Positions 1 through 64,000 of a stretch of DNA of 64,000 nt are shown here, piece by piece. Positions within the stretch are counted from its first letter, which is position 1; each line of letters opens with the position of its first letter. The stretch lies in the sequence record NC_105514.1. One strand, given 5' to 3'. The notes beneath the pieces are model-generated. The model saw only the letters and a program-made list of their open reading frames with translations, was not told the origin of the DNA and did not search any database. The translations under genes and the position numbers were made by a program. The stretch comes from Escherichia phage JLBYU40.

Positions 1-65
1 CACTTTCAATATGAATATTATACTAAATTAGAGGGCTTTAAGCAAGAAGATTTTTAATTTATTTA

Positions 66-542
66 TCACATCTCGGCCATTTCAGCTTCAGTAATAACTG
101 TGTTACACAATGCATCTACAGCTTCATTACCACTAATACCAGAATGTCCTTTAACCTTAATAAAGGTAGGATTAGTATTGTGAAAGTTGATATACTGCTG
201 TGTTAATTTAAATGCTTCCTGCCAAAGTTCTAGATTAAGAGGGACTTCACCATCTGCTTTCTTCCAGCCTTTCCTTTGCCAAGAAAACATCCAACTTTCC
301 ATACCATTTTTGCAATAAGCAGAATCAGTATAGATAACAATTGGTCTATTATCTTTTTTAACTGACCAACGTAGAGCCTCTACAATAGCCGTGAGTTCCA
401 TCTCATTATTTGTAGTTTTAGGACTATATCCAGATTTAGAACCTAAACGATCGTCGTTATCATCATAGACAATAAAACCCCAAGCACCTGGACCTGGATT
501 AGACTTACAAGCACCATCTGTATAAATGTGGAAAACCGACAT
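66..542 (-). CDS. rnh: Ribonuclease H (RNase HI-like)
   Basis: Motifs YTDGA, TNNxMEL, YTDS, HSGxxGNExAD. Start taken at ATG 542 (MSVFHIYTDGA), overlapping upstream stop as TAATG. Confidence 0.8.
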   Translation of the reverse strand: MSVFHIYTDGACKSNPGPGAWGFIVYDDNDDRLGSKSGYSPKTTNNEMELTAIVEALRWSVKKDNRPIVIYTDSAYCKNGMESWMFSWQRKGWKKADGEVPLNLELWQEAFKLTQQYINFHNTNPTFIKVKGHSGISGNEAVDALCNTVITEAEMAEM

Positions 543-823
543 TATACCTCCCAACTAATTTTAAGACCCATGTCTACAAAGGCGGCTTCTCGGTAGTATT
601 GTGAGAGATGATACCCCTTATCCGATAAGGTTTTTAGTACCGATTTAGCTGCTCCTGGCATTTCTCTAGGATTATATAGCCATCTAGCGTAAGGATTATC
701 TCGAATAATTACTTCTGTATTTCCAGACTTAGCAGCTTCTACAATCTTTTCTTCTATAAACTTTAGAAATGCGGGTACTTCTGTTAATCCTGCAAGTTCT
801 TGGGCTTCTTTGGCTGAAATCAT
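542..823 (-). CDS. Hypothetical protein (93 aa)
   Basis: ORF with GGAGG RBS, preceded on the minus strand by a consensus promoter; no recognisable motif. Confidence 0.4.
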   Translation of the reverse strand: MISAKEAQELAGLTEVPAFLKFIEEKIVEAAKSGNTEVIIRDNPYARWLYNPREMPGAAKSVLKTLSDKGYHLSQYYREAAFVDMGLKISWEV

Positions 824-848
824 TGTATACCTCCAATTTATAAAATAT

Positions 849-877
849 ATTATATTTAAATTTCACTAAATAAGCAA
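849..877 (-). promoter_or_regulatory. Sigma70-type promoter TTGCTT-N17-TATAAT (minus strand)
   Basis: -35 at 877-872 and -10 at 854-849 on the minus strand, followed by a TTTATAAATTGGAGG leader shared with plus-strand early promoters. Confidence 0.6.
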
Positions 878-916
878 ATGAAATTTAAATATAATAGCCC
901 CGAAGGGCTATTTAAG

Positions 917-1756
917 TTAAGAGGACATTTTAGCTTTAAGAGCCGGATGCGGATCATATCCTTCAAGCTGGAAGGACCAAGCTGCCGTATTATTTTCTAA
1001 TAAATCGTAAAGATCTACAAACTCTGGCATTACTAGAGTAGGTAAAGCACGAGGTTTACGTTTTACCTGCTCTTCTACCTGTTCCATGTGGTCATTATAG
1101 ATATGAGTATCACCGCCACTAAAGATAAGATAACGAGGTTTTAATCCTGTCAGTTTTGCTAATATGTGCGTTAATAAAGCATAACTAGCAATATTGAAAG
1201 GTAAACCGAGGAAACAATCTACAGAACGTTGGGTCCATTTAAGATCTAGGTATCCATCGTTACTTACATAGCACTGGAAGCCGTAGTGACATGGTGGTAA
1301 TGCCATTTTATCAAGTTCAGCTACGTTCCATGCAGAAACTAGATGTCTGCGGCCATGAGGATTATTCTTGAGTCCTTCAATAAGTTCTATAATCTGATCT
1401 CTCCCACCAAAGTTGCGCCACTGTTTACCATATACTGGTCCTAGATTACCCTTATCATACCCCATACTTATAGCTTGGTCTTCATAATTTGGAGTCCAGA
1501 TGGTCCACTGTCCTTCGTCACGACCAAATGTGAATACACGTAGATCATGGAGATTTGTGGAACCAGACAAGAACCATAAGAGTTCTCCTACTACTGATTT
1601 CCAGGCCAGGCGTTTAGTAGTTACAGCCGGGAATCCCTCACGTAGGTCGAACTTAGCATAGGAATCAAAAATCGAAACTGTGCCCGTTCCTGTACGATCG
1701 TTACGTGGTTCACCTAGTAAAATTACATCTGTCAAAATTTTTAAGTATTGTTGCAT
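917..1756 (-). CDS. thyA: Thymidylate synthase
   Basis: RTGTGT motif, catalytic LPPCH, 279 aa. Confidence 0.9.
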   Translation of the reverse strand: MQQYLKILTDVILLGEPRNDRTGTGTVSIFDSYAKFDLREGFPAVTTKRLAWKSVVGELLWFLSGSTNLHDLRVFTFGRDEGQWTIWTPNYEDQAISMGYDKGNLGPVYGKQWRNFGGRDQIIELIEGLKNNPHGRRHLVSAWNVAELDKMALPPCHYGFQCYVSNDGYLDLKWTQRSVDCFLGLPFNIASYALLTHILAKLTGLKPRYLIFSGGDTHIYNDHMEQVEEQVKRKPRALPTLVMPEFVDLYDLLENNTAAWSFQLEGYDPHPALKAKMSS

Positions 1757-2289
1757 TAATAAGTAACCAATTCCTGTACAAATCGCAGGCTGTTATCACT
1801 GTTTGCGCCAGTTGCGTAAACTAAACGAGTAGATTCATAGTTGTAATCTAGAATCGTATTATCCAGATGTACATCTGCCTCTAGTTTTTGATCACTAAAG
1901 ATTGTGGATACAAAAGCACTTTCAATATGTCCATGAATATACATTTCTAGAAGAAGGTTAGCCCCACCTAGAACTACTGTCTGCTGATCTTTCAGAAATG
2001 TAGGTAAAGCATCCCCAATCTTAGAAATTGGAGTGTAAATATCATGTGTAATATCGTCTGGCAGTGGACGATCAGCACGAATAAATAGGTCAGAAGCTCC
2101 AATCATACGTTCTCTAACGGCGTATGGAAGAGCTAAATAAGTACCCGCACCAATGATGATGTTATCTGGATTCAACACGTCCAGTTGAGAATAGAAAGCA
2201 TCTAGTTCTTCTTTGAAGGAACCCCATGGAAGTTTACCGCGGAGGCCGAACTCCCCATTCGGCCCAACTGCATACATTGCTGTAATCAT
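1756..2289 (-). CDS. frd: Dihydrofolate reductase
   Basis: N-terminal MITAMYAVGPNGEFG...LPW pattern, 177 aa, overlaps thyA start (ATGA). Confidence 0.8.
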   Translation of the reverse strand: MITAMYAVGPNGEFGLRGKLPWGSFKEELDAFYSQLDVLNPDNIIIGAGTYLALPYAVRERMIGASDLFIRADRPLPDDITHDIYTPISKIGDALPTFLKDQQTVVLGGANLLLEMYIHGHIESAFVSTIFSDQKLEADVHLDNTILDYNYESTRLVYATGANSDNSLRFVQELVTY

Positions 2290-3431
2290 AAGAAATCTCC
2301 AAATTCATTACCTAGATCTTTCAGAGTATCAGCAGAGGTCTCAGTTACCTGACCTACACGGTAAGCTGCACCAATCTGGATTTCTTGCGGAGCAGGCTGT
2401 AGAGAAGTAGTATCCAACCAGTTCATGATCCATGGAATAGGGTTTTTGGTGATTACTGGTAAGTGACTAGGCCATTCTACACCGATGTGCATAAATGCAT
2501 TACGTCCCACAAAGTACAGATATTCTTCTAGAAGTTCTGCATTCAAGCCAATCAGACTACGACCTTTGAAAATGAAATGACCCCATTCAATTTCAGTTTT
2601 CAGAGTTTTCAGGAGCTGTGCTGGTGCTTTAGCCACTGCTTCATCTACCAGATCTTTGTCAAACTGCTGAAACATAATCTGGATGATTGCTTTGGACATC
2701 TGAGTGTGCAGAGCTTCATCTTTAGCGATTAATTGCAGATTTTTAGCAATACCTTGCAGAATATCGTTCTCTGCTAATGCAAAGGTACATGCAAAGGATG
2801 CGTAAAACTGCATTGCTTCCAGACCATAGATAGCAAAGTAAGCGTCTAATAGTTTAGCCTGAGTTTCACGTTTAACTTCAGGGAACTCCGTTTCTGGATA
2901 TGTATTGTCGCCACGATGATCGCGTACTGCGATGAAATACTGACCTAACTGGTACAGTTCATCGAATAGTTCAACAGAATCAGCGATGCGTGCGAATGCT
3001 TCTTGGTTTTTGGTTACAGAATCAATAAATTCTGCTGGGTCAGTCAGCACATTACGAATAATATTGCTATAAGCACGACTATGCAGGTCTTCAAAATAGC
3101 TCCACTGTTTGAGCATACCTTCCAATTCTGGACGACTTACAAGTGGCATAATAGCTGCTTCAGGGGCACGACTGATAAAGGAATCAGTTTGAGTCTGCCA
3201 TGCTAGGTTCAGGAGTGTAATTTCCTGAATTTCCCGTGGGAGGTTAGGCCATTGTTTCTTATCTGCTTCCAGACTGATTTCAGTTTCAGTCCAAAATTGA
3301 GAGCGTTGCAGAAGTGCCAGACGTTCTAGTTCTGGATGTGCTACACGTACATAATCTGCGATACCGAGAGAATCTCCCAGGAAAAGGTCAGCATTAGTAT
3401 GATCCCAATTCAGGTTTAGTAAAGTAGTCAT
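2286..3431 (-). CDS. nrdB: Ribonucleotide reductase class Ia beta subunit
   Basis: 381 aa, directly downstream of the alpha subunit gene; own promoter at 3463-3491. Confidence 0.85.
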   Translation of the reverse strand: MTTLLNLNWDHTNADLFLGDSLGIADYVRVAHPELERLALLQRSQFWTETEISLEADKKQWPNLPREIQEITLLNLAWQTQTDSFISRAPEAAIMPLVSRPELEGMLKQWSYFEDLHSRAYSNIIRNVLTDPAEFIDSVTKNQEAFARIADSVELFDELYQLGQYFIAVRDHRGDNTYPETEFPEVKRETQAKLLDAYFAIYGLEAMQFYASFACTFALAENDILQGIAKNLQLIAKDEALHTQMSKAIIQIMFQQFDKDLVDEAVAKAPAQLLKTLKTEIEWGHFIFKGRSLIGLNAELLEEYLYFVGRNAFMHIGVEWPSHLPVITKNPIPWIMNWLDTTSLQPAPQEIQIGAAYRVGQVTETSADTLKDLGNEFGDFL

Positions 3432-3462
3432 TGATTTTCCTCTTTCTCACTATTTCAGGAAT

Positions 3463-3491
3463 ATTATAGCAAATCTGGTAGCGATTAGCAA
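3463..3491 (-). promoter_or_regulatory. Sigma70-type promoter TTGCTA-N17-TATAAT for nrdB (minus strand)
   Basis: Minus-strand reading TTGCTAatcgctaccagatttgcTATAAT. Confidence 0.6.
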
Positions 3492-3502
3492 GTAAAATTT
3501 CA

Positions 3503-3529
3503 AAGAAAAAGGAGACCCGAAGATCTCCT
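3503..3529 (-). terminator. Intrinsic terminator after nrdA
   Basis: Hairpin AGGAGA-cccgaaga-TCTCCT (3510-3529) followed on the minus strand by a U-run (plus A-run 3503-3509). Confidence 0.6.
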
Positions 3530-3537
3530 TATTTTTA

Positions 3538-5868
3538 TTAAATAGTACAACCGCCTGATGCACAACCGGCTGCTTCTTCTCCTGCACCACCACCATTAGC
3601 GGTGTTGAAGTTTGCGTAGTAGAAAGTCTTCCACCCATACTTAACAGCAGTCATGAAATCACGAACTACTACTGGACCAGGAATGATTTCATTCTCAAAC
3701 TTGGTGTAGTCATAGTACATATTCGTACTGATAGACTGACTGAAGAATTTCTGCATAGTTGCTACCCATTTGATCCACTCGATACGATCTACATCATAAG
3801 CCAGTTTATAGCTCATTAACGTTTCCCAATCGGTTGCACCCGGAGCAATTGCAATTACTTTATTCACTGCACTACCCTTGATAGATACAATCTTACGAGG
3901 CGGTTCAATAGAGTTAGTAACACCTAACAGAACAGAAGAACTTTCTCCCGGCATCTGAGCAGTCAGAACAGAGTTACGCATACCATATTTCAGAATATCT
4001 GCACGTAGAGACTCCCAATCCATTTCTAGACCTACGGATACCAGTTCATCAACAGTTTTCTTGTACGTGTCGATTACCAGAATTCCTTTAGATGGTTTAG
4101 TACGATCAAACCACTCACATGCACCCTGTTCTTTAGCTAGGCGTACAGAGGCTTTATGTAGGAAGTAGGACAGTTTTTCAGCCTCACGGTGAATCCAGTT
4201 ACGGGCTTCAATACCTTCGTAAGCCAGACCTTCTGCTGCCATTGCACCTGCTGCGTTCATTAGGCCAATACCAACATTACGACGTTTCTTAGCCGTATAT
4301 TCCATAGTTGGGAACGGATAATCCTGAATTTCGATAATTGTATCAACGAATTTCAGAAGGATGTAGCAAGTTTTTTCCCACTCAGCTAGAGATTCCATGC
4401 GTCCAAGTACAACACCACCTAAGTTACACAGAGATACTTCACCAATATCCTCCGGCTTCATTTGATCAAGCTGCTCTTTTGTCTTATACAGCTCTGTAAT
4501 GTGATGGAATGGGCGTGTAGGCTGAGTAATCTCAACACAAAGGTTTGTCATACGGATCGGATCAAGGAAATTACCGTGACGATTAGATTCCCCGATGTGA
4601 TGAGCATACATACGTCCTGTTTCCATTCGGATACGTAGCCAAGTATCTAGGATTTCTTTTGCAGAGACTTTAGGAGCTGCAGGAACTGTTTTTCCTTCGT
4701 GGTCGATCTTTGTAAGAGATGCCACACGTTTCTCCGCTGCCACGTAGATTTCTTCAAATTTAGCCTCGTCATCACTATAAAACGCTTCATGAACTTCTGG
4801 AGCATAGAAGTATGACATTAGCGTAATATCTTCATTTTTCAGATAACGTTTTAACAAAAGATTGTTGAAGCTCAGAGAATAATCCATCTTATCGATTTTA
4901 TTCTCATCTGTAGCACGTTGTTGCTTAACCTGCATTAATTGAATGATTTCAGGGTCGAAGTATGGATAAGACACTGTAGCAGAACCACCACGAGTTTGCT
5001 GAGTATTGGCCTTTACTGAGCGGTCAATGTGTCGATAATATGGCAGTTTTCCGGAATGCGGGAATGCCCCATTTCGCACCGGATCAGCAATTGATCGGCT
5101 TTCAAGATGATACCCGATTCCCGCTCTGGCTGCGACCATTTTGAAGACGATGTGCTCGGCGGTGTCGATTGAATCCAACGTGTCAGTGGAATCCACGAGG
5201 CAGCAACTAGCAAATCCACGGTCACTAGAGCGCAGACCAACCAGTGGCGGCGTAGGAACGTTGATTTTGTGGAGCGACATTGCGTTGTAGAGGTCGATTG
5301 CATCTAGAATTGTCCAGTTAGGTTGAGATAACATCGCCATTGCCATACCCATGTAGGCAAACTGCGGGGTTTCGTAAATTTCACCAGTGGCTATGTTACG
5401 ACGGGAATACTTATCAAAGAACTGCTTCAGCCCACCACTAGTAAAAAGACGGTCACGATCATGGTCGATAACCTGATTCAGAGCTTCAAATTGCTCATCG
5501 GTAATCCATGCACTCATGTCTTCCCATGCACCTACGCTAACCATGTGGTCATGGAAGAAGCGTAGAGAAGGTGGTTCGAAAGAGTCATAAAGGCGTTTAC
5601 GCATTTGCGCAAGACGTAATTCCTTTGCTGGCACATCGTATGCTGGGTTATCTTTGATAAGACTTTCAGCAGCTTTAATTAATGCGTCCATCAGAGTGTC
5701 GGAATCTACAACCCCTTTAGGTAGAGTTTTTTGAGCAGCCATAGTAATGGCTGACCAGCTTACATCAACTGTTTTGCAACCATACTCTGCCCAACCATTG
5801 AGTTTTTCAGGAGCAAAGTCTTCTACAGTACCGTCACGTTTAATTACTTTTTCAATGCGATGGCTCAT
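3538..5868 (-). CDS. nrdA: Ribonucleotide reductase class Ia alpha subunit
   Basis: ATP-cone start VIKRDG, active-site NLCVEI motif. Start placed at ATG 5868 (MSHRIEK) with AAGGAAA RBS rather than the ORF-track start 5973. Confidence 0.9.
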   Translation of the reverse strand: MSHRIEKVIKRDGTVEDFAPEKLNGWAEYGCKTVDVSWSAITMAAQKTLPKGVVDSDTLMDALIKAAESLIKDNPAYDVPAKELRLAQMRKRLYDSFEPPSLRFFHDHMVSVGAWEDMSAWITDEQFEALNQVIDHDRDRLFTSGGLKQFFDKYSRRNIATGEIYETPQFAYMGMAMAMLSQPNWTILDAIDLYNAMSLHKINVPTPPLVGLRSSDRGFASCCLVDSTDTLDSIDTAEHIVFKMVAARAGIGYHLESRSIADPVRNGAFPHSGKLPYYRHIDRSVKANTQQTRGGSATVSYPYFDPEIIQLMQVKQQRATDENKIDKMDYSLSFNNLLLKRYLKNEDITLMSYFYAPEVHEAFYSDDEAKFEEIYVAAEKRVASLTKIDHEGKTVPAAPKVSAKEILDTWLRIRMETGRMYAHHIGESNRHGNFLDPIRMTNLCVEITQPTRPFHHITELYKTKEQLDQMKPEDIGEVSLCNLGGVVLGRMESLAEWEKTCYILLKFVDTIIEIQDYPFPTMEYTAKKRRNVGIGLMNAAGAMAAEGLAYEGIEARNWIHREAEKLSYFLHKASVRLAKEQGACEWFDRTKPSKGILVIDTYKKTVDELVSVGLEMDWESLRADILKYGMRNSVLTAQMPGESSSVLLGVTNSIEPPRKIVSIKGSAVNKVIAIAPGATDWETLMSYKLAYDVDRIEWIKWVATMQKFFSQSISTNMYYDYTKFENEIIPGPVVVRDFMTAVKYGWKTFYYANFNTANGGGAGEEAAGCASGGCTI

Positions 5869-6010
5869 TTGGCTTTCCTTTTTATAGTTATCAGGATTTA
5901 AGGAATATTCTACTTTATTATCGGTCATTAGGCAAATAAAATTTTCTGATAGAAAAGGCCCGAGTATTTTCATACCCAGGCCCTGTATATTACCAGTCTA
6001 GCTTTTTAGC

Positions 6011-6232
6011 TTATTCAATTACTTTAGCTCTAGCTACTTCTTTTAATAGAATATCTATGGAGGTGCTCAGCTCGTTATAATTGAATGGTTTATTTGGATT
6101 TGAGGTTACAATTTTCCACGCTAGGGTTGTCTTAGGACTTTCTTCCCCTTCCTTACGTGTAATCATATTAGCAGCACTCAGTGAAGTACGATGTATTTTA
6201 GTTTTACGGCTCAGATGAACGACGTTTCCCAT
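6011..6232 (-). CDS. Hypothetical small protein
   Basis: ORF downstream of phoH; start guessed at internal Met; no motif. Confidence 0.3.
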   Translation of the reverse strand: MGNVVHLSRKTKIHRTSLSAANMITRKEGEESPKTTLAWKIVTSNPNKPFNYNELSTSIDILLKEVARAKVIE

Positions 6233-6233
6233 A

Positions 6234-6995
6234 TTACACCTTCCCCATGTCTTTAAAAATATCATAGAATGCTTTAGACTCAACAGAACGAACGTTATCA
6301 ATCAATTCGATCATTGAGAAGGGGGCATTTTCGTATTTCTCATAGACTTCCATAAGGAGTGCTAGACCTGAGTCGCCTTTAATGTCTTTCTGGGCTATAT
6401 CTCCGCAGATAATTAAACGGCAGTCTTGTCCTACACGAGTTAGGAGACAAATCATTGCCTCAACGGAAATATTCTGAGCTTCATCGACAATTACATAGGA
6501 GTTGTTGAAAGTTCTGCCACGAGCATGTTCGATAGCCAAAAATTTAATTTTCTGACGTTCGACATACCCTTTATATGCATGATCGCCAATGGCCCATTTC
6601 ATACCATCAGCTATTGGCTCCAACCAAGGCTCTAGCTTTTCCGCTAGATCACCAGGAAGCATACCAAGAGACTTACCTAGAGGTTCATTAGGACGTACGA
6701 GAATCACTTGCTCAATATCTGAGTGAATGTCTACTAGTTCCTGAGCTGCAAGAACGGACGGAATAAAGGTTTTACCAGTACCTGGCTCACCGATACCCAC
6801 AGTCACTGTGTTGTTCTTGATCATATTGATATATGATTTTTGCTCGCGGTTTTTACCTACTAGGGATTTAGCAACTGGGTTAGCGTAATCATTAGAAAAA
6901 TCAGCCTGAATTACGTTATTCTCATATTTGTTGCCACGCTTTCTTGAACCATTGCGGTTCTCTCTTTTTTGACGTGCTTTTCCCATAAATAACAC
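6234..6995 (-). CDS. phoH: PhoH-like ATPase
   Basis: Walker A GEPGTGKT and Walker B VIVDEAQN. Confidence 0.85.
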   Translation of the reverse strand: MLFMGKARQKRENRNGSRKRGNKYENNVIQADFSNDYANPVAKSLVGKNREQKSYINMIKNNTVTVGIGEPGTGKTFIPSVLAAQELVDIHSDIEQVILVRPNEPLGKSLGMLPGDLAEKLEPWLEPIADGMKWAIGDHAYKGYVERQKIKFLAIEHARGRTFNNSYVIVDEAQNISVEAMICLLTRVGQDCRLIICGDIAQKDIKGDSGLALLMEVYEKYENAPFSMIELIDNVRSVESKAFYDIFKDMGKV

Positions 6996-7059
6996 TCCTA
7001 TAGTGTACTTCGCTAACAGAGGATCAACAAAAAGATCTTGTTTATCAACTTACAAATAT

Positions 7060-7088
7060 ATTATACCAATATATACAGTAAAAAGCAA
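7060..7088 (-). promoter_or_regulatory. Sigma70-type promoter TTGCTT-N17-TATAAT for phoH (minus strand)
   Basis: Plus-strand ATTATA (7060-7065) and AAGCAA (7083-7088) separated by 17 nt. Confidence 0.55.
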
Positions 7089-7280
7089 CTACAATTTTAA
7101 ATAAGCCTATGATATTGCATTTAAATAAAAAATTTGCTTGCTTTTAACGTGAGATGTGTGATACTAGATAATCATTTTATATCGCGTGCACGAGTGCGTG
7201 ATTATACAATTTTTAATAGAGATTGGCAAATAAAATTTTTTGACTCAGATCATGTTATAGAACTTTATAGTAAAATATTG

Positions 7281-7309
7281 TTGACATCCGCCCTCGAATG
7301 AGTTATAAT
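7281..7309 (+). promoter_or_regulatory. Consensus sigma70 promoter TTGACA-N17-TATAAT for nrdD
   Basis: Perfect -35 (7281-7286) and -10 (7304-7309); GAAGGAGGG RBS before ATG 7339. Confidence 0.7.
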
Positions 7310-7338
7310 AGTAGTCTTAGTTAGAGAAGGAGGGTGTA

Positions 7339-9213
7339 ATGAATCGTAATGAAGAACTAAAATATAAAGAAATGCAGGCGTTAATTAGAAACTGCAAAGA
7401 GATTATCGAAGGGTCAGCAGATGAAGAGCTGCTGTTTAATAATGCTAATAAACCCTCAGAACGTTTCCCTACACAAAGGGATATGCTTGCAGGTGAATTG
7501 AGTAAGTATCTAATTCTAGAAGAAATGCCAATTCAGATTCGAAATGCTCATATGATTGGGGATATTCATTTCCATGATGCTGATTATGCTGCATTAGGCA
7601 TGACTAACTGTTGCCTGGTAGCTCTGGAAGATATGTTGAAGAATGGTATGAAGGTTGGTAATGCTGAAATTAGCACTCCAAACTCTATCACTACTGCGGC
7701 GGCTATTACTGCTCAGATTATCACTCAGGTTAGCTCCCATCAGTATGGTGGTACTTCTGTAGATCGCCTTGATGAAGTATTAGCCCCTTATGTTCGTAAA
7801 TCCTATGACAAAAATCATGCGTTTGCAAAACGCTGGACTAAGGATGAGGCCAAAGCATCCGTAATGGCTACGGAGATGACTGAAAAAGAAGTCTATGATG
7901 CTTGTCAGGGTCTAGAGTATGAGATCAATACGATGTTCAACTCTAATGGTCAGAGTCCATTTATTACCTTTGGTTTTGGTCTAGGAACTTCTTGGGAAGC
8001 TCGTCTAGTACAGAAAGCAATACTGAAAGTACGTATGGATGGTTTAGGTATCAATAAACGTACAGCTATCTTCCCGAAACTGGTATTTGTACTTCGTGAT
8101 GGAGTAAATATGAAACCAGGAGATGTTAATTATGACATCAAGAAGTTAGCTATGAAATGTACTGCTGAACGTATGTATCCAGATTATATCAGCTATGACA
8201 AAGTTGTAGAAGTTACTGGAGACTACAAAGTTTCTATGGGCTGCCGTTCATTCCTAGCTGCTACAGAAGATGGTGAAACTGCAGGTCGTAATAACTTAGG
8301 TGTTGTTTCTGTAAACTTGCCTAGAATTGCTATCGAAGCTGAAGGAAATATTGACCTATTCTTTGATTTGCTTGAGCTACGTGTAGATACAGCATTAAAA
8401 GCGTTGGAGTGGAGAGTTGATCGCTTAAAATACATTCAAGCTAAAGCTGCACCCATCCTCTATATGTCAGGAGCCTTTGGGTTACGCTTAGGGCCTGATG
8501 AATATGTATTTGATCATTTCTATAACCGTGCTTCTGTATCTCTAGGGTATATTGGTTGCCATGAAATGCTACAGTTCATGTTTGGCAAAGATGTAGACAC
8601 AATGTCCGAGACCTGCATTAAGTTTGTTCAGCGTGTATTGCAGTACATGCGAGATAGAGTCGATCAGAAGAAGGAAGAAACTAAGTTAGGTTATAGCCTG
8701 TATGCTACACCATCAGAATCCCTATGTGATCGTTTTTGTCGTCTAGACCGTGAATATTTCCCGGAGCATGAAGATATTCTGTCTAAAGGATACTACACTA
8801 ACTCGCACCACCTTGATGTAGAACGCAAAGTTGCTCCCAATGTGAAATTTGATTATGAATCTAATTTTACTCCGATTGCTTCTGGTGGGTGCATTTCCTA
8901 TGTAGAACTACCAGATATGAAACGATTCCCAGATGCACTGGAATGGGTTATTAATTATGCTGCTAGTAAAGTTCATTACTTCGGTATTAATACTCCAGTG
9001 GATTCTTGTGGTAAATGTGGATTCTTAGGTGAAACAATAGCATCCGAAGATGGATTTAAGTGCCCTATCTGTGGTAATCATGACCCCGAAACTCTTGAAG
9101 TAACTCGTCGAGTTTGTGGGTATCTTGGAAATCCAGGTGCTCGTCCATTTAACCCGGGCAAACAGCACGAGGTTATGGGCAGAGTGAAACATCAGGATAT
9201 TCGAGCTAAATAA
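7339..9213 (+). CDS. nrdD: Anaerobic ribonucleotide reductase (class III)
   Basis: C-terminal glycyl-radical motif RVCGYLG, Cys cluster CGKCGF...CPICG, 624 aa. Confidence 0.9.
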   Translation: MNRNEELKYKEMQALIRNCKEIIEGSADEELLFNNANKPSERFPTQRDMLAGELSKYLILEEMPIQIRNAHMIGDIHFHDADYAALGMTNCCLVALEDMLKNGMKVGNAEISTPNSITTAAAITAQIITQVSSHQYGGTSVDRLDEVLAPYVRKSYDKNHAFAKRWTKDEAKASVMATEMTEKEVYDACQGLEYEINTMFNSNGQSPFITFGFGLGTSWEARLVQKAILKVRMDGLGINKRTAIFPKLVFVLRDGVNMKPGDVNYDIKKLAMKCTAERMYPDYISYDKVVEVTGDYKVSMGCRSFLAATEDGETAGRNNLGVVSVNLPRIAIEAEGNIDLFFDLLELRVDTALKALEWRVDRLKYIQAKAAPILYMSGAFGLRLGPDEYVFDHFYNRASVSLGYIGCHEMLQFMFGKDVDTMSETCIKFVQRVLQYMRDRVDQKKEETKLGYSLYATPSESLCDRFCRLDREYFPEHEDILSKGYYTNSHHLDVERKVAPNVKFDYESNFTPIASGGCISYVELPDMKRFPDALEWVINYAASKVHYFGINTPVDSCGKCGFLGETIASEDGFKCPICGNHDPETLEVTRRVCGYLGNPGARPFNPGKQHEVMGRVKHQDIRAK

Positions 9214-9229
9214 GCTAATCAGCTGGGTT

Positions 9230-9252
9230 GCTAGTCGACCTGGCTTTTATTT
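9230..9252 (+). terminator. Weak intrinsic terminator after nrdD
   Basis: Short hairpin GCTAG-tcgac-CTGGC (with one G-U pair) followed by TTTTATTTT. Confidence 0.35.
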
Positions 9253-9255
9253 TAT

Positions 9256-9284
9256 TTGCTTTCAGCCAAAAATTTATATATAAT
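9256..9284 (+). promoter_or_regulatory. Early promoter TTGCTT-N17-TATAAT with conserved ATAAATTTGAGAGGAG leader
   Basis: -35 at 9256-9261 and -10 at 9279-9284; same cassette as at 16946 and 19190. Confidence 0.7.
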
Positions 9285-9312
9285 AGATTTATAAATTTGA
9301 GAGGAGAAAGCT

Positions 9313-9594
9313 ATGAGCGAGTTGCTTCCTAAAGTAGATGTCTCCCATCTTGGAGAGCCTAGTGAAGAACGTAAGGCTCTAGATTGGTTGGGTGGATTTG
9401 ATTATCGTCGTGTTGTTGCAACATGGAATGATAAGAAAGTTAAGAAGTTTCGGGTACATTATGTAGGTAAAGACAAGTGGCTCTGGATTGATTATGAAGA
9501 ATCAAAGGGGTCTACTAAGGCTGTGAAAATTTATTGTATGTATGGGTATTATTATGCTCACTGTGATAAGAATGAATTTACAGTACAGAACTAA
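9313..9594 (+). CDS. Hypothetical protein (93 aa)
   Basis: First ORF after the promoter; RBS GAGGAG. Confidence 0.4.
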   Translation: MSELLPKVDVSHLGEPSEERKALDWLGGFDYRRVVATWNDKKVKKFRVHYVGKDKWLWIDYEESKGSTKAVKIYCMYGYYYAHCDKNEFTVQN

Positions 9595-9603
9595 GGAACA
9601 AGA

Positions 9604-9807
9604 ATGAAAAACGTAAAACATCTTAAATATCGCTTAATTTACAACGGACGTATGGAAACAGAAGATCTGGCCCAATTAGCTATTAATTCTAATGAGGTTA
9701 CGGTGCGTGCTCTGGCAATTGAAAAGTTGCGTGCCTCTTATGAAAATCGTGTTATGGAACTGGAGGAGAAACTTTATGGACTTCTTGAATCAGAATCTAA
9801 AAAGTAA
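9604..9807 (+). CDS. Hypothetical protein (67 aa)
   Basis: ORF only. Confidence 0.35.
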   Translation: MKNVKHLKYRLIYNGRMETEDLAQLAINSNEVTVRALAIEKLRASYENRVMELEEKLYGLLESESKK

Positions 9808-9970
9808 TCCAGAAAACATGCTTATTGAGCAATGGAACTTTGGTTATAATGCTGGTGTAGCTACTTGTATTGCTAGATTGGATACGCTTATTAAGCAAGA
9901 AAAGGTACGCCCTGAGGAAGCAATTTTACTCCAAAATATTATCGAAGGATTTAAGCAAGGAATCGTATAG
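9776..9970 (+). CDS. Hypothetical protein (about 64 aa)
   Basis: Start placed at ATG 9776 after a GGAGGAG RBS, within ORF-track 9692-9970. Confidence 0.35.
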   Translation: MDFLNQNLKSNPENMLIEQWNFGYNAGVATCIARLDTLIKQEKVRPEEAILLQNIIEGFKQGIV

Positions 9971-10806
9971 TGCGTAGATTAGTTATTATTAGCGGTGCAG
10001 GTTTGAGTGTTGAAAGTGGTGTACGAGCTTTTCGTACTGATACTGCTAGTGGTAAAGCATTGTGGGATGATTATGATCTAGAAGAAGTATGTAATATTCA
10101 TGCCTTTCGTGGTAATTTTTATCATAAAACCCATATGTTTTACAACAAACGTCGTGAAGAGCTAAAAACTGTTGAACCCAATCTTGCACATTTGCGTATT
10201 GGTGAATGGTATAAACAATATCCAGGTCAAGTAGTAAACTTGACTACCAACGTTGATGACCTTATTGAGCGTGCTGGCGTTCCACATAGTGACATTCTGC
10301 ACATTCACGGATATTTAAAAGAGGTTGTTGTAGCTGATAGCTACAATAGTAGCAATAAACGGATTATTGATGTAGGGTATAATTCTATTGATCCAGATGA
10401 TTATAAATGGGTTAAACCTAATGTAATCTTCTTTGGAGAACATGCTCCTGCATACGCAGAAATGTATAATGTTTTTGATGGTATTACCAGTCAAGATATG
10501 ATCATTGTGGTTGGTTGCTCTAATCAAGTAATTAACTTCTACTGGGAATTATTTCCTGTTCTTAATTTGACTGCTGCCAAACTAATGGTAGTTAACTACT
10601 ATGATAGTGCCATAGCAGCAGAGCCAGGCTATCAAGGTATGACTCGTAGTGAGATGTACCAACTGGAAGATCGTGGTATTCCTTACTGGAGTAAAGGTGC
10701 AGTAGATGCTTTTAGTGACCCTGATTTTATTGCTCGTGTGGAAGCCCATTTAGAGGGTAGACCTTATGTGCCGGAGAGAAGGGGAAACAGATATGTCCAT
10801 AGTTAA
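9970..10806 (+). CDS. Sir2-like (sirtuin-fold) NAD-binding protein lacking a zinc ribbon
   Basis: GAGLSVESGVRAFR, TTNVDDLIERAG, catalytic HG in LHIHGY, PNVIFFGE; no CxxC...CxxC pair. GTG start. Confidence 0.6.
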   Translation: MRRLVIISGAGLSVESGVRAFRTDTASGKALWDDYDLEEVCNIHAFRGNFYHKTHMFYNKRREELKTVEPNLAHLRIGEWYKQYPGQVVNLTTNVDDLIERAGVPHSDILHIHGYLKEVVVADSYNSSNKRIIDVGYNSIDPDDYKWVKPNVIFFGEHAPAYAEMYNVFDGITSQDMIIVVGCSNQVINFYWELFPVLNLTAAKLMVVNYYDSAIAAEPGYQGMTRSEMYQLEDRGIPYWSKGAVDAFSDPDFIARVEAHLEGRPYVPERRGNRYVHS

Positions 10807-10975
10807 ATCTGTTTATACACATCCCGATGATATATTTGTATGGGCGGACGGTAGTTGGTGCTATCGCTGTGAGCTGTGGGAAATGGACTATAAATCCGAT
10901 GACTATGGTGTCATATATGTTGATACGGCTGAGTATGATACGTTCTTAGAAAGGAACAAAAATGGAAATAAGTAA
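10793..10975 (+). CDS. Hypothetical small protein
   Basis: Start at ATG 10793 (MSIVKSV), overlapping the Sir2-like gene end. Confidence 0.3.
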   Translation: MSIVKSVYTHPDDIFVWADGSWCYRCELWEMDYKSDDYGVIYVDTAEYDTFLERNKNGNK

Positions 10976-11468
10976 TACTCCAATTATTTTTCTAGATATT
11001 GATGGGGTGCTCAATTCGAGCATCTCCCACCATCATGCGCCTGATCATGAAAAGATTTTCTTTGGAAGTGACTGGGTTTTCAAACCGCTTCTCAAGGCTT
11101 TTCAGGACTTTATTCGTCCTTCTCCGATAATGATTGTTGGAGTATCCTCATGGTTCCCTGTCAGGAATGAGATGGAGAACGTTCAGATTATGACCGGATT
11201 AGGTCTTATCGATCGTTTTCTTGGTACAACGGATTTTACTGGTGGTGGGCTATCTAGGGGTAATTCTGTTCTTCGCTTCGTTGAAAAGCATAAGCTCAAA
11301 CATTGGTGTGTGCTGGATGATGCTGGTGCTATGATGTACCAGTATCCAACGGTTATAGTCAACGGTAGAACTGGAATAAATCTTCAAGATTTAAGAGCTG
11401 TTAGCTATATGCTAGAATTTAGCCCAGATCTTGAAATGTGTAAATCCTTACAACAATTTAAGGTGTAA
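10962..11468 (+). CDS. HAD-superfamily phosphatase-like protein
   Basis: Motif I FLDIDGVLN and motif IV LDDAG; 168 aa. Confidence 0.55.
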   Translation: MEISNTPIIFLDIDGVLNSSISHHHAPDHEKIFFGSDWVFKPLLKAFQDFIRPSPIMIVGVSSWFPVRNEMENVQIMTGLGLIDRFLGTTDFTGGGLSRGNSVLRFVEKHKLKHWCVLDDAGAMMYQYPTVIVNGRTGINLQDLRAVSYMLEFSPDLEMCKSLQQFKV

Positions 11469-11470
11469 AT

Positions 11471-11899
11471 ATGTTCAATAATGTATTCTCTAAAGAAGCT
11501 AACCCAATTTTGGTTAACTTTTGGCGTACTCTCCCGGCTAGCCTGTATAATGAGGCTATTAACTCCTTGAAAATATGGTGTGAAAATAATGAAATCTCCT
11601 TTGCTTTTAAAGATGATATTGATGAGGCCCCCTGTATTGGTTTAGTTGTGCAGGTAGAGGATGGTCTTGAAGAGATTGTGGGCTGGAAAGAGTTAGACGA
11701 AATGGGCTTAGTTTTTGCGTTAAATTATAAGCTGTTTATGCCTGCTAAGCATCGCCTCGTTGTTAACCATAAAACTAGTGAATCTCCTGGTTTTCAGGTT
11801 AATGAACGTTATGGTTGGTCTTACTCACCGGAAGAAGTAAATGAGGGGATTCAGAAACTTCGCCGTTTTGGTTATCAGATTCCGGGTTTAACTGCTTAA
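11471..11899 (+). CDS. Hypothetical protein, paralogue A
   Basis: Shares the PCIG...W.ELDxMGLxxALNxxLFxP core with the next ORF. Confidence 0.45.
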   Translation: MFNNVFSKEANPILVNFWRTLPASLYNEAINSLKIWCENNEISFAFKDDIDEAPCIGLVVQVEDGLEEIVGWKELDEMGLVFALNYKLFMPAKHRLVVNHKTSESPGFQVNERYGWSYSPEEVNEGIQKLRRFGYQIPGLTA

Positions 11900-11908
11900 G
11901 GAGGCAGA

Positions 11909-12301
11909 ATGGAACAAGTATATTGGCGTCAGATTGATCCTAGTTTGGTGAAGCGTGCGGAGAAGCTGCTACAACGTTGGTTGGGGGTAAGACAAGCCTC
12001 CTTCACTTTTCCGGAGCAGCAAATAGACGATCCCTGTATTGGTGTTTTCCTATCAGGCTACGCTAGGGAATGGGAATTGGATTGGAATGAATTGTCTGCT
12101 ATGGGCTTGATTGTTGCCCTAAACTTCTCTTTGTTCCATCCACGTGGTTTGGCCATATGTCGTGTGCCTGATGACGGTTGTTCGCCCCATCTTTTACAGG
12201 TGGAAGATGATATTTGGGAGTACACTCCAGATATTCTCACAGAAGCTAAAGAACAATTAAATCGTGTTGGGATTTATGTTCCGGGCTTAAATGATGAATG
12301 A
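11909..12301 (+). CDS. Hypothetical protein, paralogue B
   Basis: Tandem paralogue of 11471-11899. Confidence 0.45.
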   Translation: MEQVYWRQIDPSLVKRAEKLLQRWLGVRQASFTFPEQQIDDPCIGVFLSGYAREWELDWNELSAMGLIVALNFSLFHPRGLAICRVPDDGCSPHLLQVEDDIWEYTPDILTEAKEQLNRVGIYVPGLNDE

Positions 12302-12369
12302 TTTTTATTAGCTGAAATTTGTAATCCGGGCTATTAGTGCTCGGATTATTACATAATCTTTCCAGTCGA

Positions 12370-12423
12370 TTGACAGTCAAAATAAATTGTCGTTGACAAT
12401 TTGGATGGATTATGTAATAATAT
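12370..12423 (+). promoter_or_regulatory. Promoter with two palindromic TTGACA-containing operator-like sites upstream of the HNH gene
   Basis: Palindromes TTGACaGTCAA (12370-12380) and ATTGTCgttGACAAT (12386-12400), followed by an AT-rich -10 candidate and GGAGGTGAGG RBS. Confidence 0.45.
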
Positions 12424-12440
12424 ATGTATTGGAGGTGAGG

Positions 12441-12893
12441 ATGTCATTCACACAGCAAGAACTTTTAGATAACTTCCGATATGAAGATGGTAAGTTATTT
12501 AGAACTACAGGAAGAAATGCAGGGAAAGAATGTTGTGTTTCTACGGGTAACGGATATTATCGTATATCTCTAGGGAATAGGACTATGCTTCGGCATAGAG
12601 CAATATTTTTAATGCATCATGGATACTTACCTGATTTAGTAGATCATGTGAATACTATAAAAGGTGATGATCGTATTGAAAATCTTAGAGAGCAGACAGT
12701 GTCCGGTAATCTAAGAAATATCAAATATAAGAAAGGAATGCATGTTTACCCTTCTGGTAGTAAGAACTGGCAAGTAGTATTTACTATTAACCGTAAACGT
12801 ATAGTTAAAGGAACATATGACAACTATGAGGTTGCATGTTCTATGGCCAAGATGTTTAGAGGTCAATTATACGGTAGGGAATCAATCCAGTAA
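12441..12893 (+). CDS. HNH homing/nicking endonuclease with AP2-like DNA-binding domain
   Basis: HNH core HRAIFLMHHGYLP...VDHVNTIKGDDRIENLREQTVSGNLRN; start at ATG 12441 after the RBS. Confidence 0.75.
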   Translation: MSFTQQELLDNFRYEDGKLFRTTGRNAGKECCVSTGNGYYRISLGNRTMLRHRAIFLMHHGYLPDLVDHVNTIKGDDRIENLREQTVSGNLRNIKYKKGMHVYPSGSKNWQVVFTINRKRIVKGTYDNYEVACSMAKMFRGQLYGRESIQ

Positions 12894-13124
12894 AATTTCA
12901 TTTGCAAGGGAGTATTATTTTATAGTATAATATTCCCATAAATGAGAGACATTAGTAAAAATTGATTTTGCTAATTTTTCTTGTTTACAATCCGCGATAC
13001 GGAACAGTTAGGCTGCCCCATTAAGGGTTGTTTTAACTGTTACGTGTTAGTTTTTAAACAAATAGTTAATAGAATACTTAGCGATCTGCGTCCCATAGGA
13101 ACCCTGGTAAGGCCTCGAAGCAAC

Positions 13125-13220
13125 CTAGTATGAGGTGGTTGTGAAGTGAGATGGGAGGAGTGAAAAACTCCGAGACGTGATTCTGTAAGTTATATTGCAT
13201 CTAGTATGAGCTAGTATATG
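13125..13220. repeat. Direct repeats CTAGTATGAG (x2) plus CTAGTATATG in a GC-rich non-coding block
   Basis: Copies at 13125-13134, 13201-13210 and 13211-13220; GNRA-like hairpin GGAGT-gaaaa-ACTCC at 13157-13171. Confidence 0.5.
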
Positions 13221-13428
13221 AAGCATTAGGTGAGCAAATCTGGCTTAGCGGCCATCCTCAAGGATTTGTGCGGTATAACAAAGCAGCAGCGCAGCGTGAA
13301 AGTGGAAGTTGCCACCCCACTTCAGTATTTGCGATTAATTTGTTGAGAAATTGACAGTAACAGTTGTTCTATTCTTTCTGAATAGTCCTAAAGAAAACTT
13401 ATTTCATTTCCAACACAGGAGTATTGTT

Positions 13429-16215
13429 GTGTTTTCAATCCTACAAGGTCATGCAGGATTTCATCGCGATTTAGCCACAGGCAATTGGCGAGAAGTTAAA
13501 GCAGAAGACTATCTTTTTGCTAAAAGATTTTCCTCAAAGCATCCTGAAGGTAAACCAGCTTCAATGCCCTTCAAGTTTGATGTAATTGATGAAGTTGATC
13601 CTCAAACCCTAGTAGAAATGCTTCCTCTTATGAGACGTTTAACGTCTGACCCTCATATCGTTGCGGTACGAGGTCGATGTCTTGCACCTAAAAATAATGT
13701 GCGACGTAAGAAGGGCAACTTTAATGTATCTAACCCAAGTCATATAATTGCAATGGACGTGGATGGTATTGTAGATACAGGTGGTTGTAACAAGTTTGAT
13801 CTTGTTGGCATGGCCCGACATATTATTAGGATGTTAAATAGTATTAGTGAGGATATGTTTCCTCTTGATGCAGGGTTTATCGCTCATGCATCATCTTCGG
13901 CTGGGCTAAAACCAGGTATCCGAATGCACTTAATACTAGAATCTAATGTTAAAGTAACTCAGGGTCAAATCAAGTTCTTATTTACATCTATCAATGAAAG
14001 TAGTAGACAAAAGTATGGCTTTGATATTGCCGACTTAGCTTATTACTCTTCCGTACAGCTCCATTATTTTGCAGATCCGTTATTTACAGATGGTATAGTA
14101 GATCCGTTTAAAGCGGAGGGTGCTTCACGTCTGGTATTTGTTAAGGGTTCTAAAGTAAATTTACCCAATAATCTGGTTGACTATGAAACAACTAGAGGCG
14201 AGTTTAAAGAGGAGTTTTACTCTTTACTCGATCAAATTAAAGGTAAAAAAGCCGCCTCCGATAAAGTAGAGGAAACTATCAGCGAACTAGAAGAAGCTGA
14301 GGATGGAGTGTATCTACGTATTATTCCTAAACTCTATCACAGGGCTTTAGAGGATGGTGTTGATTTTGCATGGCTAGAAAAAGAAATCCGTCCAGCCTTA
14401 TCAGAGTATATTGCAACTAAAGATAATAGTCGTAATATTCAAGACTACTTTAACAACGGTCGTAAGCAGGCTCTGAAAGCGTTTGTTAATAATTCTAAAC
14501 GTGATATACCGGATGTTTTAAAAGGTATTCCACTTAAAAAGCTAGAAACTAACTCTCTAGAGACTGATAACTTCTTGAAATTAAATACTGTACCACCAGA
14601 AGGTTATATGACTTTTGTAAAAGCAAGTCTAGGTACAGGTAAAACTACGGCGGTTGTGCGTTGGCTGGATTCAGGAGTTATTAAGGGTAATTTCTTAGCA
14701 ATTACCAATACTAGGGCACTAGTGTCTTCAAATGCTAAGAAATTTAGTGCAGGACAATATGATAAGTCTGTAGATATGCTTAATTTTAAGCGCGGTGCTA
14801 TTGACCGTATGTCCACAACTATTCACTCTTTACATAAGTTCAAGAGTTTTATTGGTCAAATTGATGCAATCTTTATCGATGAATGTGATGCTGTAATGAA
14901 TGACCTATTATTCGCCCCGGTTGTTAAGCAACGTCGCGAGTGTATTCAGGTTCTTCGGGATATTCTTGCAACTGCAAAAATCATTATATTATCTGATGGT
15001 GATATTAGTGCTGAAACAATTGAAGCATATGGTTCTTTGATTGAGTTTGATAAACCGGTTGCATTTTATAATCATCACCGTAAGATGCTGTCAAAAGCTC
15101 ATGCTTATGAGTTCCCTGATGAATCTAGTATTTGGGTTGCACTTCAGACTTCTCTAGAGATGGGTGAGAAATCTATTCTGGTATCTGACTGTGGGCCGGA
15201 TGAGCTGAATGAGAAGGGCATGGCATTGCGTCATAATACGGGTGCATTAGTTAAGGAAATCCACTCAAACTCTACGTCTGATGTAGATATTAGACGTATC
15301 CTGGATTACACAACTAATGAGTTAATTGACCAACAAATTGATTGCTTATTATGTAGTCCATCCGTAACGAGTGGTGTTGACTTCAACTATTTTGATAACG
15401 TATTCGTTATTACTAGAACCAGTAATCAGGCGCCAAACATGCGTTTCCAAGCAATCAGGCGCGACCGTGGTGCTCAGAACATCTATTATTTTATTGATAA
15501 ATCCACTAGTGGATTCTCCGCAGGTTCCGAACAATATAATATTGATGAAGGTTGGCTGGAGTTAGCACAGCAATTATACGCACGTCGCAGAGAGCTAGAA
15601 TCTAGGAACTATACTAGTACTTTACGTTATTACTTGCTTGATCAGGGTGCAACTATTGATATTTTCAGCGAAAGCTGGGGAACTATTGAAGGTGCTGGTA
15701 AAGAGTACACAGAAGAGCGAATTAAAGCTATTCTACATTCAACTCCGGATTATTGTGCTCCACGTCATGCGGATGCGTATGAAGCTAAACTACTTCTTGT
15801 TCGCTATTATCATCTCGAGTCTATTAAAGATGTAACAGTTGAGCATGTTGAACAATATATCAAAGATAAACCAAATGATCGAGCTGCATTCTTCCATAAG
15901 ATGCATGAGATGTTCTGGGAAGATATTAAGAAGTGTTCAAATGTGACCATTAAACCATTCATAGAAGCTCTGAAAGGTAAGAAGAAGGATTTCTTCCTTA
16001 AAACAGGTCAGAGTGCTAACCCAAAATATGCTAGAATGTATCTTGGTATGATGGGTATTGGTAAGGATATGAACACTGAAAATATTGTAGACTGGTACAG
16101 AACCTATTGTAAAATCGAGTGTATGCCAATTCCTTTCAAATTCATGACAGAGGAAGAGAAGGCTATGGCAGAAGAAGTAATGTCCGAACTTGGAGCAACC
16201 AATGAAGATGCATAA
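13429..16215 (+). CDS. Primase-polymerase (AEP)-helicase fusion; putative replication initiator/origin-binding protein
   Basis: N-terminal AEP motifs IIAMDVDGIVD and IRMHLILES; Walker A SLGTGKTT and Walker B IFIDECDAV. Start placed at GTG 13429 after CAGGAG RBS (ORF-track start 13351 sits in a promoter-like TTGACA). Confidence 0.65.
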   Translation: MFSILQGHAGFHRDLATGNWREVKAEDYLFAKRFSSKHPEGKPASMPFKFDVIDEVDPQTLVEMLPLMRRLTSDPHIVAVRGRCLAPKNNVRRKKGNFNVSNPSHIIAMDVDGIVDTGGCNKFDLVGMARHIIRMLNSISEDMFPLDAGFIAHASSSAGLKPGIRMHLILESNVKVTQGQIKFLFTSINESSRQKYGFDIADLAYYSSVQLHYFADPLFTDGIVDPFKAEGASRLVFVKGSKVNLPNNLVDYETTRGEFKEEFYSLLDQIKGKKAASDKVEETISELEEAEDGVYLRIIPKLYHRALEDGVDFAWLEKEIRPALSEYIATKDNSRNIQDYFNNGRKQALKAFVNNSKRDIPDVLKGIPLKKLETNSLETDNFLKLNTVPPEGYMTFVKASLGTGKTTAVVRWLDSGVIKGNFLAITNTRALVSSNAKKFSAGQYDKSVDMLNFKRGAIDRMSTTIHSLHKFKSFIGQIDAIFIDECDAVMNDLLFAPVVKQRRECIQVLRDILATAKIIILSDGDISAETIEAYGSLIEFDKPVAFYNHHRKMLSKAHAYEFPDESSIWVALQTSLEMGEKSILVSDCGPDELNEKGMALRHNTGALVKEIHSNSTSDVDIRRILDYTTNELIDQQIDCLLCSPSVTSGVDFNYFDNVFVITRTSNQAPNMRFQAIRRDRGAQNIYYFIDKSTSGFSAGSEQYNIDEGWLELAQQLYARRRELESRNYTSTLRYYLLDQGATIDIFSESWGTIEGAGKEYTEERIKAILHSTPDYCAPRHADAYEAKLLLVRYYHLESIKDVTVEHVEQYIKDKPNDRAAFFHKMHEMFWEDIKKCSNVTIKPFIEALKGKKKDFFLKTGQSANPKYARMYLGMMGIGKDMNTENIVDWYRTYCKIECMPIPFKFMTEEEKAMAEEVMSELGATNEDA

Positions 16216-16720
16216 ACCAATGCCTCCTATGGCATTTATCCTAGAAAAGCTTAGGTATGACGAAAGTACTGGGGACTTAATTTGGTTATCTGGCCCAAGG
16301 AAGGGAAAGATAGCGGGCTCCAAAATGAAAACTGGGAGACAGTTAGAGTTTATGATAAATGGAGAGCATACAGCTTACTTAGCCCATAGAATAATCTGGT
16401 TTATAAAGACAGGCGAAGATCCTGGAGATAAAACTATCGACCACAAAGACGGTGATAGTTTAAACAACTTGTGGGATAATTTACGTAAGGCTACCTATTC
16501 CGAAAATGGAAAGAATAAGAAGTGTTCTACTAATTCTACCGGATTCACTGGAGTTGTAAAACGAGGTAATAGGTATATGGCCTACGCTTACTGCAATGGA
16601 AAACAGCATATTTTTGGTAGACGAGATACCCCGGAAGAAGCCCATCAGCTATACCTTAGGGGAGTTAAAGAACTGTTTGGTGAATTTAATCCCTCGGAGA
16701 GATATGACAGTGAAGAATAA
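16202..16720 (+). CDS. HNH homing/nicking endonuclease with AP2-like domain
   Basis: AHRIIW...IDHKDGDSLNNLWDNLRKAT plus GFTGV...RYMAY; start at ATG 16202 after GGAG. Confidence 0.75.
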   Translation: MKMHKPMPPMAFILEKLRYDESTGDLIWLSGPRKGKIAGSKMKTGRQLEFMINGEHTAYLAHRIIWFIKTGEDPGDKTIDHKDGDSLNNLWDNLRKATYSENGKNKKCSTNSTGFTGVVKRGNRYMAYAYCNGKQHIFGRRDTPEEAHQLYLRGVKELFGEFNPSERYDSEE

Positions 16721-16937
16721 AAAATGGGAAACAAGGAAGTTCCCCGTAAAAGAGCGTAAAGTTCCTGTTTACGATACTTCGGAAAAGCTATGTAGGGTGG
16801 TACCGCACAGATTAGCTGGCATCCCTAACATATCCGAATGGTTACTTAAACAACGGAAAACAAACGTGTCTCTTCGCATCGGCTTTGAGTTAGATAAAGT
16901 CTATGCTGAACTTGCTTCTTTGCTCAAGGAATCGTAA
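16704..16937 (+). CDS. Hypothetical basic protein (77 aa)
   Basis: ORF overlapping the HNH 3' end; weak RBS. Confidence 0.3.
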   Translation: MTVKNKKWETRKFPVKERKVPVYDTSEKLCRVVPHRLAGIPNISEWLLKQRKTNVSLRIGFELDKVYAELASLLKES

Positions 16938-16945
16938 AAATTTAT

Positions 16946-16974
16946 TTGCTTTCAGGAAAATTTTTCTGTATAAT
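16946..16974 (+). promoter_or_regulatory. Strong early promoter TTGCTT-N17-TATAAT (PN25-like)
   Basis: aaaatttatttgctttcaggaaaatttttctgtataatagattcataaatttgagagagaggag; from memory this matches the classic T5 PN25 promoter. Confidence 0.8.
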
Positions 16975-17008
16975 AGATTCATAAATTTGAGAGAGAGGAG
17001 TTTAAATA

Positions 17009-17712
17009 TGGCTGGTTCTCGCAGAAAGAAACATATCCATGAAATCCCGGATGAAGTCTTTAAAAAAGTTATAGAGCATCTGGAGAACGGTGGTACTAAG
17101 AAAGCAGCATGTGAAATGCTTGGCGTATCATCCAATCCAACTATGGAAAGGATGATTGAAGAATGGCAAGACCGCCAGATTCAAGTTGCCGAGATGAAGA
17201 AAAAGAAACGTGGTACACTCATTGAAGGTATTGAGTTGGCCAACGTTATTGAACAGTATCTATCTGGCGATTCTTTTGAAGAAATTGCCGACCGTAATTA
17301 CCGCTCTGTAGCAATGGTTAAATCTGTTCTGGAACGCTATGGTGCTTTGCTTCGTTTGAACGATATTGTAGACCCATTGAATCCTCCAATTATTCCTGAT
17401 GATGCTGTGGCAGAAGAATTTGAAGTTGGTGAGCTTGTTTGGGTTCCTGGATACCAGTGTATTGGTGAAATCAAAAAAGCAATGGATAATCCTGTTGGTT
17501 GTTACCGTGTTTGGCTTCTATCAGAAGGCAAACAACAGAACGTCCATTATATGAATTACGAGCTGGCTTCTGTTAAACATCTGGAAAAGTTAGGGGTAGA
17601 CGTAAAATCTCTAGGGTATAAATGGACTCGTGAAGAAATTATCACACTGATTAATGAAGCTGTTAAGGCTGCCTTGAAACTTGATAAAGAAAAAGGAAAA
17701 CGCCGTGAGTAG
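17009..17712 (+). CDS. Putative HTH DNA-binding protein
   Basis: Start at ATG 17009 after the GAGAGAGGAG leader; HTH-like GGTKKAACEMLGVSSN. Confidence 0.45.
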
Positions 17713-17956
17713 ACTAACTGATTTACTTAAAGATGGAGAAGTAAAAACTCTGTATCGTAGAAGCTGGGATAATGATAATAATGGCTTAGTGTTACTAACT
17801 TTAGATGCTGACTCAGATGTAGCTACTCAGCATACCTGGGTAGCCGGTAACTATCCATATAGCGAGGTTGTTTCATTAACAGTATGCGAAGCTATTGCTG
17901 ACGATTGGGAGGTTGCCAGCATTGATGATATGCTCGCTGTTGGCCTGGTGGAGTAA
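17705..17956 (+). CDS. Hypothetical protein
   Basis: GTG 17705 after AAAGGAAA RBS. Confidence 0.35.
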   Translation: MSRLTDLLKDGEVKTLYRRSWDNDNNGLVLLTLDADSDVATQHTWVAGNYPYSEVVSLTVCEAIADDWEVASIDDMLAVGLVE

Positions 17957-17973
17957 CTACTTAAAAATTTCAG

Positions 17974-18002
17974 TTGCTTAATCCTACAATTCTTGATATA
18001 AT
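17974..18002 (+). promoter_or_regulatory. Sigma70-type promoter TTGCTT-N17-TATAAT
   Basis: -35 at 17974-17979 and -10 at 17997-18002. Confidence 0.6.
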
Positions 18003-18059
18003 ATTCTCATAGTTTGAAAGAACTATTCTGTTTAATTCTTAATTAAGGAAATATAAAAT

Positions 18060-18470
18060 ATGACTACTCCAACTCAGTGGACTGATGAACTGTTCGAAAA
18101 AATGTCTTCCGAATACGTTGCTCGTATGGAGCAATTCCCAGAGGATGAACGTCCGGGTGTTAGCATGGAAATTGTTAGCGAAATTGCCCAGGAAAATGGT
18201 GTAACTCCGAACGGTTTTCGTATGAAGCTGACTAAAGCAGGTTTGTATATCAAGAAAGCTGCTGGCTCTGCTTCTAAATCTAGCGCATCTACTGGAGAAA
18301 AAGCTTCCGGTGGTTCTCGTACCTCCAAAGCCCAAGCTCACGCCGATCTTCGCTCAGCATTCTCTGATGCTGGCCTAGCACCAGATTTTCTGGATAATGC
18401 AATTATCGACAAACTGACCGGTAAAGCGGCTGCTCATCTGGCAGAAGCAATCCGAGCTATCACTAAGTAA
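18060..18470 (+). CDS. Hypothetical protein with strongly biased host-like codon usage
   Basis: 136 aa; GCT/CTG/CGT/GGT-rich codons suggest high expression. Confidence 0.45.
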   Translation: MTTPTQWTDELFEKMSSEYVARMEQFPEDERPGVSMEIVSEIAQENGVTPNGFRMKLTKAGLYIKKAAGSASKSSASTGEKASGGSRTSKAQAHADLRSAFSDAGLAPDFLDNAIIDKLTGKAAAHLAEAIRAITK

Positions 18471-18506
18471 TTTTTAGATAAATCCACCAACAAAAGGAAC
18501 ACAGTT

Positions 18507-18803
18507 ATGACCAAAGCTGAAATTATCGCACAATGTGAAAAATTTGGTGAGTTTTATCTTCATTATGAGAAACTTCGTCAGAAAGGAACCACGTACCTTC
18601 AGGGTACGATGGAATTTGATCCAGCCCAAGATAAATATCTAGCTGAGCGTATTAAACGTGAACGTATTCGTAAAGCGAAAGATGATGAGATCCTTGTCTT
18701 CTCTCGTACTAATGATAGCTTCCGTTTTATTCCTGTCGAGAAAGTCCGTCGTGTGACTAGCCTCCAATCAGAGTTAGATCGTGCTTCTCCAGTAGGCCGA
18801 TAA
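18507..18803 (+). CDS. Hypothetical protein (98 aa)
   Basis: ORF with RBS, followed by a terminator. Confidence 0.45.
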   Translation: MTKAEIIAQCEKFGEFYLHYEKLRQKGTTYLQGTMEFDPAQDKYLAERIKRERIRKAKDDEILVFSRTNDSFRFIPVEKVRRVTSLQSELDRASPVGR

Positions 18804-18813
18804 GAAACCAATT

Positions 18814-18836
18814 AGCCCCTATATGGGGCTTTTTGT
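18814..18836 (+). terminator. Intrinsic terminator
   Basis: AGCCCC-tatat-GGGGCT followed by TTTTTG. Confidence 0.7.
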
Positions 18837-18853
18837 GTATTTGGAATATGTAA

Positions 18854-19162
18854 ATGAGCGAACAGGTAAATCAAAACTATGAAGGACACGTTGATGACCA
18901 GTCCATCATACTTTGGGAGAAGGAGGGAGAACAAGTAAGATTAACAGTATCTGAATTTCGTGGGAATCTATACATGGGTATTCGTTACTGGCTTCTTGAT
19001 ATTAATGATGAATGGTTTCCAACGAAATCTGGCTTCTCTTTTCCTTACACCCTAGAAACAACATCACAGCTTTTCTATGCGTTTACACAGATTCTTAGCG
19101 AATCTGAGGTTTTACATGAAGTACAGAAACGAGCTGAAGAACTCAAAGCCAAGAATGCCTAG
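18854..19162 (+). CDS. Hypothetical protein (102 aa)
   Basis: ORF ending inside the loop of the next terminator. Confidence 0.45.
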   Translation: MSEQVNQNYEGHVDDQSIILWEKEGEQVRLTVSEFRGNLYMGIRYWLLDINDEWFPTKSGFSFPYTLETTSQLFYAFTQILSESEVLHEVQKRAEELKAKNA

Positions 19163-19176
19163 TTCTTGGCTTTTTC
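19148..19176 (+). terminator. Intrinsic terminator
   Basis: GCCAAGAA-tgcctag-TTCTTGGC followed by TTTTTC. Confidence 0.75.
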
Positions 19177-19189
19177 TTTATAAATGTAT

Positions 19190-19218
19190 TTGCTTTCAAC
19201 TCAGTTTTATTATATAAT
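19190..19218 (+). promoter_or_regulatory. Early promoter TTGCTT-N17-TATAAT
   Basis: tatttgctttcaactcagttttattatataat. Confidence 0.7.
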
Positions 19219-19248
19219 ATTTATATAAATTAATGAGAGGGTTGCAAA

Positions 19249-19521
19249 GTGAAAAAGATAAATATAAGCACACTTAAACCTTTCCCATACATCGGACAGC
19301 CTCTTATACTTATGTGGGAGGAGAAGATTAATGGAGAAAAGTATACTAAAATTAGAAGCGGGTATAAGCTGATTTCACTTCATTACGAAAAAGAAGTATT
19401 AACAGCTGAAATATACTCTCCGTTGTCAGATAGGCTAGTAAAAACTACGTATTTGCATCTCTGCAAAAATTTTACATGGCACGGATCCACTAGACAGCTC
19501 ACGTACTATGAGGCAGAATAA
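19249..19521 (+). CDS. Hypothetical protein (90 aa)
   Basis: GTG start after GAGAGGG RBS. Confidence 0.4.
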   Translation: MKKINISTLKPFPYIGQPLILMWEEKINGEKYTKIRSGYKLISLHYEKEVLTAEIYSPLSDRLVKTTYLHLCKNFTWHGSTRQLTYYEAE

Positions 19522-20493
19522 ATGACTAATGTAAAAGAATTTATCAAACGTTGCCAAGAAGCGTATTACCAGGGAATGTCTTTAATTTCTGACGAAGAAT
19601 ATGATCGTCTGATTAAAAGATTTCCGTTAGAAGAAGAGATCGGGCCTAAGGGTGATATTCCACATCTGTACCGTATGTATTCTTTACAGAAAGTTTATTA
19701 TAACCGTGGGGATAAACCACCATTTAATCCTTTAGGTCAGGTAGAAACTGATAAGTTAGATGGTTGTGCAATTTCTCTGCTATATATTAATGGCGAATTT
19801 GTTCAAGCATTAACCCGTGGTAATGGTATTCTGGGGAATGATGTCACAAGCAACGTAAGATTGCTGAACATCCCTAAAAAGATTTCCCAAAAAGTACCTA
19901 CCCAAATCACTGGTGAAGTTCTAATTACAAAGGAAGTAGAAAATAAGCGTAACTTTGCCTCTGGTGCTATTAACCTCAAAGATAGCGATGATTTCGTACA
20001 ACGTATCGGGGAAGGTGGTTTAATCTTCGTTGCATATGGTATCCAGTGTTCCCCTGATTCTGTAGGTATTACAGAATCGTATTTAAAAGATATGCTTTGG
20101 CTAGAGAATGAGAACTTCTTAACAGTTGTTAATGTGCGTTCCTTCTTTAAGTGGATTCCGACGGATGGTAAAGTTGTTCGTATTAATGACAACAACAAAT
20201 TCTTCCGAGAAGGCTGGACTAATAAATTCCCCCGTGGAGCATTTGCTATTAAAGAGGATGAAGAAGGCGAGATTACAACTCTTACTAAAGTTGAGTGGCA
20301 GGTAGGGGCTTCTGGTAAAGTAACTCCAGTTGGTTATTTCGAACCGGTAATTATTGATGATGCTACAATTGTTAAAGCGACTCTTAATAACGTTGATTAT
20401 ATTAACTCTCTCGATCTAGAGATCGGTTGCCAGATTCGAGTGATTCGTGCTGGTGGTGTAATCCCGTGTATAGTAGAGCGAGTATACGATTAA
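19522..20493 (+). CDS. ligA: NAD-dependent DNA ligase, N-terminal (adenylation/OB) fragment
   Basis: Adenylation motif KLDG in ETDKLDGCAISLLY; 323 aa, no Zn-finger/BRCT. Confidence 0.8.
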   Translation: MTNVKEFIKRCQEAYYQGMSLISDEEYDRLIKRFPLEEEIGPKGDIPHLYRMYSLQKVYYNRGDKPPFNPLGQVETDKLDGCAISLLYINGEFVQALTRGNGILGNDVTSNVRLLNIPKKISQKVPTQITGEVLITKEVENKRNFASGAINLKDSDDFVQRIGEGGLIFVAYGIQCSPDSVGITESYLKDMLWLENENFLTVVNVRSFFKWIPTDGKVVRINDNNKFFREGWTNKFPRGAFAIKEDEEGEITTLTKVEWQVGASGKVTPVGYFEPVIIDDATIVKATLNNVDYINSLDLEIGCQIRVIRAGGVIPCIVERVYD

Positions 20494-20543
20494 TACATAA
20501 CCCTTTGCTACCCATCTACCATATCGGAATTATAAAGTGGTTA

Positions 20544-20572
20544 TTGACATTTTCGCCGCTTAGGTATATACT
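20544..20572 (+). promoter_or_regulatory. Sigma70 promoter TTGACA-N17-TATACT inside the ligase spacer
   Basis: -35 at 20544-20549 and -10 at 20567-20572. Confidence 0.6.
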
Positions 20573-20636
20573 ATTATCATTCAGTTGAGGGATAGAAAGT
20601 TATGGCGAGGGTAAGCAAAGTTAGTTAAAATTGTAA

Positions 20637-20665
20637 TTGCTAAATGCTTAAATACTTGCTATAAT
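20637..20665 (+). promoter_or_regulatory. Sigma70 promoter TTGCTA-N17-TATAAT for the ligB fragment
   Basis: -35 at 20637-20642 and -10 at 20660-20665, followed by the ATAAATTGATAAGGAAG leader. Confidence 0.6.
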
Positions 20666-20695
20666 ATTTATATAAATTGATAAGGAAGAAATTTG

Positions 20696-21475
20696 ATGAA
20701 AATCGAAATTCCAACACAATGTCCCTCTTGTGGTTCTAAGCTAGATCTTGTCAACGGACAATTATTCTGTCGTAATAAGTCCAACTGTCCAGCGCAATCA
20801 AGTAAGTTAATTGAGAACTTCTGTACAAAAATGAAGTTAAAGGGCTTTGGCCCGAAAACTATTGAGAAGCTGGAGCTGACGAAGATTTCAGAACTATTTT
20901 ACCTAGCCGAAGAAGCTTTGGTTAGAGCCGTGGGTAGCAAGGTTGCCGCTAAGTTAATTAGCGAATTAAATACTAAAGTTCGCGGAGACATTGACTTTGG
21001 TTCAGTTCTCGGTTCTTTAGGAATCCCTCTAATTGGAGAGGTTGCAGCAAAGAAATTATCCCAAAATTGCACCAGTTTTCACGATGTGAAGGCTGATGGC
21101 AAAGCTGGAGAAAACTATAAAGCCTGGCTAAATTCCCCACAAGGCAAGGATGTTATCGAATTACCGTGGAAATTCACAACTGGTATTAAAGGTGCTAAAA
21201 CTGAGGTCATCATCACTGATGGTCTAGTAGCCCAACCAAATGGAATCACGGTGTGTATTACCGGATCTTTGCAAGATTTTGCAAATCGAACGGATGCAAC
21301 AAACTATTTAGAAGGTCTAGGATATACGGTTAAGAAATCCGTTACCAAAGATGTCAAATACCTAATCTGTGAGGATGAATCAAAACGTTCTTCCTCATCT
21401 TATAAGAAAGCCGAAACGAATGGGATAGAAATCCTGTCGATTAAAGAACTATTGGAGAAAAATAATAATGTCTAA
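20696..21475 (+). CDS. ligB: NAD-dependent DNA ligase, C-terminal (Zn-finger/HhH/BRCT) fragment
   Basis: Four-Cys Zn finger CPSCGSKLDLVNGQLFCRNKSNCP and C-terminal BRCT-like GITVCITGSL; ATG 20696. Confidence 0.8.
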   Translation: MKIEIPTQCPSCGSKLDLVNGQLFCRNKSNCPAQSSKLIENFCTKMKLKGFGPKTIEKLELTKISELFYLAEEALVRAVGSKVAAKLISELNTKVRGDIDFGSVLGSLGIPLIGEVAAKKLSQNCTSFHDVKADGKAGENYKAWLNSPQGKDVIELPWKFTTGIKGAKTEVIITDGLVAQPNGITVCITGSLQDFANRTDATNYLEGLGYTVKKSVTKDVKYLICEDESKRSSSSYKKAETNGIEILSIKELLEKNNNV

Positions 21476-22235
21476 ACTGAACTGGAACGTAGAAGGTGTA
21501 ACCGAGTCTCTGAAAGCAAAAGCCACTGCTCTGGGTGTTGCTGTAATCTCTCAAGAACAAGTAGCTGCTATTGCTGCTGAACTGGCTGCTGAAACTGGCA
21601 AAGATGTTACTGCTCGCTCTGTTGGCTCTAAACTGCGTAAAGAAGGTTTCGAAGTACAGAAAGCTAACGAAGTACAGAAATCTCCGTGGACTCCTGAGCA
21701 GGAAGCTGAACTGGTTGATTTCCTGAACGCTCATGCTGGTCAGTATACTTATGCTGAAATCGCTGCTGCTGTAGCTGGTGGTCAATTTGGTGCTAAGCAG
21801 GTACAGGGTAAGATTCTGAGTCTGGAAATGACCGCTTCTGTTAAACCAACCGAAAAAGCTGCTGCTGTTCGTTCCTTCACTCCGGATGAAGAAACTGATT
21901 TTGTTAATCAGGTTGTTGCTGGTGCTACTATTGAAGCTATCGCTGCTCACTTCGGTCGTAATATCAAGCAGATCCGCGGTAAAGCTCTGAGCCTGCTTCG
22001 TGAAGGTCGTATCGCCGCTATGCCGGTACAGGAAACCTCAAGTGCTAAAACTCGTGAAGATCTGTTAGAAGGTCTGGATCTGGTTAACATGACTGTTGCT
22101 GAGATCGCTGAGAAAACTGGTAAATCTGAGCGCGGTGTTAAATCTATGCTGTCTCGTCGTGGTCTGGTTGCTAAGGACTATGATGGTGCCGCTAAGCGTG
22201 CTAAACTGGATGCAAAAGCTGCGGCTGCTGAATAA
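21468..22235 (+). CDS. Putative abundant DNA-binding protein with four HTH-like repeats
   Basis: Repeats of about 35 aa (e.g. VAAIAAELAAETGKDVTARSVGSKLRKEG, VAEIAEKTGKSERGVKSMLSRRGL); strongly host-optimal codon usage. Confidence 0.5.
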   Translation: MSKLNWNVEGVTESLKAKATALGVAVISQEQVAAIAAELAAETGKDVTARSVGSKLRKEGFEVQKANEVQKSPWTPEQEAELVDFLNAHAGQYTYAEIAAAVAGGQFGAKQVQGKILSLEMTASVKPTEKAAAVRSFTPDEETDFVNQVVAGATIEAIAAHFGRNIKQIRGKALSLLREGRIAAMPVQETSSAKTREDLLEGLDLVNMTVAEIAEKTGKSERGVKSMLSRRGLVAKDYDGAAKRAKLDAKAAAAE

Positions 22236-22252
22236 TCTGGTAAATTAAACCT

Positions 22253-22286
22253 AAGGGGAGGGGGCTATGCTCCTTCCCCTTTTTGC
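22253..22286 (+). terminator. Intrinsic terminator
   Basis: AAGGGGA...TCCCCTT followed by TTTTTG. Confidence 0.6.
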
Positions 22287-22317
22287 ATTTAGAAGGCACG
22301 AAAGCGTGCAAAGGAGA

Positions 22318-23790
22318 ATGACCTTGTTTAACGTGCAAGCTGTAGTGTTGAAGATGCTTCTAGCTTCCGAACAGAAGCAAATAGCATTGGAAACATTCTC
22401 AAAACTGCATAAAGATCATTTTAATGACGCTTTCTCCTCAATTTACCAAGCCGTCCAGAATTATTATAAAAAATATAACACAATGCCGTCCATTGATGCA
22501 CTGATGCTTGAGGCTAATAGGAACGCCCGCCTTTCTCAAGCTCTAGTCGTTTTAGCTAACACTCAAATTCCAGAAGTTAGCATGGAACAGGCACTTGAAG
22601 TCCTAGAGGCCGAGTATACACAGGATTTATTCCTGAAGCTTCTAGAAACAGACGTGCTTCAAGATTTAACAATGCTGGATCAGGGAGAAATTCTTAACCG
22701 AGTTGCCTCCCTTCACTTAAAATTAGAAGAGAAAGTAACGAATACTGGAAAAGTATTCAACGCAGATAACATGCGTATTTTCCAGAGAGAAGAAGATACC
22801 AAACTGAACTTAATCGCTCTTGGTATTTGTAATGAGTTCGACGCTCAAATTGGTTTAGCTCGCACAGAAACGTTACTGCTTGGTGGTTGGCGTGGTACTG
22901 GTAAATCCATTATCTGTTCAAACATACAGGTTCAGCAATATTTGAATGGGGATATTGCTCCATACTTCTCAATTGAGATGAAAGAACATGAAGTATTTAG
23001 ACGTAATCTAGCCATGTTAGCCGGTGTATCAGCACTAGCAATGCGTAATAATACTCTAGAAGGTGCAGCTCTGTTGAGATTAGCCAGAACTAGAGCTAGG
23101 ATGTTTAATGGTGGTGAAGAGCTTTTCGATAACTTCGTTAAACAGTACACAATGGCTAAGATGAGTGATTTCTACGATATGGAAAGTAAGCTAATAGAAG
23201 GATATGAGCTACATACTCCTATGATTATTGTTTATGATCCTGAGCTGTCTATTACAACAGTTGACGTAGAATTAAATAAATTAGTTGCTAGATATGGGGA
23301 TAAAGTTACAGTAGCTTTACTGGACTATATTAACCAAACCCGACTTCCAGACTCTAAAACCATTGATATGTATGACTGGAAAGAACAGATGGTTGTTAGC
23401 TCGTCTTTCAAATCTATCTGCCAGAAACATAACGTGGCTGGTGTAGCCCCTTACCAGATTGATCAAGATGGTAGAACACGTATGTCAAAGGGGATTCTTG
23501 ATTCCGCAGACATGGCTGCTAATCTTAATGCTGCAAAAGCTGATAATGGTCAAGGTGCTATTATGTTTGACTTCGTTAAGACTCGTTCTTCTGATAGCGT
23601 GAAGTTTATGCCTAAAATGAACTGGGAAACCCTACGGATGGATAACACTACCAACCTAGCAATGGAAGATATATCTCAAATGGAAGCTGAGTTCGTTATC
23701 CCTATTGAGAAGGATAAGCCGGCTCAATCTAAACGTGCTAAGAAAGACAAAGCTGAAAATTCAACGGGTGAACAGGCCAGCGATATATGA
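22318..23790 (+). CDS. DnaB-like replicative helicase (RecA-fold ATPase)
   Basis: Walker A GGWRGTGKS, Walker B-like ALLDYI; start at ATG 22318 after AAAGGAGA RBS. Confidence 0.6.
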   Translation: MTLFNVQAVVLKMLLASEQKQIALETFSKLHKDHFNDAFSSIYQAVQNYYKKYNTMPSIDALMLEANRNARLSQALVVLANTQIPEVSMEQALEVLEAEYTQDLFLKLLETDVLQDLTMLDQGEILNRVASLHLKLEEKVTNTGKVFNADNMRIFQREEDTKLNLIALGICNEFDAQIGLARTETLLLGGWRGTGKSIICSNIQVQQYLNGDIAPYFSIEMKEHEVFRRNLAMLAGVSALAMRNNTLEGAALLRLARTRARMFNGGEELFDNFVKQYTMAKMSDFYDMESKLIEGYELHTPMIIVYDPELSITTVDVELNKLVARYGDKVTVALLDYINQTRLPDSKTIDMYDWKEQMVVSSSFKSICQKHNVAGVAPYQIDQDGRTRMSKGILDSADMAANLNAAKADNGQGAIMFDFVKTRSSDSVKFMPKMNWETLRMDNTTNLAMEDISQMEAEFVIPIEKDKPAQSKRAKKDKAENSTGEQASDI

Positions 23791-24677
23791 GTAGAATAAC
23801 AGAACTACTTGATCTGAAAGGCATTGAATATAAAGACACAGGTGGGGACATCCTCATCTGTTGTCTCAATCCAGATCATGACGATAAACACCCAAGTTTG
23901 CGTATTGACCCTGAAACAGGTATTATGCACTGCTTGAGTTGTGGCTTCGGTAAAGGTATACCGAGCATTTACCACTATTTTAATGAGACTCAGTACCGAC
24001 AGTCCCCAAGGCTATCGCAAGTACGTAAAAAGATTTCAGAGATTAGGAATGGATCAACGAATCTTGCAATTCCTGAATCTGCTTGCCTTTTCGAAGGTGA
24101 TTTCCGAGGTATAAGTTCTAAGACCTTGAAGAAATATTTTGCTTTCCAACACCAAGCAGACTGGGAAGGCAGAATTGTATTCCCAATCACAGATGCTGTT
24201 GGACGCAATATCCTATTTTTGGGTCGTTCTATAAACAGTTCTGCCCCTCCTAAATACTTAGTAAAACCAAAACAAGTTTCACCGCCAATTTTTCCTGTAC
24301 GATATAATACTCCAGTCCTTATTCTAGTTGAAGGCATCTTTGATATGCTGAACCTAGAGGATAATGGTATAGACTATGCTTCTTGCTGCTTTGGTACACA
24401 TCAGTTTACTTCGGATAACATTGCAGATAAGTTCAGTCCTTATATTATTGCCGGTGTAAAAGTTGTTGTTATCTTACTAGATAATGATGCTTCTGGTAAT
24501 AAAGCTGCACAAGCATTGGCCAAGCTAATTCGTACAAAAACGCGTTTAACACCTATAGTTGCTAACTTTCTTCTGCCTGAAGGTAAAGACCCTGGTGACT
24601 TAAATAAAGAAGAGATTGATATGTTAGCAAAACGTATTGAAATTTTAGTTGCTGAATCGCTTAAAGATTTGGTATAA
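23787..24677 (+). CDS. DnaG-like DNA primase
   Basis: Zn-binding CCLNPDHDDKHP...HCLSCG and TOPRIM residues in LVEGIFDM and LLDNDASGNKAA. Confidence 0.75.
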   Translation: MSRITELLDLKGIEYKDTGGDILICCLNPDHDDKHPSLRIDPETGIMHCLSCGFGKGIPSIYHYFNETQYRQSPRLSQVRKKISEIRNGSTNLAIPESACLFEGDFRGISSKTLKKYFAFQHQADWEGRIVFPITDAVGRNILFLGRSINSSAPPKYLVKPKQVSPPIFPVRYNTPVLILVEGIFDMLNLEDNGIDYASCCFGTHQFTSDNIADKFSPYIIAGVKVVVILLDNDASGNKAAQALAKLIRTKTRLTPIVANFLLPEGKDPGDLNKEEIDMLAKRIEILVAESLKDLV

Positions 24678-24739
24678 TATATTGGTAAGTTAGAGAAGAA
24701 ACACTGAAGTTATACTTGCTTACCAAGAGGAGATTAAAT

Positions 24740-27307
24740 TTGAAAATCGCAGTAGTTGATAAAGCTCTAAATAACACTCGTTATGATAAACATTTCCAGT
24801 TATACGGCGAGGAAGTTGATGTATTCCATATGTGTAACGAGAAGTTGTCCGGTCGTTTGCTCAAAAAGCATATTACTATCGGGACTCCGGAAAACCCATT
24901 TGACCCGAATGATTATGATTTTGTTATACTAGTAGGTGCTGAACCTTTCCTGTACTTCGCAGGTAAGAAAGGCATTGGTGACTATACTGGTAAACGTGTA
25001 GAGTATAATGGATATGCTAACTGGATTGCGAGTATCAGCCCAGCCCAGTTACACTTTAAGCCTGAAATGAAACCAGTTTTTGATGCAACAGTAGAGAATA
25101 TCCACGATATTATCAATGGTCGTGAGAAGATTGCAAAAGCTGGTGATTACCGTCCTATTACTGACCCTGACGAGGCGGAAGAATATATCAAGATGGTGTA
25201 TAGTATGGTTATCGGACCTGTCGCATTCGACTCCGAAACCTCAGCATTATACTGTCGAGATGGTTATCTGCTTGGTGTTTCTATATCTCACCAAGAGTAT
25301 CAGGGTGTGTATATTGATTCTGATTGTCTCACAGAGGTTGCAGTATATTATCTCCAGAAAATTCTGGATAGTGAAAACCACACTATTGTTTTTCACAACT
25401 TGAAGTTTGATATGCACTTTTATAAGTACCATCTGGGACTTACATTTGATAAAGCACATAAAGAACGCAGGCTCCATGATACCATGTTGCAGCATTATGT
25501 TCTAGATGAGCGTCGTGGTACTCATGGCTTGAAATCTCTAGCAATGAAGTACACCGATATGGGTGACTATGACTTTGAACTAGATAAGTTCAAGGATGAT
25601 TACTGCAAAGCACATAAAATCAAGAAAGAAGATTTCACCTATGATTTAATTCCGTTTGATATTATGTGGCCTTACGCTGCAAAAGATACCGATGCTACCA
25701 TACGTTTACACAACTTCTTCTTACCAAAAATTGAGAAGAATGAAAAACTTTGCAGTCTGTATTATGATGTCCTAATGCCTGGTTGTGTATTTCTCCAGCG
25801 TGTTGAGGATCGTGGTGTACCAATTTCTATTGATCGCTTGAAAGAAGCACAGTACCAGTTAACTCATAATCTGAATAAAGCTCGTGAGAAGCTGTATACT
25901 TATCCAGAAGTAGTTCAGCTAGAGAAAGATCAGAATGAAGCATTTAATCCTAACTCTGTTAAGCAGCTACGTGTTCTTCTATTTGATTATGTTGGCTTAA
26001 CTCCAACAGGTAAATTGACGGATACTGGAGCAGACTCTACAGATGCAGAAGCTCTGAATGAACTGGCTACGCAGCATCCAATTGCTAAAACTCTGCTAGA
26101 GATTCGTAAGCTGACTAAGCTGATCTCTACTTACGTTGAGAAAATTCTTCTGAGCATTGATGCTGATGGTTGCATTCGTACTGGCTTCCACGAACACATG
26201 ACTACTTCTGGTCGTCTGAGTTCTTCTGGTAAGCTGAACCTGCAACAGTTACCTCGTGATGAATCTATTATCAAGGGTTGTGTAGTAGCTCCTCCTGGGT
26301 ATCGTGTAATCGCATGGGACTTAACAACTGCGGAAGTTTATTATGCTGCTGTTCTATCTGGTGATAGAAATATGCAACAGGTATTTATCAACATGAGAAA
26401 TGAACCTGATAAATACCCTGACTTCCACTCTAACATCGCACACATGGTATTTAAGCTCCAATGCGAACCTCGTGATGTTAAAAAGTTATTCCCAGCTCTG
26501 CGTCAAGCAGCTAAAGCAATTACCTTTGGTATTTTGTATGGTTCTGGCCCAGCTAAAGTAGCTCATTCTGTTAACGAAGCTCTTCTGGAGCAGGCTACTA
26601 AGACAGGCGAACCGTTTGTAGAGTGTACTGTTGCAGATGCTAAAGAGTACATTGAAACTTACTTCGGTCAGTTCCCGCAGCTTAAGCGTTGGATTGATAA
26701 GTGCCACGATCAGATCAAGAATCATGGATTTATCTATAGTCACTTTGGTCGTAAACGTCGTCTGCATAATATCCACTCCGAAGACCGTGGTGTTCAGGGT
26801 GAAGAAATCCGTTCTGGATTTAACGCAATCATTCAGTCTGCTTCTTCTGATAGCCTCCTTTTAGGTGCGGTAGATGCAGATAATGAGATCATTTCTCTTG
26901 GCCTAGAACAAGAGATGAAGATTGTTATGCTAGTTCACGACTCCGTAGTTGCTATTGTTCGTGAAGACTTGATTGATCAATACAATGAAATCCTGATTCG
27001 TAATATTCAGAAAGACCGTGGTATCAGTATTCCTGGCTGTCCGATTGGTATTGATTCAGATTCTGAAGCTGGAGGTTCTCGTGACTATTCTTGTGGTAAG
27101 ATGAAGAAACAGCACCCATCAATCGCTTGTATTGATGATGATGAATATACTCGTTATGTCAAGGGTGTATTACTTGATGCAGAGTTCGAGTATAAGAAAC
27201 TAGCTGCAATGGATAAAGAGCATCCAGATCATAGCAAATACAAGGATGATAAGTTTATTGCTGTATGTAAAGATCTGGATAACGTGAAAAGGATTCTCGG
27301 TGCTTAA
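24740..27307 (+). CDS. DNA polymerase, family A (T5-type)
   Basis: 855 aa from TTG 24740 (MKIAVVDK) after AAGAGGAG RBS; 3'-5' exo FDSET and polymerase motifs. From memory it is near-identical to the T5 DNA polymerase. Confidence 0.9.
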   Translation: MKIAVVDKALNNTRYDKHFQLYGEEVDVFHMCNEKLSGRLLKKHITIGTPENPFDPNDYDFVILVGAEPFLYFAGKKGIGDYTGKRVEYNGYANWIASISPAQLHFKPEMKPVFDATVENIHDIINGREKIAKAGDYRPITDPDEAEEYIKMVYSMVIGPVAFDSETSALYCRDGYLLGVSISHQEYQGVYIDSDCLTEVAVYYLQKILDSENHTIVFHNLKFDMHFYKYHLGLTFDKAHKERRLHDTMLQHYVLDERRGTHGLKSLAMKYTDMGDYDFELDKFKDDYCKAHKIKKEDFTYDLIPFDIMWPYAAKDTDATIRLHNFFLPKIEKNEKLCSLYYDVLMPGCVFLQRVEDRGVPISIDRLKEAQYQLTHNLNKAREKLYTYPEVVQLEKDQNEAFNPNSVKQLRVLLFDYVGLTPTGKLTDTGADSTDAEALNELATQHPIAKTLLEIRKLTKLISTYVEKILLSIDADGCIRTGFHEHMTTSGRLSSSGKLNLQQLPRDESIIKGCVVAPPGYRVIAWDLTTAEVYYAAVLSGDRNMQQVFINMRNEPDKYPDFHSNIAHMVFKLQCEPRDVKKLFPALRQAAKAITFGILYGSGPAKVAHSVNEALLEQATKTGEPFVECTVADAKEYIETYFGQFPQLKRWIDKCHDQIKNHGFIYSHFGRKRRLHNIHSEDRGVQGEEIRSGFNAIIQSASSDSLLLGAVDADNEIISLGLEQEMKIVMLVHDSVVAIVREDLIDQYNEILIRNIQKDRGISIPGCPIGIDSDSEAGGSRDYSCGKMKKQHPSIACIDDDEYTRYVKGVLLDAEFEYKKLAAMDKEHPDHSKYKDDKFIAVCKDLDNVKRILGA

Positions 27308-27797
27308 TTTCAAATTGCCCGTCTATGCATTACGGGCGTTTGTATCAATTGAGCAAGAAGGTGATTATTCCGTAATTACAACAAGATATAATAAATATGT
27401 GCTAGATAACAGGAAGTTGTCTGGCACGTTTTCTCAACGTAGGCTTATTCTATTTGAGAAACGGAAAGAATTACCATACAAGCTCTATCCTATTAGGGGT
27501 AGAATATCAATGTTGTCTCAATTAGTTGGGTCAAAGCGTAACCAATTTATAGATTCTGATGGAAATCTTATTAATTGGAAGAAAACTACGTTCTATGATG
27601 TTGTCACCTCTAAAGTTTTGCATTCAGCTAGAATTTATAATGGAAAATACCAATGCTATGTGGCTAAAGTTCCTTATCCATTTGTATTATCCTATGTTCC
27701 AGCTTATATAAGCTATATTCTGGTAAATAATAGCCCTGTTATTTATCAAGTCCATCAAGAGGAGCCTGAAATTCCTAGACTTAGAATAAAATTATGA
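27300..27797 (+). CDS. Hypothetical protein; AT-rich with atypical codon usage
   Basis: ORF between polymerase and helicase; start uncertain (GTG 27300 or ATG 27510). Confidence 0.4.
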   Translation: MLNFKLPVYALRAFVSIEQEGDYSVITTRYNKYVLDNRKLSGTFSQRRLILFEKRKELPYKLYPIRGRISMLSQLVGSKRNQFIDSDGNLINWKKTTFYDVVTSKVLHSARIYNGKYQCYVAKVPYPFVLSYVPAYISYILVNNSPVIYQVHQEEPEIPRLRIKL

Positions 27798-29146
27798 AGG
27801 TTGTTATATCTAATAAAGCCTATTTCAAGCCCGATGATGAACTTTGGGATTATTGTAGTAAGCAAACCACTTATCACATAGAGACAATGACTAGTAAATA
27901 CCCTATTATGTATAAGAATAGTGGTGTTGTTGCCAAAGAGATTAAGTGGATTCCTATTACGCGTCTGGACTTACTGGATGCTAAAGGAGTAAAATACGAA
28001 TTAGTCGATAAACGCACATTAGCTCCGGTAGATATACCAAAACCTAAGTTCAAGCTGCGTGAAGAAGATCAACTTCCAATATACGAAGAATGCGATGATA
28101 CATGTATTATTAATGGTAAGCCTGGATTTGGTAAAACTATCCTAGCCCTTGCACTTGCGTATAAATTTGGCCAGAAAACGTTGGTAATCTGTACGAATAC
28201 ATCCATTCGTGAAATGTGGGCAGCGGAAGTTCGTAAATGGTTTGGGTTTGAACCAGGCATCATAGGTTCTGGGAAATACAATATTGATCCACCAATTGTA
28301 GTCAGTAATATTCAAACAGTGAATAAACATGCAAATACTCTTTCTAAGGTATTCGGTACTGTTATAGTTGATGAAGTTCACCATTGTGTGGCTACAACTT
28401 TCACTAATTTCCTAGAAATATCATGTGCTCGCTATAAAATTGGACTATCCGGTACACTAAAACGAAAAGATGGTTTACAAGTTATGTTCAAAGATTTCTT
28501 TGGATATAAGATATTTAGTCCACCGGTTAATAATACTGTTGCACCTACAATCCATAGGTACTCCGTGCCTGTTGAGCTATCAGGAAACCAAAACGTACCG
28601 TGGGCGTTACGTGCTAATGATGTATACAATCATCCTGAATATCGAGAGACTATTATAAATCTAGCACATTTATACGTGAATATGGGGCATAAAGTACTCA
28701 TTGTAAGCGATAGAACAGAGTTAATCCAAACAGTACTAGAAGCTCTTGCACAGCGTGGTGTTACAACATATGAAATTATAGGGGCAACCCCCTTAGATGA
28801 CCGATTAAAAATTCAGGAAGATATAGCAAAAGGTGGGCCTTGTGTACTTGCAGCAGCTCAAAGTATCTTCTCTGAGGGTATTTCCCTTAATGAGCTATCT
28901 TGTTTAATAATGGGAAGCCTCATTAATAATGAATCTCTCATTGAACAGCTTGCAGGGCGTGTTCAACGTATTGTCGATGGTAAACTCGACCCCATTGTTG
29001 TAGATCTAATTATGAAAGGTGGCACTGGACTAAGACAGGCTTCGGGACGTATGGCAGTATATCGTAACAACGGGTGGAAAACTATTACTATGACTCCGGA
29101 GAAAGCAGTTCAATTAGCTAAAATTGCATTTGGCAACAGCTTATAA
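27794..29146 (+). CDS. SF2 DNA helicase
   Basis: Walker A GKPGFGKT and DEVH box VIVDEVHH; 450 aa. Confidence 0.8.
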   Translation: MKVVISNKAYFKPDDELWDYCSKQTTYHIETMTSKYPIMYKNSGVVAKEIKWIPITRLDLLDAKGVKYELVDKRTLAPVDIPKPKFKLREEDQLPIYEECDDTCIINGKPGFGKTILALALAYKFGQKTLVICTNTSIREMWAAEVRKWFGFEPGIIGSGKYNIDPPIVVSNIQTVNKHANTLSKVFGTVIVDEVHHCVATTFTNFLEISCARYKIGLSGTLKRKDGLQVMFKDFFGYKIFSPPVNNTVAPTIHRYSVPVELSGNQNVPWALRANDVYNHPEYRETIINLAHLYVNMGHKVLIVSDRTELIQTVLEALAQRGVTTYEIIGATPLDDRLKIQEDIAKGGPCVLAAAQSIFSEGISLNELSCLIMGSLINNESLIEQLAGRVQRIVDGKLDPIVVDLIMKGGTGLRQASGRMAVYRNNGWKTITMTPEKAVQLAKIAFGNSL

Positions 29147-29158
29147 ATGATGTATAAT
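29130..29158 (+). promoter_or_regulatory. Sigma70 promoter TTGGCA-N17-TATAAT
   Basis: Overlaps the helicase stop codon. Confidence 0.55.
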
Positions 29159-29229
29159 ATATACATAAATTTGAGAGAGAAAGTTTCGGGTTGATAAGAA
29201 AGTCCGAAGCAGAAAAATAAAAATTTTAG

Positions 29230-29259
29230 TTGCTAAATTCTCTCGAAATCTAGTATAAT
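29230..29259 (+). promoter_or_regulatory. Sigma70 promoter TTGCTA-N18-TATAAT
   Basis: Followed by the ACATAAATTCGAGGAG leader. Confidence 0.55.
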
Positions 29260-29366
29260 ATATACATAAATTCGAGGAGAAAACAAAAATTAAATTCTTC
29301 GATTATGAAAAGCTATACTTACTAGCTAGAGGAAATTCCGACTTAATTATTAAGCTATTCAAAAGA

Positions 29367-29651
29367 ATGCTTACAGAGCCTGATGCTCACCAATTATTGG
29401 TCGGTTCCTCATTCATTTTGAATGAATCAACAATAGTTGATAATCCAAATAAATTGTCTAATAGACAACTGGCAGAATATCTAGGAATTTTAAGTCTACG
29501 AAATTATGCCGAATACAAGTTTACAAACGATCCTAGTTTGGACATACAATATGTTCCAGTATGGATACCACGGTTAGTAATCGACACTAACCCACTAATC
29601 GCAATTAACAAATCGAAATTAATCTTTAAAGAGGAAATAAAATATGGCTAA
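29367..29651 (+). CDS. Hypothetical protein (94 aa)
   Basis: ORF only; poor RBS. Confidence 0.3.
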   Translation: MLTEPDAHQLLVGSSFILNESTIVDNPNKLSNRQLAEYLGILSLRNYAEYKFTNDPSLDIQYVPVWIPRLVIDTNPLIAINKSKLIFKEEIKYG

Positions 29652-30417
29652 GTCTTGGGGCGAAACTACTGGCGGTTCTAACGATAAAATCGAATTCCTG
29701 AAGTTCAACAACGGTATCACTCGTGTTCGTATCGTTTCTGGTGTTCTTCCACGTTATGTCTATTGGCTGACTAATAAAGAGGGTAGCGTAGCTCCTTTCG
29801 AATGTCTCCGTTTTAACCGCGACAAAGAGAGCTTTGTTCGTGGTAAAGCTGATCCGGTTCATGAGATGGGCTTCTTTGAGAAAGAGCTGGATAAAGATGG
29901 TAATCGAGTTCCGCTGAAACCGAAGAAAAACTATATCGCTTTTGTTATCGACCGTTCTGATAACAAACTGAAAGTAATGGAAGTCAAAGCTACTATTCTG
30001 AAAGGCATCCAGTCTATCATGAAGCAGTTGAATCTGGCAACTCCGTTTGATATTGATATTTCTATTGAGAAAAAAGGCAAAGGTTTCGATACTGAGTATG
30101 ATGTACAGCAGATTGCTGCTATGCAGTTCCAGATTAAGCTGCAAGATCCTAACAGTGCGGAATCTAAGCAATATGCTGCGGATGTAGATCTGATTGGTGA
30201 AGCTATGTGTGATGAAGATGGCGACATCATTAAGTTCGAAAAAGTTCCTTCTCTGGAGCAAACATATCCGGTTCCTACCTATGAAGAGCAGAAAGAAGCA
30301 ATTCAAGCCTTCATGGAAGGTCGTGAGAATAAAGATGATGATGCCAAATCTGGTAACAGCAATGCTGGTTCCCAGAAAGGTATTGACCAAGAAGCTGCAA
30401 GCGATCTGGACGACTAA
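29644..30417 (+). CDS. Putative ssDNA-binding protein with acidic C-terminal tail
   Basis: C-terminus ...EAASDLDD typical of phage SSB tails; host-optimal codons; AAGAGGAAA RBS. Not confirmed by search. Confidence 0.4.
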   Translation: MAKSWGETTGGSNDKIEFLKFNNGITRVRIVSGVLPRYVYWLTNKEGSVAPFECLRFNRDKESFVRGKADPVHEMGFFEKELDKDGNRVPLKPKKNYIAFVIDRSDNKLKVMEVKATILKGIQSIMKQLNLATPFDIDISIEKKGKGFDTEYDVQQIAAMQFQIKLQDPNSAESKQYAADVDLIGEAMCDEDGDIIKFEKVPSLEQTYPVPTYEEQKEAIQAFMEGRENKDDDAKSGNSNAGSQKGIDQEAASDLDD

Positions 30418-30424
30418 TAAATAG

Positions 30425-30446
30425 AGGGGCTTCGGCCCCTTTTCTT
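30425..30446 (+). terminator. Intrinsic terminator with UUCG tetraloop
   Basis: AGGGGC-ttcg-GCCCCT followed by TTTCTT. Confidence 0.7.
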
Positions 30447-30454
30447 ATATCTTT

Positions 30455-30932
30455 ATGATTACACAAGATAGACTTAAAGAGCTATTGGACTATGATCCTC
30501 TAACTGGTGTATTTAGATGGAAAGTCTCAAGGGGAAGAGTATCAAAAGGCTCCATAGCAGGGACGGAAGTATGGGTATCTGATAACTATATCAGATTGGA
30601 AATCCGAATTGATGGTAAAAGGTATAAAGCACATCAGCTAGCTTTCCTATATGTGTATGGATACATTCCAGAAGAAATCGACCATAAGGATAGGAATCCA
30701 TTAAATAATGCCATAGATAATTTACTAGACTCTTCTAAGTCACGCAATCAGTTGAAATAGAAACAGGAATAGTAATAAAGAATTACCAAAAGGTGTTTTC
30801 TTAAAACATTCAACTGGTAGGTATTTTGTTCAAATTAAAGGTAAGCATTATGGATATACAGATTCCATACATGAAGCAGAGACTGTAGCAAATGCAGTAT
30901 ATGATAGTCTATTAAGTGAAAATACTATTTAG
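30455..30932 (+). pseudogene. HNH endonuclease interrupted by a +1 frameshift
   Basis: Frame A (30455-30760) has the HNH core HQLAFLYVYGYIPEEIDHKDRNPLNNAIDNL; the AP2-like domain GVFLKHSTGRYFVQIKGKHYGYTDSIHEAETVANAVYD continues in the +1 frame (30756-30932). Confidence 0.6.
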
Positions 30933-31893
30933 TGCTGATCATCATATTAAGCTGGGCCAAGATAAAATACCCAAAGAATGGCAGAAGCGTCGCTTCCTGA
31001 TGCTAGGAGAACGGTTAAATGATATATTCCATAATCATAACTGTGATCTTCATATTGCTGGTGGTGATATACTTGATGTTGCCGATCCGTCGTCAGAAGA
31101 AATAGAGCTGCTTGAACAGTTCATGTCAAGACTCGACCATCCAGGCAAAATCTTTACTGGAAATCATGAAATGTTAACTAAAACCATTTCATGTCTATAT
31201 CATTATGCAGGAGTTATTAATAAAGTAACGAGTGGTAAGTGGGAAGTAATTACCAAACCATATCGTTCCCCTGAATTTGATATTGTTCCATATGACGAAA
31301 TCCATAAATCTAAGTGGAAACCATCTGAATCAAAACTATGTTTCACACATGTTCGTGGTGAAATCCCTCCACATGTAAAACCAGAAATTGATCTAACTAA
31401 ATATAACTGTTATGATACTGTAATTGCTGGCGATTTACATTCTTATACTAATAGCCAGACTATCGGATCTACTAGACTTCTCTACCCAGGGTCTCCATTA
31501 ACTACATCGTTCCATAGAGAACGCACAAAAGGTACAAATGGTTGCTTTATCATTGATACCGACACATTAAAAGTAGAATGGATTGAACTCGGTGATTTAC
31601 CACAACTGATTCGTAAAACAATCGGAGCTGGTGAAGAGATGGAACCTAGTGATTACGATCGTGTAGTATATGAAGTTACTGGTGACGTTGTTCAGTTAAA
31701 GTCAATCAAAGACTCTGATTTATTAGATAAGAAAATTAACCATCGAGTTACTAAAGACGCTAAGTTAAATCTTGTTGATCTTGATATGCTAGGCGAACTT
31801 GAACTTTACTTCCGTGAAGTCGAGAAGCTATCTCAAGGCGACATTGATAGAATCTTGGCTAGAGCTGCGAAATATGTCAAAGATTACAATTAA
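30916..31893 (+). CDS. SbcD/Mre11-like nuclease
   Basis: Calcineurin-like phosphoesterase motifs ADHH, GGDILD, GNHE; GTG start. Confidence 0.85.
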   Translation: MKILFSADHHIKLGQDKIPKEWQKRRFLMLGERLNDIFHNHNCDLHIAGGDILDVADPSSEEIELLEQFMSRLDHPGKIFTGNHEMLTKTISCLYHYAGVINKVTSGKWEVITKPYRSPEFDIVPYDEIHKSKWKPSESKLCFTHVRGEIPPHVKPEIDLTKYNCYDTVIAGDLHSYTNSQTIGSTRLLYPGSPLTTSFHRERTKGTNGCFIIDTDTLKVEWIELGDLPQLIRKTIGAGEEMEPSDYDRVVYEVTGDVVQLKSIKDSDLLDKKINHRVTKDAKLNLVDLDMLGELELYFREVEKLSQGDIDRILARAAKYVKDYN

Positions 31894-33712
31894 GACACTA
31901 AAATTTAGTAACGTTATGTCTTACGGTAAGGACATCGTAATTCATTTCGATAAGAATCCAGTTACTCAAATAATTGGTGGCAATGGGCTAGGGAAATCCA
32001 CCATCGCTACGGTTATCGAGGAATTGTTTTATAACAAGAACTCACGTGGTATTAAGAAGGATGCTCTGTTCTCTTGGGCTTCTCCGAAAAAAGAGTATGA
32101 TATGCACGCTTACTTCTCGAAAGATGAAGATGAGTACGAATTGCATAAAGTAGTTAAGTCAACTGCTAAAGTAACTCTTATTAAGAATGGAGAAGATATT
32201 AGTGGACACACGGCAACTCAAACATACAAGATGATTGAAGAGATTATGGGTGGTGACTTCCAAACATTCACCAAACTGATTTATCAATCGGTGGGTTCCA
32301 ATCTAGATTTTCTAAAAGCAACGGATGCAACACGTAAGGCTTTTCTTGTCAATTTGTTCAATCAAGAACAGTATAAAGAAATGTCAGAAACTATTAAGGC
32401 TGACCGTAAAGAAATAGCAAATACCTTAAATAATTTGCAGGGCCAAATGGCTGTAGTTACGAAAATCCTTAATGGAAAAAATAATCTAGGAACTTTGCAG
32501 GAACCTGTAGAAGTACCGGAGTTTGATGAAGAGCCATTAGCACAAGAACTTACTGAATCGAAAATTAAGGCGGCATTAGCCAAGTCTCAAGAGGCTAATA
32601 TTACTAAGTTGCGTAATTTGGACAAAGCTGTACAAGTTGCCGAACAATCTTTCGAGCCTTTCAAAAATTTGCCTGCGCCCACTGACCAAAATGAAGAGAT
32701 CTCAAGTGTTACGCGTGACCTAACGATTGTGACCTCACGTGCGGGCGAAGTTAAGAAACGTTATCAGAAGTTCAAGCAAGAGGCTTCAAATACTGAATGT
32801 CCTACTTGTGGTACTCATCTGGATACAACTGCTGCTCAAAAAGCAATGGATATGGCTAGAACAGAATATGACCCTCTGTTCAAAGAGAAACAATCTCTTG
32901 AAGCTAAGTTAGAACAGTTGAAGAAAGAACAACTTGAGTACACTACATATATTAGAGCAAAGGATGCTTTGGATAAAGCAGTAGCAGCTAGAGACGAGTT
33001 CAAAAATTCAATGAGTGATGCTTCTTTTGAAGAACTCAATGTGCAAAACCTACAGGTGCAAATCCGACAATTAGAACAGGAAATCGCTAATGGCCGTTCT
33101 AAGGTTGCAATTGCCAAAGAGCATAATGCAAATGTCGAATTAGCCAATGCAAAATATAAAGCGAAACTAGAACAGATTGAGAAAGCTGAGGCAGAAATGT
33201 CTGAGATTACTTCCAAACTGGATGAGGTATCAGAAGCTGTTGCTGATCTCGATATTCTGATCGCTGCATTAAAGAATCTAGTAGGATATAAACTAGAGCA
33301 TAGTGTGAAAGTATTTGAAGAGCTTATCAATAAATATCTTTCCATTATGACTGGAGGTAAATTCGCACTTGGATTTGAACTTGATGAAACAAAATTACAA
33401 GTAGTAATCTTCAATGATGGAAACCGTACCAGTATGGAGAACTGCTCTACTGGTCAGCAAAGTCGAATTAATCTAGCAACCCTATTAGCTATTCGAATGC
33501 TATTAACATCTATTAGTAAAGTTAATATTAATCTTCTGTTCCTTGACGAAGTAATTAGCTTTATTGATACGAAAGGACTTGATACCCTAGTTGAACTATT
33601 AAATGAGGAAGAAAGTCTAAATTCTATCATTGTTTCTCATGGGCATACGCATCCATTAGCTCATAAGATTACTGTCAAAAAAGATGCAGAAGGATTTTCC
33701 TACTTAGAATAA
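31874..33712 (+). CDS. SbcC/Rad50-like ATPase
   Basis: Walker A GGNGLGKST, zinc hook CPTCG within a coiled coil, Walker B LLFLDEV; start ATG 31874. Confidence 0.85.
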   Translation: MSKITIKTLKFSNVMSYGKDIVIHFDKNPVTQIIGGNGLGKSTIATVIEELFYNKNSRGIKKDALFSWASPKKEYDMHAYFSKDEDEYELHKVVKSTAKVTLIKNGEDISGHTATQTYKMIEEIMGGDFQTFTKLIYQSVGSNLDFLKATDATRKAFLVNLFNQEQYKEMSETIKADRKEIANTLNNLQGQMAVVTKILNGKNNLGTLQEPVEVPEFDEEPLAQELTESKIKAALAKSQEANITKLRNLDKAVQVAEQSFEPFKNLPAPTDQNEEISSVTRDLTIVTSRAGEVKKRYQKFKQEASNTECPTCGTHLDTTAAQKAMDMARTEYDPLFKEKQSLEAKLEQLKKEQLEYTTYIRAKDALDKAVAARDEFKNSMSDASFEELNVQNLQVQIRQLEQEIANGRSKVAIAKEHNANVELANAKYKAKLEQIEKAEAEMSEITSKLDEVSEAVADLDILIAALKNLVGYKLEHSVKVFEELINKYLSIMTGGKFALGFELDETKLQVVIFNDGNRTSMENCSTGQQSRINLATLLAIRMLLTSISKVNINLLFLDEVISFIDTKGLDTLVELLNEEESLNSIIVSHGHTHPLAHKITVKKDAEGFSYLE

Positions 33713-33715
33713 AAC

Positions 33716-34198
33716 ATGGCTGTAGATAGTAGAGAGAAAGGTAAACGTGGTGAATATCAGGTAAGAGATATTCTACGTGAGCGTACAGGTCTTGAGTGGG
33801 AACGTGTTCCTGGCTCTGGTGCTTTTGGCCAGAGCCATGGACTAAAAGGTGACATCTACCTTCCACCACAAAGCGGACACATTAGTAAATACTGCTTCGA
33901 AGTTAAGTGGTATAAAGATGATAATATATCAAGTAATTTATTTAATGTTGGTGAATCCACTCTAGAGAAGTGGTGGCAGCAGTGCTCACGTGAAGGTGAG
34001 CAGATGAACTCCAAACCTGCATTAATATTCAAAAAAGACAGAGGACAGTGGTTAATAGCTTTGGATAGCTCAGACCCGATGGTTGACAACTTAATGAGTC
34101 GTACCCATATGGTGTTAAATAAGAAAGACATGGAAATCGTAATTGGCTTATTTGAGCCGTGGCTACATCATGCATCTGTTGAGGACTTAATTAAATAA
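33716..34198 (+). CDS. Putative PD-(D/E)xK nuclease / Holliday-junction resolvase-like protein
   Basis: Pattern RGEYQVRDIL...ERVPGSG...KGDIY...FEVKWYK consistent with an E...D...E.K nuclease core. Confidence 0.4.
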   Translation: MAVDSREKGKRGEYQVRDILRERTGLEWERVPGSGAFGQSHGLKGDIYLPPQSGHISKYCFEVKWYKDDNISSNLFNVGESTLEKWWQQCSREGEQMNSKPALIFKKDRGQWLIALDSSDPMVDNLMSRTHMVLNKKDMEIVIGLFEPWLHHASVEDLIK

Positions 34199-35073
34199 TG
34201 AGTAAATCCTGGGGAAAATTTATTGAAGAAGAGGAAGCTGAAATGGCTTCCCGTCGTAACCTAATGATTGTCGATGGAACTAACTTAGGCTTTCGCTTCA
34301 AACATAACAATAGTAAAAAACCATTTGCCTCAAGTTATGTTTCCACTATTCAGTCTCTTGCAAAATCTTATTCTGCTAGAACTACAATAGTTTTAGGAGA
34401 TAAGGGGAAGTCTGTATTCCGCTTAGAACATCTCCCCGAGTATAAAGGGAACCGAGATGAGAAATACTCGCAGCGTACGGAAGAGGAGAAAGTATTAGAT
34501 GAGCAGTTCTTCGAGTATTTGAAAGATGCTTTCGAATTATGTGAAACTACATTCCCAACTTTCACTATTCGTGGTGTAGAAGCAGACGACATGGCAGCTT
34601 ATATTGTTAAGCTCATTGGGCATCTATATGATCACGTTTGGTTGATTTCTACTGACGGTGACTGGGATACCTTATTAACTGATAAAGTTTCACGCTTCTC
34701 TTTCACAACACGTCGTGAATATCATCTTCGTGATATGTACGAGCATCATAATGTTGACGATGTAGAGCAGTTTATCTCTCTGAAAGCAATTATGGGTGAT
34801 TTAGGGGATAATATCCGTGGTGTTGAAGGTATTGGGGCAAAACGCGGATATAATATTATTCGTGAATTTGGTAACGTTCTGGATATTATTGATCAACTTC
34901 CACTGCCTGGAAAACAGAAATATATACAGAATTTAAATGCTTCGGAAGAATTGCTTTACCGAAATCTAATTCTGGTTGATTTACCTACCTACTGTGTGGA
35001 TGCTATTGCTGCTGTAGGTCAAGATGTATTAGATAAGTTCACAAAAGATATTTTGGAGATTGCAGAACAATGA
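34198..35073 (+). CDS. D15: Flap endonuclease / 5'-3' exonuclease
   Basis: N-terminal LMIVDGTNLGFR and H3TH region; 291 aa. Confidence 0.85.
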   Translation: MSKSWGKFIEEEEAEMASRRNLMIVDGTNLGFRFKHNNSKKPFASSYVSTIQSLAKSYSARTTIVLGDKGKSVFRLEHLPEYKGNRDEKYSQRTEEEKVLDEQFFEYLKDAFELCETTFPTFTIRGVEADDMAAYIVKLIGHLYDHVWLISTDGDWDTLLTDKVSRFSFTTRREYHLRDMYEHHNVDDVEQFISLKAIMGDLGDNIRGVEGIGAKRGYNIIREFGNVLDIIDQLPLPGKQKYIQNLNASEELLYRNLILVDLPTYCVDAIAAVGQDVLDKFTKDILEIAEQ

Positions 35074-35516
35074 TTAAAATTAAATTAACTCACCCAGATT
35101 GTATGCCTAAGATTGGTTCCGAAGATGCCGCAGGTATGGATCTGCGAGCATTCTTTGGTACAAACCCTGCCGCAGATTTACGTGCTATTGCGCCAGGCAA
35201 ATCCCTAATGATTGACACTGGTGTCGCGGTAGAAATTCCGCGAGGTTGGTTCGGTTTGGTGGTTCCTCGTAGCTCTTTAGGTAAGCGCCATTTGATGATT
35301 GCAAACACCGCAGGGGTGATCGACTCAGACTATCGTGGTACTATTAAGATGAACCTCTATAATTACGGTTCTGAAATGCAAACTCTGGAGAATTTCGAGA
35401 GACTTTGTCAGCTAGTGGTACTCCCACATTACTCAACTCATAATTTTGAAATCGTTGATGAGTTAGAAGAGACTGTACGTGGGGAAGGAGGATTTGGAAG
35501 TTCAGGAAGTAAGTAA
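35070..35516 (+). CDS. dut: dUTPase
   Basis: Motifs AGMDLRA, RSSLGKRH, GVIDSDYRG. Confidence 0.9.
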   Translation: MIKIKLTHPDCMPKIGSEDAAGMDLRAFFGTNPAADLRAIAPGKSLMIDTGVAVEIPRGWFGLVVPRSSLGKRHLMIANTAGVIDSDYRGTIKMNLYNYGSEMQTLENFERLCQLVVLPHYSTHNFEIVDELEETVRGEGGFGSSGSK

Positions 35517-35537
35517 TCTACATATAAAATAAATAAT

Positions 35538-35575
35538 AAACCCCAGTGGACAAAATCCACTGGGGTTTTCTTTTA
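35538..35575. terminator. Bidirectional intrinsic terminator between early (plus) and late (minus) units
   Basis: CCCCAGTGG-acaaaat-CCACTGGGG flanked by an A-run upstream and T-run downstream. Confidence 0.8.
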
Positions 35576-37342
35576 TTGTGATACTAATTGTACCTTTAAT
35601 TGCTCAAGCTCTTTCTCTAGATCTTCAATCCGTTTAATAAGATCTTGCACAACATGCATAGTGTCAAGAAGCATTGGAGTTGTATCTAGTTCCTTTTGCT
35701 CCTGCTCTATTCCGTCATCATTATAAAATTTTCTAGTTTTTACATAAAGTGGTTCTATAGTCTCTACTTGCTGAGCAATAACCCCACGTCGGACACGAGA
35801 TTTTTCATCGTTATTATATACAAAGGATTGGAATTCTAATCCTTTTAATACCTCGATGGACTTAGTTGCGTCTATAGCCTTAATATCATGCTTTAAGCGA
35901 GAATCAGATACAGCATTTAATTGCAAAGTATAGGTTGCTGAAGCACCTGGCCACCAAGAATAAAAATAAATACTATTATTATTCGGCTGAATTTTTAAAC
36001 GCACACCAAATTTATTATCATCATCTCCCGCTACCTGCCAACAAGAATCTGCAAATGAGCCTAAGTCATTATGAATTAATCCAAAATGTGCAGATGTCTT
36101 ATACCCTGCGGAAGAAGACTGGGAACCGCTCAATATACTATAAAAGTTAAATGTACTACCTATATTGACCTCGTTCTGAGAAAGAGTACCTTGTACCCGG
36201 CCAGTCTGAGACCACGCCATGCCAGTAACTAATCTAGCTTTAAAACGATCCGTTACAAAATCCCCATTATCTACAAGCTGGGCGGAATTCGATTTACCGG
36301 TAGATTTATTGTCTATTAGTAGTTCAGTAGAGTAGGTGCCACCAATAGTAGCTTTAGCTCGTAGTGTACTTACAGCCTCACTACTAGTACCTACTTTATA
36401 CTCAGATAGTACACTCCCTCCATAAACAGTAGTACCAGTATTAGGTTTGACAACACCACCACTAATAACACTCCACGAAGTCTTTGCAGCCACGAACCCA
36501 CCAGAAGCACGGATTACCCAGACACCTATAAAGCTGTTTGGAATAATAGTACCTTTTATTCCATAACGCCCATAAACAGGGTCCGCTAAGTTTGCATCAA
36601 AACTAAATCCGTATTGGTTATCAGGATTAACTACGGCAAATGATTTAGATGCACCTCCAGGAGCGGCACCTAAGCCGTTTTCACCACCAATCGCCCCAAT
36701 AAGACCAAATCTAGATGAATATCTATTAAGCGCTTCTTCATATGCACCAGCAATAGCGCCAGGAAAACTACCAGTAATATTGGGTGCTGCAGCTTCTGAT
36801 ATTGAACCAGCTTGACCAGCATCTCCCCCACCGTCACCACGAGCGAATAACCCTTTGATTGAATCTAGTTGCACACCATTACGATCTGGGACGCGGAAAG
36901 TAGTGGTACCATCTCCCGTAGAATATTTCCCACGTTGTTTGATATCAGACACCCAAATGTCATCACTAATTGCCCCCACCATTTGAGCGTAAGCCCAAAG
37001 CTCCGGCCAGTCAGCCCTGTTAAGAAGCTGCCCATCAGAAACTACCTCATAAGGTTGAATATACGCACGGCTATCTCGAAGATGAAAATCCCCCACCCCG
37101 TAGTTCATAACACCATTCATTGTGGGTCCTACTGTGCCAGTATTAAGTTTGTTCTCCACCCAACGCTTAGTTGCGGCATCATAGTCCCCAACAGGATCCC
37201 CCGCAAGAGGGGTGGACCCAATAGGACGCACATTTAACCATGCTGCTGCACGGTCTGCTAAGTCACTTAAATTATTATTCTTGTTAAGTGACTCATTTTT
37301 AAGTTTTGTAATATCCGTAGGAATTACTGTTTTAGTTACCAT
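35573..37342 (-). CDS. Lateral tail fibre protein B with C-terminal intramolecular chaperone (S74-like) domain
   Basis: C-terminal SDSRLKHDIKAI...EFQSFVYNNDEKSRVRRGVIAQQVE chaperone signature; Gly-rich fibre region. Confidence 0.75.
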   Translation of the reverse strand: MVTKTVIPTDITKLKNESLNKNNNLSDLADRAAAWLNVRPIGSTPLAGDPVGDYDAATKRWVENKLNTGTVGPTMNGVMNYGVGDFHLRDSRAYIQPYEVVSDGQLLNRADWPELWAYAQMVGAISDDIWVSDIKQRGKYSTGDGTTTFRVPDRNGVQLDSIKGLFARGDGGGDAGQAGSISEAAAPNITGSFPGAIAGAYEEALNRYSSRFGLIGAIGGENGLGAAPGGASKSFAVVNPDNQYGFSFDANLADPVYGRYGIKGTIIPNSFIGVWVIRASGGFVAAKTSWSVISGGVVKPNTGTTVYGGSVLSEYKVGTSSEAVSTLRAKATIGGTYSTELLIDNKSTGKSNSAQLVDNGDFVTDRFKARLVTGMAWSQTGRVQGTLSQNEVNIGSTFNFYSILSGSQSSSAGYKTSAHFGLIHNDLGSFADSCWQVAGDDDNKFGVRLKIQPNNNSIYFYSWWPGASATYTLQLNAVSDSRLKHDIKAIDATKSIEVLKGLEFQSFVYNNDEKSRVRRGVIAQQVETIEPLYVKTRKFYNDDGIEQEQKELDTTPMLLDTMHVVQDLIKRIEDLEKELEQLKVQLVSQ

Positions 37343-37351
37343 TATAAAACC

Positions 37352-37630
37352 TTACGCCCACTCTCTAAGAGGCTGTTCCAACTGAACTATAAAAGGCTCA
37401 AAGTATTCATAAGTAAAGGATTCACCAAGAATCCTTACATTAACATAGTATCCTTCATTACGGGTGTATCTAGGTTCCTCATCGCCTGGTGCGGAGATTT
37501 CAGTATAAGTATAGCCAATCTCGTCCAGGAGAAACATATCTCGTAACTCTTCATTTTCTTGCCAGTTTATTCCAACTAAGAAATTTTTATATTCGTTCTT
37601 GTCTTTAAATTTTAATATTATATCTTTCAT
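37352..37630 (-). CDS. Hypothetical protein between the two fibre genes (92 aa)
   Basis: Translationally coupled (ATGA overlap with the upstream fibre gene). Confidence 0.4.
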   Translation of the reverse strand: MKDIILKFKDKNEYKNFLVGINWQENEELRDMFLLDEIGYTYTEISAPGDEEPRYTRNEGYYVNVRILGESFTYEYFEPFIVQLEQPLREWA

Positions 37631-39999
37631 ACAGACTCCCTCATTTGACGATCCGTTAATTCTTTATGCCAGATTCTAAAATTTCTGACATGCCCGAAAA
37701 GATGTTTCCCACCATCTGCACTTATGCCGCCGATACGAAGATTTTTAGATAAACCAGCTTTCCATGTTGTTTTCACAGGCGCACCGAACACAGCGTTTGT
37801 TACGCATCTTAATTCTGAGCTTTTGTTGCAAACAAAACCCGTCACCATTTTCCCGCTTGTTTTTGTTGATACTGGCGTAAATGACTGACTGACCCCCAAC
37901 TGAGAATAAGGCAGCGGCTCTACTGTATCGCTTGATGGAACCCTGAAAGCAACTAATAACTGGTCTTCTGGTGCATTTGCTACATGTACTATCCTTGGTG
38001 CTGAGTTTGGGGCTATATCCCAATTTCTATTTACCTCAACAAGTAGACTTAACGGTATAGAGGATGGTTGATTGCAATCAGTTGGTATTAGGACCATGTC
38101 ACTAGCTCTTGTGGCGGGCGTACTGCTTGTAATTATGAACGATGAAGCGCATGACCCTTTTTCAATTTGCGGAGTAGTCACCTCAACAAAACTAGAATCA
38201 TCATAAGTGGCATCGGCTTTTTGCACAATCTGAATTCCACCGTTAATATATGCTGAGTTATCTGTAACTTTATAAACAACCTCTATAGCAACCCATTCAC
38301 CATCCTGAACAACATTTTTCACAGTGATGTTAGACGCATCCTGCCCGGACGTGAATGTAGCTAGCGTGTCGCTGTCAATAAAAAGAACAGCAACAGTAGC
38401 AGGTGTTTCTCCTTTGCTAAATCTAGCAACAAATCTTAGATTATGTCCTCTTGCCCTAAACGATAGTGTAACTGCGTCATCTTTAACTACAGATATATTG
38501 TTTTGCGAGTTACCTAATATAATCCCATATGTACCAGTAGAGCCAGAGTAAACACCAGGCCCGAACGTTGCATATTTAAAACCACGATCATCGGTTTTTG
38601 TTTCACTTTTGCTTAGCCCTGAATTCGAGTTCCATAATTCTGGCGCGTTTGAATTCGCAAAATAGTTAGTTCTCTGACCTTCAATAAGCAGACCTTCTTT
38701 TTCAAAACGTGGCTCATTAATTTCTGCAATGGTAAGAGCGCCGGACTTATTAATATATGTCGCAGTTGATGCACGGGTAAAGCTAACAATCTTGTCGCTA
38801 GGCAGTGTTATTTCCTCATCACCGACTGTTATTTTTTTATAGCCTGGTGCAAAGCCGGTGATCATATCTAGAGAATCATTAAACGGTATCCATACATCTG
38901 GAAGAGGTTGAATGTCGGGGGTAGAATTAGCAGCAGCTTCTGATCTATCAGCCTCAGTTTTTGAACGGTCGGCTTCAGTTTTAGCAGTATTAGCACTATT
39001 GGCAGCACTAGTAGCTTGTTTTCCTGCTTCAGTAGCAGAATTGGCAGCACTAGTTGCAGAAGTTGCAGCTTGGTTTTTTAGCGCGGTAGTTTCTGTTATC
39101 GCGCTATTTTTAATGCCTTGTGTATCTGTTTTTAACTGCGCAACATCTGCCTTTATAGCTGTTGTCTCTGTTACAGCACTGTTTTTAATGGCCTGAGTAT
39201 CTGATTTTAGTTGCTCAACATCTGATTTTAAGCCTTGAATAGTAGTTACTGACTGACTAGCTGAAGTTGCGGAACTAGCTGCGTTAGTCTCACTAGCTTT
39301 GGTTTTAGTCTCACTAGCTTTTGCATTAGTCTCACTAGCTTTTGCATTAGTTTCAGAGGTTTTTGCAGCAGAAGCTGATGTAGCAGCTTGTGTAGAGAAT
39401 GTTTCCGCCTCATTCCTAAAACCACTGGAATCCGCAGCGGAAGCGGCAGCATTAGTCTCACTGACCTTTGCATTATCCTCACTAAGTTTTGCCGCTGCAG
39501 CCGAAGCAGTAGCATTAGTTTCACTAGCCTTAGCATTAGTCTCGGAGGCCTTAGCTTTGGTTTCACTAGACTTTGCATTAGTTTCTGATGTTTTTGCATT
39601 AGTCTCGGAGGTTTTAGCCTTAGTTTCACTAGCTTTCGCATTAGTCTCGGATACTTTAGCTGCTGCGGCTGATTCTGCAGATTTATCCGCTGATGCAGCA
39701 GATTGAGTAGCAGATGTAGCAGACTGAGTAGCAGAAGCTTCTGAAGCTCCGGCAGAAATAGCAGCTTCCTGCTCCGAATTCTTAGCATTAAGCTCTGAGG
39801 TCTTAGCTGCTATCTCAGAATCTTTTGCAGCTGCAGCAGATTTAGCAGCGGCCTCTATAGAAGATACTAACTCACTAGCAGTAATAGAACTAATAGAATT
39901 TCCAAGAATTACTGTATATCTAGGAAATTTACTAGCAGTAGCTTTCGTATCATCTATATTCAGTATTTGTTGCACAATAATTTTAGTAGTTACCGCCAT
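37627..39999 (-). CDS. Lateral tail fibre protein A (repeat-rich shaft, jelly-roll-like C-terminus)
   Basis: N-terminal SETNAKA heptad repeats; C-terminal ...HLFGHVRNFRIWHKELTDRQM. Confidence 0.7.
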   Translation of the reverse strand: MAVTTKIIVQQILNIDDTKATASKFPRYTVILGNSISSITASELVSSIEAAAKSAAAAKDSEIAAKTSELNAKNSEQEAAISAGASEASATQSATSATQSAASADKSAESAAAAKVSETNAKASETKAKTSETNAKTSETNAKSSETKAKASETNAKASETNATASAAAAKLSEDNAKVSETNAAASAADSSGFRNEAETFSTQAATSASAAKTSETNAKASETNAKASETKTKASETNAASSATSASQSVTTIQGLKSDVEQLKSDTQAIKNSAVTETTAIKADVAQLKTDTQGIKNSAITETTALKNQAATSATSAANSATEAGKQATSAANSANTAKTEADRSKTEADRSEAAANSTPDIQPLPDVWIPFNDSLDMITGFAPGYKKITVGDEEITLPSDKIVSFTRASTATYINKSGALTIAEINEPRFEKEGLLIEGQRTNYFANSNAPELWNSNSGLSKSETKTDDRGFKYATFGPGVYSGSTGTYGIILGNSQNNISVVKDDAVTLSFRARGHNLRFVARFSKGETPATVAVLFIDSDTLATFTSGQDASNITVKNVVQDGEWVAIEVVYKVTDNSAYINGGIQIVQKADATYDDSSFVEVTTPQIEKGSCASSFIITSSTPATRASDMVLIPTDCNQPSSIPLSLLVEVNRNWDIAPNSAPRIVHVANAPEDQLLVAFRVPSSDTVEPLPYSQLGVSQSFTPVSTKTSGKMVTGFVCNKSSELRCVTNAVFGAPVKTTWKAGLSKNLRIGGISADGGKHLFGHVRNFRIWHKELTDRQMRESV
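39283..39662. repeat. Imperfect 21-bp tandem repeats encoding SETNAKA heptads
   Basis: Reiterated ttagtctcactagcttttgca units on the plus strand. Confidence 0.7.
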
Positions 40000-40421
40000 T
40001 ATTTAGTTACCCCATCACTGATAAATACTTTACCCTCCATTATACGAAAGGAGCTAATAGCTGATCCTATGACATCTCGTGTCATAATTATATCATAGTA
40101 TCCTGCAAAACGTTGGCGAGGATTATATTTATCTCTTTCTTTGGTGGCTTTGGCACCAATATTCTCTACCGCCTCTATGGGCAAACTTATGGCTATAGCA
40201 CCTTGAGCAGCATCAATAATTTTAGTAGTAAAAGATGCCAAAGTCTCCGCATTCTCATCAAGACTGGCCTTTATAGTACCTCTTAGAGAATACCCTGTTA
40301 AGTTAACAGGGGTATTTGTAGGTGGATAAGTACTATCGTCAACATCTAAGAACTGCATCATTAGACCATAAGGTACTTTTTCATCTATTACTAAGTCTAT
40401 AACTCTATTTTCAGTACTCAT
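39999..40421 (-). CDS. Putative tail collar protein (p132-like)
   Basis: 140 aa, position between fibre and baseplate genes. Confidence 0.45.
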
Positions 40422-40427
40422 TATTTA

Positions 40428-42500
40428 TTACCTTATATGGATATACCCACTATTTAGGTCTATCTTCATCTTGTAGTATGCCTCAGGGTTTCCCGATAAT
40501 GCAGCATTCCTATCATAAATGATGTTAACACCGATCTGAGATAAGAAAGCATTTCCTGCTACAATTTTATCTGCCGTCACCGTTCCGTTAACAATCATGT
40601 TTCCGTGGAGAACCATTGCAGGGTTAACCCAACCAGACCCATTCCATTGCCTTGTAAATGCTGATTGTGGGGCATTACTATTAAATTCAGTTAATACATC
40701 GTATTTAACTGGTGGAGAACCGAAGTTACTTTGAAAGAAGGAATTAGCTTGTCCATCATCCCAACCACCTAAACCTGCTATACCTACAGAATACATCCCA
40801 GGACCACGTTGTCCATCATGCCCTATAGTACCTTCAGTACCACTCCACTGAACTACATCCGACCAGCTAGTACCCTCTAATAACCTATTAGTAACTGGAT
40901 CAAGCGTACCTGTAGTGGCATAGATATTTTGTGTCATATCTGTACGGTTAGGTGGAGTTTTTGACCAACCAGGAGGAGGATAATCTTGTTCTAGTGGTTT
41001 AGCAGGTAGAGATGTTGCTAACTTATAAACAAATACTGTTTGCTTACCTTGCATACCAGTACCAAGATCTACATCGCCATTAGGAGTTCCAATAACTACC
41101 CCACTAGAAATACGTAGCACATCACCATCATAACGAATCCACTGTGTGGCATTACCAATGTCTAATTTAGCTTTGGCAGAGGTATTATCCATACCCATCC
41201 AAATACCAGAGTTATTATCCCCCCAAGATTTACCTTGAGTGTAAATTGCTGGATTATCCTTACCAGATAAGTTAGTCATGATAAAGTTCGCAGCATTAAT
41301 ATCTCTAGTAATTACTTTACCATCAACGTTAACAACACGGTTTATGGGGTCAAAAGAAATAGGTGCTTTTCCTTCTTCGTCTAGCAGACCAATGTTAATA
41401 GCACCAGTAGCTGCGTCGATTAAGAATGTCTGTCTCCAGATTTCTCCATCTTTCATGCTGCCCTTAATAAAGGCATAATTAACATCAATACCCGTCTCAT
41501 TGACAAAGCTGTTGTCTAGGGGAGTATCTTCATTAAGTATAAACGTTACAGGAGCTGATTCTGTTATATCTTGCTTATTTGGTCCCCAGGCAATTGATGA
41601 TACCTTAAAAGTATGCTCAACTTTCCACGGGAATGATATAATCGTTGCAGCTCTAGCAGCCCCAACGTTTATCTTTTGAGCTTTAGCCCAGCCAGTCTTA
41701 GCGTATTCTTCAGAGTTTATATAAGTAACCAGAAATTCACGGACATTAGCACCCGCACCACGTTCCCAGTCCCACTCTATTCTGACATCATATCGTTCCT
41801 TACCATCTGCAATTCGTGCAGCTTTAAAGGCAATGTTAGTAGGTGCAGTAGGTGGTACAAAATTATAAGCTACAGTGAAAATGCTCGGATATTCATAATA
41901 ACCAGATGAGTCAACTGTAATACCATCTGGCATCGTAACTTGACCAGATATTCTGATCTTATAGTCGCCAACAGGAACACCACCAAATTTGATAGTAGGT
42001 CCCAATGCGCCTATATAATATTTAACCCATTCACTATCTTCTGATGCAGTACTTTTTAATTCAATAGTGCAGTAACTAGCTTCACCAGCAGTCTCTACAA
42101 CAACTATTGGAGCACCAACACCAACGTCAACGGGTTCTGATTCAGATCTTGCTGTAGTAATTATTGGCTTTTCCTTTGTTCTAAAGTTAGTTTCATTAGA
42201 GAGGTTGATACCAATCTTAGCTTCCAGTAACTCTGAGTCAATAATTGAGTCATAGAAAGCCCCCTGAATCTCATAGGAGGTAGAGGGGGTTAGATTATTA
42301 ATCATTACGAAGAAAGTATCTATACCGGTGTAATCACGTCTATCTATACTTTCTCCTATTTTTAACCAAAAAGATCTACCAATAACATCATAATCAGTAT
42401 AAATGGAGTGCTGGACATAAGCCAAAGTATATCCAGTCATTATACTATTTAAGACCATTTTGGCTGGTGCATTATTTGAAATCATTAAATGGATGCCCAC
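40428..42500 (-). CDS. Baseplate/distal tail protein (pb4-like)
   Basis: 690 aa, synteny. Confidence 0.5.
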   Translation of the reverse strand: MGIHLMISNNAPAKMVLNSIMTGYTLAYVQHSIYTDYDVIGRSFWLKIGESIDRRDYTGIDTFFVMINNLTPSTSYEIQGAFYDSIIDSELLEAKIGINLSNETNFRTKEKPIITTARSESEPVDVGVGAPIVVVETAGEASYCTIELKSTASEDSEWVKYYIGALGPTIKFGGVPVGDYKIRISGQVTMPDGITVDSSGYYEYPSIFTVAYNFVPPTAPTNIAFKAARIADGKERYDVRIEWDWERGAGANVREFLVTYINSEEYAKTGWAKAQKINVGAARAATIISFPWKVEHTFKVSSIAWGPNKQDITESAPVTFILNEDTPLDNSFVNETGIDVNYAFIKGSMKDGEIWRQTFLIDAATGAINIGLLDEEGKAPISFDPINRVVNVDGKVITRDINAANFIMTNLSGKDNPAIYTQGKSWGDNNSGIWMGMDNTSAKAKLDIGNATQWIRYDGDVLRISSGVVIGTPNGDVDLGTGMQGKQTVFVYKLATSLPAKPLEQDYPPPGWSKTPPNRTDMTQNIYATTGTLDPVTNRLLEGTSWSDVVQWSGTEGTIGHDGQRGPGMYSVGIAGLGGWDDGQANSFFQSNFGSPPVKYDVLTEFNSNAPQSAFTRQWNGSGWVNPAMVLHGNMIVNGTVTADKIVAGNAFLSQIGVNIIYDRNAALSGNPEAYYKMKIDLNSGYIHIR

Positions 42501-45334
42501 TCCACAGACTGTTCTCCATCATCCCCTTCAGCTCTAATACGAAAATACAATTTTCTATTTATACCTAGAGCACCGCTGTTCTGGAGAGCAAAATCTGCCT
42601 TATTATACGTTAATAAATAGTCATAAGTATACTGATTTTCAATACGTACACTTCTTAACATCCTATTTTGTGAATCGTGTATTTCAAGGGTATAAAATAT
42701 ACTCTCTATTATATCTTCTTCAGGTATTCTATCCCAGGCTAGTTTCACATCTGGGCCAACAAACTCAGTTACATCTCCGGAAGCAGTATTAGTTACCCTA
42801 AAATTAGATACTACACTAAGGTTTTTAGCAGAGTTAAGTTCTATAGACAGAGTCACCGGGGAACTTCTTCTACCATTAATATCTACTGCTCTTATCTCAA
42901 ATATAGCCAGACCTGCTGGTTCTCCAATTATTTCTTGGATCATACGTTCGTTAGGGTTGGTCTCTAACTGTTGTACTATGTAAGGTTCGGCATGACCTGA
43001 GTGCACAATAGAGTAATAAACTACATTATTGGTTAGACTCGGAAGCCAGGATAACTCACCATTTTTACCTATAGAGCCTACTAAACCACCAGGAGTAGGG
43101 GTATACTTAAAGTCTCTAGGAGGAAGGACATTATTACTAATATCGGGAATATCATTACCGCTATTATCAACCTGCTCAGAGTTGATGAATACATCTTTTC
43201 CATACTCCTGTAGAGTAACATTTATCTTTCCTTCTCTAGAGTTTTCCACTTCGTCTACTAGGAAGTACTTCTTATCCCACCCATAACGGTCGTATGTAAA
43301 TGCAATAGCATCATTAGGCTCAATACCAATGAATTGATATGGCAATGAGAAAGAAAGTGTTCTTGAGTATCTAGATTTCTTAAGTTCCCTATCAGCAAAA
43401 CTTCTTGCAGTATAGTAATTAGTAATATTAGCAAAAGATAGTTGTAATTTTTTATCTAGGTTCTTGTCCTGTTCCTTATACTTGGAATTATAGAACGTAA
43501 TGGAATTAGTTTTCCAGCTAAGGGCGGGATCTACGATAGATGCTTGAACTGAGTTGAATTTATTTCTACCAGTAGTATCTGATAGCTCCAAATCACCGTA
43601 AGTATCTAGAAAATTAATCTCTAACGGAGTATTAGAGTATTTTTCTACAGTAACTCTATACTGGCCAGATAAATTGTTAATAGCCCCACCGTAGGACTCT
43701 AATAAACCTTGCACATTTTTAAATACTGATTCAGATGTATCCAGAATAGTATTCATTTGTACTATTTGTCTATTTTCTGCTAGTGGATCAGTCCACCCAA
43801 CGTATCTCCAATATGGCTGCCAAGATACCTGATAGGATTCATCTATAATATCTAAAATAGCTGCTTCCTGTATTAGTTGCTGAAGAGGGAACTGATCAAT
43901 GGTAATATCAGCACCATATCTATCAGAGGTTAAGTAATCAAGTGTTTGCCAAATACCATTTAAGCTAGTACTATTAGCAGTTACTCTACCATCAGAATGA
44001 TAGACTTTTACTTTTTTACCTTGAATTTCAGCACTAACTTCTGGAATCTCAGTCCTATTTTCATTAATAGTGAAGCGCACCACTGCGTATGCAGTATCTA
44101 GTAGCTTATACCTAGCATCCCAGTATTCAGGGCCATTGCCATTCATATTTTGAAGATAGAATCCGCGGTTTTTAGCGATGTCCACTAATACATCCGAGGC
44201 CGTTTGATCAGATTTTCCGTGATACGTCCAAATCCTTATATCACCATTACCATCATTATATTTATATTCCTGACCATGCACAGAAGGACTACTGGAAGAT
44301 ATTCCTGATGCTATTCTTTGCATGGTGTCTCCGGCTACTTTTTTAACACCGAAACAGGTTCTAGCAGAGCTATCATTAGAATCCATACAAATCATGGGGT
44401 TATCACCAAAGGAGAAATCAAGAAAACCATCAATCTCCCCTTCAGCAAAGGCGTATACGACATAAACTATGTTGGGATTGTGTAGTTCTGTATCAGCAAA
44501 AATTGGTATTCCTGGTATTTTCTGTACGCCATAAACTACTGTGATATATTTAGCAGCAAGGTTAAAATCTATATCTACTTCCTTAGTGACAGTTTCATAG
44601 TATTTTTTAAGGCTGTAGCTTCTAGATAAGCCAAATAGTTTTTTCTTTGATTTTAGCTTATACCTTTCTTCCTGTACTTGGTACTTTGCTAGTATAGATA
44701 TACTCTTATTAGAATGAAAGAACCCATAGTCTTCTTGGTACTCAGGTCTTTTAGCACCGTTAGATGGTACTAACTGTCCAGCTACAACTTCAAGTCCCCT
44801 ATGGGAGGCGTCATCAGTATATCTACCATTAACTCTATCAAAGTCATAGAATTGGTTAGAACAATTCCAGGTAATTGTAGAGGTTCCTACTCCAGAGGTA
44901 CTAATATTATCTTTAATGCCCCCTCCAGTAATCCTCCCCCTAAAGTATAGTAGAGGACCATTTGTATCTGGGTCTACTGGTAGAATAGAACCATCTTCGG
45001 TAATAATTGCTTGATGAATTGATACGGTTCTATCTAAGAAGGATACACCATTTTGCACTAGTTTTAGTACTTCATCCTGTGCTGTACCAGTAATAGTAAA
45101 AGATAGACTACCAATAGATAAATCTCTATTTTGTTTGTGTGTGCTAATAGACTTAACTTTACCCGCCTGGTATAGAATGCCATTATATAGTACATCCCTA
45201 AAATAATCAGTTAAATAAATAAAAGCAGTACTAGTACCAGTAGAGCCAGGTAACTCTAGAGAAATTAGACTAGCAGTTTTTATTTTGCTATTATTTTTTA
45301 AGTAGTTTCTAGCACTATCTAGTATTTTTTTCAT
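42485..45334 (-). CDS. Baseplate hub protein (pb3-like)
   Basis: 949 aa, synteny next to the Dit-like gene. Confidence 0.6.
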   Translation of the reverse strand: MKKILDSARNYLKNNSKIKTASLISLELPGSTGTSTAFIYLTDYFRDVLYNGILYQAGKVKSISTHKQNRDLSIGSLSFTITGTAQDEVLKLVQNGVSFLDRTVSIHQAIITEDGSILPVDPDTNGPLLYFRGRITGGGIKDNISTSGVGTSTITWNCSNQFYDFDRVNGRYTDDASHRGLEVVAGQLVPSNGAKRPEYQEDYGFFHSNKSISILAKYQVQEERYKLKSKKKLFGLSRSYSLKKYYETVTKEVDIDFNLAAKYITVVYGVQKIPGIPIFADTELHNPNIVYVVYAFAEGEIDGFLDFSFGDNPMICMDSNDSSARTCFGVKKVAGDTMQRIASGISSSSPSVHGQEYKYNDGNGDIRIWTYHGKSDQTASDVLVDIAKNRGFYLQNMNGNGPEYWDARYKLLDTAYAVVRFTINENRTEIPEVSAEIQGKKVKVYHSDGRVTANSTSLNGIWQTLDYLTSDRYGADITIDQFPLQQLIQEAAILDIIDESYQVSWQPYWRYVGWTDPLAENRQIVQMNTILDTSESVFKNVQGLLESYGGAINNLSGQYRVTVEKYSNTPLEINFLDTYGDLELSDTTGRNKFNSVQASIVDPALSWKTNSITFYNSKYKEQDKNLDKKLQLSFANITNYYTARSFADRELKKSRYSRTLSFSLPYQFIGIEPNDAIAFTYDRYGWDKKYFLVDEVENSREGKINVTLQEYGKDVFINSEQVDNSGNDIPDISNNVLPPRDFKYTPTPGGLVGSIGKNGELSWLPSLTNNVVYYSIVHSGHAEPYIVQQLETNPNERMIQEIIGEPAGLAIFEIRAVDINGRRSSPVTLSIELNSAKNLSVVSNFRVTNTASGDVTEFVGPDVKLAWDRIPEEDIIESIFYTLEIHDSQNRMLRSVRIENQYTYDYLLTYNKADFALQNSGALGINRKLYFRIRAEGDDGEQSVEWASI

Positions 45335-45945
45335 AAACTTTCCCGTAAATTTAATGAGATGCCGGAATATGTTCCGTTATTATTTAATGTAGATCCGAAA
45401 GCATCACCATTCATGAGTTTTGTCCTAAATAGTATCCCATTAAATACTGGTTTTTCAGCTCCAGTAGTAGTTACAAATAAATCAGGATATACGTTAATAG
45501 ACCATGAATTACCTGACTTGTTAAATGATGTTATTTTATATACTTTTGGGTGGTTAGACAGCTTAAATAGATCCCCCGGTTTTGGAGTACCTGTAAGAAG
45601 TCCTTTTGTATCCATAGTTATATTAGAACCCTTCTGTCCAGCAGGTATATTTACTAGACTAGTATTACCTCTAACTCTAAAAGCTTCGTATTGGGGTAAT
45701 ATAACATCTATATAACCACCAGTCCTTTTGTATTCTAGAATAAAAGCATCTAGAACACCATATTCATCTGGAAATAATTCTGGATAAGAAATATTTATAC
45801 CCCAGTATTGAGCAGATACTTTAACTTCGTTAACTTTACCATTTGGTAACTCATCACGAATTACTGGGTCATTATCAATCAGGTTAACACTTTCGAATCC
45901 TAAGCCTGAAAGTTCTGGATTCGTGTATGGGTCTGGTAATCTCAT
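45331..45945 (-). CDS. Distal tail protein (pb9-like)
   Basis: 204 aa immediately downstream of the tape-measure gene; very strong RBS ATTAAAGAGGAGAAATTAACT before the ATG. Confidence 0.6.
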   Translation of the reverse strand: MRLPDPYTNPELSGLGFESVNLIDNDPVIRDELPNGKVNEVKVSAQYWGINISYPELFPDEYGVLDAFILEYKRTGGYIDVILPQYEAFRVRGNTSLVNIPAGQKGSNITMDTKGLLTGTPKPGDLFKLSNHPKVYKITSFNKSGNSWSINVYPDLFVTTTGAEKPVFNGILFRTKLMNGDAFGSTLNNNGTYSGISLNLRESL

Positions 45946-46019
45946 AGTTAATTTCTCCTCTTTAATAACAATATTATAATAGTATTAGAAAATTTTATCA
46001 AGAAATTTTTATTTTTCCA

Positions 46020-46046
46020 TAAAGAAAAGGAGGACTCAAAGTCCTC
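46020..46046 (-). terminator. Intrinsic terminator after the tape-measure gene
   Basis: GGAGGACT-ttg-AGTCCTCC followed by TTTTCTTT on the minus strand. Confidence 0.6.
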
Positions 46047-46054
46047 CTCCAGTT

Positions 46055-49000
46055 TTAAGAATTTCCTAATGTTTTCAGACTAGCACCGTTCTCATTCAGA
46101 GCTAATTCTACTGCGTCTCTTAGAGCACCACTATTACTAGAAGCAAACTCTCTAAAACTTGCAGCATCCATAGCACTAATATTCAGGATGATAGGTCTTC
46201 CTGAAGTTGAGTTAGACGAGGTTTTTAGCTCATCATTAGGTGTAGCTTTCATAGGAACCATAGGGGTAACTACTTCTGTACCATGCTCACCCATTTGATA
46301 GCTAACCCCTGGATACATATTACCACCCTCAGCACGAGGAACGAAAGAGTTGGCACTACCTATACCTTGATCGCCACGAATATAAGATAGTTCACCTGCA
46401 TTAGCAGACATGGACACATCTATATTCTTCTGACGCTCTCCTAAGGTTAAGTAACTAGTTGTATCCGCCCCAGAATCAGCAATACTTGACATACCAGATG
46501 CAGAAGATGCTTGTGCTAATGCCAATGCACCCGCTAAACCTGCCGCAACCATTAAAGGAATAGAGAACGGGTATGGTACAGCTGTTGCCGCTTGCATTAC
46601 AGCTACTGCAGTTTGGATGATAATCTGCTTCTTAGCTGCGTCTTGTTGAATCTTCAGCTTTTCAGCTTCCAACTTCTTCAACTTAGCTTTAGATGCTTCT
46701 GATTTACCATCACGTTTCTGCTCCGCTGCGATAGCTGCATCAATAGCACTAACCTGTTGACTAGTACTATACTGAATCATAGAAGATACAGTTTGCATGC
46801 CAGAAGCAATCAAGGAGGTAGTATCTAGGGATCCCTGAGAGAACTGAATCATAGCGTTAGTTAAGTTACCCATACTTTGAGCCACAGCGGTTGCTTCAGA
46901 ATTTAATTCAGATAGTTTAGAGATTGCCTGATCATAAGAAGCCATTCTATTTTGCATATCAGCAAAATCTTTATCCTCCCCAGATAGTCCAGTTGTAGGA
47001 GTATATACAGCACCTACAGAAGATCCCACCTGTTGCTGCATCTGGATATCTCTCTGTTTTCTAAGCTGCTCTAAGGCCGCCGAAGTTTTATAAATCTCAT
47101 TACGATATTTAATTTCTTCCTCAGTATTGCCCTTAGACAGCTCCAGCTGTTGCTGCAGAATGGATAATCTTTCAGTAAGAATTTGAGATTGACCAGTAAC
47201 ATTCCTCTGCGTTTGGCTGACCTCTAGCGCATCCATGAGAGCTGATACATGTGAGGCAGTTGCCTGTTTCTCCGCTTCCCATATTTCTCTGCTTATTTGT
47301 GCTTGAGCACGTCTAGACTGTTCTGCCTCTTTCTGTTTGTCCGCTTGTTTTGTATACCATTCGTACTTCTCTTTCTCTATAGTTAGTTCTAGTTTTAGCT
47401 GAGCTAATCTATATTGAGTAGTAGTCATAGTGCGGTCATTCAGAAGAGCTATCTCACGATCTACACCCAGGATTTTATCTGTATAATCCTTAACCTTCTT
47501 CTGGGCCTCCATACCCTGATTGGTAAGTTTAAGTTTCTCCAGCTGAATTTTTTCAATTTCTTTCTCAACAGCTTTATTTCCCTGGTTTGTTTGAAGAACA
47601 CGGCGTAAAGCAGCTTCTTGCTCTTCTAACTGTTGCAACTCTAAACGTCTACCAGCTTCCTGAGCCTTTTCCTTATCCTTAGTTTGATTATACACATCGG
47701 CTATTTTCTGTTGAACTGCTAACTGATTTTTAGTTTCATTACCAGTTAGTTTAACATACTCGGACAAGGCCTGAGAAGCAGTTTTCATCTCAGATAACGT
47801 ATTATAGCCTAAATTAAGATTTTTAACATACTCATCTGCACTTTTACCCGTACCTAGAGATAGAGATTCTATGTTTTTTATAGCATCTGCTAACGTAGCA
47901 CTAGTTTTAGCAGCAGTATCTGTATTCTGAGCAACGTTCTGTATATCATTAGCTAAGTCACTAGCAGTTTTCTTAGTCTGATTGTACGCTTTCTGCTGCT
48001 CAGTTAGTCCTTTTAATACAGTAGAGTTAAAATCGTATACAGCATCAGGATCAGTAGTATCTCTCTGTAGATTAATTTGCTTCTGAAACTCGGGGTTAGC
48101 TTTTGCAGCAGCAGCTCCAGCAGCTTGATACGCTGATTTCCAAGCATTGAGGTTTTCAGTAGAATCCTCTACTTCTTTACCAAGTCTAGTTACTTGTAAA
48201 CCCATAGCTGCAGTTTCTGCTACAAATTGCTTATTGGCCTCCGAAGCACCTGCTGCTGCAAGACCAACAGGAATACCTTCACCAACTTGACGTATAGCTA
48301 GTTTTGTATAGAAATCTGCTTGTTCCATTCGTTTATCGAACTCAGATTTTAGCTTATTACGCTTATCAAGAGATTCCTTATACATATCTAGAGCTTTATT
48401 ATAGCCTTCTTCAGAAGCAGCTAAACTTAAAGCAACAGCACCAACGTTGGTAGGGTCTATCTGTCTATTAGTTTTTTCTTGAGCTCTAGCTGCCTCAGCA
48501 GATATAGAAGCCTGAGATGTATAAAATACTGTGTTGATAGCATCAATTACTGGCCCTAAATACTTAGCAGCAGCTTGTTGTATTTTTCTTAGCGCAGCAT
48601 CTGCATTAGCAGCAAATTGCTCCCATGGAGTTGCACGTAGTACTTCATCTAGGTAGCCAAACCGCTTAGTAGATTCAGCAATTACCGCGTTAGCGTATGC
48701 TTGTTGTTTCTGGAAAGTGGTAAGACTATTAACATTATATGTTATACCTGTGTTTGCAGCATTTAACTGTTTAACATAATCAGCGTATGCGTCATTAAGA
48801 CGTATGGTGACACCAAGTTCATCCAGAAGTTCGATTTCTTGTTTAGATACACCCTTAATTACACGGTTAAGTGCGTCAGTCATATCAACGCCAAGAACAG
48901 CAGCAGCACGACGAGCTACTAAACCAAATTTATTAAGTTGTTCGGCATCAAATCCATAAGCAGACGCTGAAGATGCCTGTCTCATTGCTTCTTCAAAAGA

Positions 49001-49735
49001 AATAGCATATCCAGCAGCTTCTTGTAGTGATCTAGCAAGGGACTGAACAGGAGTACCTGTCTGAGTACCTACTATAACACCAAATTTTTCTAGACGATTT
49101 AGCTGATCACCTAGTTTAAGCTGTTCGAATGCAGATTGCAAAACGAAGATGTTGGAAGCAAGAGCTGCATACATAATAGGTAAACTACCACCGATTTTAG
49201 CCATTGCCGCAAAATCACGAGTTGCACCACGTGCTGAACCAGAAGTATTACCAATAGCTCTAGAAGCTCTACCAGCGGCACCAGCAGTATCATTAAAACC
49301 CCTAGCTGTGCCACCTAATGCTCTATTAGTATCATATAATCTATCCTGGACTTTTTCTGTTGCAGCTGCAACATCATTACCCATTGTTTTAACAGATCTA
49401 GAAACTCCATCGAATCCAATTTCTAGTTTATCTGTTACTTCAATAAGCTGGATAGCCAGGTAGTCTAGCTTATCACCAATACCATCAATGGATTTAGTGA
49501 TACCAGCCATACCCCTACTAGCTTGCATTTTAGTAAGACTTTTCGCTGCTCTGTCTGCTGCCCTCTCAATGGAATAAAGAGTTCTGGGCATTTTACCTAA
49601 CTGCTCATTTGTCAGTTCGGAAGCAGCAGCAGCATTTTCCAACGCATCAGATACGTTTTCAATAGACTTTGCAGTACGAGTTGCCCCCTTCTGTTTAACG
49701 TCTATTAGTAATTCTCGTATTAGCTTATCAGTCAT
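46055..49735 (-). CDS. Tail tape-measure protein (pb2-like)
   Basis: 1226 aa, long coiled-coil/alpha-helical content, C-terminal hydrophobic segment. Confidence 0.85.
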   Translation of the reverse strand: MTDKLIRELLIDVKQKGATRTAKSIENVSDALENAAAASELTNEQLGKMPRTLYSIERAADRAAKSLTKMQASRGMAGITKSIDGIGDKLDYLAIQLIEVTDKLEIGFDGVSRSVKTMGNDVAAATEKVQDRLYDTNRALGGTARGFNDTAGAAGRASRAIGNTSGSARGATRDFAAMAKIGGSLPIMYAALASNIFVLQSAFEQLKLGDQLNRLEKFGVIVGTQTGTPVQSLARSLQEAAGYAISFEEAMRQASSASAYGFDAEQLNKFGLVARRAAAVLGVDMTDALNRVIKGVSKQEIELLDELGVTIRLNDAYADYVKQLNAANTGITYNVNSLTTFQKQQAYANAVIAESTKRFGYLDEVLRATPWEQFAANADAALRKIQQAAAKYLGPVIDAINTVFYTSQASISAEAARAQEKTNRQIDPTNVGAVALSLAASEEGYNKALDMYKESLDKRNKLKSEFDKRMEQADFYTKLAIRQVGEGIPVGLAAAGASEANKQFVAETAAMGLQVTRLGKEVEDSTENLNAWKSAYQAAGAAAAKANPEFQKQINLQRDTTDPDAVYDFNSTVLKGLTEQQKAYNQTKKTASDLANDIQNVAQNTDTAAKTSATLADAIKNIESLSLGTGKSADEYVKNLNLGYNTLSEMKTASQALSEYVKLTGNETKNQLAVQQKIADVYNQTKDKEKAQEAGRRLELQQLEEQEAALRRVLQTNQGNKAVEKEIEKIQLEKLKLTNQGMEAQKKVKDYTDKILGVDREIALLNDRTMTTTQYRLAQLKLELTIEKEKYEWYTKQADKQKEAEQSRRAQAQISREIWEAEKQATASHVSALMDALEVSQTQRNVTGQSQILTERLSILQQQLELSKGNTEEEIKYRNEIYKTSAALEQLRKQRDIQMQQQVGSSVGAVYTPTTGLSGEDKDFADMQNRMASYDQAISKLSELNSEATAVAQSMGNLTNAMIQFSQGSLDTTSLIASGMQTVSSMIQYSTSQQVSAIDAAIAAEQKRDGKSEASKAKLKKLEAEKLKIQQDAAKKQIIIQTAVAVMQAATAVPYPFSIPLMVAAGLAGALALAQASSASGMSSIADSGADTTSYLTLGERQKNIDVSMSANAGELSYIRGDQGIGSANSFVPRAEGGNMYPGVSYQMGEHGTEVVTPMVPMKATPNDELKTSSNSTSGRPIILNISAMDAASFREFASSNSGALRDAVELALNENGASLKTLGNS

Positions 49736-49751
49736 GTTTTATTTTTCCCAA

Positions 49752-49783
49752 TAAAAAAGGCTCTGGGCAAATCACCCAGAGCC
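49752..49783 (-). terminator. Intrinsic terminator immediately upstream of the tape-measure start codon
   Basis: GGCTCTGGG-tgatttg-CCCAGAGCC then TTTTTT on the minus strand, then ATTGGGAAAAATAAAAC-ATG. Confidence 0.65.
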
Positions 49784-49818
49784 AAGCCTCATCGTGGAAC
49801 GCCCATTGGAGGAAACTT

Positions 49819-50187
49819 TTACCGTGCACGAGATCTAGCATGTGGCTTAACGTTAGGAATCCTTCCGTTTTGCGGTTTATGCTTCTCAGCACGTTTACGT
49901 GCAGCATCTACAGCTTTAGCATCAAATATATTGATAATGTGTAGAACAAATTCTTTCTCTATAGGATCAGTAATCCCATAAATATCAAATAAAACACCTA
50001 GAGCAGCCTTATCTTTACCTATAAAGATAGGAAAGTCACCTGGTATGAAGCAGTCAATTAGACTGTTATAAATATTCATACTAATAGATACAATAGGTGG
50101 AAAATCTTCGAGTTCAACAGGCATAGCCTTAGGATCAGGTTCTATACCCATTGACTCACAAAGTATTAAATATTGTTGTTTGGTCAT
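49819..50187 (-). CDS. Putative tail assembly chaperone
   Basis: 122 aa with basic tail; position between tube and tape-measure genes. Confidence 0.35.
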   Translation of the reverse strand: MTKQQYLILCESMGIEPDPKAMPVELEDFPPIVSISMNIYNSLIDCFIPGDFPIFIGKDKAALGVLFDIYGITDPIEKEFVLHIINIFDAKAVDAARKRAEKHKPQNGRIPNVKPHARSRAR

Positions 50188-50248
50188 TTTAGATGCTGAG
50201 CTTTTAATACATTTATCTGCAAAATCAGCAACAGCATCTAGGAGTTCT

Positions 50249-50668
50249 TTACGCTTTTGGGCTACGAAAAGTGTCTAAGTGGAACACTGTCTGGTTGATC
50301 CAAGAATCAAACGCAGCAGAGTTCTGCATGAGCATTACAGCATTATCGCGGCTAAAAGGAACTTCAGTAGCAGGATCAGCATCTGTTTCAATCAGCATCA
50401 GTTTTTCAACGTCACCTACAGTCAAACCGGTCCAACCTTTAATAGCTGCGTCAACGAAGGCTTCAATGAACTTATCATCATCCTGTACCTGAATCAAAGT
50501 ACCATTAACCCATTCATCGCGTTTAGCAGAAGAAATAACACGTTTAGAGGTAGCACGAGACATATAGTTAAGTTCTAATTTAAAGTTCGGCATACCTGGG
50601 TAGGAAAGAGTAATAGTACGAGTATCAAGAGTAATATCTTTTAAATTAATCATTTTTAATTTCTCCAA
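50249..50668 (-). CDS. Putative tail assembly chaperone (acidic)
   Basis: 139 aa; position. Confidence 0.35.
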   Translation of the reverse strand: MEKLKMINLKDITLDTRTITLSYPGMPNFKLELNYMSRATSKRVISSAKRDEWVNGTLIQVQDDDKFIEAFVDAAIKGWTGLTVGDVEKLMLIETDADPATEVPFSRDNAVMLMQNSAAFDSWINQTVFHLDTFRSPKA

Positions 50669-51548
50669 AGAAATCTATTCTCACTGGGTCTGAAGAAGCA
50701 GTAGGTATAATATCCCACTCAACTCTATACACATCTGAGAAATCTAGGCGTTTTGTAATACGTGCTGAAGGAAAATCTATAGAAATATTATTATTTCTTA
50801 TATTTAAAGGTACATCTGTCTCCGGTTCGATATTGTAAACCATATCTCCTGCAAAACGTTTTAAGTAATATAGAGAAATGGTTGCCGAAGCATTCATTTC
50901 ATTTACATAGGCTCTTTTATTATTATAAATTTTATTTATATCAAAAACACTCTTATCTTCTCTCCAGGAGCACTGCTGTTGGAAAGATAAAGAGGCAGAA
51001 AGAAGACCGGGTAAGATGCTACCATTAGTAGAAGCTATTACTGGGCTGTAAGACATTACTTCACCCTGTATAATAGAAGCTGCTTCCCTATACGTAGATA
51101 CTTCGGAAAATTTTCCCGATTCAATACCGACATTAAGAATTGGTATATTTTTATCTAAAGAAAAATCTACTGTAGATACATAGCAGTTCTCAAAATATAC
51201 ACAGTTATTATCCTTATTTACTATATAGATATTAAACATAATAGGTTCAATATTGCTACTATATAGTGGAAGTAGGAAAGTATTACCTTTTCTATCAAAA
51301 CCTAACCATTCAAAGAAGTTAGCTTCAGTAAGCGTATTACTAAAATTTACTGCTAGAGAGATAGAAGAAGGAGTTTGAGCATTTATAATAGAGTCTGCAT
51401 AGTTAGTTCTACGATGAACAGTTCTACGAAGAGTTTTAAACTCTTCGTAGGAGGTTTGTACATCATAGTTTGATAGGGCATCAAAATGAAATGCCCTACC
51501 ATCATACTCAACTATAACTTTTGACTCTCGCATTAGAGAGTAGTACAT
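50646..51548 (-). CDS. Tail protein (p140-like)
   Basis: 300 aa; synteny. Confidence 0.4.
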   Translation of the reverse strand: MYYSLMRESKVIVEYDGRAFHFDALSNYDVQTSYEEFKTLRRTVHRRTNYADSIINAQTPSSISLAVNFSNTLTEANFFEWLGFDRKGNTFLLPLYSSNIEPIMFNIYIVNKDNNCVYFENCYVSTVDFSLDKNIPILNVGIESGKFSEVSTYREAASIIQGEVMSYSPVIASTNGSILPGLLSASLSFQQQCSWREDKSVFDINKIYNNKRAYVNEMNASATISLYYLKRFAGDMVYNIEPETDVPLNIRNNNISIDFPSARITKRLDFSDVYRVEWDIIPTASSDPVRIDFFGEIKND

Positions 51549-51552
51549 TTAT

Positions 51553-52959
51553 TTAACCACCAGCACTAACTGTGATAGTTTTAGTACCTTCTACACCAGA
51601 ACCGTCTTTAGCTACAGCCTTCACAGTAACTGCACCAGTTTTAGAAGCATCAGCTGTTAATAACCCAGATTCTGCATCAATCGTAGCTGCGTTACCACTA
51701 GAAATAGACCAAGTTACAGCCTTATTAGTAGCTTCTGGAGGTGTTACCTCAACAGACATCTGTAAAGTATTACTATTTGTTACAGAAACAGCCTCACCTG
51801 CAGATTTAACTGTGATTGATTCAACTAGTTTTGGTGGAGTTTTAGCACCATCTCCTGTAGCAATCAGATTAGCCACAGTGGTTTTAGTATACTTGTTAGA
51901 AAAACCAAGATAACCTTCATCACCAGTATCCAGATCTGTAGGGATAGCTTTAAACTCTACTGAAGTACCAAGTACATCATCAGTCTCAATAGTAGGAATA
52001 TTAACATGCGCCTGTTTAGCAACTAACACAGCTGCCGGACGTTCATCATCGTATTCACCACCAAGGATAAGTGCAATCTCAAACTTGTTAACTACCTTAA
52101 GGGTTTTAATTAGATCTTTATATAGCTCCATAGATCCTAGAGCTTTATCGTTAAGGTAAGCTGTCAGAGAACCAGTTAGTTCAAATGCGCCAGTAAATGA
52201 ACCAATTGGAATATTTACACGGGACATAATATTTGGGGTTAGGTATGTGATGTTATTATTAATGGTGAAAGTACCACCAGTAATAGGGATATCATATGCC
52301 TTATCAGAATCCATATCCTTAATTTTCAGGATAGTCAGTTTGTTCTTAATATAAGAACTCTGAATAGTCATATAAGTTTCATCATCAATACCTACCACAT
52401 CTGGATCAAAGGGCTGAGCATCCAAAGGAATAAGCTGATTACCATTACCAGACCAAGTTACACGACCAATATCCTCAATATCAACGTTAACTTCTGCCTG
52501 GTTGATCTGGCAAGAGTCAATATAGCTCCATGCTTTGTCAGTAAGAATGTAGATGTGCAGCATAGCCAACTCATGATAAGAGTTATCTTTAAAGTTAACC
52601 ATGAAGTTAGCTTCATTATTATGCGCACCTGTGTCTCCCTCAAGGTTTAGTGCTTTACCACTAGAAAGAGCATGCCATAACATGTAGTCGGGAACAATCT
52701 GTTTATTAGAGGTTTTATCCTTGTATGGCAGGATATAAGTAGAAAAACTCCACTCAGCCGCATTTAAGGAATCGTTAAAACGTTTAGAACCACGAGTAGG
52801 ACGCGGACCAGCTTCGTTAACAGTAATATCTGTTGAGTTACTGTCCTGACCCCAAGAAATATCATCCTGAACTAGAATCTCTTGCGTGTTGGTCTTATCG
52901 TGACCAGTCTTAACCGTAGACACGAAGATTCGAGTATTACGTAATAGTTGTAAAGACAT
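51553..52959 (-). CDS. Major tail tube protein (pb6-like) with C-terminal Ig-like domain
   Basis: 468 aa; C-terminal BIG2-like ITVKSAGEAVSVTN...TVKAVAKDGSG; AGGAGAAAATAATTAA RBS. Confidence 0.7.
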   Translation of the reverse strand: MSLQLLRNTRIFVSTVKTGHDKTNTQEILVQDDISWGQDSNSTDITVNEAGPRPTRGSKRFNDSLNAAEWSFSTYILPYKDKTSNKQIVPDYMLWHALSSGKALNLEGDTGAHNNEANFMVNFKDNSYHELAMLHIYILTDKAWSYIDSCQINQAEVNVDIEDIGRVTWSGNGNQLIPLDAQPFDPDVVGIDDETYMTIQSSYIKNKLTILKIKDMDSDKAYDIPITGGTFTINNNITYLTPNIMSRVNIPIGSFTGAFELTGSLTAYLNDKALGSMELYKDLIKTLKVVNKFEIALILGGEYDDERPAAVLVAKQAHVNIPTIETDDVLGTSVEFKAIPTDLDTGDEGYLGFSNKYTKTTVANLIATGDGAKTPPKLVESITVKSAGEAVSVTNSNTLQMSVEVTPPEATNKAVTWSISSGNAATIDAESGLLTADASKTGAVTVKAVAKDGSGVEGTKTITVSAGG

Positions 52960-52985
52960 TTAATTATTTTCTCCTAATCTGTAAC

Positions 52986-53471
52986 TTATCTGCGAAGTGA
53001 CCTACGTGGAGGCTGATACCTCACTGTTACATTTATTTCTGCTAAACCATATGGGGCCAGTAGACCCTCATCTGTACTAACTGATGTAATGCTCATATCA
53101 GTCGCCTCACATGGGAAGGTCGATCCATTAGGTTTACTAACAGTATATTCTAAATTTCCACCTGTGTCAATAACGGTTTTTATATCCGCTACGAGTTTTT
53201 CAAGTTGCTCTTGAATGTCTGTTTTCTCTTTATCATACACCAGGATAGGAAGTTCTAAAAACATCCACTGTTGACCTGAGGGAAGATACTGCCCAGTTTC
53301 AGTTCCGATATGAACTGCAACATAAGGAAACTCTCGTATCTCCTCAAACTTATAAGTTTGACGTGAGACGTTTCCATACAAGTTATTAAAATATTCATCT
53401 GGTTGGGAGCCATCCATTTGTTTGGCTATTCGATCAACCAGAGCTTGTGCTATACTTGTTCTGTGATCCAT
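52986..53471 (-). CDS. Putative tail terminator/completion protein
   Basis: 161 aa; synteny. Confidence 0.4.
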   Translation of the reverse strand: MDHRTSIAQALVDRIAKQMDGSQPDEYFNNLYGNVSRQTYKFEEIREFPYVAVHIGTETGQYLPSGQQWMFLELPILVYDKEKTDIQEQLEKLVADIKTVIDTGGNLEYTVSKPNGSTFPCEATDMSITSVSTDEGLLAPYGLAEINVTVRYQPPRRSLRR

Positions 53472-53474
53472 TTA

Positions 53475-54242
53475 TTAGGTTCCTTGATTAACCTTAATTT
53501 TGTATCTGGAGTGAATTAAGTCTCTTGCAGCTTTAGCTATCGCCTCTCCAATTAATCTTTGAGGGTTTCTAGCACCTGGGTAGGGTCGTAATGACAATCT
53601 TCGATATGTGGATACTGCAGGATTAAATACTGAATATGGACGTACCATATAATTATATGTAACATTTAATTCAGGAGCACCTTTGCTAGTTCCAACATCT
53701 CTAAGCATAACATCTTTAACTTTTAGAGAATTTGCAAAACGACCTGTTCTAAATTTAAGTGGAGCTCCTGCTTTTTTCATATCCTTTATTAAGTATTCTT
53801 TAGCAACCAACTCCAGAATAACCTTCATATTGCTATTAGATACAAAACGTCCTGAAGCACCTGTTACTGCACCAGAATATCCATCTTCTACGTCTCTAGG
53901 ATCCCCAAAGTTTACTTGAACTCTACCGGTAGAACGTTTTTTACCTACAGAGGATTTTTTACCAGCAGTTGCTTGAATAAGACTTTCTAAAGCACCTAAG
54001 TCTCCTGTTAGATCTAAGCTAGAAGAAACTGCTTTTAGAATAGAAGCGGTCCTAACATTAAGGAGATCTTGGGATACAGGTTTTGAGAACTTAAAAGATA
54101 CCTGAGCAACAGTACCATCCCTAGTAGGATCTTTTAGTCCTGTTTCAACAGAATATACAACAGTATTCTTATTGTTCTCGGAACGTCCAACATTATCTAG
54201 CTGCTCCTTAATAATTTGTGTAGCTAAATCAGAAAGAGACAT
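53475..54242 (-). CDS. Putative neck/head-tail joining protein
   Basis: 255 aa; synteny. Confidence 0.35.
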   Translation of the reverse strand: MSLSDLATQIIKEQLDNVGRSENNKNTVVYSVETGLKDPTRDGTVAQVSFKFSKPVSQDLLNVRTASILKAVSSSLDLTGDLGALESLIQATAGKKSSVGKKRSTGRVQVNFGDPRDVEDGYSGAVTGASGRFVSNSNMKVILELVAKEYLIKDMKKAGAPLKFRTGRFANSLKVKDVMLRDVGTSKGAPELNVTYNYMVRPYSVFNPAVSTYRRLSLRPYPGARNPQRLIGEAIAKAARDLIHSRYKIKVNQGT

Positions 54243-54754
54243 TATACTCTCCTGTAAACTTCAATAATAGTACGAATATGCTCTGGAATACCAGACTTAG
54301 TATTATTAAAAGTAACTGTTTCTCCACCAATTGTTTTAGCTTGGCGATAATCCTGTTTGTGCCAATGATCTACTAGCATACATGCTGCAAGTTTGAGATC
54401 CTCAGGTATTGGATTAAATCCACCTTGTGTATATGCTACATCCATATAACCTTCTGGAGGATTAAATTTAAGAAGTATAACCCCATCAGAGTACAGCCTA
54501 TATTGCTCGGGGTCTATCTCCTTGTCGTTAATAGTCATTTTGGTTACTGAAGTAGCCGAGGGAGAACTTAAAAAGTATTTTTTACGAGTAGGTTTTGTAT
54601 TGATTAACTGGTCTACCGCATCAGCATCATCCATACCTAAAAGGCTAGTAATCAGCGCATTGGCAGCAGTAATCATCATCTCTACTCCAGATTCTAATTC
54701 AGGTCGTTTTAAACTACCATATAATCTATAATCTTCAGCTGTGATGATTTGCAT
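54242..54754 (-). CDS. Putative head completion protein
   Basis: 170 aa; first gene after the capsid terminator. Confidence 0.4.
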   Translation of the reverse strand: MQIITAEDYRLYGSLKRPELESGVEMMITAANALITSLLGMDDADAVDQLINTKPTRKKYFLSSPSATSVTKMTINDKEIDPEQYRLYSDGVILLKFNPPEGYMDVAYTQGGFNPIPEDLKLAACMLVDHWHKQDYRQAKTIGGETVTFNNTKSGIPEHIRTIIEVYRRV

Positions 54755-54768
54755 TTATTTTTCCCAAT

Positions 54769-54792
54769 AAAAAAGGAGAGCCGAAGCTCTCC
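54769..54792 (-). terminator. Intrinsic terminator after the major capsid gene
   Basis: GGAGAGC-ttcg-GCTCTCC then TTTTTT on the minus strand, then ATTGGGAAAAATAA-ATG. Confidence 0.75.
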
Positions 54793-54813
54793 TTATCGGC
54801 TGAAAAGCCTGTA

Positions 54814-56190
54814 TTAAGCGGTAGCGTAAGCACCGGATACAACACCATTACTAAAGTAACGTTGCAGGTTAACACGCTGAGTAACGTAGTACGCATCACG
54901 CTGTTTACCAGCTTGGCGCTCGCGTTCAACGGTGACAGCACGCTGACGTGGCATTACGAAGTTATCTTTATAAACGATAACTGCGAACTCTTTCTCAGCC
55001 GCTTTAGCTGGGAAGTACTCAGAAACTACAACCGGCAGACCATAAATACGACCAACCTGACCTTGCAGTTTAACAGCATCGTTACCAACCTGTGCAACAT
55101 CCTGCCATTCTTCATCTTCCAGCAGATCGTAGTAAGCATCCATAGATACGATCAGTACCAGTTTGCTCAGTTTCAGACCATGACGGCCCAGTTTACGACG
55201 CAGTTTAGAGATAGTTTTAGCAGTTACCAGAACAGTACCATCAGCTTTAGCTTCAGTAGTAACTTTAGCACCATCATCTTCAGCCAGTTTCAACAGACCT
55301 TTCGGCTTACCAGTACCATCACCAGTCATAAAAGCTTCTTCGATAGAAACAGCGTGTGCTTCAATCAGACGCTTACGCAGCAGCGGCAGCAGGGAGAAGA
55401 TTGCATCTTCTTCAGTTTCATCAGTAATGAAGGACTTAGCAGCCAGTTTGTAGGTTTTAAAACTAATTTCAGTTAAGGTACCTTTAACTTCGTTACCAAC
55501 AGTAGCATCAGTACCGTAGGAACCAGCATCTACCCAAGTAGCTTTTCCAGCTTCAGGTTCAACCAGCATAGTAAGAATTTTGCTGGACATTGGCAGTTCA
55601 TCGAACAGTGCACCAACTACTAACTCTTTCTGTAGGTCACGAAGGATACGGGTAGAGAAAATAGTTTCGTAGTTTTCACTGGAAACCTGTACAGAGGAAG
55701 AAGTATTAACAGCTTTAACGTGGGCCTTACCATGTTCAGTTTCAAATACATCCTTCTCCATCATATAAGACAGGAGAACTAGTTTCTCAACTTCATCTTC
55801 AAAAGCTTCCTGAGTACCATACAGTGCTTTAGCTACGCTATCACCTACGAAGGAACGACCTTCACGAGCTGCTAGCAGAGATTTAATTTCATCCTGAAGA
55901 CCAACAATGGTTTCCTGCTGCTTTTCTACAGTCTGTGCGAACAGTTCTGCACTCTTTTTAGATTTTTCATCCAGGGACTTAACCAGTTCCAGAGCTTGTT
56001 CCAGTTTCTGACGATCTTCGCCAACTGCTTTAGAAACCAGGTCATTCATACGAGCCAGTTCTTTTTCTTCCTGCTCTTTACGCATACGTTCAGCTTCCTG
56101 AGCTTTCTGAGCAGCAGTCAGACCTTCCAGAGATTTAGCCAGATCACCCAGACCAAGTTCTTCTTTCAGCTTATTAATATCAATAGTCAT
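54814..56190 (-). CDS. Major capsid protein precursor with N-terminal scaffold-like coiled-coil domain
   Basis: 458 aa; N-terminal 150 aa charged coiled coil; downstream of the protease gene. Confidence 0.8.
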   Translation of the reverse strand: MTIDINKLKEELGLGDLAKSLEGLTAAQKAQEAERMRKEQEEKELARMNDLVSKAVGEDRQKLEQALELVKSLDEKSKKSAELFAQTVEKQQETIVGLQDEIKSLLAAREGRSFVGDSVAKALYGTQEAFEDEVEKLVLLSYMMEKDVFETEHGKAHVKAVNTSSSVQVSSENYETIFSTRILRDLQKELVVGALFDELPMSSKILTMLVEPEAGKATWVDAGSYGTDATVGNEVKGTLTEISFKTYKLAAKSFITDETEEDAIFSLLPLLRKRLIEAHAVSIEEAFMTGDGTGKPKGLLKLAEDDGAKVTTEAKADGTVLVTAKTISKLRRKLGRHGLKLSKLVLIVSMDAYYDLLEDEEWQDVAQVGNDAVKLQGQVGRIYGLPVVVSEYFPAKAAEKEFAVIVYKDNFVMPRQRAVTVERERQAGKQRDAYYVTQRVNLQRYFSNGVVSGAYATA

Positions 56191-56207
56191 TTTTAAATAA
56201 TTCTCCG

Positions 56208-56840
56208 TTATTCTTTAACGTAGCCTAAAGCTATCGCAAGTTTTTCTAGTTCAGAAAGATTACGTTCTTGAGCTGGGACAGCTTTAGAACTTATTGCAGT
56301 AAAAGATTTACGCCATTCAGTATAATCATGACCATTCATGCTCTTAGCGAGATTGAATGTTGAGTCCTGATTACAAGGTACAGAAACTACCGAAACTTCG
56401 TATAGTTCTAAATCTTTAATAATAAATATATCAGTAGCTTCATCCCACTCTGCATCTAGGCAGCGGAATCCGATACTAAAAGTTTTCAGTACACCGTTTT
56501 TAATTAGTGAAAAGATAGCCGGATCGGAACTTTCATAGATCTCACATTCGATTTCAAGACCCATTTCAGTAGGGTTAAGATCAATACACTTACCGATTGG
56601 ACGACGATGATCGTGTCCGAAAAGAATAATCGGGTTTTTCATATAGTTAGTAAGTGCATTAGACGTTTTCCACGCAGAAGCAGGAATTACGTCACCAGCG
56701 CGATCTTTACTAATTGTATTAGCGAATCCACGGATTTTTACAACGCCCTCTTTGGATTCGCTATCAATAGATTTAATATAAGCATCTAAATGAACGGGTG
56801 CTGATTTTAACTTGTTATAGTCAATAGCAGCTTGTGTCAT
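56208..56840 (-). CDS. Prohead protease
   Basis: 210 aa between decoration/portal and capsid genes. Confidence 0.6.
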   Translation of the reverse strand: MTQAAIDYNKLKSAPVHLDAYIKSIDSESKEGVVKIRGFANTISKDRAGDVIPASAWKTSNALTNYMKNPIILFGHDHRRPIGKCIDLNPTEMGLEIECEIYESSDPAIFSLIKNGVLKTFSIGFRCLDAEWDEATDIFIIKDLELYEVSVVSVPCNQDSTFNLAKSMNGHDYTEWRKSFTAISSKAVPAQERNLSELEKLAIALGYVKE

Positions 56841-56843
56841 TTA

Positions 56844-57338
56844 TTAGCCTCCAGGAACAGTAGGATTAACTGTCACAGCACATGTAGTAGAGTCCTTGCT
56901 TACTTGCTTACTATCTGTCACAGTTACTTTATAGGCTCCAGAATCCTCCGTAGCTGCTGCAGGCTTAGTATAGGTAGCTCCTGAAGCACCAGGAATAGGA
57001 GAACCATCTTTAGTCCATGCATAAGTATATGGACCAGTACCCCCAGTTGCAGTAACAGAAAGTGTTAATGCTGCTCCCTCTTCAACTGACATGCTAGCAG
57101 TTAAATCTTTAGAAAGAGTTAATGGTGGAGCCGGTGGAGCAGGAGGAACTGCTTTACCATAAGCCTCTACAAATTTCTTCCATACTTTACGGTTAGTATG
57201 CGCAGATGAAAGCCCTAGTTCTCTACGCAGAAAAGCATAGCTAGGAACATATTTATGCGCAGCAACCGTAGCAAAGAAGATATGAGATTCTGGCAGTTTT
57301 TCACCAAAAATGGTCTTTAGACCATTATAATCAATCAT
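56844..57338 (-). CDS. Capsid decoration protein with C-terminal Ig-like domain
   Basis: 164 aa; Pro-rich linker PPAPPAPP then I-set-like YTYAWTKDGSPIPGASGATY...EDSGAYKVTVTD. Confidence 0.55.
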   Translation of the reverse strand: MIDYNGLKTIFGEKLPESHIFFATVAAHKYVPSYAFLRRELGLSSAHTNRKVWKKFVEAYGKAVPPAPPAPPLTLSKDLTASMSVEEGAALTLSVTATGGTGPYTYAWTKDGSPIPGASGATYTKPAAATEDSGAYKVTVTDSKQVSKDSTTCAVTVNPTVPGG

Positions 57339-58552
57339 TCTTTATCTCCCTCGGTGGAACCTTGAGGTCTACCACCTTCTTGACCAGATACACCTGTTGC
57401 AGAACCAGCAACGTTAGCAGGAATACGAATCCTATCCATCTGCTCATCATCTAAAGGTTCAAGGTTCAGCTCTAAACGAGCTTCGTTACCAGTCATAATA
57501 CCATTATTAACCAATGAGGTTAAATGTTTAGCCTCAGCTTCTTTATCTGGTGTTAATGCAGCTACCTCCTTAGTATTAGGGGTAATCTTATAACCAAAAA
57601 AGAAAGTAAGAGAACTAGTCAGTTTGTTCAGCATAGGAATGATAGTCATATAATAGAACAATTCGATGTTTGGTCGAATGTTCGCATTATTACCACCATC
57701 AAGCAGTACTTGCGGAACTCCAAAGGCTAGACAAATAGATTTATTAAATCCTTCGATGTCTTCCTTAAAGTCTAGATCTTTAAAAGAGGATATTTGGGAG
57801 TACGGTTTAGCTTTCATACCACCATCTAGAATCAGGACAGAAGACTGACCCGTACTAGGATTATAATCGAGTTGTAATTCTTCTTGTTTACGCTCTCGCA
57901 ATTTCTTGTTCAGGATTTCATCCGTCTCAAGAATAAGACCAATCACGGTTCCGTTATCTAGGAATTTCTCTTTAAAGTTAAGCATTTTAGAACGCTTTTC
58001 AAGAGAGTCAATAACAGTAGCAACACGAGATTGTCCAGAAATTTGAGAATTTGTGCCACACACGTAACTGTTATCCTTTATAAAGATAATCTCATCTACG
58101 CGATAGTCTATCTGATTATTAAATATAAATTTTTTGATAAACTTATTGGCATCTGCCTCGACCTGCATAAGAGCGGCCGGGACATGGTAAAGCGATGTGC
58201 CATCCCAATAGATGTATGCACAACCTTCAAAAAGTAGGTCAGTGACTACAAGTCTACGGAATGTGCTTATATCCATGAATGGATTAGGTCGTACATTTAA
58301 GAGAGTGTCTAGAGTCTTTGTTTTGACGCCATTAGCGTACGTAACAATATTATATTTATCTCCGACAGTATAAGAACACTCCGCCGCACTATCTATAACC
58401 ATATTGGCAGTTCGATTGAGAATCTCAATCTTGCTATAGGCTTGTCCAGTGGTAAAAGGCTTACGGTTAGTGCGATGACTAACTGGTTCCATGTCTCTTA
58501 TAATACGTTGACCCGGATTTAACTTTTCAGTAATCCAGCTTTTAAAACCCAT
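57335..58552 (-). CDS. Portal protein
   Basis: 405 aa; position between terminase and protease. Confidence 0.75.
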   Translation of the reverse strand: MGFKSWITEKLNPGQRIIRDMEPVSHRTNRKPFTTGQAYSKIEILNRTANMVIDSAAECSYTVGDKYNIVTYANGVKTKTLDTLLNVRPNPFMDISTFRRLVVTDLLFEGCAYIYWDGTSLYHVPAALMQVEADANKFIKKFIFNNQIDYRVDEIIFIKDNSYVCGTNSQISGQSRVATVIDSLEKRSKMLNFKEKFLDNGTVIGLILETDEILNKKLRERKQEELQLDYNPSTGQSSVLILDGGMKAKPYSQISSFKDLDFKEDIEGFNKSICLAFGVPQVLLDGGNNANIRPNIELFYYMTIIPMLNKLTSSLTFFFGYKITPNTKEVAALTPDKEAEAKHLTSLVNNGIMTGNEARLELNLEPLDDEQMDRIRIPANVAGSATGVSGQEGGRPQGSTEGDKE

Positions 58553-58989
58553 TATAAGAACCTTGCGAATCCTGATTTTGTTTCAGTCTTGACTTGTGTC
58601 TTTTCTTGAGGATTCTGTAATTTGTCTTTCTGCTTTTGAACCCACACTTTTTGCTTATTAGCAGAAAATAAAGGAGGTTCTTTTGTGTAAACCTTATGTA
58701 ATAATTGGTGATGGGGTACACAAAGGGTAACAGTGTCTTCTACTAGCTCATGCCTATATCGATCATAGAATGCCGTCCTATTTGAAAGGACTGTTTCTTC
58801 GTCAGTGAAATCCAATTGGAGTTCTTTAGCAAATTTTTTAACTAGTAGAGACACCGTATGGTAATGATGAAGCTCTAATTCTTCAGCACAACCGCAGATA
58901 GCACATTGAGAGTCTTTTTTATATTGACTTTTTATTCCGTCTCTCATAAGGGATATAGCATCGCGTTTATATTTTATATTGCTTGCCAT
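58552..58989 (-). CDS. HNH endonuclease (zinc-finger type) in the packaging module
   Basis: CAICGC...LELHHYH...LCVPHHQLLH; start at ATG 58989 after GAGGAG. Confidence 0.7.
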   Translation of the reverse strand: MASNIKYKRDAISLMRDGIKSQYKKDSQCAICGCAEELELHHYHTVSLLVKKFAKELQLDFTDEETVLSNRTAFYDRYRHELVEDTVTLCVPHHQLLHKVYTKEPPLFSANKQKVWVQKQKDKLQNPQEKTQVKTETKSGFARFL

Positions 58990-59103
58990 AGTGTTCTCCT
59001 CAACTGTATGAATATAGTATACATAATCGTATCGAATTTGTAAAGGGGATTTTAAAATACAGGAATGGGATACCAACTGAGTAGTATCCCATCCTATACT
59101 TAT

Positions 59104-60420
59104 TTATTTACCACGGGAAATAGAGTAAATTCCATAGCGGAGCGCATCACAAAGGTGAGAGTTAGCATCATGACGTGGTTTTTCACGTGATAATTTCTCT
59201 TCACCTTCTTGGAAGTCCCACTTATAGTTCTGCAATGCATGGATTAATGAGGAACATGAAGCATCTACAATAATCTTGCCCTGCTGGAATAGCGCTTGCA
59301 AGCATGCTAGACCATCTAGGACAGATTTTTTAGCTGGAGCCGATGCAATTTCATGCTCATAAGCTAAGTCCTGGCGGAACTGAGCTGCTGCAGAGTCAAC
59401 AAAAATACGATCAACTTTATAACGATCTATACAGTGCTGAATATAAGCAGCATGCTGAGCTGTAGTTTTCTCCGCCTGCTGGTACTCTTCTAATACGTAG
59501 TAAGTATCCGTATCGTAATGATACTTAATAGTAAGAACTGCTGTAGGATCACGATAACCAACGTCAATACCAAGCAACGTTTCGAATGCTTCATCATCTT
59601 TAAAGAAGTGACGCATACCTTTGAGATCTTTAACATGATCGATAGCATTAAAGGTATCAAATATCTGTCCTTCAAATACAGAGAAGTCAGCCTCGTATTC
59701 TTGGCGGAAATAGTTTTTACTAACTGTACGACGTGCTTCCTCAATATCATTCAAGTCGGCACGTGGGTTATCACGATATGTACCATGAATAGATACCCAG
59801 TTAGGCAACGTATCATCAAATCCGTAGGCGTAAAACTCTTTAAACCAGTTACCTCCACGAGGGGTAGAAATAAATAGAGCCTTAGAATTAGGTTTATCTA
59901 GAGTAGGACGCAGCTGAACCCTGAAGGCATCACCACCCACATCAGAAATTGCCGCCTCGTCAAAAATGATAAAGTCATATGAACGTCCAACCGCGGAGTC
60001 AGCCTGAGCCGCGGAAGCTAGTTTAAATAGAGAACCATTAGCTAACTCAATCTCTTTATCTTTAGCGTTTTCACGTTCGGTTTGTAGGCCGTACTTCTTA
60101 ATAAGGCCACGAATCTGAGACCATCCGATATTGGCCAGTGAGTAGTTAGGGGCAACTACTAGTACCTTCACATTAGGTTCCAGCAATTTTAGGAACCCAA
60201 GTGTATACGCTATAAAAGATTTACCTACACGACGTGATACACACGCCGTTACAAAACGGTGTCTAGGGTCTTCTAGGGCATTAATAATTGCTATTTGAGG
60301 GCCATTAGGCGTGATACCCTCTTGTGCTAGTATTCCGGAAACAGGTAGACGAAAGAAACGTTTGTCTATTCCGAAATCAATAACATCTACTGTGTTAACA
60401 TAGGGTCTTGACACTTCCAT
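59104..60420 (-). CDS. Terminase large subunit
   Basis: Walker A VSRRVGKS, Walker B FIIFDEAA, nuclease motif GIDVG. Confidence 0.9.
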   Translation of the reverse strand: MEVSRPYVNTVDVIDFGIDKRFFRLPVSGILAQEGITPNGPQIAIINALEDPRHRFVTACVSRRVGKSFIAYTLGFLKLLEPNVKVLVVAPNYSLANIGWSQIRGLIKKYGLQTERENAKDKEIELANGSLFKLASAAQADSAVGRSYDFIIFDEAAISDVGGDAFRVQLRPTLDKPNSKALFISTPRGGNWFKEFYAYGFDDTLPNWVSIHGTYRDNPRADLNDIEEARRTVSKNYFRQEYEADFSVFEGQIFDTFNAIDHVKDLKGMRHFFKDDEAFETLLGIDVGYRDPTAVLTIKYHYDTDTYYVLEEYQQAEKTTAQHAAYIQHCIDRYKVDRIFVDSAAAQFRQDLAYEHEIASAPAKKSVLDGLACLQALFQQGKIIVDASCSSLIHALQNYKWDFQEGEEKLSREKPRHDANSHLCDALRYGIYSISRGK

Positions 60421-60902
60421 TACTTCTTACCTCCAGTAGCTAGGGAAGTAATTAAGTCCATGTAGTTTTGATCCCCAGCTCCAGCAATAATGTTATTCTG
60501 GATATTAGTCTGATTAGCGGGAGCACGGACAGCAGCTTTAGCTTTCTCTAACTCTACCATCATCTTCATTTCTTCCATCTTCATTTTGTGTGCCTTCCAG
60601 AGAATATCCATAATATCTTGGTCAGAACCCATGCCAGTTTCTTCTAGCTCTTCTAGCTTACGCTTAATAACTTCATCTAGAACACCAAATAAACGATCTC
60701 TATTACGGAATCCACTCTCCATAAAAATATCATTTAAGTAGTTTTTAACTTCGCTACGATTCATAATATCTCGGAAAGCAATTTCAGACATTCCAAGACT
60801 ACGTGCTGCGGCAGGGACATCACTACCGCATTGCAGATACGCTTCAATCACATCCATCCCTTCAGGGGACATAAGATCTGGTACTAATACATCATTTGCC
60901 AT
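60420..60902 (-). CDS. Terminase small subunit (putative)
   Basis: 160 aa with HTH-like [16 protein letters not shown] and coiled-coil C-terminus; immediately upstream of the large subunit. Confidence 0.55.
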
Positions 60903-60912
60903 ATTTCCTCCT

Positions 60913-62670
60913 TTAGGTAAGGCGTTGAACTGTTACTCTTAATCTAGGCAGGAAAACTGCGCTACCCAAACTCACGTGCATAACTACTCCTAACTCTACG
61001 TTTCCGTTTCCTAGATTTTTAACAGTATATATAAAACTGTTTCTACTTAGAGCATTATTAGGCGTGTATCTAAAAGCAGATGTAGTATGAAAAGGTACTA
61101 GATAGCCCACAGGTAGCGTTAAAATTTGGTGGAATATTGCATCCCCTCCGCTATAGTTATATGCTCTTCTTCCTTGCACTTGAAACACCCCATTATTCCA
61201 TGTATTAGCTGGAACACCCGCACAATTAAGATTACCTGATATAACTTCAGTAGTAAGAATTACTGTAGCATTTCCGCCTGGTATACCTAGCCCAATAGTT
61301 GATAAACCAACGTATCTATCACCCGTTCCTGGGTAGCTAGGAGTAATATCATCTCCCATATAAGAACTACCTACATTTCCACCAAAAAGTCGCAGTGGAA
61401 CTGCTGATGGTCCCCAAACAACCCCATGCTCATTACCAATAGTATTATCGTTAGAGTTTACATACCACTGTTTACCTACTCCGAACTTATAAATGCTAAT
61501 CTGTGATTTAGCTCCACCATAGTCTACAGGAGACCATAATCCTCCATTACTAGACCCTACAAGTTCACACCTTGCAGTAGTATCCCCAAAAACTCCAGTG
61601 TACGCTGCGTTATTTCCGATGAATTCCATATCAGGACGATAACCTAAGTTACCAAAAGCATTCTGATTAATAAATTTATACCCGGTATTAGGGAGACTTA
61701 CCCCTTTAATTATGAAATTAGAAGGAGATATAAGAATATCAGAACCAGTAAAGGGATTACCTGAAATACTCATTACACCATTCGAATACCTTAAATTAAG
61801 AACATACCAAATAACCTTAGTAGGAGTTATATTATACCAATCCTGTAGTATTGTAGAGTCACCCGACTGGTTAGCTAGATTAGTAGTAGATCCCCTACAA
61901 ACAAATCTGTTCCCGCCGTCGTGGTACATAGTATTTACATTACCTGGGAGCCCTTGTCTAACTCCACCATATCCACGTATATTAGAATTGCAGACATAAA
62001 ACCAATCATGCCCTCTATGTGCTGCTCCTAGGGGCGACATCCATCCAGGATCCCAATAGTACGGGTTATTGCCATCTACAGGTACTGTGCTACTATTAGT
62101 AGGAAAACCTAATTGTGCAAAGGCTTCTGCAACAGTAACACCTACAGGAGCTCCCGCACCGGGCCTAACTATACCGTGGTAGGTACTATGTAACGTAGTA
62201 CCACCTGTGCCACTCCTAGAGATAGATTCTTCGTGCCCTATCGAGGGGTTATAATTATAAGTTCCAGATGCGAGGCTGTTACCAAATGCAAATCCACTGG
62301 TTTGAGAAACACTAGCAAAAGATCTAAAGGGATCAGCTTGAGTGGCAACTATAGTTTGACCAACTTTACTCTGAGTACCATTAAGAAAAGCTCTGTGAGT
62401 ACCATTAATTTCAATAGCAGTTAGTATAACTCTACCTGGGTCGTTGGATTTAATATTTATTATGTCAGAGGGCATCTGACATACAAAAAACCCATTCCCG
62501 GCATCACCTAATCCTGCCTCATAAGTACCATCAACTAGGACAAATGGCATATCACTATGAAAAATACTGTTGGCATTTGGACTATAGTGACGATTAATGT
62601 CACCCCCAGATTCAGTATTTAAAGATAGTACGGTCTTACCATCGCTATACTTTCCAGCGAAAAAACCCAT
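60913..62670 (-). CDS. Receptor-binding tail protein (pb5-like)
   Basis: 585 aa; divergent from the Llp-like lipoprotein gene, as in T5-like phages. Confidence 0.6.
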
Positions 62671-62695
62671 ATAATCTCCTATTATAAAAATGTAT

Positions 62696-62724
62696 TTGCT
62701 TTCATCCCTCTATTTTGCTATAAT
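62696..62724 (+). promoter_or_regulatory. Early-type promoter TTGCTT-N17-TATAAT for llp
   Basis: tatttgctttcatccctctattttgctataat. Confidence 0.7.
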
Positions 62725-62755
62725 ATATTCATAAAATAGAAATGGAGAGATAAAT

Positions 62756-63022
62756 ATGAAAAAGTTTGTAATTGCACTAGTTGCCACAGTTATGTTATCT
62801 GGTTGTGCACCTGCTCCCAAACCATTTTGTACGGGATTTGTAAAATCTTTTGGTGGTGCGGGAGAAGAACATTACGGTCTCAAGGTTCAAAAAGTTCGTA
62901 TTAAGGGAGATCGCTTTCCAGTAGTACAGCTCCGTACTAAGTTTGGGTGGTGGGATCTCAGTCAGTTTGACCTTAAATATGGTGATTGTAAATTTAAACT
63001 AGAGCAATCTAATTACTTGTAA
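62756..63022 (+). CDS. llp: Llp-like lipoprotein (receptor-blocking superinfection exclusion)
   Basis: Signal peptide plus lipobox LSGC (MKKFVIALVATVMLSGC), small Cys-containing mature domain, divergent from the receptor-binding gene. Confidence 0.65.
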   Translation: MKKFVIALVATVMLSGCAPAPKPFCTGFVKSFGGAGEEHYGLKVQKVRIKGDRFPVVQLRTKFGWWDLSQFDLKYGDCKFKLEQSNYL

Positions 63023-63198
63023 TTAGTATAAAGCAAAAAGACATCCAAGTAAACTAAATTTTTTATTTCTTGGACGGTATACTGGCAGAAAACACTATAT
63101 AAGAAAAGTAGAAGTCCTTCTAGGAGTTCACGGGCATGTTTGGTTATGCCCAAATTATAAAATATTTCAAAAATCACATTTATAGGAGCATGAAAGAT

Positions 63199-63327
63199 AT
63201 GTCAAACAAAAGAAAGAGCAGACGCGGAGAGGTGTATGATAGCTGGATTAATAGTTTTGGGTTCGGAACTATCCTATTCTTTATTTTCGTAGGTTTTTGG
63301 TTAGCAGCTATGGCGGGGTGGATTTAA
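63199..63327 (+). CDS. Small single-pass membrane protein (42 aa)
   Basis: Basic N-terminus then TM helix FGFGTILFFIFVGFWLAAMAGWI; ATG 63199 after AGGAG. Confidence 0.35.
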   Translation: MSNKRKSRRGEVYDSWINSFGFGTILFFIFVGFWLAAMAGWI

Positions 63328-63434
63328 TGGAATGGGTAATTATTGCATTACTAGGGATTGTGATTATCGGGCAATGTATTTTAGATAATCACTTAGCTAG
63401 AATTGAAACTTTATTACTGGAGAAGCGTAAATGA
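63327..63434 (+). CDS. Small single-pass membrane protein (35 aa; not in the ORF track)
   Basis: MEWVIIALLGIVIIGQCILDNHLARIETLLLEKRK; TAATG coupling to the previous ORF. Confidence 0.3.
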   Translation: MEWVIIALLGIVIIGQCILDNHLARIETLLLEKRK

Positions 63435-63625
63435 TGGAAGTAGTAGCTACATTAATAATAATACTAGTCTGGGCAACTTTCATTGTTTCTTATAACGCGT
63501 ATGTTCGCCTAAAAACTCTAGAAGCCCGGGTAAAACAACAACAATTTGCCATAGAAAAACTAGTAGAATTGCAACGTTGTGATAGTACCCGTATTCTGCA
63601 AATTGAGAGGGAATTAGATGTTTAG
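63431..63625 (+). CDS. Small membrane protein with coiled-coil tail (64 aa)
   Basis: TM helix VVATLIIILVWATFIV then heptad-like region; start overlaps the previous stop (TGATG). Confidence 0.4.
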   Translation: MMEVVATLIIILVWATFIVSYNAYVRLKTLEARVKQQQFAIEKLVELQRCDSTRILQIERELDV

Positions 63626-63863
63626 TATTATAGTTGCTTTTATTATCGGGGTAACCGCGGGAGTTTTCGGGACAACTGCGGCAATTAACAAGCATCGGGA
63701 ATATATCGCGGGGGTGACGCGGGAGATTGCGGAAAGGGAGCGGAAGTTTGACGAGAAACGTGCGGAGTTTGAGCGGGAGTGGTCGGATGGATCTCGGGCG
63801 TCGCGGAAGAGATTCCGTGAGTTCAGGCCAGAACACAGGTTTGATGACCCTTCTATGCGCTAA
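63618..63863 (+). CDS. Small membrane protein with Arg/Glu-rich tail (81 aa); 3' two-thirds GC-rich
   Basis: TM helix FSIIVAFIIGVTAGVFGTTAAI; codon usage switches to CGG/GCG/ACG-rich after about 63650. Confidence 0.35.
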   Translation: MFSIIVAFIIGVTAGVFGTTAAINKHREYIAGVTREIAERERKFDEKRAEFEREWSDGSRASRKRFREFRPEHRFDDPSMR

Positions 63864-64000
63864 TTTGACTTTTGCCAATTTCTTTGGATTACGTACGCGT
63901 GGGTGTGTCCAGTGGCCTCTCAGATGAGAATGAGTCTCATTACCGCCCGGTACTTAGCAGGCTAATAGTCACGGCATGTTATCATTACACACCGTGACTA

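Follow-up and report, generated by a model that had tools for sequence, protein, structure and literature searches.

Lateral tail fibres closely related to the one described here are known from several phages. The fibre of T5, pb1 (Ltf), is a single L-shaped protein of 1396 aa with a C-terminal S74 chaperone, as in the present locus type, and an O-antigen-binding role (Golomidova 2016) that is probably common to both. DT57C and DT571/2 (Golomidova 2016; Ayala 2023, PDB 8hqz) combine an LtfC collar with LtfA, one 1076-aa chain that has its own tip and chaperone and a phiEco32 gp14-like branch site, and LtfB, which has a gp15-like N-terminal anchor. The cryo-EM structure of DT57C established LtfC as the collar or assembly protein by which this fibre is anchored at the tail tip, and also the lasso structure formed by LtfA and LtfC. 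In IrisVonRoten (Bas32) the genes gp22, gp23 and gp24 follow one another (Maffei 2021; Humolli 2025, PMC11990801); Gp22 was predicted to bear a galectin-like domain on the proximal fibre, and Gp24 to form a T-shaped distal fibre carrying a pair of receptor-binding domains (RBDs) (Humolli 2025, PMC11990801). T5_ev219 and vB_Eco_mar004NP2 share this three-gene layout.

Organization of the fibre locus

The window (the whole 64,000-nt stretch analysed, from Escherichia phage JLBYU40, NC_105514.1) carries a lateral (L-shaped) tail-fibre module of Tequintavirus, of the IrisVonRoten / mar004NP2 / T5_ev219 / AKFV33 / SIA3lw type. Its elements are:

39999..40421, minus strand: ltfC, 140 aa (Pfam PF23926 LtfC, E = 1.2e-13)
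37627..39999, minus strand: proximal lateral tail-fibre gene, 790 aa, 82.5 kDa (phrog_1419, E = 5.9e-207)
37352..37630, minus strand: 92-aa gene, 11.2 kDa, pI 4.4 (phrog_1361, E = 7e-33)
35573..37342, minus strand: distal lateral tail-fibre gene, 589 aa (phrog_6921, E = 4.9e-178)
35538..35568: strong intrinsic terminator, bidirectional, separating the fibre operon from the convergent dUTPase gene

The ORFs of 790, 92 and 589 aa lie where an earlier note, made from this sequence alone, had placed them. Direct reading of the junctions gave a 1-nt overlap (TAATG) between ltfC and the 790-aa ORF, a 4-nt ATGA overlap between the 790- and 92-aa ORFs (GTATGAAAG) with GGGAG a few nucleotides upstream, and a 9-nt spacer (TAA GGT TTT ATA ATG) between the 92- and 589-aa ORFs; the overlapping stop and start codons claimed for the series thus hold for the first pair of fibre ORFs and not for the second. 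Gene packing is tight despite this spacer. The terminator has T-runs on both strands and a stem of 13–14 bp, 7 of which are G-C pairs.

The gene order pb3-pb4-ltfC-790-92-589, convergent with dUTPase, is the same in IrisVonRoten, T5_ev219, mar004NP2 and SIA3lw, and IrisVonRoten is identical in order and junctions down to the 9-nt spacer. The proximal fibre has orthologues in IrisVonRoten (gp22), mar004NP2 (gp053) and SIA3lw (ORF42), and the distal fibre in IrisVonRoten (gp24) and SIA3lw (ORF44). The layout is not unusual: about 58 phage records contain the full split-type distal N-terminus, and GenBank has held such loci since phages like AKFV33. T5 has its fibre gene at the same genomic position and shares the anchor (phrog_24369 N-terminus, E = 4.5e-49), but has one fibre gene, as the earlier note stated in agreement with Golomidova 2016, and unlike the window lacks both the lectin domain and the small gene.

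The proximal fibre

The 790-aa protein was divided as follows:

39865..39999, minus strand: N-terminal anchor, aa 1 to about 45 (DT57C LtfA homology)
38911..39864, minus strand: alanine-rich coiled-coil shaft, aa 46-363, with heptads from 21-nt tandem repeats
38671..38910, minus strand: conserved 'joint' segment, aa 364-443 (80 aa)
37630..38670, minus strand: ConA/LamG-like lectin domain, hypervariable cassette 1, aa 444-790

The N-terminus is 55% identical to DT57C LtfA aa 1-202. The repeat-rich shaft anticipated in the earlier note was confirmed by TRF, which located the 21-nt tandem repeats at 39280-39657, encoding 11 SETNAKA-type heptads (aa 117-242); the shaft is 27% Ala, with a periodicity of ∼7 residues (7.07) among its top peaks. 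The proximal fibre varies from 782 to 808 aa among relatives, and the window shaft is 6 aa shorter than that of IrisVonRoten. Across T5-like, T1-like, Queuovirinae, Dhillonvirus and lambdoid loci the joint retains 76–100% identity and the adjoining lectin domain only 27–62%. The low pLDDT of the joint in the monomer model (<50) suggests that it may be an oligomeric interface.

The predicted jelly-roll-like C-terminus proved to be a ConA/LamG-like fold, with an NCBIfam GTA_spike_fiber match above cut-off, and IrisVonRoten likewise has a galectin/LamG-like domain at this end. The domain shares its match and jelly-roll fold with the RcGTA head-spike fibre domain and ConA-like carbohydrate-binding modules, but unlike that of RcGTA it forms the end of a tail fibre, beyond a coiled coil, and its ligand binding is putative. 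Capsular polysaccharide is the ligand of RcGTA head spikes. Phage 21 Stf has the same joint and LamG module at its C-terminal end, behind a lambda Stf-type N-terminus. No self-cleaving S74 chaperone was found in the 790-aa protein by Pfam search.

The distal fibre

The 589-aa protein comprises:

37265..37342, minus strand: split-locus N-terminal peptide MVTKTVIPTDITKLKNESLNKNNNLS, aa 1-26, presumed docking element
36473..37264, minus strand: conserved stem and collar/gp12-like RBD1, aa 27-290
36473-36997, minus strand: RBD1 insert, hypervariable cassette 2, aa 116-290
35909..36472, minus strand: distal tip region, T5-like RBD2, aa 291-478, named after the Bas32 homologue
35576..35908, minus strand: intramolecular chaperone Peptidase_S74, aa 479-589 (Pfam PF13884)

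Residues 14-367 match DT57C LtfA 526-873 (E = 5.6e-116), a homology to the distal half of that single chain which makes the earlier description of a fibre spread over several genes instead of one long gene literally apt. Residues 30-583 match DT57C LtfB 206-785 with 42% identity. The stem is nearly identical to LtfA 526-627 and diverges thereafter. Single-chain fibres (DT57C LtfA, fp01, SP3, LL5) match the protein only from aa 27-30 on. Residues 1-90 were matched in 58 phage records, and among the matches listed all were at or adjoining a split-type locus. In 31 IMG/VR loci whose distal modules otherwise differ, the ORF that follows the small gene opens with the motif M-x-T-x-T-x-IP-x-DI-x-x-LK.

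RBD1 gave a sub-threshold Pfam Collar match and carries the motif TFRVPD at aa 148; the term ‘Gp12-like RBD1’ is taken from the Bas32 homologue (Humolli 2025, PMC11990801). Identity in the tip is 98% across the window, T5_ev219, mar004NP2 and Bas32. Its designation as T5-like RBD2 is the structural assignment made for the Bas32 homologue in that one study (Humolli 2025, PMC11990801); a PDB search revealed no sequence similarity between the window tip and the T5 tip at E ≤ 0.01. The self-cleaving chaperone domain attributed to this protein is well founded: Peptidase_S74 was matched at aa 479-531 with E = 3.7e-12 and a score of 46.8 bits (cut-off 22), the motif SDSRLKHDI begins at aa 479, and the region aligns with the chaperones of DT57C LtfA and LtfB and with 6f45. 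Cleavage before Ser479 is predicted, which would leave a mature protein of 478 aa.

Variable cassettes and receptor specificity

The window lectin domain is 99% identical to that of T5_ev219 and 32–39% identical to those of mar004NP2 and Bas32, whereas the RBD1 insert is 91–100% identical to that of mar004NP2 and 40–61% identical to those of T5_ev219 and Bas32. Tip and chaperone are 98–100% identical in all four phages, and the IrisVonRoten distal fibre (RBD1, RBD2 and intramolecular chaperone) is at this level outside the RBD1 insert. Judged from these alignments, both the lectin domain and the RBD1 insert are hypervariable, and each of these two cassettes reassorts independently of the other, a pattern that fits more than one glycan specificity. 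T5_ev219 has lectin and small-protein alleles of the window type (99% and 99%) and mar004NP2 the RBD1 insert allele, but neither has both; the window is a recombinant combination. The layout is already known, partly in the literature, from dozens of sequenced T5-like phages, and what is new here is the combination of alleles. Bas32 uses O16; because its lectin domain (32–39%) and RBD1 insert (41–61%) have low identity to those of the window, the glycan specificity of the window is probably different. The suggestion of a two-tip or dual-receptor fibre is plausible as regards several RBDs, given the prediction of Humolli 2025 and the two cassettes, and fails as regards DT57C-type branching on domain comparison (see below).

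Proposed architecture

We consider it highly probable that the locus encodes a serially split, multi-domain, L-shaped lateral tail fibre working as follows. By homology, LtfC forms the collar. A trimeric 790-aa fibre inserts its N-terminus into this collar and continues through the heptad coiled coil and the 80-aa joint to the lectin domain. The separately translated 589-aa fibre contributes the N-terminal peptide, RBD1 with its hypervariable insert, the conserved tip and Peptidase_S74, the last probably cutting itself off before Ser479 once the trimer has folded. From the published prediction for the homologue and from co-occurrence, the distal fibre may dock at the proximal joint by its N-terminal peptide. 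The lectin domains could then project sideways at the knee and present up to three putative glycan-binding sites, and independent swapping of lectin domain and RBD1 insert by recombination could retarget the phage among O-antigens. The 92-aa protein, whose production is presumably coupled to that of the proximal fibre by the ATGA overlap, would act as the specific partner of that fibre's conserved C-terminal module; the fibre itself has no intramolecular chaperone.

The 92-aa protein

On comparative sequence grounds the 92-aa gene is a real gene under purifying selection, with homologues in 169 phage records (tblastn), dN/dS of 0.09–0.21 against relatives and 78% identity to the IrisVonRoten gene. 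The AF2 model (pLDDT 79) has an alpha+beta fold for which a fold search returned no informative structural match, and neither the sequence (Pfam, phrog, NCBIfam) nor the fold of the protein resembles a known tail-fibre chaperone. A LamG-ended fibre ORF overlaps the start of the small gene, by 1 or 4 nt, in all 77 testable loci, which span at least five phage groups including lineages without a distal fibre. In phage 21 the homologue (48% identity) follows Stf with an ATGA overlap at the position of lambda Tfa, a chaperone to which the small protein is unrelated in sequence (no Pfam or NCBIfam match); a membrane protein and sitABCD take the place of the distal fibre.

Since the small gene always goes with a LamG-ended fibre, even where the distal gene is missing, we regard its product more probably as a partner in assembling the C-terminal module of the proximal fibre than as purely an adaptor for the distal one. 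A trans-acting assembly factor, which may stay bound, is the most likely role, with about an even chance of being correct. The small protein does not co-vary with the lectin allele and so must contact conserved surfaces.

A structural piece of the joint is less likely. As such an adaptor, the protein could possibly form, with the 80-aa joint, a socket for the distal 26-aa N-terminal peptide, in the way that LtfC serves the junction of fibre and tail. Joint (76–100% identity), small protein and docking peptide are conserved together with variable cassettes on either side, the C-terminal PLREWA tail is strictly invariant and predicted to be disordered, as is typical of docking peptides, the ATGA coupling is consistent with production in step with the proximal fibre, and the IrisVonRoten gene is annotated ‘tail fiber protein’. 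Small protein and docking peptide co-occur in all lineages except the phage-21-like and rV5-like, which fits either role equally. However, in 45 phage-21-like loci without a distal fibre gene the small gene is intact and under purifying selection (dN/dS 0.1–0.45), rV5-like myoviruses have a homologue (hhalign probability 97.9%) with no distal fibre gene after it, and the protein has no similarity to LtfC. It is also not reported in either virion proteome, although their coverage (gel bands of 19–132 kDa in one, eight proteins in the other) could not have revealed a 92-aa protein. Were the adaptor role correct, the protein would be a universal connector allowing distal fibre modules to be exchanged between phage families.

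That the gene is an unrelated passenger in the fibre operon (a moron, anti-defence or exclusion gene) is very unlikely. The protein matches no annotated family, and small acidic proteins of unknown fold are frequent among phage accessory genes, but its gene is strictly paired, usually by a 4-nt overlap, with one fibre C-terminal module in siphovirus and myovirus lineages, and its sequence has no evident signal peptide or membrane segment. Synteny is fixed across families, which to our knowledge is not normally so for passenger genes.

Comparison with branched and single-gene fibres

It is highly improbable that the locus is a branched fibre of the DT57C type, with a complete LtfA bearing its own tip and LtfB as a side branch on the gp14-like domain. 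Two large fibre genes do lie downstream of ltfC in both, the LtfC collar, LtfA-type anchor and coiled-coil shaft are common, and the distal protein has the receptor-binding cassette and S74 chaperone of LtfA and LtfB. However, an S74 chaperone is missing from the 790-aa protein, whose similarity to LtfA ends at about aa 215 and so leaves out the gp14-like docking region (LtfA 223-471), and the alignment of the 589-aa protein with LtfB starts only at LtfB residue 206, leaving out the gp15-like anchor. DT57C also lacks a lectin domain, and its ltfA and ltfB have no 92-aa gene between them. Domain comparison therefore contradicts DT57C-type branching.

A single gene broken by sequencing or assembly errors has practically no chance of being correct: the 92- and 589-aa ORFs do share a reading frame, with TAA and three codons between them, but this is not kept in other lineages, the 790-aa ORF is in another frame than the 92-aa ORF and overlaps it by a canonical ATGA preceded by GGGAG, and the same boundaries recur in genomes sequenced independently and in 77 loci from metagenomes or prophages. 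In mar004NP2 virions the proximal fibre (gp053) was the only one of these fibre products seen by mass spectrometry; in SIA3lw virions the two large products were identified by mass spectrometry as separate proteins of 82 and 64 kDa. With the layout annotated alike in independent genomes, the three genes are real and separate.

Organization of the split fibre locus

The fibre genes lie on the minus strand directly downstream of pb3, pb4 and ltfC and close the tail operon, in a synteny matching that of annotated T5-like genomes:

45334..42485, minus strand: pb3 ORF
42500..40428, minus strand: pb4 ORF, with four Pfam pb4 domains (PF24168-71)
40421..39999, minus strand: ltfC, a 140-aa ORF (Pfam LtfC, PF23926)
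39999..37627, minus strand: proximal fibre gene, ORF of 790 aa
37630..37352, minus strand: small gene, ORF of 92 aa
37342..35573, minus strand: distal fibre gene, ORF of 589 aa, with Pfam Peptidase_S74 at aa 479-531
35538-35568, both strands: G+C-rich hairpin of 13-14 bp with T-runs on both strands, ending the fibre operon where it faces the convergent dUTPase gene

The coordinates, lengths and domain calls of the earlier note were borne out by ORF reading and Pfam. Its description of the three fibre genes as joined by overlapping stop and start codons holds for the 790/92 junction (an ATGA overlap preceded by GGGAG) but not for the 92/589 junction, which reads TAA GGT TTT ATA ATG and is non-overlapping, with a 9-nt spacer; the ltfC/790 junction is TAATG (all three read directly from the sequence). 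No excess of internal promoters over shuffled sequence was detected within the fibre operon.

That sequencing errors had broken up one gene, the alternative that the earlier note had asked to be weighed, was checked against related genomes and virion proteomics and is excluded. The three-gene layout is also annotated in T5_ev219 (93% nucleotide identity to the window across 92% of the region), mar004NP2, PMBT29, SPLA5b, IrisVonRoten (Bas32), EC100, L6jm and others, and is identical in Salmonella phage SIA3lw (ORF41-44). The small gene has a dN/dS of 0.09-0.21 against its relatives. Finally, SDS-PAGE and mass spectrometry of SIA3lw virions identified ORF42 (82 kDa) and ORF44 (64 kDa) as separate proteins, where the masses are theoretical only and the gel bands analysed spanned 19-132 kDa. 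The proximal fibre of mar004NP2 has likewise been seen by mass spectrometry, in a study that detected eight proteins in all.

The 92-aa and 589-aa ORFs share a reading frame (window 37342-37630), with TAA GGT TTT ATA between them, as they also do in Bas32, T5_ev219 and mar004NP2; the shared frame is absent from T1-like, Queuovirinae and Dhillonvirus loci. This differing frame relation ruled out both read-through of the stop codon and an ancestral 92-589 fusion, and the common frame looks like a coincidence rather than a read-through signal.

Two further features of the tail operon were observed. The pb4 ORF as called mechanically (690 aa) begins at a GTG within a 16-nt overlap with pb3 (window 42485-42500); annotation places the start at this GTG in Bas32 and five codons further down (685 aa) in T5_ev219 and mar004NP2, both being candidate starts. 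The window's ltfC (39999-40421) is one unbroken 140-aa ORF; in the T5 reference genome its homologue is split as gp135/gp136, probably by a frameshift error (DT57C structure paper).

The proximal fibre

Residues 1 to ~215 of the proximal fibre are homologous to DT57C LtfA 1-228 (PDB 8hqz_d; phmmer E = 5.6e-36; 55% identity to LtfA 1-202), a part that in the DT57C structure makes up the lasso inside the LtfC ring and the first stretch of a three-helix coiled coil. The N-terminus also matches the 1396-aa profile phrog_24369 (E = 4.5e-49). The shaft that follows (~aa 46-363) is 27% alanine and contains 11 SETNAKA-type heptads, encoded by 21-nt tandem repeats at window 39280-39657. Length among close relatives (782, 790, 796 and 808 aa) varies via this shaft, and in an evolution experiment with the T5-like phage phi37 changes by multiples of 7 aa, namely a 42-aa deletion and a 28-aa insertion, are reported for the Ltf shaft (PMC12541327); together these observations suggest that fibre length is tuned by repeat slippage. 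Mutations at residues 468-556 of the phi37 Ltf (PMC12541327) would correspond to the lectin domain if the phi37 fibre is of the split type.

The segment linking shaft and C-terminal domain, here termed the joint (aa 364-443), is the most conserved part of the family, with 76-100% identity including T1-like, Queuovirinae, Dhillonvirus and lambdoid homologues; its pLDDT is below 50 in the monomer model. Residues 444-790 adopt a ConA/LamG-like, two-sheet jelly-roll fold (AlphaFold2 core pLDDT 80-92), referred to below as the lectin domain. The proximal fibre scored 53.6 bits against NCBIfam GTA_spike_fiber (cut-off 36) and 24 bits against Pfam Laminin_G_3, just under the cut-off of 27.6; PF13385 is found in many homologues in precomputed tables, and many carry LamG-domain protein names. 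A search for Peptidase_S74 in the 790-aa protein gave no Pfam match.

The distal fibre

The distal fibre matches DT57C LtfA in two stretches (aa 14-367 to LtfA 526-873, E = 5.6e-116; aa 435-582 to LtfA 915-1072) and aligns over aa 30-583 with DT57C LtfB 206-785 at 42% identity. Given these matches to both proteins, it is the receptor-binding cassette that ends both LtfA and LtfB, present here as a gene of its own. Peptidase_S74 (PF13884) passed its cut-off of 22 with 46.8 bits, while Pfam Collar was sub-threshold. The conserved S-D-x-R-x-K cleavage motif is present as SDSRLKHDI from aa 479, so a mature fibre of 478 aa and ~51 kDa is predicted after cleavage.

The protein is clearly orthologous to Gp24 of Bas32, with 98-100% identity outside aa 116-290 (the RBD1 insert). 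IrisVonRoten Gp24 has been modelled with a Gp12-like RBD1, a T5-like RBD2, an intramolecular chaperone and an overall T shape (Humolli 2025, PMC11990801); the T shape and RBD2 fold assigned to the window's distal fibre rest on that model, via orthology.

The first 26 residues (MVTKTVIPTDITKLKNESLNKNNNLS) form a putative docking peptide. A search with aa 1-90 matched 58 phage records and, among the matches listed, each lies at or beside a split-type locus. The single-chain fibres DT57C LtfA, fp01, SP3, LL5 and PGT2 align to the distal fibre only from residue 27-30 on.

Relation to known lateral fibres

By position, LtfC and N-terminal anchor, the locus belongs to the lateral fibre family of T5-like phages (Markadamsvirinae). 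In T5 a single ltf gene encodes the fibre, in agreement with the earlier note (Golomidova 2016), whereas the window's is split. A branched LtfA/LtfB fibre of the DT57C type shares the homologies described above but was rejected on its tip, chaperone, docking region and anchor. DT57C LtfA has its own receptor-binding tip and S74 domain, both lacking in the 790-aa protein, which resembles LtfA only up to about aa 215; the phiEco32 gp14-like docking region of LtfA has no counterpart, as the 790-aa protein shows no alignment to LtfA 229-525; and LtfB carries a gp15-like N-terminal anchor, whereas the 589-aa protein aligns only from LtfB residue 206. DT57C also lacks the small gene. The locus is instead best assigned to the IrisVonRoten type of split fibre, with which it shares a lectin-ended proximal fibre without S74 and a gene of ~92 aa that overlaps the proximal fibre gene at its end. 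For T5, DT57C and Bas32 alike, O-antigen is a dispensable primary receptor.

The architecture is already known from genome annotations and a published structural prediction, and what is new in the window is how known alleles are combined. Within the literature searched, three further points are new: a systematic link, seen in several phage families, between small protein and LamG-ended fibre; the docking peptide specific to split loci; and lectin swaps independent of the small protein.

Mosaic receptor-binding cassettes

Comparison with three phages of the same layout yielded one closest relative for the lectin domain and another for the RBD1 insert.

Table. Identity of fibre segments to the window.
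Lectin domain (proximal aa 444-790): T5_ev219, 99%; mar004NP2, 32-39%; Bas32, 32-39%
RBD1 insert (distal aa 116-290): T5_ev219, 40-60%; mar004NP2, 91-100%; Bas32, 41-61%
Tip and chaperone (distal aa 291-589): T5_ev219, 98-100%; mar004NP2, 98-100%; Bas32, 98-99%

Based on these identities, the window pairs a lectin of the ev219 type with an RBD1 of the mar004NP2 type. The lectin domain and RBD1 insert are two hypervariable cassettes that reassort independently, as would be expected if diversifying selection acted on two separate glycan-binding sites. This fits the dual specificity proposed in the earlier note, short of proving it, and a single genome displays both as separate exchangeable cassettes around a very conserved connector. 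Lateral tail fibres determine which O-antigen types a T5-like phage passes, and are therefore the main lever in host-range engineering.

In the arrangement we propose, LtfC anchors a trimeric proximal fibre by its N-terminus and the distal fibre, which carries an S74 chaperone, is a virion protein in its own right (both shown by homology). The distal fibre may dock at the joint through its 26-aa N-terminal peptide, leaving three lectin domains sticking out at the knee, and surface glycans would be bound by the lectin domain and RBD1, possibly also RBD2. Translation of the 92-aa protein would be coupled to that of the proximal fibre, and the protein would be a dedicated partner of this fibre's C-terminal module.

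Distribution of the 92-aa protein

The 92-aa protein falls within phrog_1361, a profile without assigned function, and had no match in Pfam or NCBIfam; it is 78% identical to Bas32 gp23. A profile search run exhaustively against 1.84 billion representatives with the 92-aa alignment returned just 71 matches, nearly all of them free-standing and 85-125 aa long (the few long PKD-repeat matches look like compositional noise), and tblastn identified 169 phage records spanning T5-like phages, Drexlerviridae, Queuovirinae, Dhillonvirus and lambdoid Jouyvirus, including phage 21. A divergent small homologue follows a LamG-ended fibre in rV5-like myoviruses such as CarlMeissner (hhalign probability 97.9%). 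The LamG/small pair is missing from rV5 itself, which makes rV5 virion proteomics unusable as a test for the small protein in virions. Across over 200 phage genomes, the 92-aa protein goes with every LamG-ended fibre.

The family alignment was used to collect 80 IMG/VR loci, 77 of which include the upstream region. In all 77, the small gene lies immediately downstream of a fibre gene without an intramolecular chaperone, the stop of the LamG-ended ORF overlapping the small-gene start by 4 or 1 nt; in phage 21 this is the position of Tfa. Downstream, 31 loci continue with an ORF opening with M-x-T-x-T-x-IP-x-DI-x-x-LK and then quite different distal modules, including T-shaped fibres of 583-589 aa, tips with S74 (231-241 or 346-351 aa long) and an S74-less tip of 340 aa. 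A 97-aa membrane protein and then sitABCD come after the small gene in 44 redundant prophage loci of the phage-21 type. The small gene is intact in 45 of 45 phage-21-like loci lacking a distal fibre (IMG/VR set and GenBank phage records), with a dN/dS of 0.1-0.45.

In Lambda_ev203 (L004) and phage 21 (L010), 5084-9126, the 97-aa protein, with two TM segments, and a sitABCD manganese/iron transporter cargo take the place that the distal fibre has in other lineages.

Possible roles of the 92-aa protein

Among close T5-like relatives, the N-terminal half of the small protein tracks the lectin allele. Across 52 non-redundant loci no significant correlation between small protein and lectin allele was found (Spearman 0.21, p = 0.14), and in a prophage-type locus (L082, IMGVR_UViG_2537562091_000005) the lectin is 62% identical to the window's and the small protein ~37%, a disparity showing that lectin alleles pass from lineage to lineage without the small gene. 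Co-variation with the lectin allele was therefore rejected, and the tracking in close relatives is attributed to linkage. Since it does not follow the lectin allele, the small protein must recognise conserved surfaces, the candidates being the joint, the invariant C-terminal strand (...RHLFGHVRNFRIWHKELTD...) and the docking peptide.

We give about even odds to the small protein being an assembly factor, perhaps one that stays bound, based on the lack of an intramolecular chaperone in the proximal fibre, the lambda tfa position of the gene, and its retention in two lineages without a distal fibre. It showed no sequence or fold similarity to lambda Tfa, T4 gp38/gp57A or Mu/P2-type chaperones. 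A structural adaptor at the joint is a less probable role. Disorder, a frequent trait of docking tails, is predicted for the invariant C-terminal tail of the protein (QPLREWA); no homology to LtfC was detected. Some other function is less probable still. The virion proteomes of SIA3lw and mar004NP2 are undecisive on this role, owing to the 19-132 kDa range of the bands and the eight proteins detected, respectively, and the papers and databases searched contain no experiment on the function of the protein.

More tentatively, the joint, the 92-aa protein and the docking peptide could together constitute a previously uncharacterised plug-and-socket connector used across families, in which the 92-aa protein would represent a new class of structural protein of the joint, not a chaperone. 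T5-like, T1-like, Queuovirinae, Dhillonvirus and lambdoid phages carry the candidate connector, and rV5-like phages part of it. If this reading is true, lectin domains and distal modules could be swapped independently. For transplants of fibre modules between phages, whether the small gene needs to move along is a practical question.

Observations in other records

In Aeromonas phage AhSzq-1 (Shenzhenvirus; L011, 3588-6236) the joint and lectin module form their own 336-aa gene, followed by an overlapping 103-aa ORF and a 395-aa fibre, and may represent the same module split further. The 103-aa ORF has a GYHANVR motif that recalls GYYVNVR; its similarity to the 92-aa protein as a distant homologue was not significant.

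T5-like or rV5-like coliphage tail-fibre sequence occurs in the entries for Listeria phage LM 4-11-1 (OR847733) and Campylobacter phages C13, C15, A12a and C12 (MG065692, MG065654, MG065666 and MG065635), with protein identity across the set of up to 100%; these entries are probably mislabelled or contaminated. Lastly, the distal fibre gene of Salmonella phage VSe12 (L014, 5289-6231) is broken into two ORFs of 64 aa and 277 aa, without S74; either the gene is a pseudogene or the record contains a sequencing error.

Follow-up and report, generated by a model that had tools for sequence, protein, structure and literature searches.

In phage T7, genes 11 and 12, which lie after capsid gene 10, are expressed only through read-through of the terminator Tphi (PMC5592923). 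The window analysed here, meaning the whole stretch of DNA of 64,000 nt, belongs to a T5-like phage (Tequintavirus) with approximately 95% identity to known isolates. Three junctions of its late operon are considered: site A between the chaperone and tape-measure genes, site B between the capsid and head-completion genes, and site C after the tape-measure gene. As with Tphi, the terminator of site B directly follows the major capsid gene, and the genes downstream of it have no promoter of their own. However, Tphi acts on T7 RNA polymerase, and read-through at sites A and B is what we infer from their architecture. As T5-like phages use the host sigma-70 RNA polymerase (PMC7472727), the terminators of sites A and B should be ordinary intrinsic terminators of the host type. 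Those of T5, BF23, HdH2 and Slocum, and two of those in PR1, are at homologous positions and have near-identical sequences. T5 also has terminator-promoter junctions, at P-G25 and at early promoters; site C has the same layout, whereas sites A and B have no promoter.

Two other kinds of elements bear comparison. The promoter-early stem-loops (PeSLs) of T4-type phages, a subject of Arbiol et al. in 2010, are repeats that reportedly mediate gene shuffling. Sites A and B resemble them as short, conserved regulatory stem-loop sequences repeated between genes of one phage genome. However, PeSLs have a promoter, many copies and variable gene flanks, whereas sites A and B represent two true copies, without a promoter, next to conserved core structural genes that are syntenic across the family. 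A mobile regulatory cassette of the PeSL type was rejected on these grounds (two copies, no promoter, syntenic neighbours). As for translation, U- or A-rich sequences are said, after Boni et al. in 1991 and Komarova et al. in 2005, to aid starts with a weak Shine-Dalgarno (SD) sequence by binding ribosomal protein S1. At sites A and B, similarly, a weak SD is preceded by U-rich sequence and followed by an A-rich spacer, but here the U-rich stretch doubles as the terminator U-tract, and any enhancer role of it is putative.

The junctions at sites A and B comprise the following features:

49759..49783, minus strand: terminator A hairpin GGCTCTGGGTGATTTGCCCAGAGCC, with stem GGCUCUGGG-loop-CCCAGAGCC (terminator scan, RNA fold)
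49736..49758, minus strand: flank A TTTTTTATTGGGAAAAATAAAAC, with U-tract TTTTTTATT, weak SD GGGA and A-rich spacer AAAATAAAAC
49733..49735, minus strand: ATG of the tape-measure gene (gene 46055-49735)
54798..54809, minus strand: small hairpin GGCU-UUUC-AGCC, upstream of terminator B (RNA fold)
54775..54792, minus strand: terminator B hairpin GGAGAGCTTCGGCTCTCC (GGAGAGC-UUCG-GCUCUCC), 18 nt past the capsid stop codon region
54755..54774, minus strand: flank B TTTTTTATTGGGAAAAATAA, with U-tract TTTTTTATT, weak SD GGGA and A-rich spacer AAAATAA
54752..54754, minus strand: ATG of the head-completion gene (gene 54242-54754)

The sequences at the three sites were found where the original prediction had placed them. 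A 23-nt repeat, CCTTTTTTATTGGGAAAAATAAA, occurs in exactly two perfect minus-strand copies, one ahead of the tape-measure gene (A) and one behind the capsid gene (B), and a third copy with 4 mismatches (46030-46008) follows the tape-measure gene at site C. As only 0.01 23-mers with at most 4 mismatches to the repeat are expected, according to 100 first-order Markov simulations of the window, we rejected a chance origin. The copy number of the repeat is exactly two per T5-like genome. It is made up of CC, the last two bases of the stem, a 9-nt U-tract (UUUUUUAUU), GGGA and an A-rich spacer to the AUG. The repeat is thus two ordinary signals packed together, a terminator U-run and then a weak ribosome-binding site for the gene that follows.

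As for the first signal, a hairpin with a U-run was detected at all three sites. The hairpins are G+C-rich and each follows the end of a gene, on the strand that codes for it; at A and B the U-tract UUUUUUAUU is directly 3' of the stem. RNA folds beat those of shuffled sequences (z of -2.9 and -3.3), with stem energies of -19.1 kcal/mol at A and -12.0 kcal/mol at B. The three terminators are already known from T5 and its relatives: they are annotated at all three junctions in T5 (NC_005859), BF23, HdH2 and Slocum and at A and C in PR1, the wording being 'putative rho-independent transcription terminator' in NC_005859 and ARNold predictions in BF23. The T5, BF23, HdH2, Slocum and PR1 records make no comment on a shared flank, a ribosome-binding role or family-wide conservation. 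A bidirectional terminator was rejected, as no U-run follows the hairpins when the other strand is read (A and B, by eye), and so was coding across site A, since the 59-aa ORF at 49728-49907 has a 1-nt indel in close relatives and reading frames vary between genera. A search of positions 45000-56500, both strands, against Rfam 15 yielded chance-level matches only (E > 1), and we found no published transcript mapping (term-seq or RNA-seq) of T5-like phages in the literature.

As for the second signal, the GGGA:anti-SD duplex has an energy of -4.2 kcal/mol, inside the range of -0.1 to -9.3 found across the late operon, and ends 9 nt (A) or 6 nt (B) from the ATG. GGGA is therefore a weak SD at canonical spacing. 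In Vibrio phages, the GG position is occupied by GGAG, GGAGG or GGGG. The original prediction had stated that there is no normal SD and had suggested an unusual translation-initiation element; the former was overstated, and the latter is a weak SD in its normal place, with GGAG or GGAGG there in Vibrio relatives. It was right that the flank has a role beyond termination, but that role is an ordinary one: the flank provides the downstream gene with its ribosome-binding site. The start codons of the downstream genes are conserved at both sites, with M1 of the head-completion protein invariant in a six-genus protein alignment and the N-terminus of the tape-measure protein, MTDKLIRELL, similar in other enterobacterial-host lineages. 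The ATG is 23 nt from the hairpin end at A and 20 nt at B; at 20 junctions from 11 lineages this distance is 17-24 nt, and exactly 20 nt in 10 of the 20.

Site C is organised differently:

46029..46047, minus strand: terminator C hairpin GGAGGAC-UUUGA-GUCCUCC, after the tape-measure gene (terminator scan)
46002..46028, minus strand: flank C, with U-tract TTTTCTTTAT, then A/T-rich tract GGAAAAATAAAAATTTC adjoining the -35 hexamer
45973..46001, minus strand: sigma-70 promoter TTGATA-17-TATAAT, homologue of T5 P-G25 (promoter scan)
45943..45961, minus strand: strong SD AGAGGAG (-9.1 kcal/mol) and ATG (45945) of the distal tail protein gene

Its U-tract is UUUUCUUUAU, and the A/T-rich tract AAAAATAAAAATTTC abuts the -35 hexamer, which is the position of an UP element. 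The promoter matches 11 of 12 consensus positions at 17-nt spacing, and the T5 RefSeq record has a 'promoter P-G 25' at the homologous place; the HdH2 record gives a value of -13.0 for terminator C. Site C is thus a terminator and then a promoter, with the A-tract at the position expected of an UP element. Three terminator-to-ATG junctions had been predicted; A and B are such junctions, but C, with its promoter, its strong SD and an ATG (45945) 83 nt from the hairpin, is not. Site C owes its likeness to A and B to a different signal, the A/T-rich tract ahead of a promoter, and the sequence of its flank is not conserved in other genera. Most other strong terminators in the window, like that of site C, are followed by a sigma-70 promoter that has an A/T-rich tract ahead of it.

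At A and B, the promoter scan found nothing promoter-like from the hairpin to the ATG, and the space there is too short for a promoter. The BF23 record displays a Sigma70Pred 'hypothetical late promoter' over site B. A promoter hidden in the flank was rejected, as the promoter scan had no sigma-70-like match at A or B. The first promoter downstream of site A is that of site C, at 46001-45973, and the first one downstream of site B, at 53170-53142, is a homologue of T5 P-J5:

53142..53170, minus strand: internal promoter TTGACA-17-TATACT, T5 P-J5 homologue (promoter scan and T5 annotation)

Since no promoter fits in at A or B, the head-completion and tape-measure genes would be reachable solely via read-through of terminators B and A, which would make these terminators attenuators rather than unit boundaries. 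Most probably, A and B are Rho-independent terminators of the late operon, each abutting the translation start signals of the next gene, and would act as attenuators via read-through. The genes behind them presumably encode low-copy proteins. Compared with the capsid and chaperone products, which are abundant, such proteins would receive a smaller mRNA dose because of the attenuators, and their translation would be cut further by the weak SD. Attenuation setting the capsid-to-neck and chaperone-to-tape-measure ratios, one of the roles suggested at the outset, fits the architecture of A and B and appears to be the best reading; it would entail that termination in vivo is partial, that downstream mRNA comes from read-through and that protein ratios are affected. 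On the other hand, the hairpins and U-tracts at A and B both look strong, and read-through might need a phage factor.

The conservation of both junctions is evidence of strong constraint. Intergenic diversity is 0.023 at A and 0.046 at B versus 0.20-0.34 at third codon positions, and it is lower than the diversity at second codon positions; across genera, the proteins encoded next to the two junctions are less conserved than the junctions themselves. At site A the T-run is invariant in a nine-sequence alignment, and compensatory pair changes in the stem are found in KpGranit, RP7, JSF10 and the metagenomic relative L388. Both-side changes affect 5 of the 16 predicted pairs, every one inside the terminator stem, with L388 in addition. 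Stem B has a G-C to A-U pair change in lineages L022 and L023, and the stem at this site is different in Vibrio phages. The small hairpin upstream of terminator B retains its GGC/GCC stem, with different loops, in KpGranit, Slocum, PR1, DU_PP_V and AAS21. The claim that hairpins differ while the flank is conserved fails when phages are compared, as across genera hairpins and flanks are both conserved. A hairpin end approximately 20 nt from the AUG would, in our judgement, be close to the minimal spacing that keeps the start region outside the stem. With such spacing almost every base would have a job. The high degree of conservation would then be explained, as would the convergence of both junctions on one sequence.

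Alternatively, the flank, with or without the hairpin, might be a specific recognition site whose sequence itself is read, for RNase processing, by an antiterminator or by a translational repressor. Intergenic diversity below that of second codon positions would suit such a site, as would the retention of TTTTTTATTGG at 14 of 20 tabulated junctions (13 of 15 in enterobacterial-host lineages) and the unexplained conserved element beside terminator A described below. Hairpin B, also in favour of recognition, is identical in six lineages, with one added pair in the Slocum stem, and the protein next to it has only 29-66% identity to that of the window in those lineages (51% in Slocum). Such invariance of the hairpin exceeds the needs of a generic terminator and speaks against the attenuation model. 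However, unrelated phages and bacteria from many phyla have the same flank behind hairpins of unrelated sequence, an argument against a factor specific to Demerecviridae. The hairpin-plus-TTTTTTATTGGRRAAAATAAA-plus-ATG junction is present in a Klebsiella 49-kb phage, a Yersinia jumbo phage, a metagenomic siphovirus, where it is immediately ahead of the tape-measure gene, and, among the matches listed, many IMG/VR contigs. Among the bacterial matches listed, 37 of 121 have an adjacent hairpin and 14 of those 37 an ATG as well; as the search patterns already required an RBS-like sequence, these figures prove that the layout recurs rather than how frequent it is. Such recurrence indicates a generic, convergent layout, and we rejected the flank as an element specific to T5-like phages. 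In T5 itself, moreover, an inserted endonuclease-like gene comes straight after TTTTTTATT, and another RBS serves the tape-measure gene. In L388, the only new lineage obtained in a metagenome search for more diverse relatives, GGG has given way to other bases and the SD is a separate AGGTGA. Together with the lack of an Rfam match, these observations make a recognition site very unlikely.

Shared descent or gene conversion, rather than selection on each base, might also have made flanks A and B identical. In T5-like phages A equals B over 23 nt, and in Epseptimavirus-type loci (L027-L029) the identity extends to the ATG. Furthermore, related genes for CapR-domain endonuclease-like proteins are inserted in T5 (site A) and in L022, L023 and L025 (site B), which marks both junctions as places of DNA exchange. 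Duplication of a terminator-RBS cassette, recombination at module boundaries or repair tracts of homing-type genes could be invoked. Nevertheless, A and B differ in most other genera, each keeping the consensus of its orthologues, which points to constraint and not to homogenisation within a genome. As the hairpins beside the flanks are unrelated and convergent copies exist in unrelated genomes, we consider descent quite unlikely to explain the identity, all of these routes taken together.

It is tempting to speculate that the flank pairs with sequences upstream of the terminator (UUCCACGA at A, CUUAAU around the capsid stop codon at B), hiding the SD and thereby coupling translation. RNAalifold predicts a UUCC:GGRA helix around terminator A, and in single-sequence folds the SD guanines pair with the conserved UUCC at a probability of approximately 0.96 for Slocum and Thalassa, compared with 0.45 for the window. 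At site B of T5-like phages the value is 0.93, versus 0.03 with shuffled upstream sequence. However, shuffled upstream sequences performed comparably at 18 of 19 junctions (at least 11% of shuffles reach the observed value), and an SD pairs with any C/U-rich sequence. The upstream partner is nearly invariant, so true covariation cannot be scored. A long-range helix sequestering the SD was thus rejected as a general mechanism, and such coupling seems extremely improbable at A and B.

Beyond the attenuation that we favour, site A has a further conserved feature:

49784..49815, minus strand: conserved non-coding element TTTCCTCCAATGGGCGTTCCACGATGAGGCTT, downstream of the chaperone stop codon and ahead of terminator A (lineage comparison)

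This element of approximately 32 nt is present in all 11 Demerecviridae lineages sampled, in degenerate form in DU_PP_V. It displays a 1-nt indel polymorphism and has no common reading frame. Its matches outside Demerecviridae are G+C-rich coding sequences without a terminator; unlike the flank, it thus appears to be family-specific, a distinction upheld in the sequence comparisons. We found no described counterpart in Rfam or in the T5-related literature, and a sigma-54 promoter, boxA/nut, an ops site and the T5 nick site were rejected as none fitted in an informal comparison with their consensus sequences. Possibly, although on balance we doubt it, the element (UUUCCUCCAAUGGGCGUUCCACGAUGAGGCUU, 49815-49784), the terminator and the flank together form a cis-regulatory RNA found throughout Demerecviridae that sets read-through into, or translation of, the tape-measure gene. 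Such an RNA might, for example, bind a phage factor or RNA polymerase, or act as an RNA that derives from the 3' UTR and carries an anti-SD-like CCUCC. In that case, the 'cassette' of site A would make up the 3' portion of a larger element not described before. The approximately 32-nt element is a candidate for experimental follow-up.

As a discovery, the outcome is modest, since the terminators were already annotated and a terminator abutting a ribosome-binding site is a standard compact layout. Its usefulness lies in the evidence of constraint, in an element for follow-up and in a transcription map of the late operon. The map gives a promoter, the genes from portal to capsid, terminator B, the neck genes and the P-J5 promoter (53170-53142), where transcription restarts ahead of the tail tube gene; from there it runs from tail tube to chaperones, through terminator A to the tape-measure gene, and on to terminator C with the P-G25 promoter and the baseplate genes.

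Across 45800-55000, the window shares about 95% identity with Tequintavirus genomes, among them MET_P1_179_112, ECOP18, FFH1 and HdH2. The minus strand carries its late structural genes, arranged as in T5:

54814-56190 (capsid), minus strand: portal, decoration protein, protease and capsid genes
54242-54754, minus strand: head completion gene
between head completion and tail tube, minus strand: two neck/tail-completion genes
51553-52959, minus strand: tail tube gene
after tail tube, minus strand: gene of a 300-aa tail protein
after the 300-aa tail protein gene, minus strand: two chaperone-like genes, homologues of T5.143 and T5.142 (49819-50187)
46055-49735, minus strand: tape-measure gene
45331-45945, minus strand: distal tail protein gene, then pb3

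At 50187-50275 on the minus strand, the T5.142 homologue has essentially no Shine-Dalgarno sequence (SD; -0.1 kcal/mol). Its frame continues upstream without a stop through the final codons of the T5.143 homologue, passing a CCCAAAA run, in a +1 (or -2) relation; a -1 slip would reach a stop within a few codons. Together, these features suggest a tail-chaperone frameshift product of unusual direction.

A repeat finder and a pattern search identified CCTTTTTTATTGGGAAAAATAAA as a 23-nt exact repeat on the minus strand, at 49760-49738 and 54776-54754, with a third copy carrying four mismatches at 46030-46008. Simulating the window 100 times with a first-order Markov model gave an expected 0.01 23-mers within four mismatches of it; the repeat is real. 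The three terminator-to-ATG sequences of the original prediction are all present, but its description of the junction is fully valid only at site A, before the tape-measure gene, and site B, between the capsid and head-completion genes. The hairpin of site A (49783-49759) stops 23 nt short of the tape-measure ATG, and that of site B (54792-54775) 20 nt short of the head-completion ATG. Site C, after the tape-measure gene, has behind its hairpin (46047-46029) and U-run first an A/T-rich tract, next a canonical promoter (TTGATA-17-TATAAT, 46001-45973) and then a strong SD, AGAGGAG, before the ATG is reached at 45945. Upstream of terminator B, after the capsid stop codon, lies a small hairpin, GGCU-UUUC-AGCC (54798-54809, minus strand); its GGC/GCC stem is kept with varying loops in five other genera and is absent from the Vibrio phages.

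After the stem, the flank reads 5' to 3' UUUUUUAUU (a 9-nt U-tract), GGGA, an A-rich run and AUG. GGGA, also the SD of pb3, pairs with the 16S rRNA 3' end at -4.2 kcal/mol and ends 9 nt (tape measure) or 6 nt (head completion) before the AUG; pairing energies range from -0.1 to -9.3 kcal/mol among 14 late-operon starts. The SD at sites A and B is thus weak but correctly placed. The original interpretation is partly right: what had been proposed as an unusual initiation element is an ordinary, weak SD, and the attenuation suggested alongside it is plausible. Whether a long-range helix hides this SD was considered as well, as RNAalifold and single-sequence folds suggested one; in a control, however, pairing with the SD was about as good after shuffling of the upstream sequence in 18 of 19 junctions, and given this failure we regard such a helix as highly improbable.

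At A and B, a promoter scan detected no sigma-70-like site in the stretch from hairpin to ATG; promoters follow most other strong terminators of the window. Several other elements were noted. At 30423-30457 on the plus strand, the hairpin AGAGGGGCTTCGGCCCCTTT of an early-region terminator (30423-30442) is followed 12 nt on by the ATG of a 101-aa ORF, through a flank (TCTTATATCTTT) that is unrelated to that of the late operon and devoid of SD-like purines. At 35538-35568, a perfect 13-14-bp hairpin that has T-runs on each strand resembles a bidirectional terminator. A family of ~53-nt repeats (9251-9303, 16941-16993, 19185-19237, 29125-29177 and 62691-62743) corresponds to T5 early promoters, the copy at 16941 presumably matching the classic P_N25 sequence. 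Finally, 21-nt tandem repeats at 39248-39661, with nine overlapping copies of a 99-nt unit, belong to a 790-aa ORF (37627-39999, minus strand) that probably encodes a repetitive structural protein.

There is nothing unusual about the feature, and it has been annotated before. In T5, the RefSeq record carries a 'putative rho-independent transcription terminator' at all three homologous positions, promoter P-G25 directly after the third and promoter P-J5 within T5.146. The same three terminators are annotated in HdH2, BF23 and Slocum, and those of sites A and C in PR1. The counterpart of P-J5 in the window is a strong promoter-like sequence, TTGACA-17-TATACT (53170-53142, minus strand), within the 161-aa gene that precedes the tail tube gene.

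We compared the three junctions in 11 Demerecviridae lineages: T5-like, Epseptimavirus-type, Klebsiella KpGranit, Serratia Slocum, Proteus RP7, Providencia PR1, Pectobacterium DU_PP_V, Pantoea AAS21, and Vibrio JSF10, Thalassa and pVp-1. All 11 share one gene order and have the three intergenic gaps; identity to the head-completion protein of the window is 66% in KpGranit and 29-33% in RP7, PR1 and JSF10. Sites A and B have in every lineage a hairpin, a T-run, a purine patch, an A/T-rich spacer and the ATG, with 17-24 nt from hairpin end to ATG over 20 tabulated junctions (exactly 20 in 10 of them). In phages that infect enterobacteria, TTTTTTATTGG and a weak SD (-3.3 to -4.2 kcal/mol) are mostly retained; the SD of DU_PP_V site B is stronger (-7.1 kcal/mol). 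The GGG of the flank marks the SD position, since Vibrio phages have GGAG, GGAGG or GGGG there (-5.5 to -10.6 kcal/mol), and a metagenomic relative (L388) that has lost GGG carries a separate AGGTGA, 6 nt upstream of the ATG. Compensatory changes occur in stem A; six lineages share an identical stem B, in place of which Vibrio phages have a different stem; start codons are kept. Within the group of T5-like, Epseptimavirus and Klebsiella phages, intergenic nucleotide diversity amounts to 0.023 at A, 0.046 at B and 0.092 at C, compared with 0.20-0.34 at third codon positions of the downstream genes. Strong purifying selection acts on these junctions. Between genera, site C keeps its terminator-plus-promoter layout but not the GGAAAAATAA sequence; its likeness to A and B in T5-like phages therefore stems from a different signal, the A/T-rich tract that precedes the promoter. 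The identity of A and B in T5-like phages could be due to gene conversion or cassette duplication; this is nevertheless unlikely, as each site in most other genera is closer to its orthologue than to its partner in the same genome. In the Vibrio Demerecviridae, a ~250-aa ORF after terminator A (L096 15013-15774, L097 14974-15732) precedes a shorter tape-measure gene, suggesting a tape measure split into two genes.

Each T5-like genome contains the exact 19-mer TTTTTATTGGGAAAAATAA twice; this 19-mer also stands after an unrelated hairpin right before the tape-measure ATG of an unrelated metagenomic siphovirus. A 49-kb Klebsiella phage (GGCTCC-TTTT-GGAGCC followed by TTTTTTATTGGAGAAAATAAAATG) and a Yersinia jumbo phage have near-identical junctions. 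Scanning IMG/VR for TTTTTTNNNGGRRAAAATAAA gave at least 102 matches outside T5-like genomes, at least about 40 with a strong hairpin just upstream; in most of the hairpin-bearing matches listed, NNN is TAT or ATT, and the ATG usually comes immediately. Searching one genome per bacterial species for TTTTTTATTGGRRAAAATAAA gave at least 121 matches; among those listed, 37 of 121 have an adjacent hairpin, 14 of these 37 also an ATG, and sources include Bacillota, Bacteroidota, Pasteurellaceae, Vibrionaceae and Acinetobacter. As both patterns already require a sequence resembling a ribosome-binding site (RBS), these scans measure recurrence, not frequency. Such matches in unrelated phages and bacteria nevertheless suffice to show that the cassette is not special to these phages and that its layout has arisen repeatedly and independently. 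In T5, the endonuclease-like gene T5.141 (L137 6099-6851) is inserted at site A directly after TTTTTTATT, and the tape-measure start then lies behind CAGGAAAACATTAGATG, so the 3' half of the cassette can be replaced. That the flank is a specific factor-binding or processing site is very unlikely, given this replaceability in T5 and L388 and the same junction in unrelated genomes. Endonuclease-like genes related to T5.141 are found at site B of other T5-like phages (L023 9376-9948, also L022 and L025), and both junctions are thus insertion hot spots. The inserted genes have the Pfam CapR homology domain and a weak, below-cutoff treble-clef zinc finger match; neither insertion is present in the window.

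We favour reading A and B as two leaky intrinsic terminators, which would act as attenuators inside the operon. Terminator and RBS signals are present and conserved; partial termination there may in turn affect protein ratios. The U-tract of each terminator runs directly into a weak RBS. Capsid is encoded upstream of terminator B and the neck proteins behind it, P-J5 would then restore transcription for the tail tube protein, the chaperones precede terminator A and the tape measure follows it, and terminator C with P-G25 opens the baseplate unit. The T5 virion contains hundreds of copies of the capsid protein, about 120 of the tail tube protein and about 3 of the tape measure. The same logic applies to T7 Tphi, as genes 11 and 12 are expressed solely via read-through of this terminator after capsid gene 10 (PMC5592923). 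Host-type terminators are consistent with the transcription of T5 late genes by host sigma-70 RNA polymerase (PMC7472727). We found no transcript-end data for T5-like phages in the literature.

A further element of ~32 nt, TTTCCTCCAATGGGCGTTCCACGATGAGGCTT (49784-49815, minus strand), is situated upstream of terminator A, after the stop codon of the T5.142 homologue. It occurs in some form in all 11 Demerecviridae lineages sampled, with the core TCCTC-N-GGGCRTTCCACGA in nine, Vibrio phages included, a near copy (GTTCCTAGA) in AAS21 and a degenerate, C-to-T-rich copy in DU_PP_V, and it contains an anti-SD-like CCUCC. It is non-coding, as shown by a 1-nt indel between close relatives and by frames that disagree between genera. 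The matches obtained beyond Demerecviridae are coding sequences, rich in G+C and lacking a terminator; the window holds no second copy, Rfam gave no match, and RNAalifold and single-sequence folds gave no secondary structure common to all lineages. This conserved element is the sole part of the locus that appears new.

Follow-up and report, generated by a model that had tools for sequence, protein, structure and literature searches.

Which outer-membrane receptor is recognized, and then blocked, by the divergent gene pair carried by Escherichia phage JLBYU40? A preliminary description, made from the sequence alone, had proposed a receptor-binding protein (RBP) and a receptor-blocking lipoprotein of the T5 type but held that the targeted transporter could not be read from the sequence. 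We analyzed the pair within a stretch of 64,000 nucleotides of this phage (NC_105514.1), hereafter the window, which is part of a Tequintavirus (T5-like) genome and was identical to no record in the phage collection. Our comparisons indicated, with a probability of roughly 0.93, that the locus is a BF23-type Tequintavirus host-recognition module targeting the vitamin B12 outer-membrane transporter BtuB. The 585-aa and 88-aa open reading frames were recovered as the divergent pair that had been described, with 85 bp between them (Table 1). DNA of the locus and its surroundings was 90-97% identical to that of more than 200 T5-like phage records, and the best DNA matches for the region were T5_ev219, VEc33, VSe12 and phiLLS. 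The RBP gene lies directly upstream of terS, whose start at 60902 adjoins the end of the RBP gene at 60913, and it heads a tightly packed block on the minus strand in the order RBP, terS, terL and portal. The same order, with llp diverging from the RBP gene, was found in T5, BF23, SPC35, DT571/2, phiR2-01 and IrisVonRoten (Bas32, MZ501075).

Table 1. Positions of the features of the divergent RBP/lipoprotein locus in the window.
Feature	Position	Strand	Description
RBP gene	60913..62670	-	ORF with ATG start, 585 aa; pb5/Hrs family, BtuB clade, Bas32 subtype
Divergent control region between the RBP and lipoprotein genes	62671..62755		85 bp
RBP Shine-Dalgarno GGAG	62676..62679	-	5 nt upstream of the ATG; read from the sequence
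Early-type llp promoter (putative)	62696..62724	+	-35 TTGCTT, 62696-62701; 17-nt spacer ending TGc (extended -10); -10 TATAAT, 62719-62724
Lipoprotein Shine-Dalgarno GGAG	62744..62747	+	Read from the sequence: GGAGAGATAAATATG
Lipoprotein gene	62756..63022	+	ORF with ATG start, 88 aa; BF23-type Llp, receptor-blocking (superinfection exclusion)

The whole 585-aa protein (residues 1-585) matched phrog_4815, annotated as 'receptor binding tail protein', with E=1.9e-273, and it matched the solved T5 pb5 (PDB 8b14, 8a8c) with E=3e-50; a Pfam search with the RBP gave no match. As is known for pb5, the protein is expected to sit at the tail tip and to bind a receptor protein. Matches to the RBP were found in 535 phage records, and about 100 records carried an RBP at least 90% identical to it. 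The protein was 99.0% identical to the RBP of Bas32, with six substitutions, and 98.5% identical to that of T5_ev219. Pairwise identity was 73% with DT571/2, 71% with SPC35, 67% with BF23 and 55% with phiR2-01, and was only 28-30% with T5 (FhuA), S124 (probable FepA type) and Klebsiella T5-like phages. By these levels of identity the RBP falls in the BtuB-binding clade and not in the FhuA or FepA clades. SPC35 is said to use BtuB, a result attributed to Kim and Ryu in 2011. Near-identical T5-like RBP sequences also turned up among records whose labels name Listeria and Corynebacterium phages; a BtuB-binding phage can hardly be expected in such hosts, and these records probably reflect contamination or mislabelling.

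The receptors of the relatives have been described in the literature. The RBPs of the T5-like subfamily form three clusters that are predictive of the receptor, and BtuB is listed as the terminal receptor of Bas32 in the S5 table of the same BASEL paper (PMC8594841). IrisVonRoten was also called BtuB-dependent elsewhere (PMC10373560), and BF23, DT57C/DT571/2 and phiR2-01 have been reported as BtuB phages (PMC4728585 for DT571/2 and BF23). For JLBYU40, the assignment of the RBP to BtuB is a prediction from these relatives, the RBP differing from that of Bas32 at six residues.

The N-terminus of the 88-aa lipoprotein reads MKKFVIALVATVMLSG followed by CAPAPKPF, with a signal peptide at residues 1-16 and a lipidated cysteine at position 17. 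The textbook lipobox noted earlier was confirmed as L-S-G-C at residues 14-17, and the score against Pfam LPAM_1 was 24.1 bits, which passes the gathering cut-off of 20. No Pfam family besides this lipid-attachment site was found. The residue that follows the lipidated cysteine (+2) governs the sorting of lipoproteins, and any residue other than Asp directs them to the outer membrane. Since the +2 residue is Ala, the protein is predicted to be sorted to the outer membrane. Among 12 lipoprotein homologues Cys17, Cys25 and Cys78 were invariant, and they aligned with the cysteines of T5 Llp. Cys25 and Cys78 appear to be the counterparts of the two cysteines that form the intramolecular disulphide of T5 Llp, which makes a disulphide in the present protein a putative one.

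The lipoprotein was 100% identical to the proteins of Bas32 and DT571/2, 98% identical to that of SPC35, and identical at 87 of 88 positions to the receptor-blocking protein (Llp) of BF23. The single change from BF23, T11A, sits in the signal peptide, and the mature lipoproteins of the window and BF23 are therefore identical. Lipoproteins of this type (at least 95% identical) occurred in about 180 phage records, and the RBP subtype in about 100, indicating that one blocker goes together with several diverged RBPs. DT57C and DT571/2 have identical llp genes. When llp of DT57C was cloned, DT57C, DT571/2 and BF23 plated more than 100-fold less well and T5 was unaffected; in addition, resistant hosts carried btuB-inactivating mutations (PMC4728585). 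Receptor blocking by BF23 Llp was shown by Mondigler et al. 2006, as cited in the same paper. Since these published assays were carried out on an identical protein, the function of this exact polypeptide is already experimentally established. The feature as such is already known, and near-identical phages have been tested at the bench. Contrary to the preliminary description, BtuB can thus be inferred with high confidence by comparison with the RBP of Bas32 and with Llp of DT571/2 and BF23.

We considered whether the module could instead target FhuA, the receptor of T5, FepA, that of H8, or yet another TonB-dependent transporter. The RBP is clearly homologous to the FhuA-binding pb5, the PHROG of the lipoprotein carries the name of Cor, a family in which the known members are FhuA blockers, and the loop-bearing residues 101-270 of the RBP are strongly diverged from BF23 and SPC35. 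However, the RBP shares 99% identity with its counterpart in a phage for which BtuB is listed, compared to 28-30% for the FhuA and FepA types, and the identical lipoprotein of DT57C/DT571/2 protected against BtuB phages and not against the FhuA-using T5 (PMC4728585). The identities of the RBP, together with the published specificity of the identical Llp, make FhuA or FepA a very unlikely receptor. Another reading would have the small open reading frame as a generic lipoprotein moron that lies beside the RBP gene by coincidence, which would fit a Pfam result limited to a lipid-attachment site and the recovery of only 11 protein clusters from a large protein database. On the other hand, the lipoprotein is a full-length member of phrog_1119, the identical protein was functionally tested (PMC4728585), and the divergent pairing with the RBP gene was kept in every T5-like genome inspected. 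Given this conserved synteny and the published assay, we regard a coincidental lipoprotein as excluded. The locus is hence read as a BtuB module of the BF23 type.

The relationship between the lipoproteins of the two receptor types was also analyzed. T5 and BF23 Llp have been described as non-homologous (PMC4728585), and BLASTP between the window lipoprotein and T5 Llp gave a weak match (E=1e-4, 30% over 67 aa), with a pairwise identity of about 27-30%. The profile of phrog_1119 (Cor/Llp superinfection exclusion) was matched end to end by the window lipoprotein (E=9.9e-26), BF23 Llp (E=1.8e-26) and T5 Llp (E=1.1e-19). Together with the matches of the RBP to phrog_4815 and T5 pb5, this match substantiated the receptor-binding/receptor-blocking pair of the T5 type that had been proposed. 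Since a PDB sequence search with the lipoprotein yielded chance-level matches to signal peptides and nothing else, a fold search was run. The best PDB match of the fold predicted by AF2, for which the input alignment was shallow (the 11 clusters from the large protein database), was T5 Llp. Since they share one profile family, a common cysteine pattern and the best fold match, BF23-type and T5-type Llp are best viewed as remote homologues, a minor point of value against their earlier description as non-homologous.

The Cor lipoproteins of T1, phi80, N15 and HK022 belong to phrog_1119 as does the window lipoprotein, and they are likewise small outer-membrane lipoproteins that confer superinfection exclusion by inactivating a TonB-dependent receptor. 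They differ in that they target FhuA and that their genes lie beside lambda-J-type tail-tip loci of unrelated siphoviruses. Sequence similarity between Cor and Llp has been described as low, the disulphide included (PNAS paper on FhuA-Llp). A FhuA-blocking Cor function of the window lipoprotein was considered and rejected.

Among the closest known systems are hrs/llp of BF23 (Mondigler et al. 1996, 2006; OR083247) and the pair of Bas32. With BF23 the locus shares the gene order, the divergence, the intergenic promoter region and the BtuB receptor, and the spacer and the flanking gene starts of the two phages were nearly identical (spacer alignment A1); the RBPs differ in length (585 aa in the window, 595 aa in BF23) as well as in sequence, with gaps near residues 250 and 540. 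Bas32 agrees with the window in the RBP, in its superinfection exclusion lipoprotein, in synteny and in the listed receptor, whereas the rest of the window best matched VEc33, T5_ev219 and vB_EcoS_MM-1 at about 94-97% DNA identity. The Hrs/Llp pair of DT57C/DT571/2 (PMC4728585) has the identical Llp, shown to exclude BF23-type phages and not T5, and the same receptor, but its RBP is 73% identical overall. Finally, T5 pb5 (oad) and Llp (PDB 8a8c, 8b14, 8a60) share with the present pair the architecture, the early-class hexamers, the protein families, the cysteine pattern and the best fold match for Llp. T5 differs in its use of FhuA, in the low identity of its RBP (about 30%) and Llp, and in the length of its RBP, which has 640 aa with extra insertions.

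Identity between the RBP and its relatives was unevenly distributed along the protein. Relative to SPC35, residues 1-100 were 99% identical and residues 101-270 were 50-54% identical. Relative to BF23, identity was 48% in residues 101-270 and 81-83% in residues 271-450, and relative to DT571/2 it was 80% in residues 101-180 and 60% in residues 181-270. Judged by this pattern of identities, the RBP is a recombination mosaic, and the same kind of mosaicism has already been reported for DT57C relative to BF23 (Golomidova et al. 2016, PMC4728585). The variable segment at residues 101-270 aligned with the tips of loops L1 (Gln115) and L2 (Phe170) of T5 pb5, which insert into the lumen of FhuA, and a second variable patch near residue 540 aligned with L4 of pb5. 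Since BF23 and SPC35 share just about 48-54% of residues 101-270 with the RBP, its contacts with BtuB may differ from theirs. We tentatively propose, as an idea that may well prove wrong, that the Bas32-type RBP docks on BtuB with a loop set quite unlike that of BF23 Hrs and that a sequence-identical lipoprotein excludes phages of both types. If this is true, the module family would offer a natural test of an Llp action that is independent of the RBP footprint. The test would bear on the idea that BtuB is a second TonB-dependent transporter put out of action by Llp-type proteins, through allostery from the periplasm to the surface.

In the mechanism that we propose, the RBP, a homologue of T5 pb5 and BF23 Hrs, would be made late with the packaging and head genes and placed at the end of the straight tail fibre, and its irreversible binding to BtuB would trigger the ejection of DNA. 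The 88-aa lipoprotein would be made early from its own promoter of the T5 early class. After export it would receive its lipid at Cys17, by which it would be held in the inner leaflet of the outer membrane. It would then bind the periplasmic face of BtuB, contacting plug and barrel, and shift the extracellular loops into a conformation to which RBPs cannot bind. RBPs of the BtuB clade could not use BtuB locked in this way, so that superinfecting phages would be excluded and progeny would not be lost to receptor that remains in cell debris. Like FhuA, BtuB is one of the TonB-dependent transporters and has their plug allostery. Such a periplasmic, allosteric block, modelled on the crystal structure of T5 Llp with FhuA, is the most likely mode of action. 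In that structure Llp binds plug and barrel from the periplasm and loops EL7 and EL8 are folded inward, and its authors argue that the mechanism should generalize to other TonB-dependent transporters (PNAS paper). Sequence searches of the PDB turned up neither a BF23-type Llp nor a BF23-type RBP, whether alone or with BtuB, and T5 Llp-FhuA is the one case in which the mechanism has been solved.

Alternatively, the lipoprotein could be flipped outward and occlude BtuB directly at the cell surface, with no part played by periplasmic allostery. Surface exposure was considered conceivable for receptors that lack allostery (PNAS paper), and the PDB sequence search returned no BtuB-Llp structure that would speak to the point. 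The FhuA-Llp crystal structure, however, shows periplasmic binding; the lipoprotein has its family, its cysteine pattern and its best fold match in common with T5 Llp; and BtuB, as a TonB-dependent transporter, has the plug allostery. Surface occlusion is accordingly disfavoured by the homology of the lipoprotein to T5 Llp, and we consider it improbable. Moreover, since one Llp serves RBPs that are about 50% different in the loop region, a block that acts on the receptor fits better than mimicry of the RBP footprint, in agreement with the periplasmic mode of action.

The control region was analyzed for signals that could account for early and late expression. At its -35 hexamer the putative llp promoter (Table 1) matches TTGACA at three of six positions, for which reason it was missed by a generic sigma-70 scan; across the window that scan showed no enrichment over shuffles (8 found, 10.4 expected). 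A dedicated search for TTGCT-N18-TATAAT, on the other hand, identified 10 copies in the 64-kb window as against 0.11 expected. Apart from the llp copy, all nine fall within 1-21 kb (between 17 and 20665), a region that we take as the early DNA-metabolism region since it encodes ribonucleotide reductases, DNA ligase and a replication origin-binding protein. One of the nine, at 16946-16974 on the plus strand, has the sequence TTGCTTTCAGGAAAATTTTTCTGTATAAT and is presumably the classic T5 PN25 promoter of expression vectors. Both hexamers of the llp promoter were invariant in the spacers of T5, BF23 and Bas32, despite the very different flanking coding sequences of T5, and CTCC on the plus strand, which represents the Shine-Dalgarno sequence of the RBP gene, was invariant in the window, BF23, T5 and Bas32 (spacer alignment A1). 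Given a motif class of the early region and invariant hexamers, 'early-type promoter' is a fair label. Of the early-type consensus promoter proposed in the preliminary description, the early class stood, and the word consensus is apt for the -10 and within the promoter class of the phage itself, but the -35 is not the E. coli consensus.

The element is a predicted promoter, and its class and context suggest that the lipoprotein is expressed early. Early expression of T5 Llp was published by Decker et al. 1994, as reported in a citing paper. Putative promoters are annotated in both directions in the syntenic spacer of the T5 record (AY692264), and an early and a late promoter are predicted in that of the BF23 record (OR083247). 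When the minus strand upstream of the RBP gene was searched for a late promoter, just one unvalidated TATAAT was found, immediately beside the ribosome-binding site. The RBP gene is probably late, as suggested by its place in the block with terS, terL and portal and by its homology to the virion protein pb5.

As a discovery the locus carries little weight, the window being from a T5-like phage with the commonest (BtuB) host-recognition module. It shows that the receptor can be annotated without experiments by comparison, and the use of one shared blocker across several diverged RBPs is a minor point of value. The two proteins could also serve for structural work on how BtuB is recognized and blocked.

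Some further observations were made around the locus. Directly 3' of the lipoprotein gene, and on the same strand, lie four small open reading frames (63136-63863, plus strand) of about 42, 35, 64 and 81 aa as annotated in relatives, each with one N-terminal hydrophobic helix. Their syntenic counterparts, T5p155-158, BF23_00172-175 and bas32_0193-0196, are annotated as hypothetical or membrane proteins. A terminator scan found no intrinsic terminator 3' of either the RBP or the lipoprotein gene, and since none was found between llp and the four small genes, these may be co-transcribed early. On the minus strand, an open reading frame at 58552-59076, between the large terminase and portal genes, carries HNH-type motifs (CxxC and HH). 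Its syntenic counterpart in BF23 is annotated as a nicking endonuclease, and the open reading frame may be linked to the single-strand nicks of T5-like virion DNA. The end of the window (63870-64000) lies a short way beyond the last of these small open reading frames, approximately where the right terminal repeat begins in BF23, SPC35 and T5, in which the repeat starts roughly 40 nt past the syntenic open reading frame.

Follow-up and report, generated by a model that had tools for sequence, protein, structure and literature searches.

T4 Imm, HK97 gp15 and P22 SieA are small, non-essential inner-membrane proteins of superinfection exclusion, and proteins of this type adjoin, or are co-expressed with, other exclusion functions. 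In the classic model phage T5, annotation of four small genes between llp and the right terminal repeat dates back to 1994, yet they still lack an assigned function; each product already carries the annotation "contains single transmembrane domain". We analyzed the corresponding genes, ORF1 to ORF4, in a window of 64,000 nucleotides from Escherichia phage JLBYU40 (NC_105514.1), the window being the whole stretch of DNA under study. These genes are already known: they are orf1 to orf4 of GenBank X75922 and T5.159 to T5.162 of NC_005859, with the same order, lengths, overlaps, coupled junctions and position as in T5 and identities of 98%, 94%, 83% and 86%, respectively. The T5 llp/oad cassette is of the FhuA type, whereas that of the window is of the BF23 (BtuB) type. 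Overall, the set is unremarkable, consisting of hypothetical membrane-protein genes that were annotated before, and the value of the present check is that the genes are real, that the start of ORF1 is corrected and that misleading names such as "tail assembly protein" are removed.

All four genes are on the + strand: ORF1 (63199 to 63327, 42 aa; T5.159, orf1), ORF2 (63327 to 63434, 35 aa; T5.160, orf2), ORF3 (63431 to 63625, 64 aa; T5.161, orf3) and ORF4 (63618 to 63863, 81 aa; T5.162, orf4, named "membrane protein"). Successive junctions overlap by 1, 4 and 8 nt (TAATG, ATGA and ATGTTTAG), and an SD-like sequence stands 5' of each start, AGGAG for ORF1, GGGGTGG for ORF2, GGAG for ORF3 and GAGGGA for ORF4. 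The first-pass annotation had described four consecutive, translationally coupled ORFs of these lengths, and the overlaps and separate SDs bear this out. Its region began at 63136, however, where an ATG opens a 63-aa extended version of ORF1. This upstream start is present in the window, unlike in T5, and is not conserved, because the position reads ACG in some relatives and the ATG is followed by in-frame stops in others. The conserved start of ORF1 is the ATG at 63199, with its AGGAG at 63184 to 63188, and the profile of PHROG 8596, the ORF1 family, has 42 positions, matching this start. ORF1 to ORF4 are genuine, translationally coupled genes for small membrane proteins.

All four ORFs are under purifying selection. 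Across 28 related loci, in-frame dN/dS is 0.12 for ORF1, 0.12 for ORF2, 0.27 for ORF3 and 0.25 for ORF4 (the last computed over codons 1 to 66), the in-frame value lying below every other frame; the other five frames give 0.23 to 2.65, with the minimum coming from an antisense frame that shares wobble positions. A minus-strand ORF of 132 aa (63480 to 63878) and a + strand ORF of 66 aa (63727 to 63927) were also considered as coding, but their frames give a dN/dS of about 0.9 to 1.0, on which grounds both were rejected.

Gene order and the 1-, 4- and 8-nt overlaps are identical in the 26 related loci that have all four genes and no insertions. IrmaTschudi and Lindwurm have lost ORF3, and at such loci a 1-nt overlap connects ORF2 directly to ORF4. 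ORF4 is truncated at one related locus (L016) and has lost half of its TM helix at another (L021), and its C-terminal tail occurs in several alternative versions among relatives. ORF3 is the most variable of the four, with 42 to 44% identity in Epseptimavirus. A 51-aa paralog adjoins ORF2 in HildyBeyeler and at a further locus (L023), where the paralogy is clear; for ORF2 and ORF3, hhalign gives a probability of 23%, too low to establish paralogy.

The first-pass annotation had proposed abandoning the genes if no relative conserved them, and in fact they are kept in 445 phage records, all T5-like (Markadamsvirinae). The set is retained in essentially every T5-like genome of Markadamsvirinae. 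When the ORF4 profile was compared to 1.84 billion representative proteins, the 5 matches all belonged to the same family, with no outside relatives, and a search of 5.8 billion proteins with ORF3 and ORF4 yielded nothing beyond proteins of T5-like phages or contigs some 105 to 120 kb long. A tblastn search of a phage collection with ORF4 gave nothing credible beyond Markadamsvirinae, and ORFs of this kind are absent from the equivalent position in Proteus Novosibvirus and Vibrio phi 3.

Each protein consists in essence of one TM helix, to which some add a second helix. The best 19-residue Kyte-Doolittle means are 2.13, 2.33, 2.46 and 2.16 for ORF1 to ORF4, a range of 2.13 to 2.46 that agrees with the one hydrophobic helix per ORF noted at first pass. 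As a crude baseline, 11 of the 115 ATG-initiated ORFs of 35 to 90 aa counted across all six reading frames of the window (9.6%) reach 2.1, and four in a row would therefore be expected with a frequency of about 1e-4. ORF1 has a basic N terminus (MSNKRKSRRGEVY) followed by a C-terminal TM helix, its 2.13 maximum falling at residues 24 to 42 with five Lys or Arg residues before the helix and none after it. ORF2 begins with its TM helix (MEWVIIALLGIVIIGQCIL) and continues into a short amphipathic basic tail. ORF3 has an N-terminal TM helix and then a heptad-repeat coiled-coil helix, and ORF4 has an N-terminal TM helix, a charged helix rich in Glu, Arg and Lys and a variable, basic, disordered tail. 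Residues 25 to 66 of ORF4 are 55% charged, and an Ile/Phe stripe recurs along the charged helix every 7 residues. In AlphaFold2 models, ORF3 is a single helix spanning residues 2 to 63 (pLDDT 87) and ORF4 a single helix spanning residues 2 to 69 plus a disordered tail (pLDDT 76).

The charge distribution allows orientations to be predicted. ORF1 would be tail anchored, with its basic N terminus in the cytoplasm. In ORF2 to ORF4 the N-terminal tip is acidic or uncharged and basic residues follow just past the helix, and an N-out/C-in topology with cytoplasmic helical tails is therefore predicted; the ORF3 and ORF4 homologues of Sw2 are independently annotated as "Transmembrane Domain N out C in". 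We infer that all four proteins insert into the inner membrane. None has a lipobox, the only one here being that of the upstream llp.

The first-pass annotation had set these ORFs downstream of a receptor-blocking lipoprotein gene, with no enzyme-like partner, and both statements stand. The lipoprotein gene, llp (62756 to 63022, + strand), encodes an 88-aa protein of the BF23/BtuB type with the lipobox LSGC and Cys17; it matches PHROG 1119 (E=1e-25) and Pfam LPAM_1 (E=4.6e-5) and is 97 to 100% identical to llp of the BF23-type relatives that carry it. A probable early-type promoter lies upstream at 62696 to 62724 on the + strand, with a -35 element TTGCTT (62696 to 62701), a 17-nt spacer and a -10 element TATAAT (62719 to 62724). 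It was read directly from the sequence, and its position agrees with that given for the llp promoter in the X75922 and NC_005859 annotations; it was not picked up by our consensus scan, since TTGCTT agrees with TTGACA at only 3 of 6 positions. Promoter and terminator scans gave nothing above shuffle expectation, with no terminator-like site on the + strand in 62500 to 64000 and no convincing terminator between llp and ORF1, and Rfam has no match in 62600 to 64000. The llp gene is probably the first gene of the transcription unit, with transcripts from its promoter probably reading through into ORF1 to ORF4. In BF23, a further promoter is predicted to lie between llp and ORF1.

The four ORFs are 83 to 98% identical beside non-homologous llp/oad cassettes of the T5 and BF23 types, are equally conserved beside the T5 (FhuA-type) and BF23 (BtuB-type) llp and occur irrespective of the receptor and llp type of the phage. 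Adjacency, the sole basis for a functional tie to llp, is weak evidence, because in Sugarlandvirus and My1 the analogues in this location lack a lipoprotein neighbor. A superinfection-exclusion or host-interaction role, as was suggested at first pass, is nevertheless plausible.

Family searches place each protein with its T5 counterparts. The matches cover whole profiles, PHROG 8596 for ORF1 (E=9.5e-32, 42 positions), PHROG 6369 for ORF2 (E=1.7e-25, 35 positions), PHROG 5851 for ORF3 (E=2.7e-34, 64 positions) and PHROG 6447 for ORF4 (E=2e-46, 81 positions); three of these families are of unknown function, and the fourth is named only "membrane protein". Beyond them, Pfam, NCBIfam, PADLOC and PHROGs gave sub-threshold hits to LapA_dom, FtsL and DUF6450 only, which we regard as likeness of architecture type. 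No annotated exclusion family in PHROGs, Pfam, NCBIfam or PADLOC was matched, and PADLOC-DB had no match at E<=1. We found no published text on T5.159 to T5.162 and no published exclusion test of these genes, and papers on BF23, DT57C, the Llp structure, phiR2-01 and AKFV33 held nothing useful on them.

The genes are dispensable for laboratory growth, as shown by a knock-down screen and by their natural loss or truncation in relatives. In the CRISPRi-ART screen of T5, T5.159 to T5.162 all scored "Not Fit", as did the known structural genes ltf and N4, so the sensitivity of the T5 screen is limited (PMC11879866 supplement). Non-essentiality is compatible with any accessory role.

We tentatively propose that ORF1 to ORF4 act at the inner membrane on DNA entry, through resealing or exclusion. 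No further + strand gene stands between this set and the right terminal repeat, and the four would be the last unique part of the genome to enter. Homo- or hetero-oligomers of the four proteins in the inner membrane might act at the DNA-entry step once the whole genome is inside, resealing or occupying the entry route. Such a function would add a receptor-independent, inner-membrane exclusion layer to the outer-membrane block imposed by Llp, and would matter under competition rather than in single infections. Arguing against it, the predicted location of the soluble parts is the cytoplasm, hardly the side from which incoming DNA would most obviously be blocked, and neither experiment nor homology supports a link to exclusion or DNA entry.

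A more specific version, which joins these elements and which we consider unlikely, has ORF1 to ORF4 forming one hetero-oligomeric inner-membrane complex and, separately, a GC-rich segment of ORF4 serving as a cis-acting DNA site. The complex would be made only after the last-entering genome end is inside the cell and would close or occupy the DNA-entry channel of the tape-measure protein (pb2), resealing the membrane. Every other T5-like phage would then be excluded, regardless of its outer-membrane receptor. This would amount to a second, receptor-independent layer of lytic conversion, for which Sugarlandvirus and My1 may have positional analogues, and the cis site in ORF4 would be linked to how the terminal repeat, about 140 bp downstream, is formed.

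The closest rival to the DNA-entry proposal is that the four proteins bind a host membrane machine and tune physiology or counter defense, with no part in exclusion, the proposed targets being the divisome, FtsH/LapB control of LPS, a transporter or a membrane-bound defense effector. We regard this as possible but doubtful. The peptides resemble small bitopic inner-membrane adaptors (ZipA, YhcB/LapD, LapA and FtsL-like architectures), in which an N-terminal TM helix is followed by a cytoplasmic charged or coiled-coil helix. Conservation is very strong (dN/dS 0.12) in the cytoplasmic N terminus of ORF1 and in the GQCILDNHLARIE motif of ORF2, a pattern that a specific binding partner would be expected to impose, and non-essentiality in E. 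coli K-12 suits a conditional, host-dependent role. The family signal for ORF4, to LapA_dom (E=1e-3, 19.3 bits) and FtsL_COG5462 (E=0.017), is sub-threshold, however; all such matches fall under curated thresholds and come from generic TM-plus-helix composition. The lack of a PADLOC match and of relatives beyond T5-like phages among the 1.84 billion representative proteins also counts against host modulation, and no target can be named. If either the DNA-entry proposal or action on a host membrane machine is correct, a gap in our picture of two-step injection and lytic conversion in T5 would be filled, and the genes could matter for the design of phage cocktails, in which T5-like phages that use different receptors are in competition.

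Lysis-timing accessories, that is, holin- or antiholin-like proteins adjusting the firing of the T5 holin, are unlikely. Small size, one TM helix and, in ORF4, a highly charged cytoplasmic C terminus fit holins and antiholins in a generic way, and accessory status suits a timing regulator. Yet the holin, endolysin and Rz-like spanins of T5-like phages are annotated together in another region (PMC11664485; PMC3326045), while the neighbors of ORF1 to ORF4 are llp and the terminal repeat and their early-type promoter is probably shared with llp. No holin or antiholin family in PHROGs or Pfam was matched (E<=0.1 to 1).

It is very improbable that the ORFs are incidental and that the region is retained for a function of the DNA itself close to the boundary of the terminal repeat, for example as a signal for packaging or cleavage or as a target of homing endonucleases. 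What such a view does account for is the segment at ORF4 codons 34 to 66 (63717 to 63815, + strand), which is GC rich and G skewed, with rare codons and suppressed synonymous divergence. Over most of it, 120-nt sliding windows reach a GC content of 0.57 to 0.58, compared to 0.39 for the whole window; GC3 is atypical (0.65 in codons 25 to 81, compared to 0.30 in large genes), CGG supplies 6 of the 13 Arg codons of ORF4, compared to 1% in large genes, and GCGG(G/A)AG motifs are repeated. Between the window and Epseptimavirus, dS is 0.07 to 0.42 in this segment and 0.8 to 2.6 in ORF1, ORF2 and ORF4 codons 1 to 33; synonymous divergence between genera is 2- to 14-fold lower here. The terminal repeat begins about 140 bp downstream, and at least 3 types of HNH endonuclease gene have been inserted directly downstream in relatives. 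Against a purely DNA-level function, protein-level purifying selection is clear in all four ORFs, and outside codons 34 to 66 synonymous sites vary freely, near saturation between genera; DNA-level constraint can therefore account for only about 100 bp of ORF4, superimposed on genuine coding sequence. In 63690 to 63870, neither strand has a stable RNA fold (z of +0.62 and +0.84). The segment is possibly under an overlapping DNA-level constraint, or possibly a co-conversion tract of a homing endonuclease. It adjoins a homing-endonuclease insertion hot spot.

We reject the idea that these are spanin-like or virion proteins, with ORF3 in tail assembly, ORF2 in the tail fiber or ORF3 or ORF4 as an i-spanin equivalent: the TM helix and coiled coil of ORF3 are i-spanin-like and OSYSP, phiLLS, GEC_vB_N3 and UniRef entries use the designations "tail assembly protein" and "tail fiber protein", but these names derive from the phiLLS table, which is unreliable because it misnames dmp ("minor tail protein"), A1 ("baseplate wedge subunit") and pb5 ("super-infection exclusion protein"), no structural family shows any likeness, ORF3 is naturally absent from viable phages, no frame of 63199 to 63863 has a lipobox ORF, llp being the sole adjacent one, and spanins are annotated elsewhere in T5-like phages (PMC11664485).

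Set beside known systems, the i-spanins of the lambda Rz type share an N-terminal TM helix and coiled coil with ORF3 and also with the 74-aa protein of Klebsiella phage KpGranit and My1_149; ORF3 is much shorter and lies outside the lysis cassette without a cognate o-spanin, and its predicted N-out/C-in topology is opposite to the type II orientation of i-spanins. Receptor-blocking lipoproteins such as Cor and Llp have a lipobox, which none of the four proteins possesses. ORF4 is built like LapA (PF06305), FtsL (NF049847) and YhcB/ZipA-type proteins, with one N-terminal TM helix, predicted N-out, and a long charged cytoplasmic helix. It scores 19.3 bits to PF06305, over residues 4 to 43 only, against a gathering threshold of 28, and 14.8 bits to NF049847 against an NCBIfam cut-off of 50, and has no further domains, so the resemblance is one of architecture. 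As for the exclusion proteins Imm, gp15 and SieA, the searches detected no sequence similarity of ORF1 to ORF4 to any annotated exclusion family. Those systems consist of a single protein, whereas here four coupled peptides have soluble parts predicted to be cytoplasmic; the likeness is that ORF1 to ORF4 are also small, non-essential phage proteins of the inner membrane, as predicted, encoded near an exclusion gene.

The nearest positional analogues are the 74-aa and 153-aa ORFs of KpGranit (Sugarlandvirus) and gp149 (103 aa) of Pectobacterium phage My1. They have no llp-type lipoprotein and no counterparts of ORF1 or ORF2, and the 153-aa protein of KpGranit does not match ORF4; profile alignments of ORF3 to the KpGranit and My1 proteins are in register but weak (hhalign probability 43% and 26%). 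Like ORF1 to ORF4, the genes of both phages occupy the slot with no other + strand gene between them and the right terminal repeat, and their products have the same TM-plus-coiled-coil build, an N-terminal TM helix with an acidic tip (MEVV..., MIEAL...) followed by a coiled coil.

Four small single-pass membrane proteins had been proposed in the first-pass annotation downstream of llp, the gene for the receptor-blocking lipoprotein Llp, at 63136-63863. Four small ORFs do exist there on the plus strand with coupled junctions: ORF1 (63199-63327, 42 aa), ORF2 (63327-63434, 35 aa), ORF3 (63431-63625, 64 aa), and ORF4 (63618-63863, 81 aa), arranged head to tail with successive stop/start overlaps of 1, 4, and 8 nt and an SD-like sequence upstream of every start. 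Comparison with related phages shows this order and these overlaps to be common to the 28 related loci gathered from Tequintavirus and Epseptimavirus genomes and IMG/VR contigs, apart from the absence of ORF3 in two of them. Across these loci, in-frame dN/dS is 0.12 for ORF1 and ORF2, 0.27 for ORF3, and 0.25 for ORF4; the other five frames give 0.23 to 2.65, the minimum being that of the antisense frame with common wobble positions. Because order and overlaps are conserved and the in-frame ratios are low, the four are, by these comparative measures, genuine protein-coding genes. Two other ORFs, 63480-63878 on the minus strand and 63727-63927 on the plus strand, were rejected as genes, as dN/dS revealed no purifying selection. 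The first start codon had been misplaced: the ATG at 63136 begins a 63-aa extended ORF, and most relatives have ACG at this codon or stops in the frame. The ATG at 63199 and its AGGAG are conserved, with the Epseptimavirus version longer by two codons only, and ORF1 is thus 42 aa. In all else the earlier observation was correct, and its interpretation as a membrane-targeted host-interaction or superinfection-exclusion module is reasonable but unproven.

The window runs up to the right-hand limit of a T5-like phage's unique region, and 62600-64000 shares 94.7% identity with Escherichia phage chee24 (Tequintavirus) and is matched in 346 phage records. Neighbors of the four genes are the large and small terminase subunits (59104-60902, minus strand), a BF23-type receptor-binding protein of 585 aa (60913-62670, minus strand), and the BF23-type Llp of 88 aa (62756-63022, plus strand; PHROG 1119, E=1e-25, lipobox LSGC). 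The right terminal repeat annotated in chee24 begins at the base aligned with position 64000. A 17-nt imperfect palindrome at 63966-64000 (TAGTCACGGCATGTTAT / ATTACACACCGTGACTA, 82% complementary), whose 3' limit is the exact window end, stops at that aligned position.

A hydrophobic helix in each protein, as previously proposed, is borne out by a 19-residue Kyte-Doolittle mean of 2.1 to 2.5 in all four, a level attained by <10% of comparable ORFs across all six window frames. ORF1 has a strongly basic, highly conserved N terminus, MSNKRKSRRGEVY[DE]SWIN, and a C-terminal transmembrane (TM) helix that forms the very end of the protein; it is predicted to be tail anchored, with its N terminus inside. 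The other three have the TM helix at the N terminus, followed in ORF2 by a 16-residue amphipathic basic tail, in ORF3 by a regular 3-4 heptad pattern, and in ORF4 by an E/R/K helix, 55% charged with Ile/Phe at each seventh residue, and then a basic disordered tail. AlphaFold2 models each contain a single helix, at residues 2-63 in ORF3 (pLDDT 87) and 2-69 in ORF4 (pLDDT 76). Since the N-terminal tips of ORF2 to ORF4 are acidic or uncharged (ME-, MME-/MD-, MFS-) and K/R/H directly follows the helix, an N-out/C-in topology is predicted, as is also stated in the Sw2 annotation; all soluble parts of the four proteins would then face the cytoplasm.

These genes are an already annotated set of hypothetical genes in a model phage. 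They were entered as orf1 to orf4 in GenBank X75922 (T5 llp region) and are T5.159 to T5.162 in the T5 reference genome, each annotated "contains single transmembrane domain." Each is a full-length match to its own PHROG; three of these families (8596, 6369, and 5851) are of unknown function, and the only label on the fourth (6447) is "membrane protein." A literature search found no paper discussing the four genes. In public records (OSYSP, phiLLS, GEC_vB_N3, PS3-1, and UniRef), ORF3 homologues are named "tail assembly protein" and those of ORF2 and ORF4 "tail fiber protein." The source of these names is the phiLLS annotation table, and they carry no weight, as many adjoining genes are mislabelled there.

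A tblastn search located ORF4 in 445 phage records, similar to the 440 records with a dmp ≥80% identical to the T5-like type, and the hosts include Escherichia, Salmonella, Shigella, Citrobacter, Yersinia, and others. Outside the T5-like group, ORF3 and ORF4 had no relative among 5.8 billion proteins, and an ORF4 profile had no match among 1.84 billion representatives. All four genes are present at 83-98% identity in T5 and two related loci (L013 and L018) despite a non-homologous, FhuA-type llp; judged from this comparison, their conservation is independent of the receptor cassette. The set itself varies. ORF3, the most divergent member (42-44% identity in Epseptimavirus), is precisely missing from IrmaTschudi and Lindwurm, in which a 1-nt overlap now links ORF2 directly to ORF4, while ORF4 is cut to 35 aa in locus L016, has lost half of its TM helix in L021, and ends in several versions of its last ~14 residues among relatives. 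An extra 51-aa ORF between ORF1 and ORF2 in HildyBeyeler (L028 1728-1883) and L023 (2742-2897) is clearly paralogous to ORF2 (MEWVII...RLSRIETLLEERK) and has a longer helical insert, which shows the cassette to grow by tandem duplication; ORF2 and ORF3 may themselves be paralogs, a relation left unproven by hhalign (probability, 23%). Some relatives have further acidic soluble ORFs within this plus-strand block, of 104 aa between llp and ORF1 and of 67-71 aa after ORF4 (L007 1285-1599 and 2205-2420, L018 3071-3274, and L027 2044-2253), which the window lacks. In a T5 CRISPRi-ART screen, which missed some structural genes too, T5.159 to T5.162 were all "Not Fit" (PMC11879866). Together, the distribution, receptor independence, variation of the set, and these scores mark a conserved but dispensable accessory cassette.

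Codons 34-66 of ORF4 (63717-63815, plus strand) form a GC-rich, G-skewed, compositionally foreign segment with repeated GCGG(G/A)AG motifs. GC content is 0.57-0.58 in 120-nt sliding windows over most of it, versus 0.39 for the whole window; GC3 is 0.65 over codons 25-81, versus 0.30 in large genes, and CGG accounts for 6/13 Arg codons of ORF4, versus 1% in large genes. RNA folding of the segment yielded no stable fold. Between genera, synonymous sites have diverged 2- to 14-fold less here than in flanking coding sequence (dS between the window and Epseptimavirus, 0.07-0.42 compared to 0.8-2.6 in ORF1, ORF2, and ORF4 codons 1-33). In relatives, HNH homing-endonuclease genes of at least three kinds have inserted into the ORF4 3' end or immediately downstream of it (L016 3393-3890, L021 3342-3839, L023 3349-3903, L026 2017-2490, and L028 2462-3001), a site without such a gene in the window, and these insertions account for the alternative ORF4 tails and the L016 truncation. 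As they lie directly after the segment, homing co-conversion is the simplest explanation of the suppressed synonymous change; an overlapping DNA-level cis-acting site near the terminal-repeat boundary may be an alternative cause.

A good promoter (TTGCTT-17-TATAAT, 62696-62724) lies upstream of llp at the position of the annotated T5 llp promoter, and a scan from llp to the window end found no plus-strand terminator-like site, from which we infer that cotranscription of the four genes with llp is plausible. The only structure in the 176-bp llp-ORF1 spacer is a weak hairpin (63044-63074) that lacks a plus-strand T-run, and an additional promoter is predicted there in the BF23 annotation. On the minus strand at 63030-63074, a hairpin (TCCAAGAAA...TTACTTGGA) followed by TGTCTTTTTGCTTT, not called by the terminator scan because of its 13-nt loop, could stop leftward terminal-repeat transcripts, antisense to ORF1 to ORF4, before llp.

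The best-supported reading is that the four genes form a cassette for early-made small peptides of the inner membrane, which matter under conditions that single laboratory infections do not provide. Tentatively, these peptides might act at the inner membrane on the DNA-entry step, resealing or occupying the entry route, and the resulting exclusion would be receptor independent and complementary to Llp. Consistent with this are a probable transcription unit in common with a proven exclusion gene, independence of receptor type, dispensability, and the last-entering position, which analogues share. Binding to a host membrane machine is the main rival, held with slightly lower confidence; the likeness of ORF4 to LapA and FtsL is sub-threshold and of architecture only. 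A role in lysis timing is unlikely, with no family match and with the genes outside the lysis cassette; in T5-like phages, Rz-like spanins, holin, and endolysin are annotated in another region (PMC11664485, PMC3326045). Spanins were rejected on the opposite predicted topology, the lack of a lipoprotein partner, and the Rz-like spanins annotated elsewhere, virion roles on unreliable names and viable phages without ORF3, and a purely DNA-level explanation on clear protein-level selection.

In other lineages, the comparison covered the last plus-strand genes before the right terminal repeat. Proteus phage VTCCBPA139 (Novosibvirus) and Vibrio phage phi 3 (Ermolyevavirinae) have no such ORFs at this slot; directly before its right terminal-repeat boundary, phi 3 has a ~136-bp tandem duplication (L030 8144-8390) visible as two near-identical short ORFs (…QVITSLITASTRNR.YLAPITFSRIFKKFYVRVGL). 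Klebsiella phage KpGranit (Sugarlandvirus; L029 5872-6560) encodes a 74-aa TM and coiled-coil protein (MEVVIGALVLL...), present in ~80 Klebsiella phage records, and a 153-aa protein with a TM helix, charged helix, and Ser-rich tail, and Pectobacterium phage My1 (Mccorquodalevirinae; L031 4701-5012) encodes a 103-aa TM and coiled-coil protein; neither phage has an llp-type lipoprotein at the slot. The KpGranit and My1 ORFs share the acidic N-terminal tip, and profile alignments to ORF3 are in register and weak for the 74-aa (probability, 43%) and 103-aa (26%) proteins, with no match between the 153-aa protein and ORF4. Given these presences and absences, a gene for a TM helix and cytoplasmic coiled coil at the last-entering end of the unique region is not universal, needs no llp, and recurs in three lineages.
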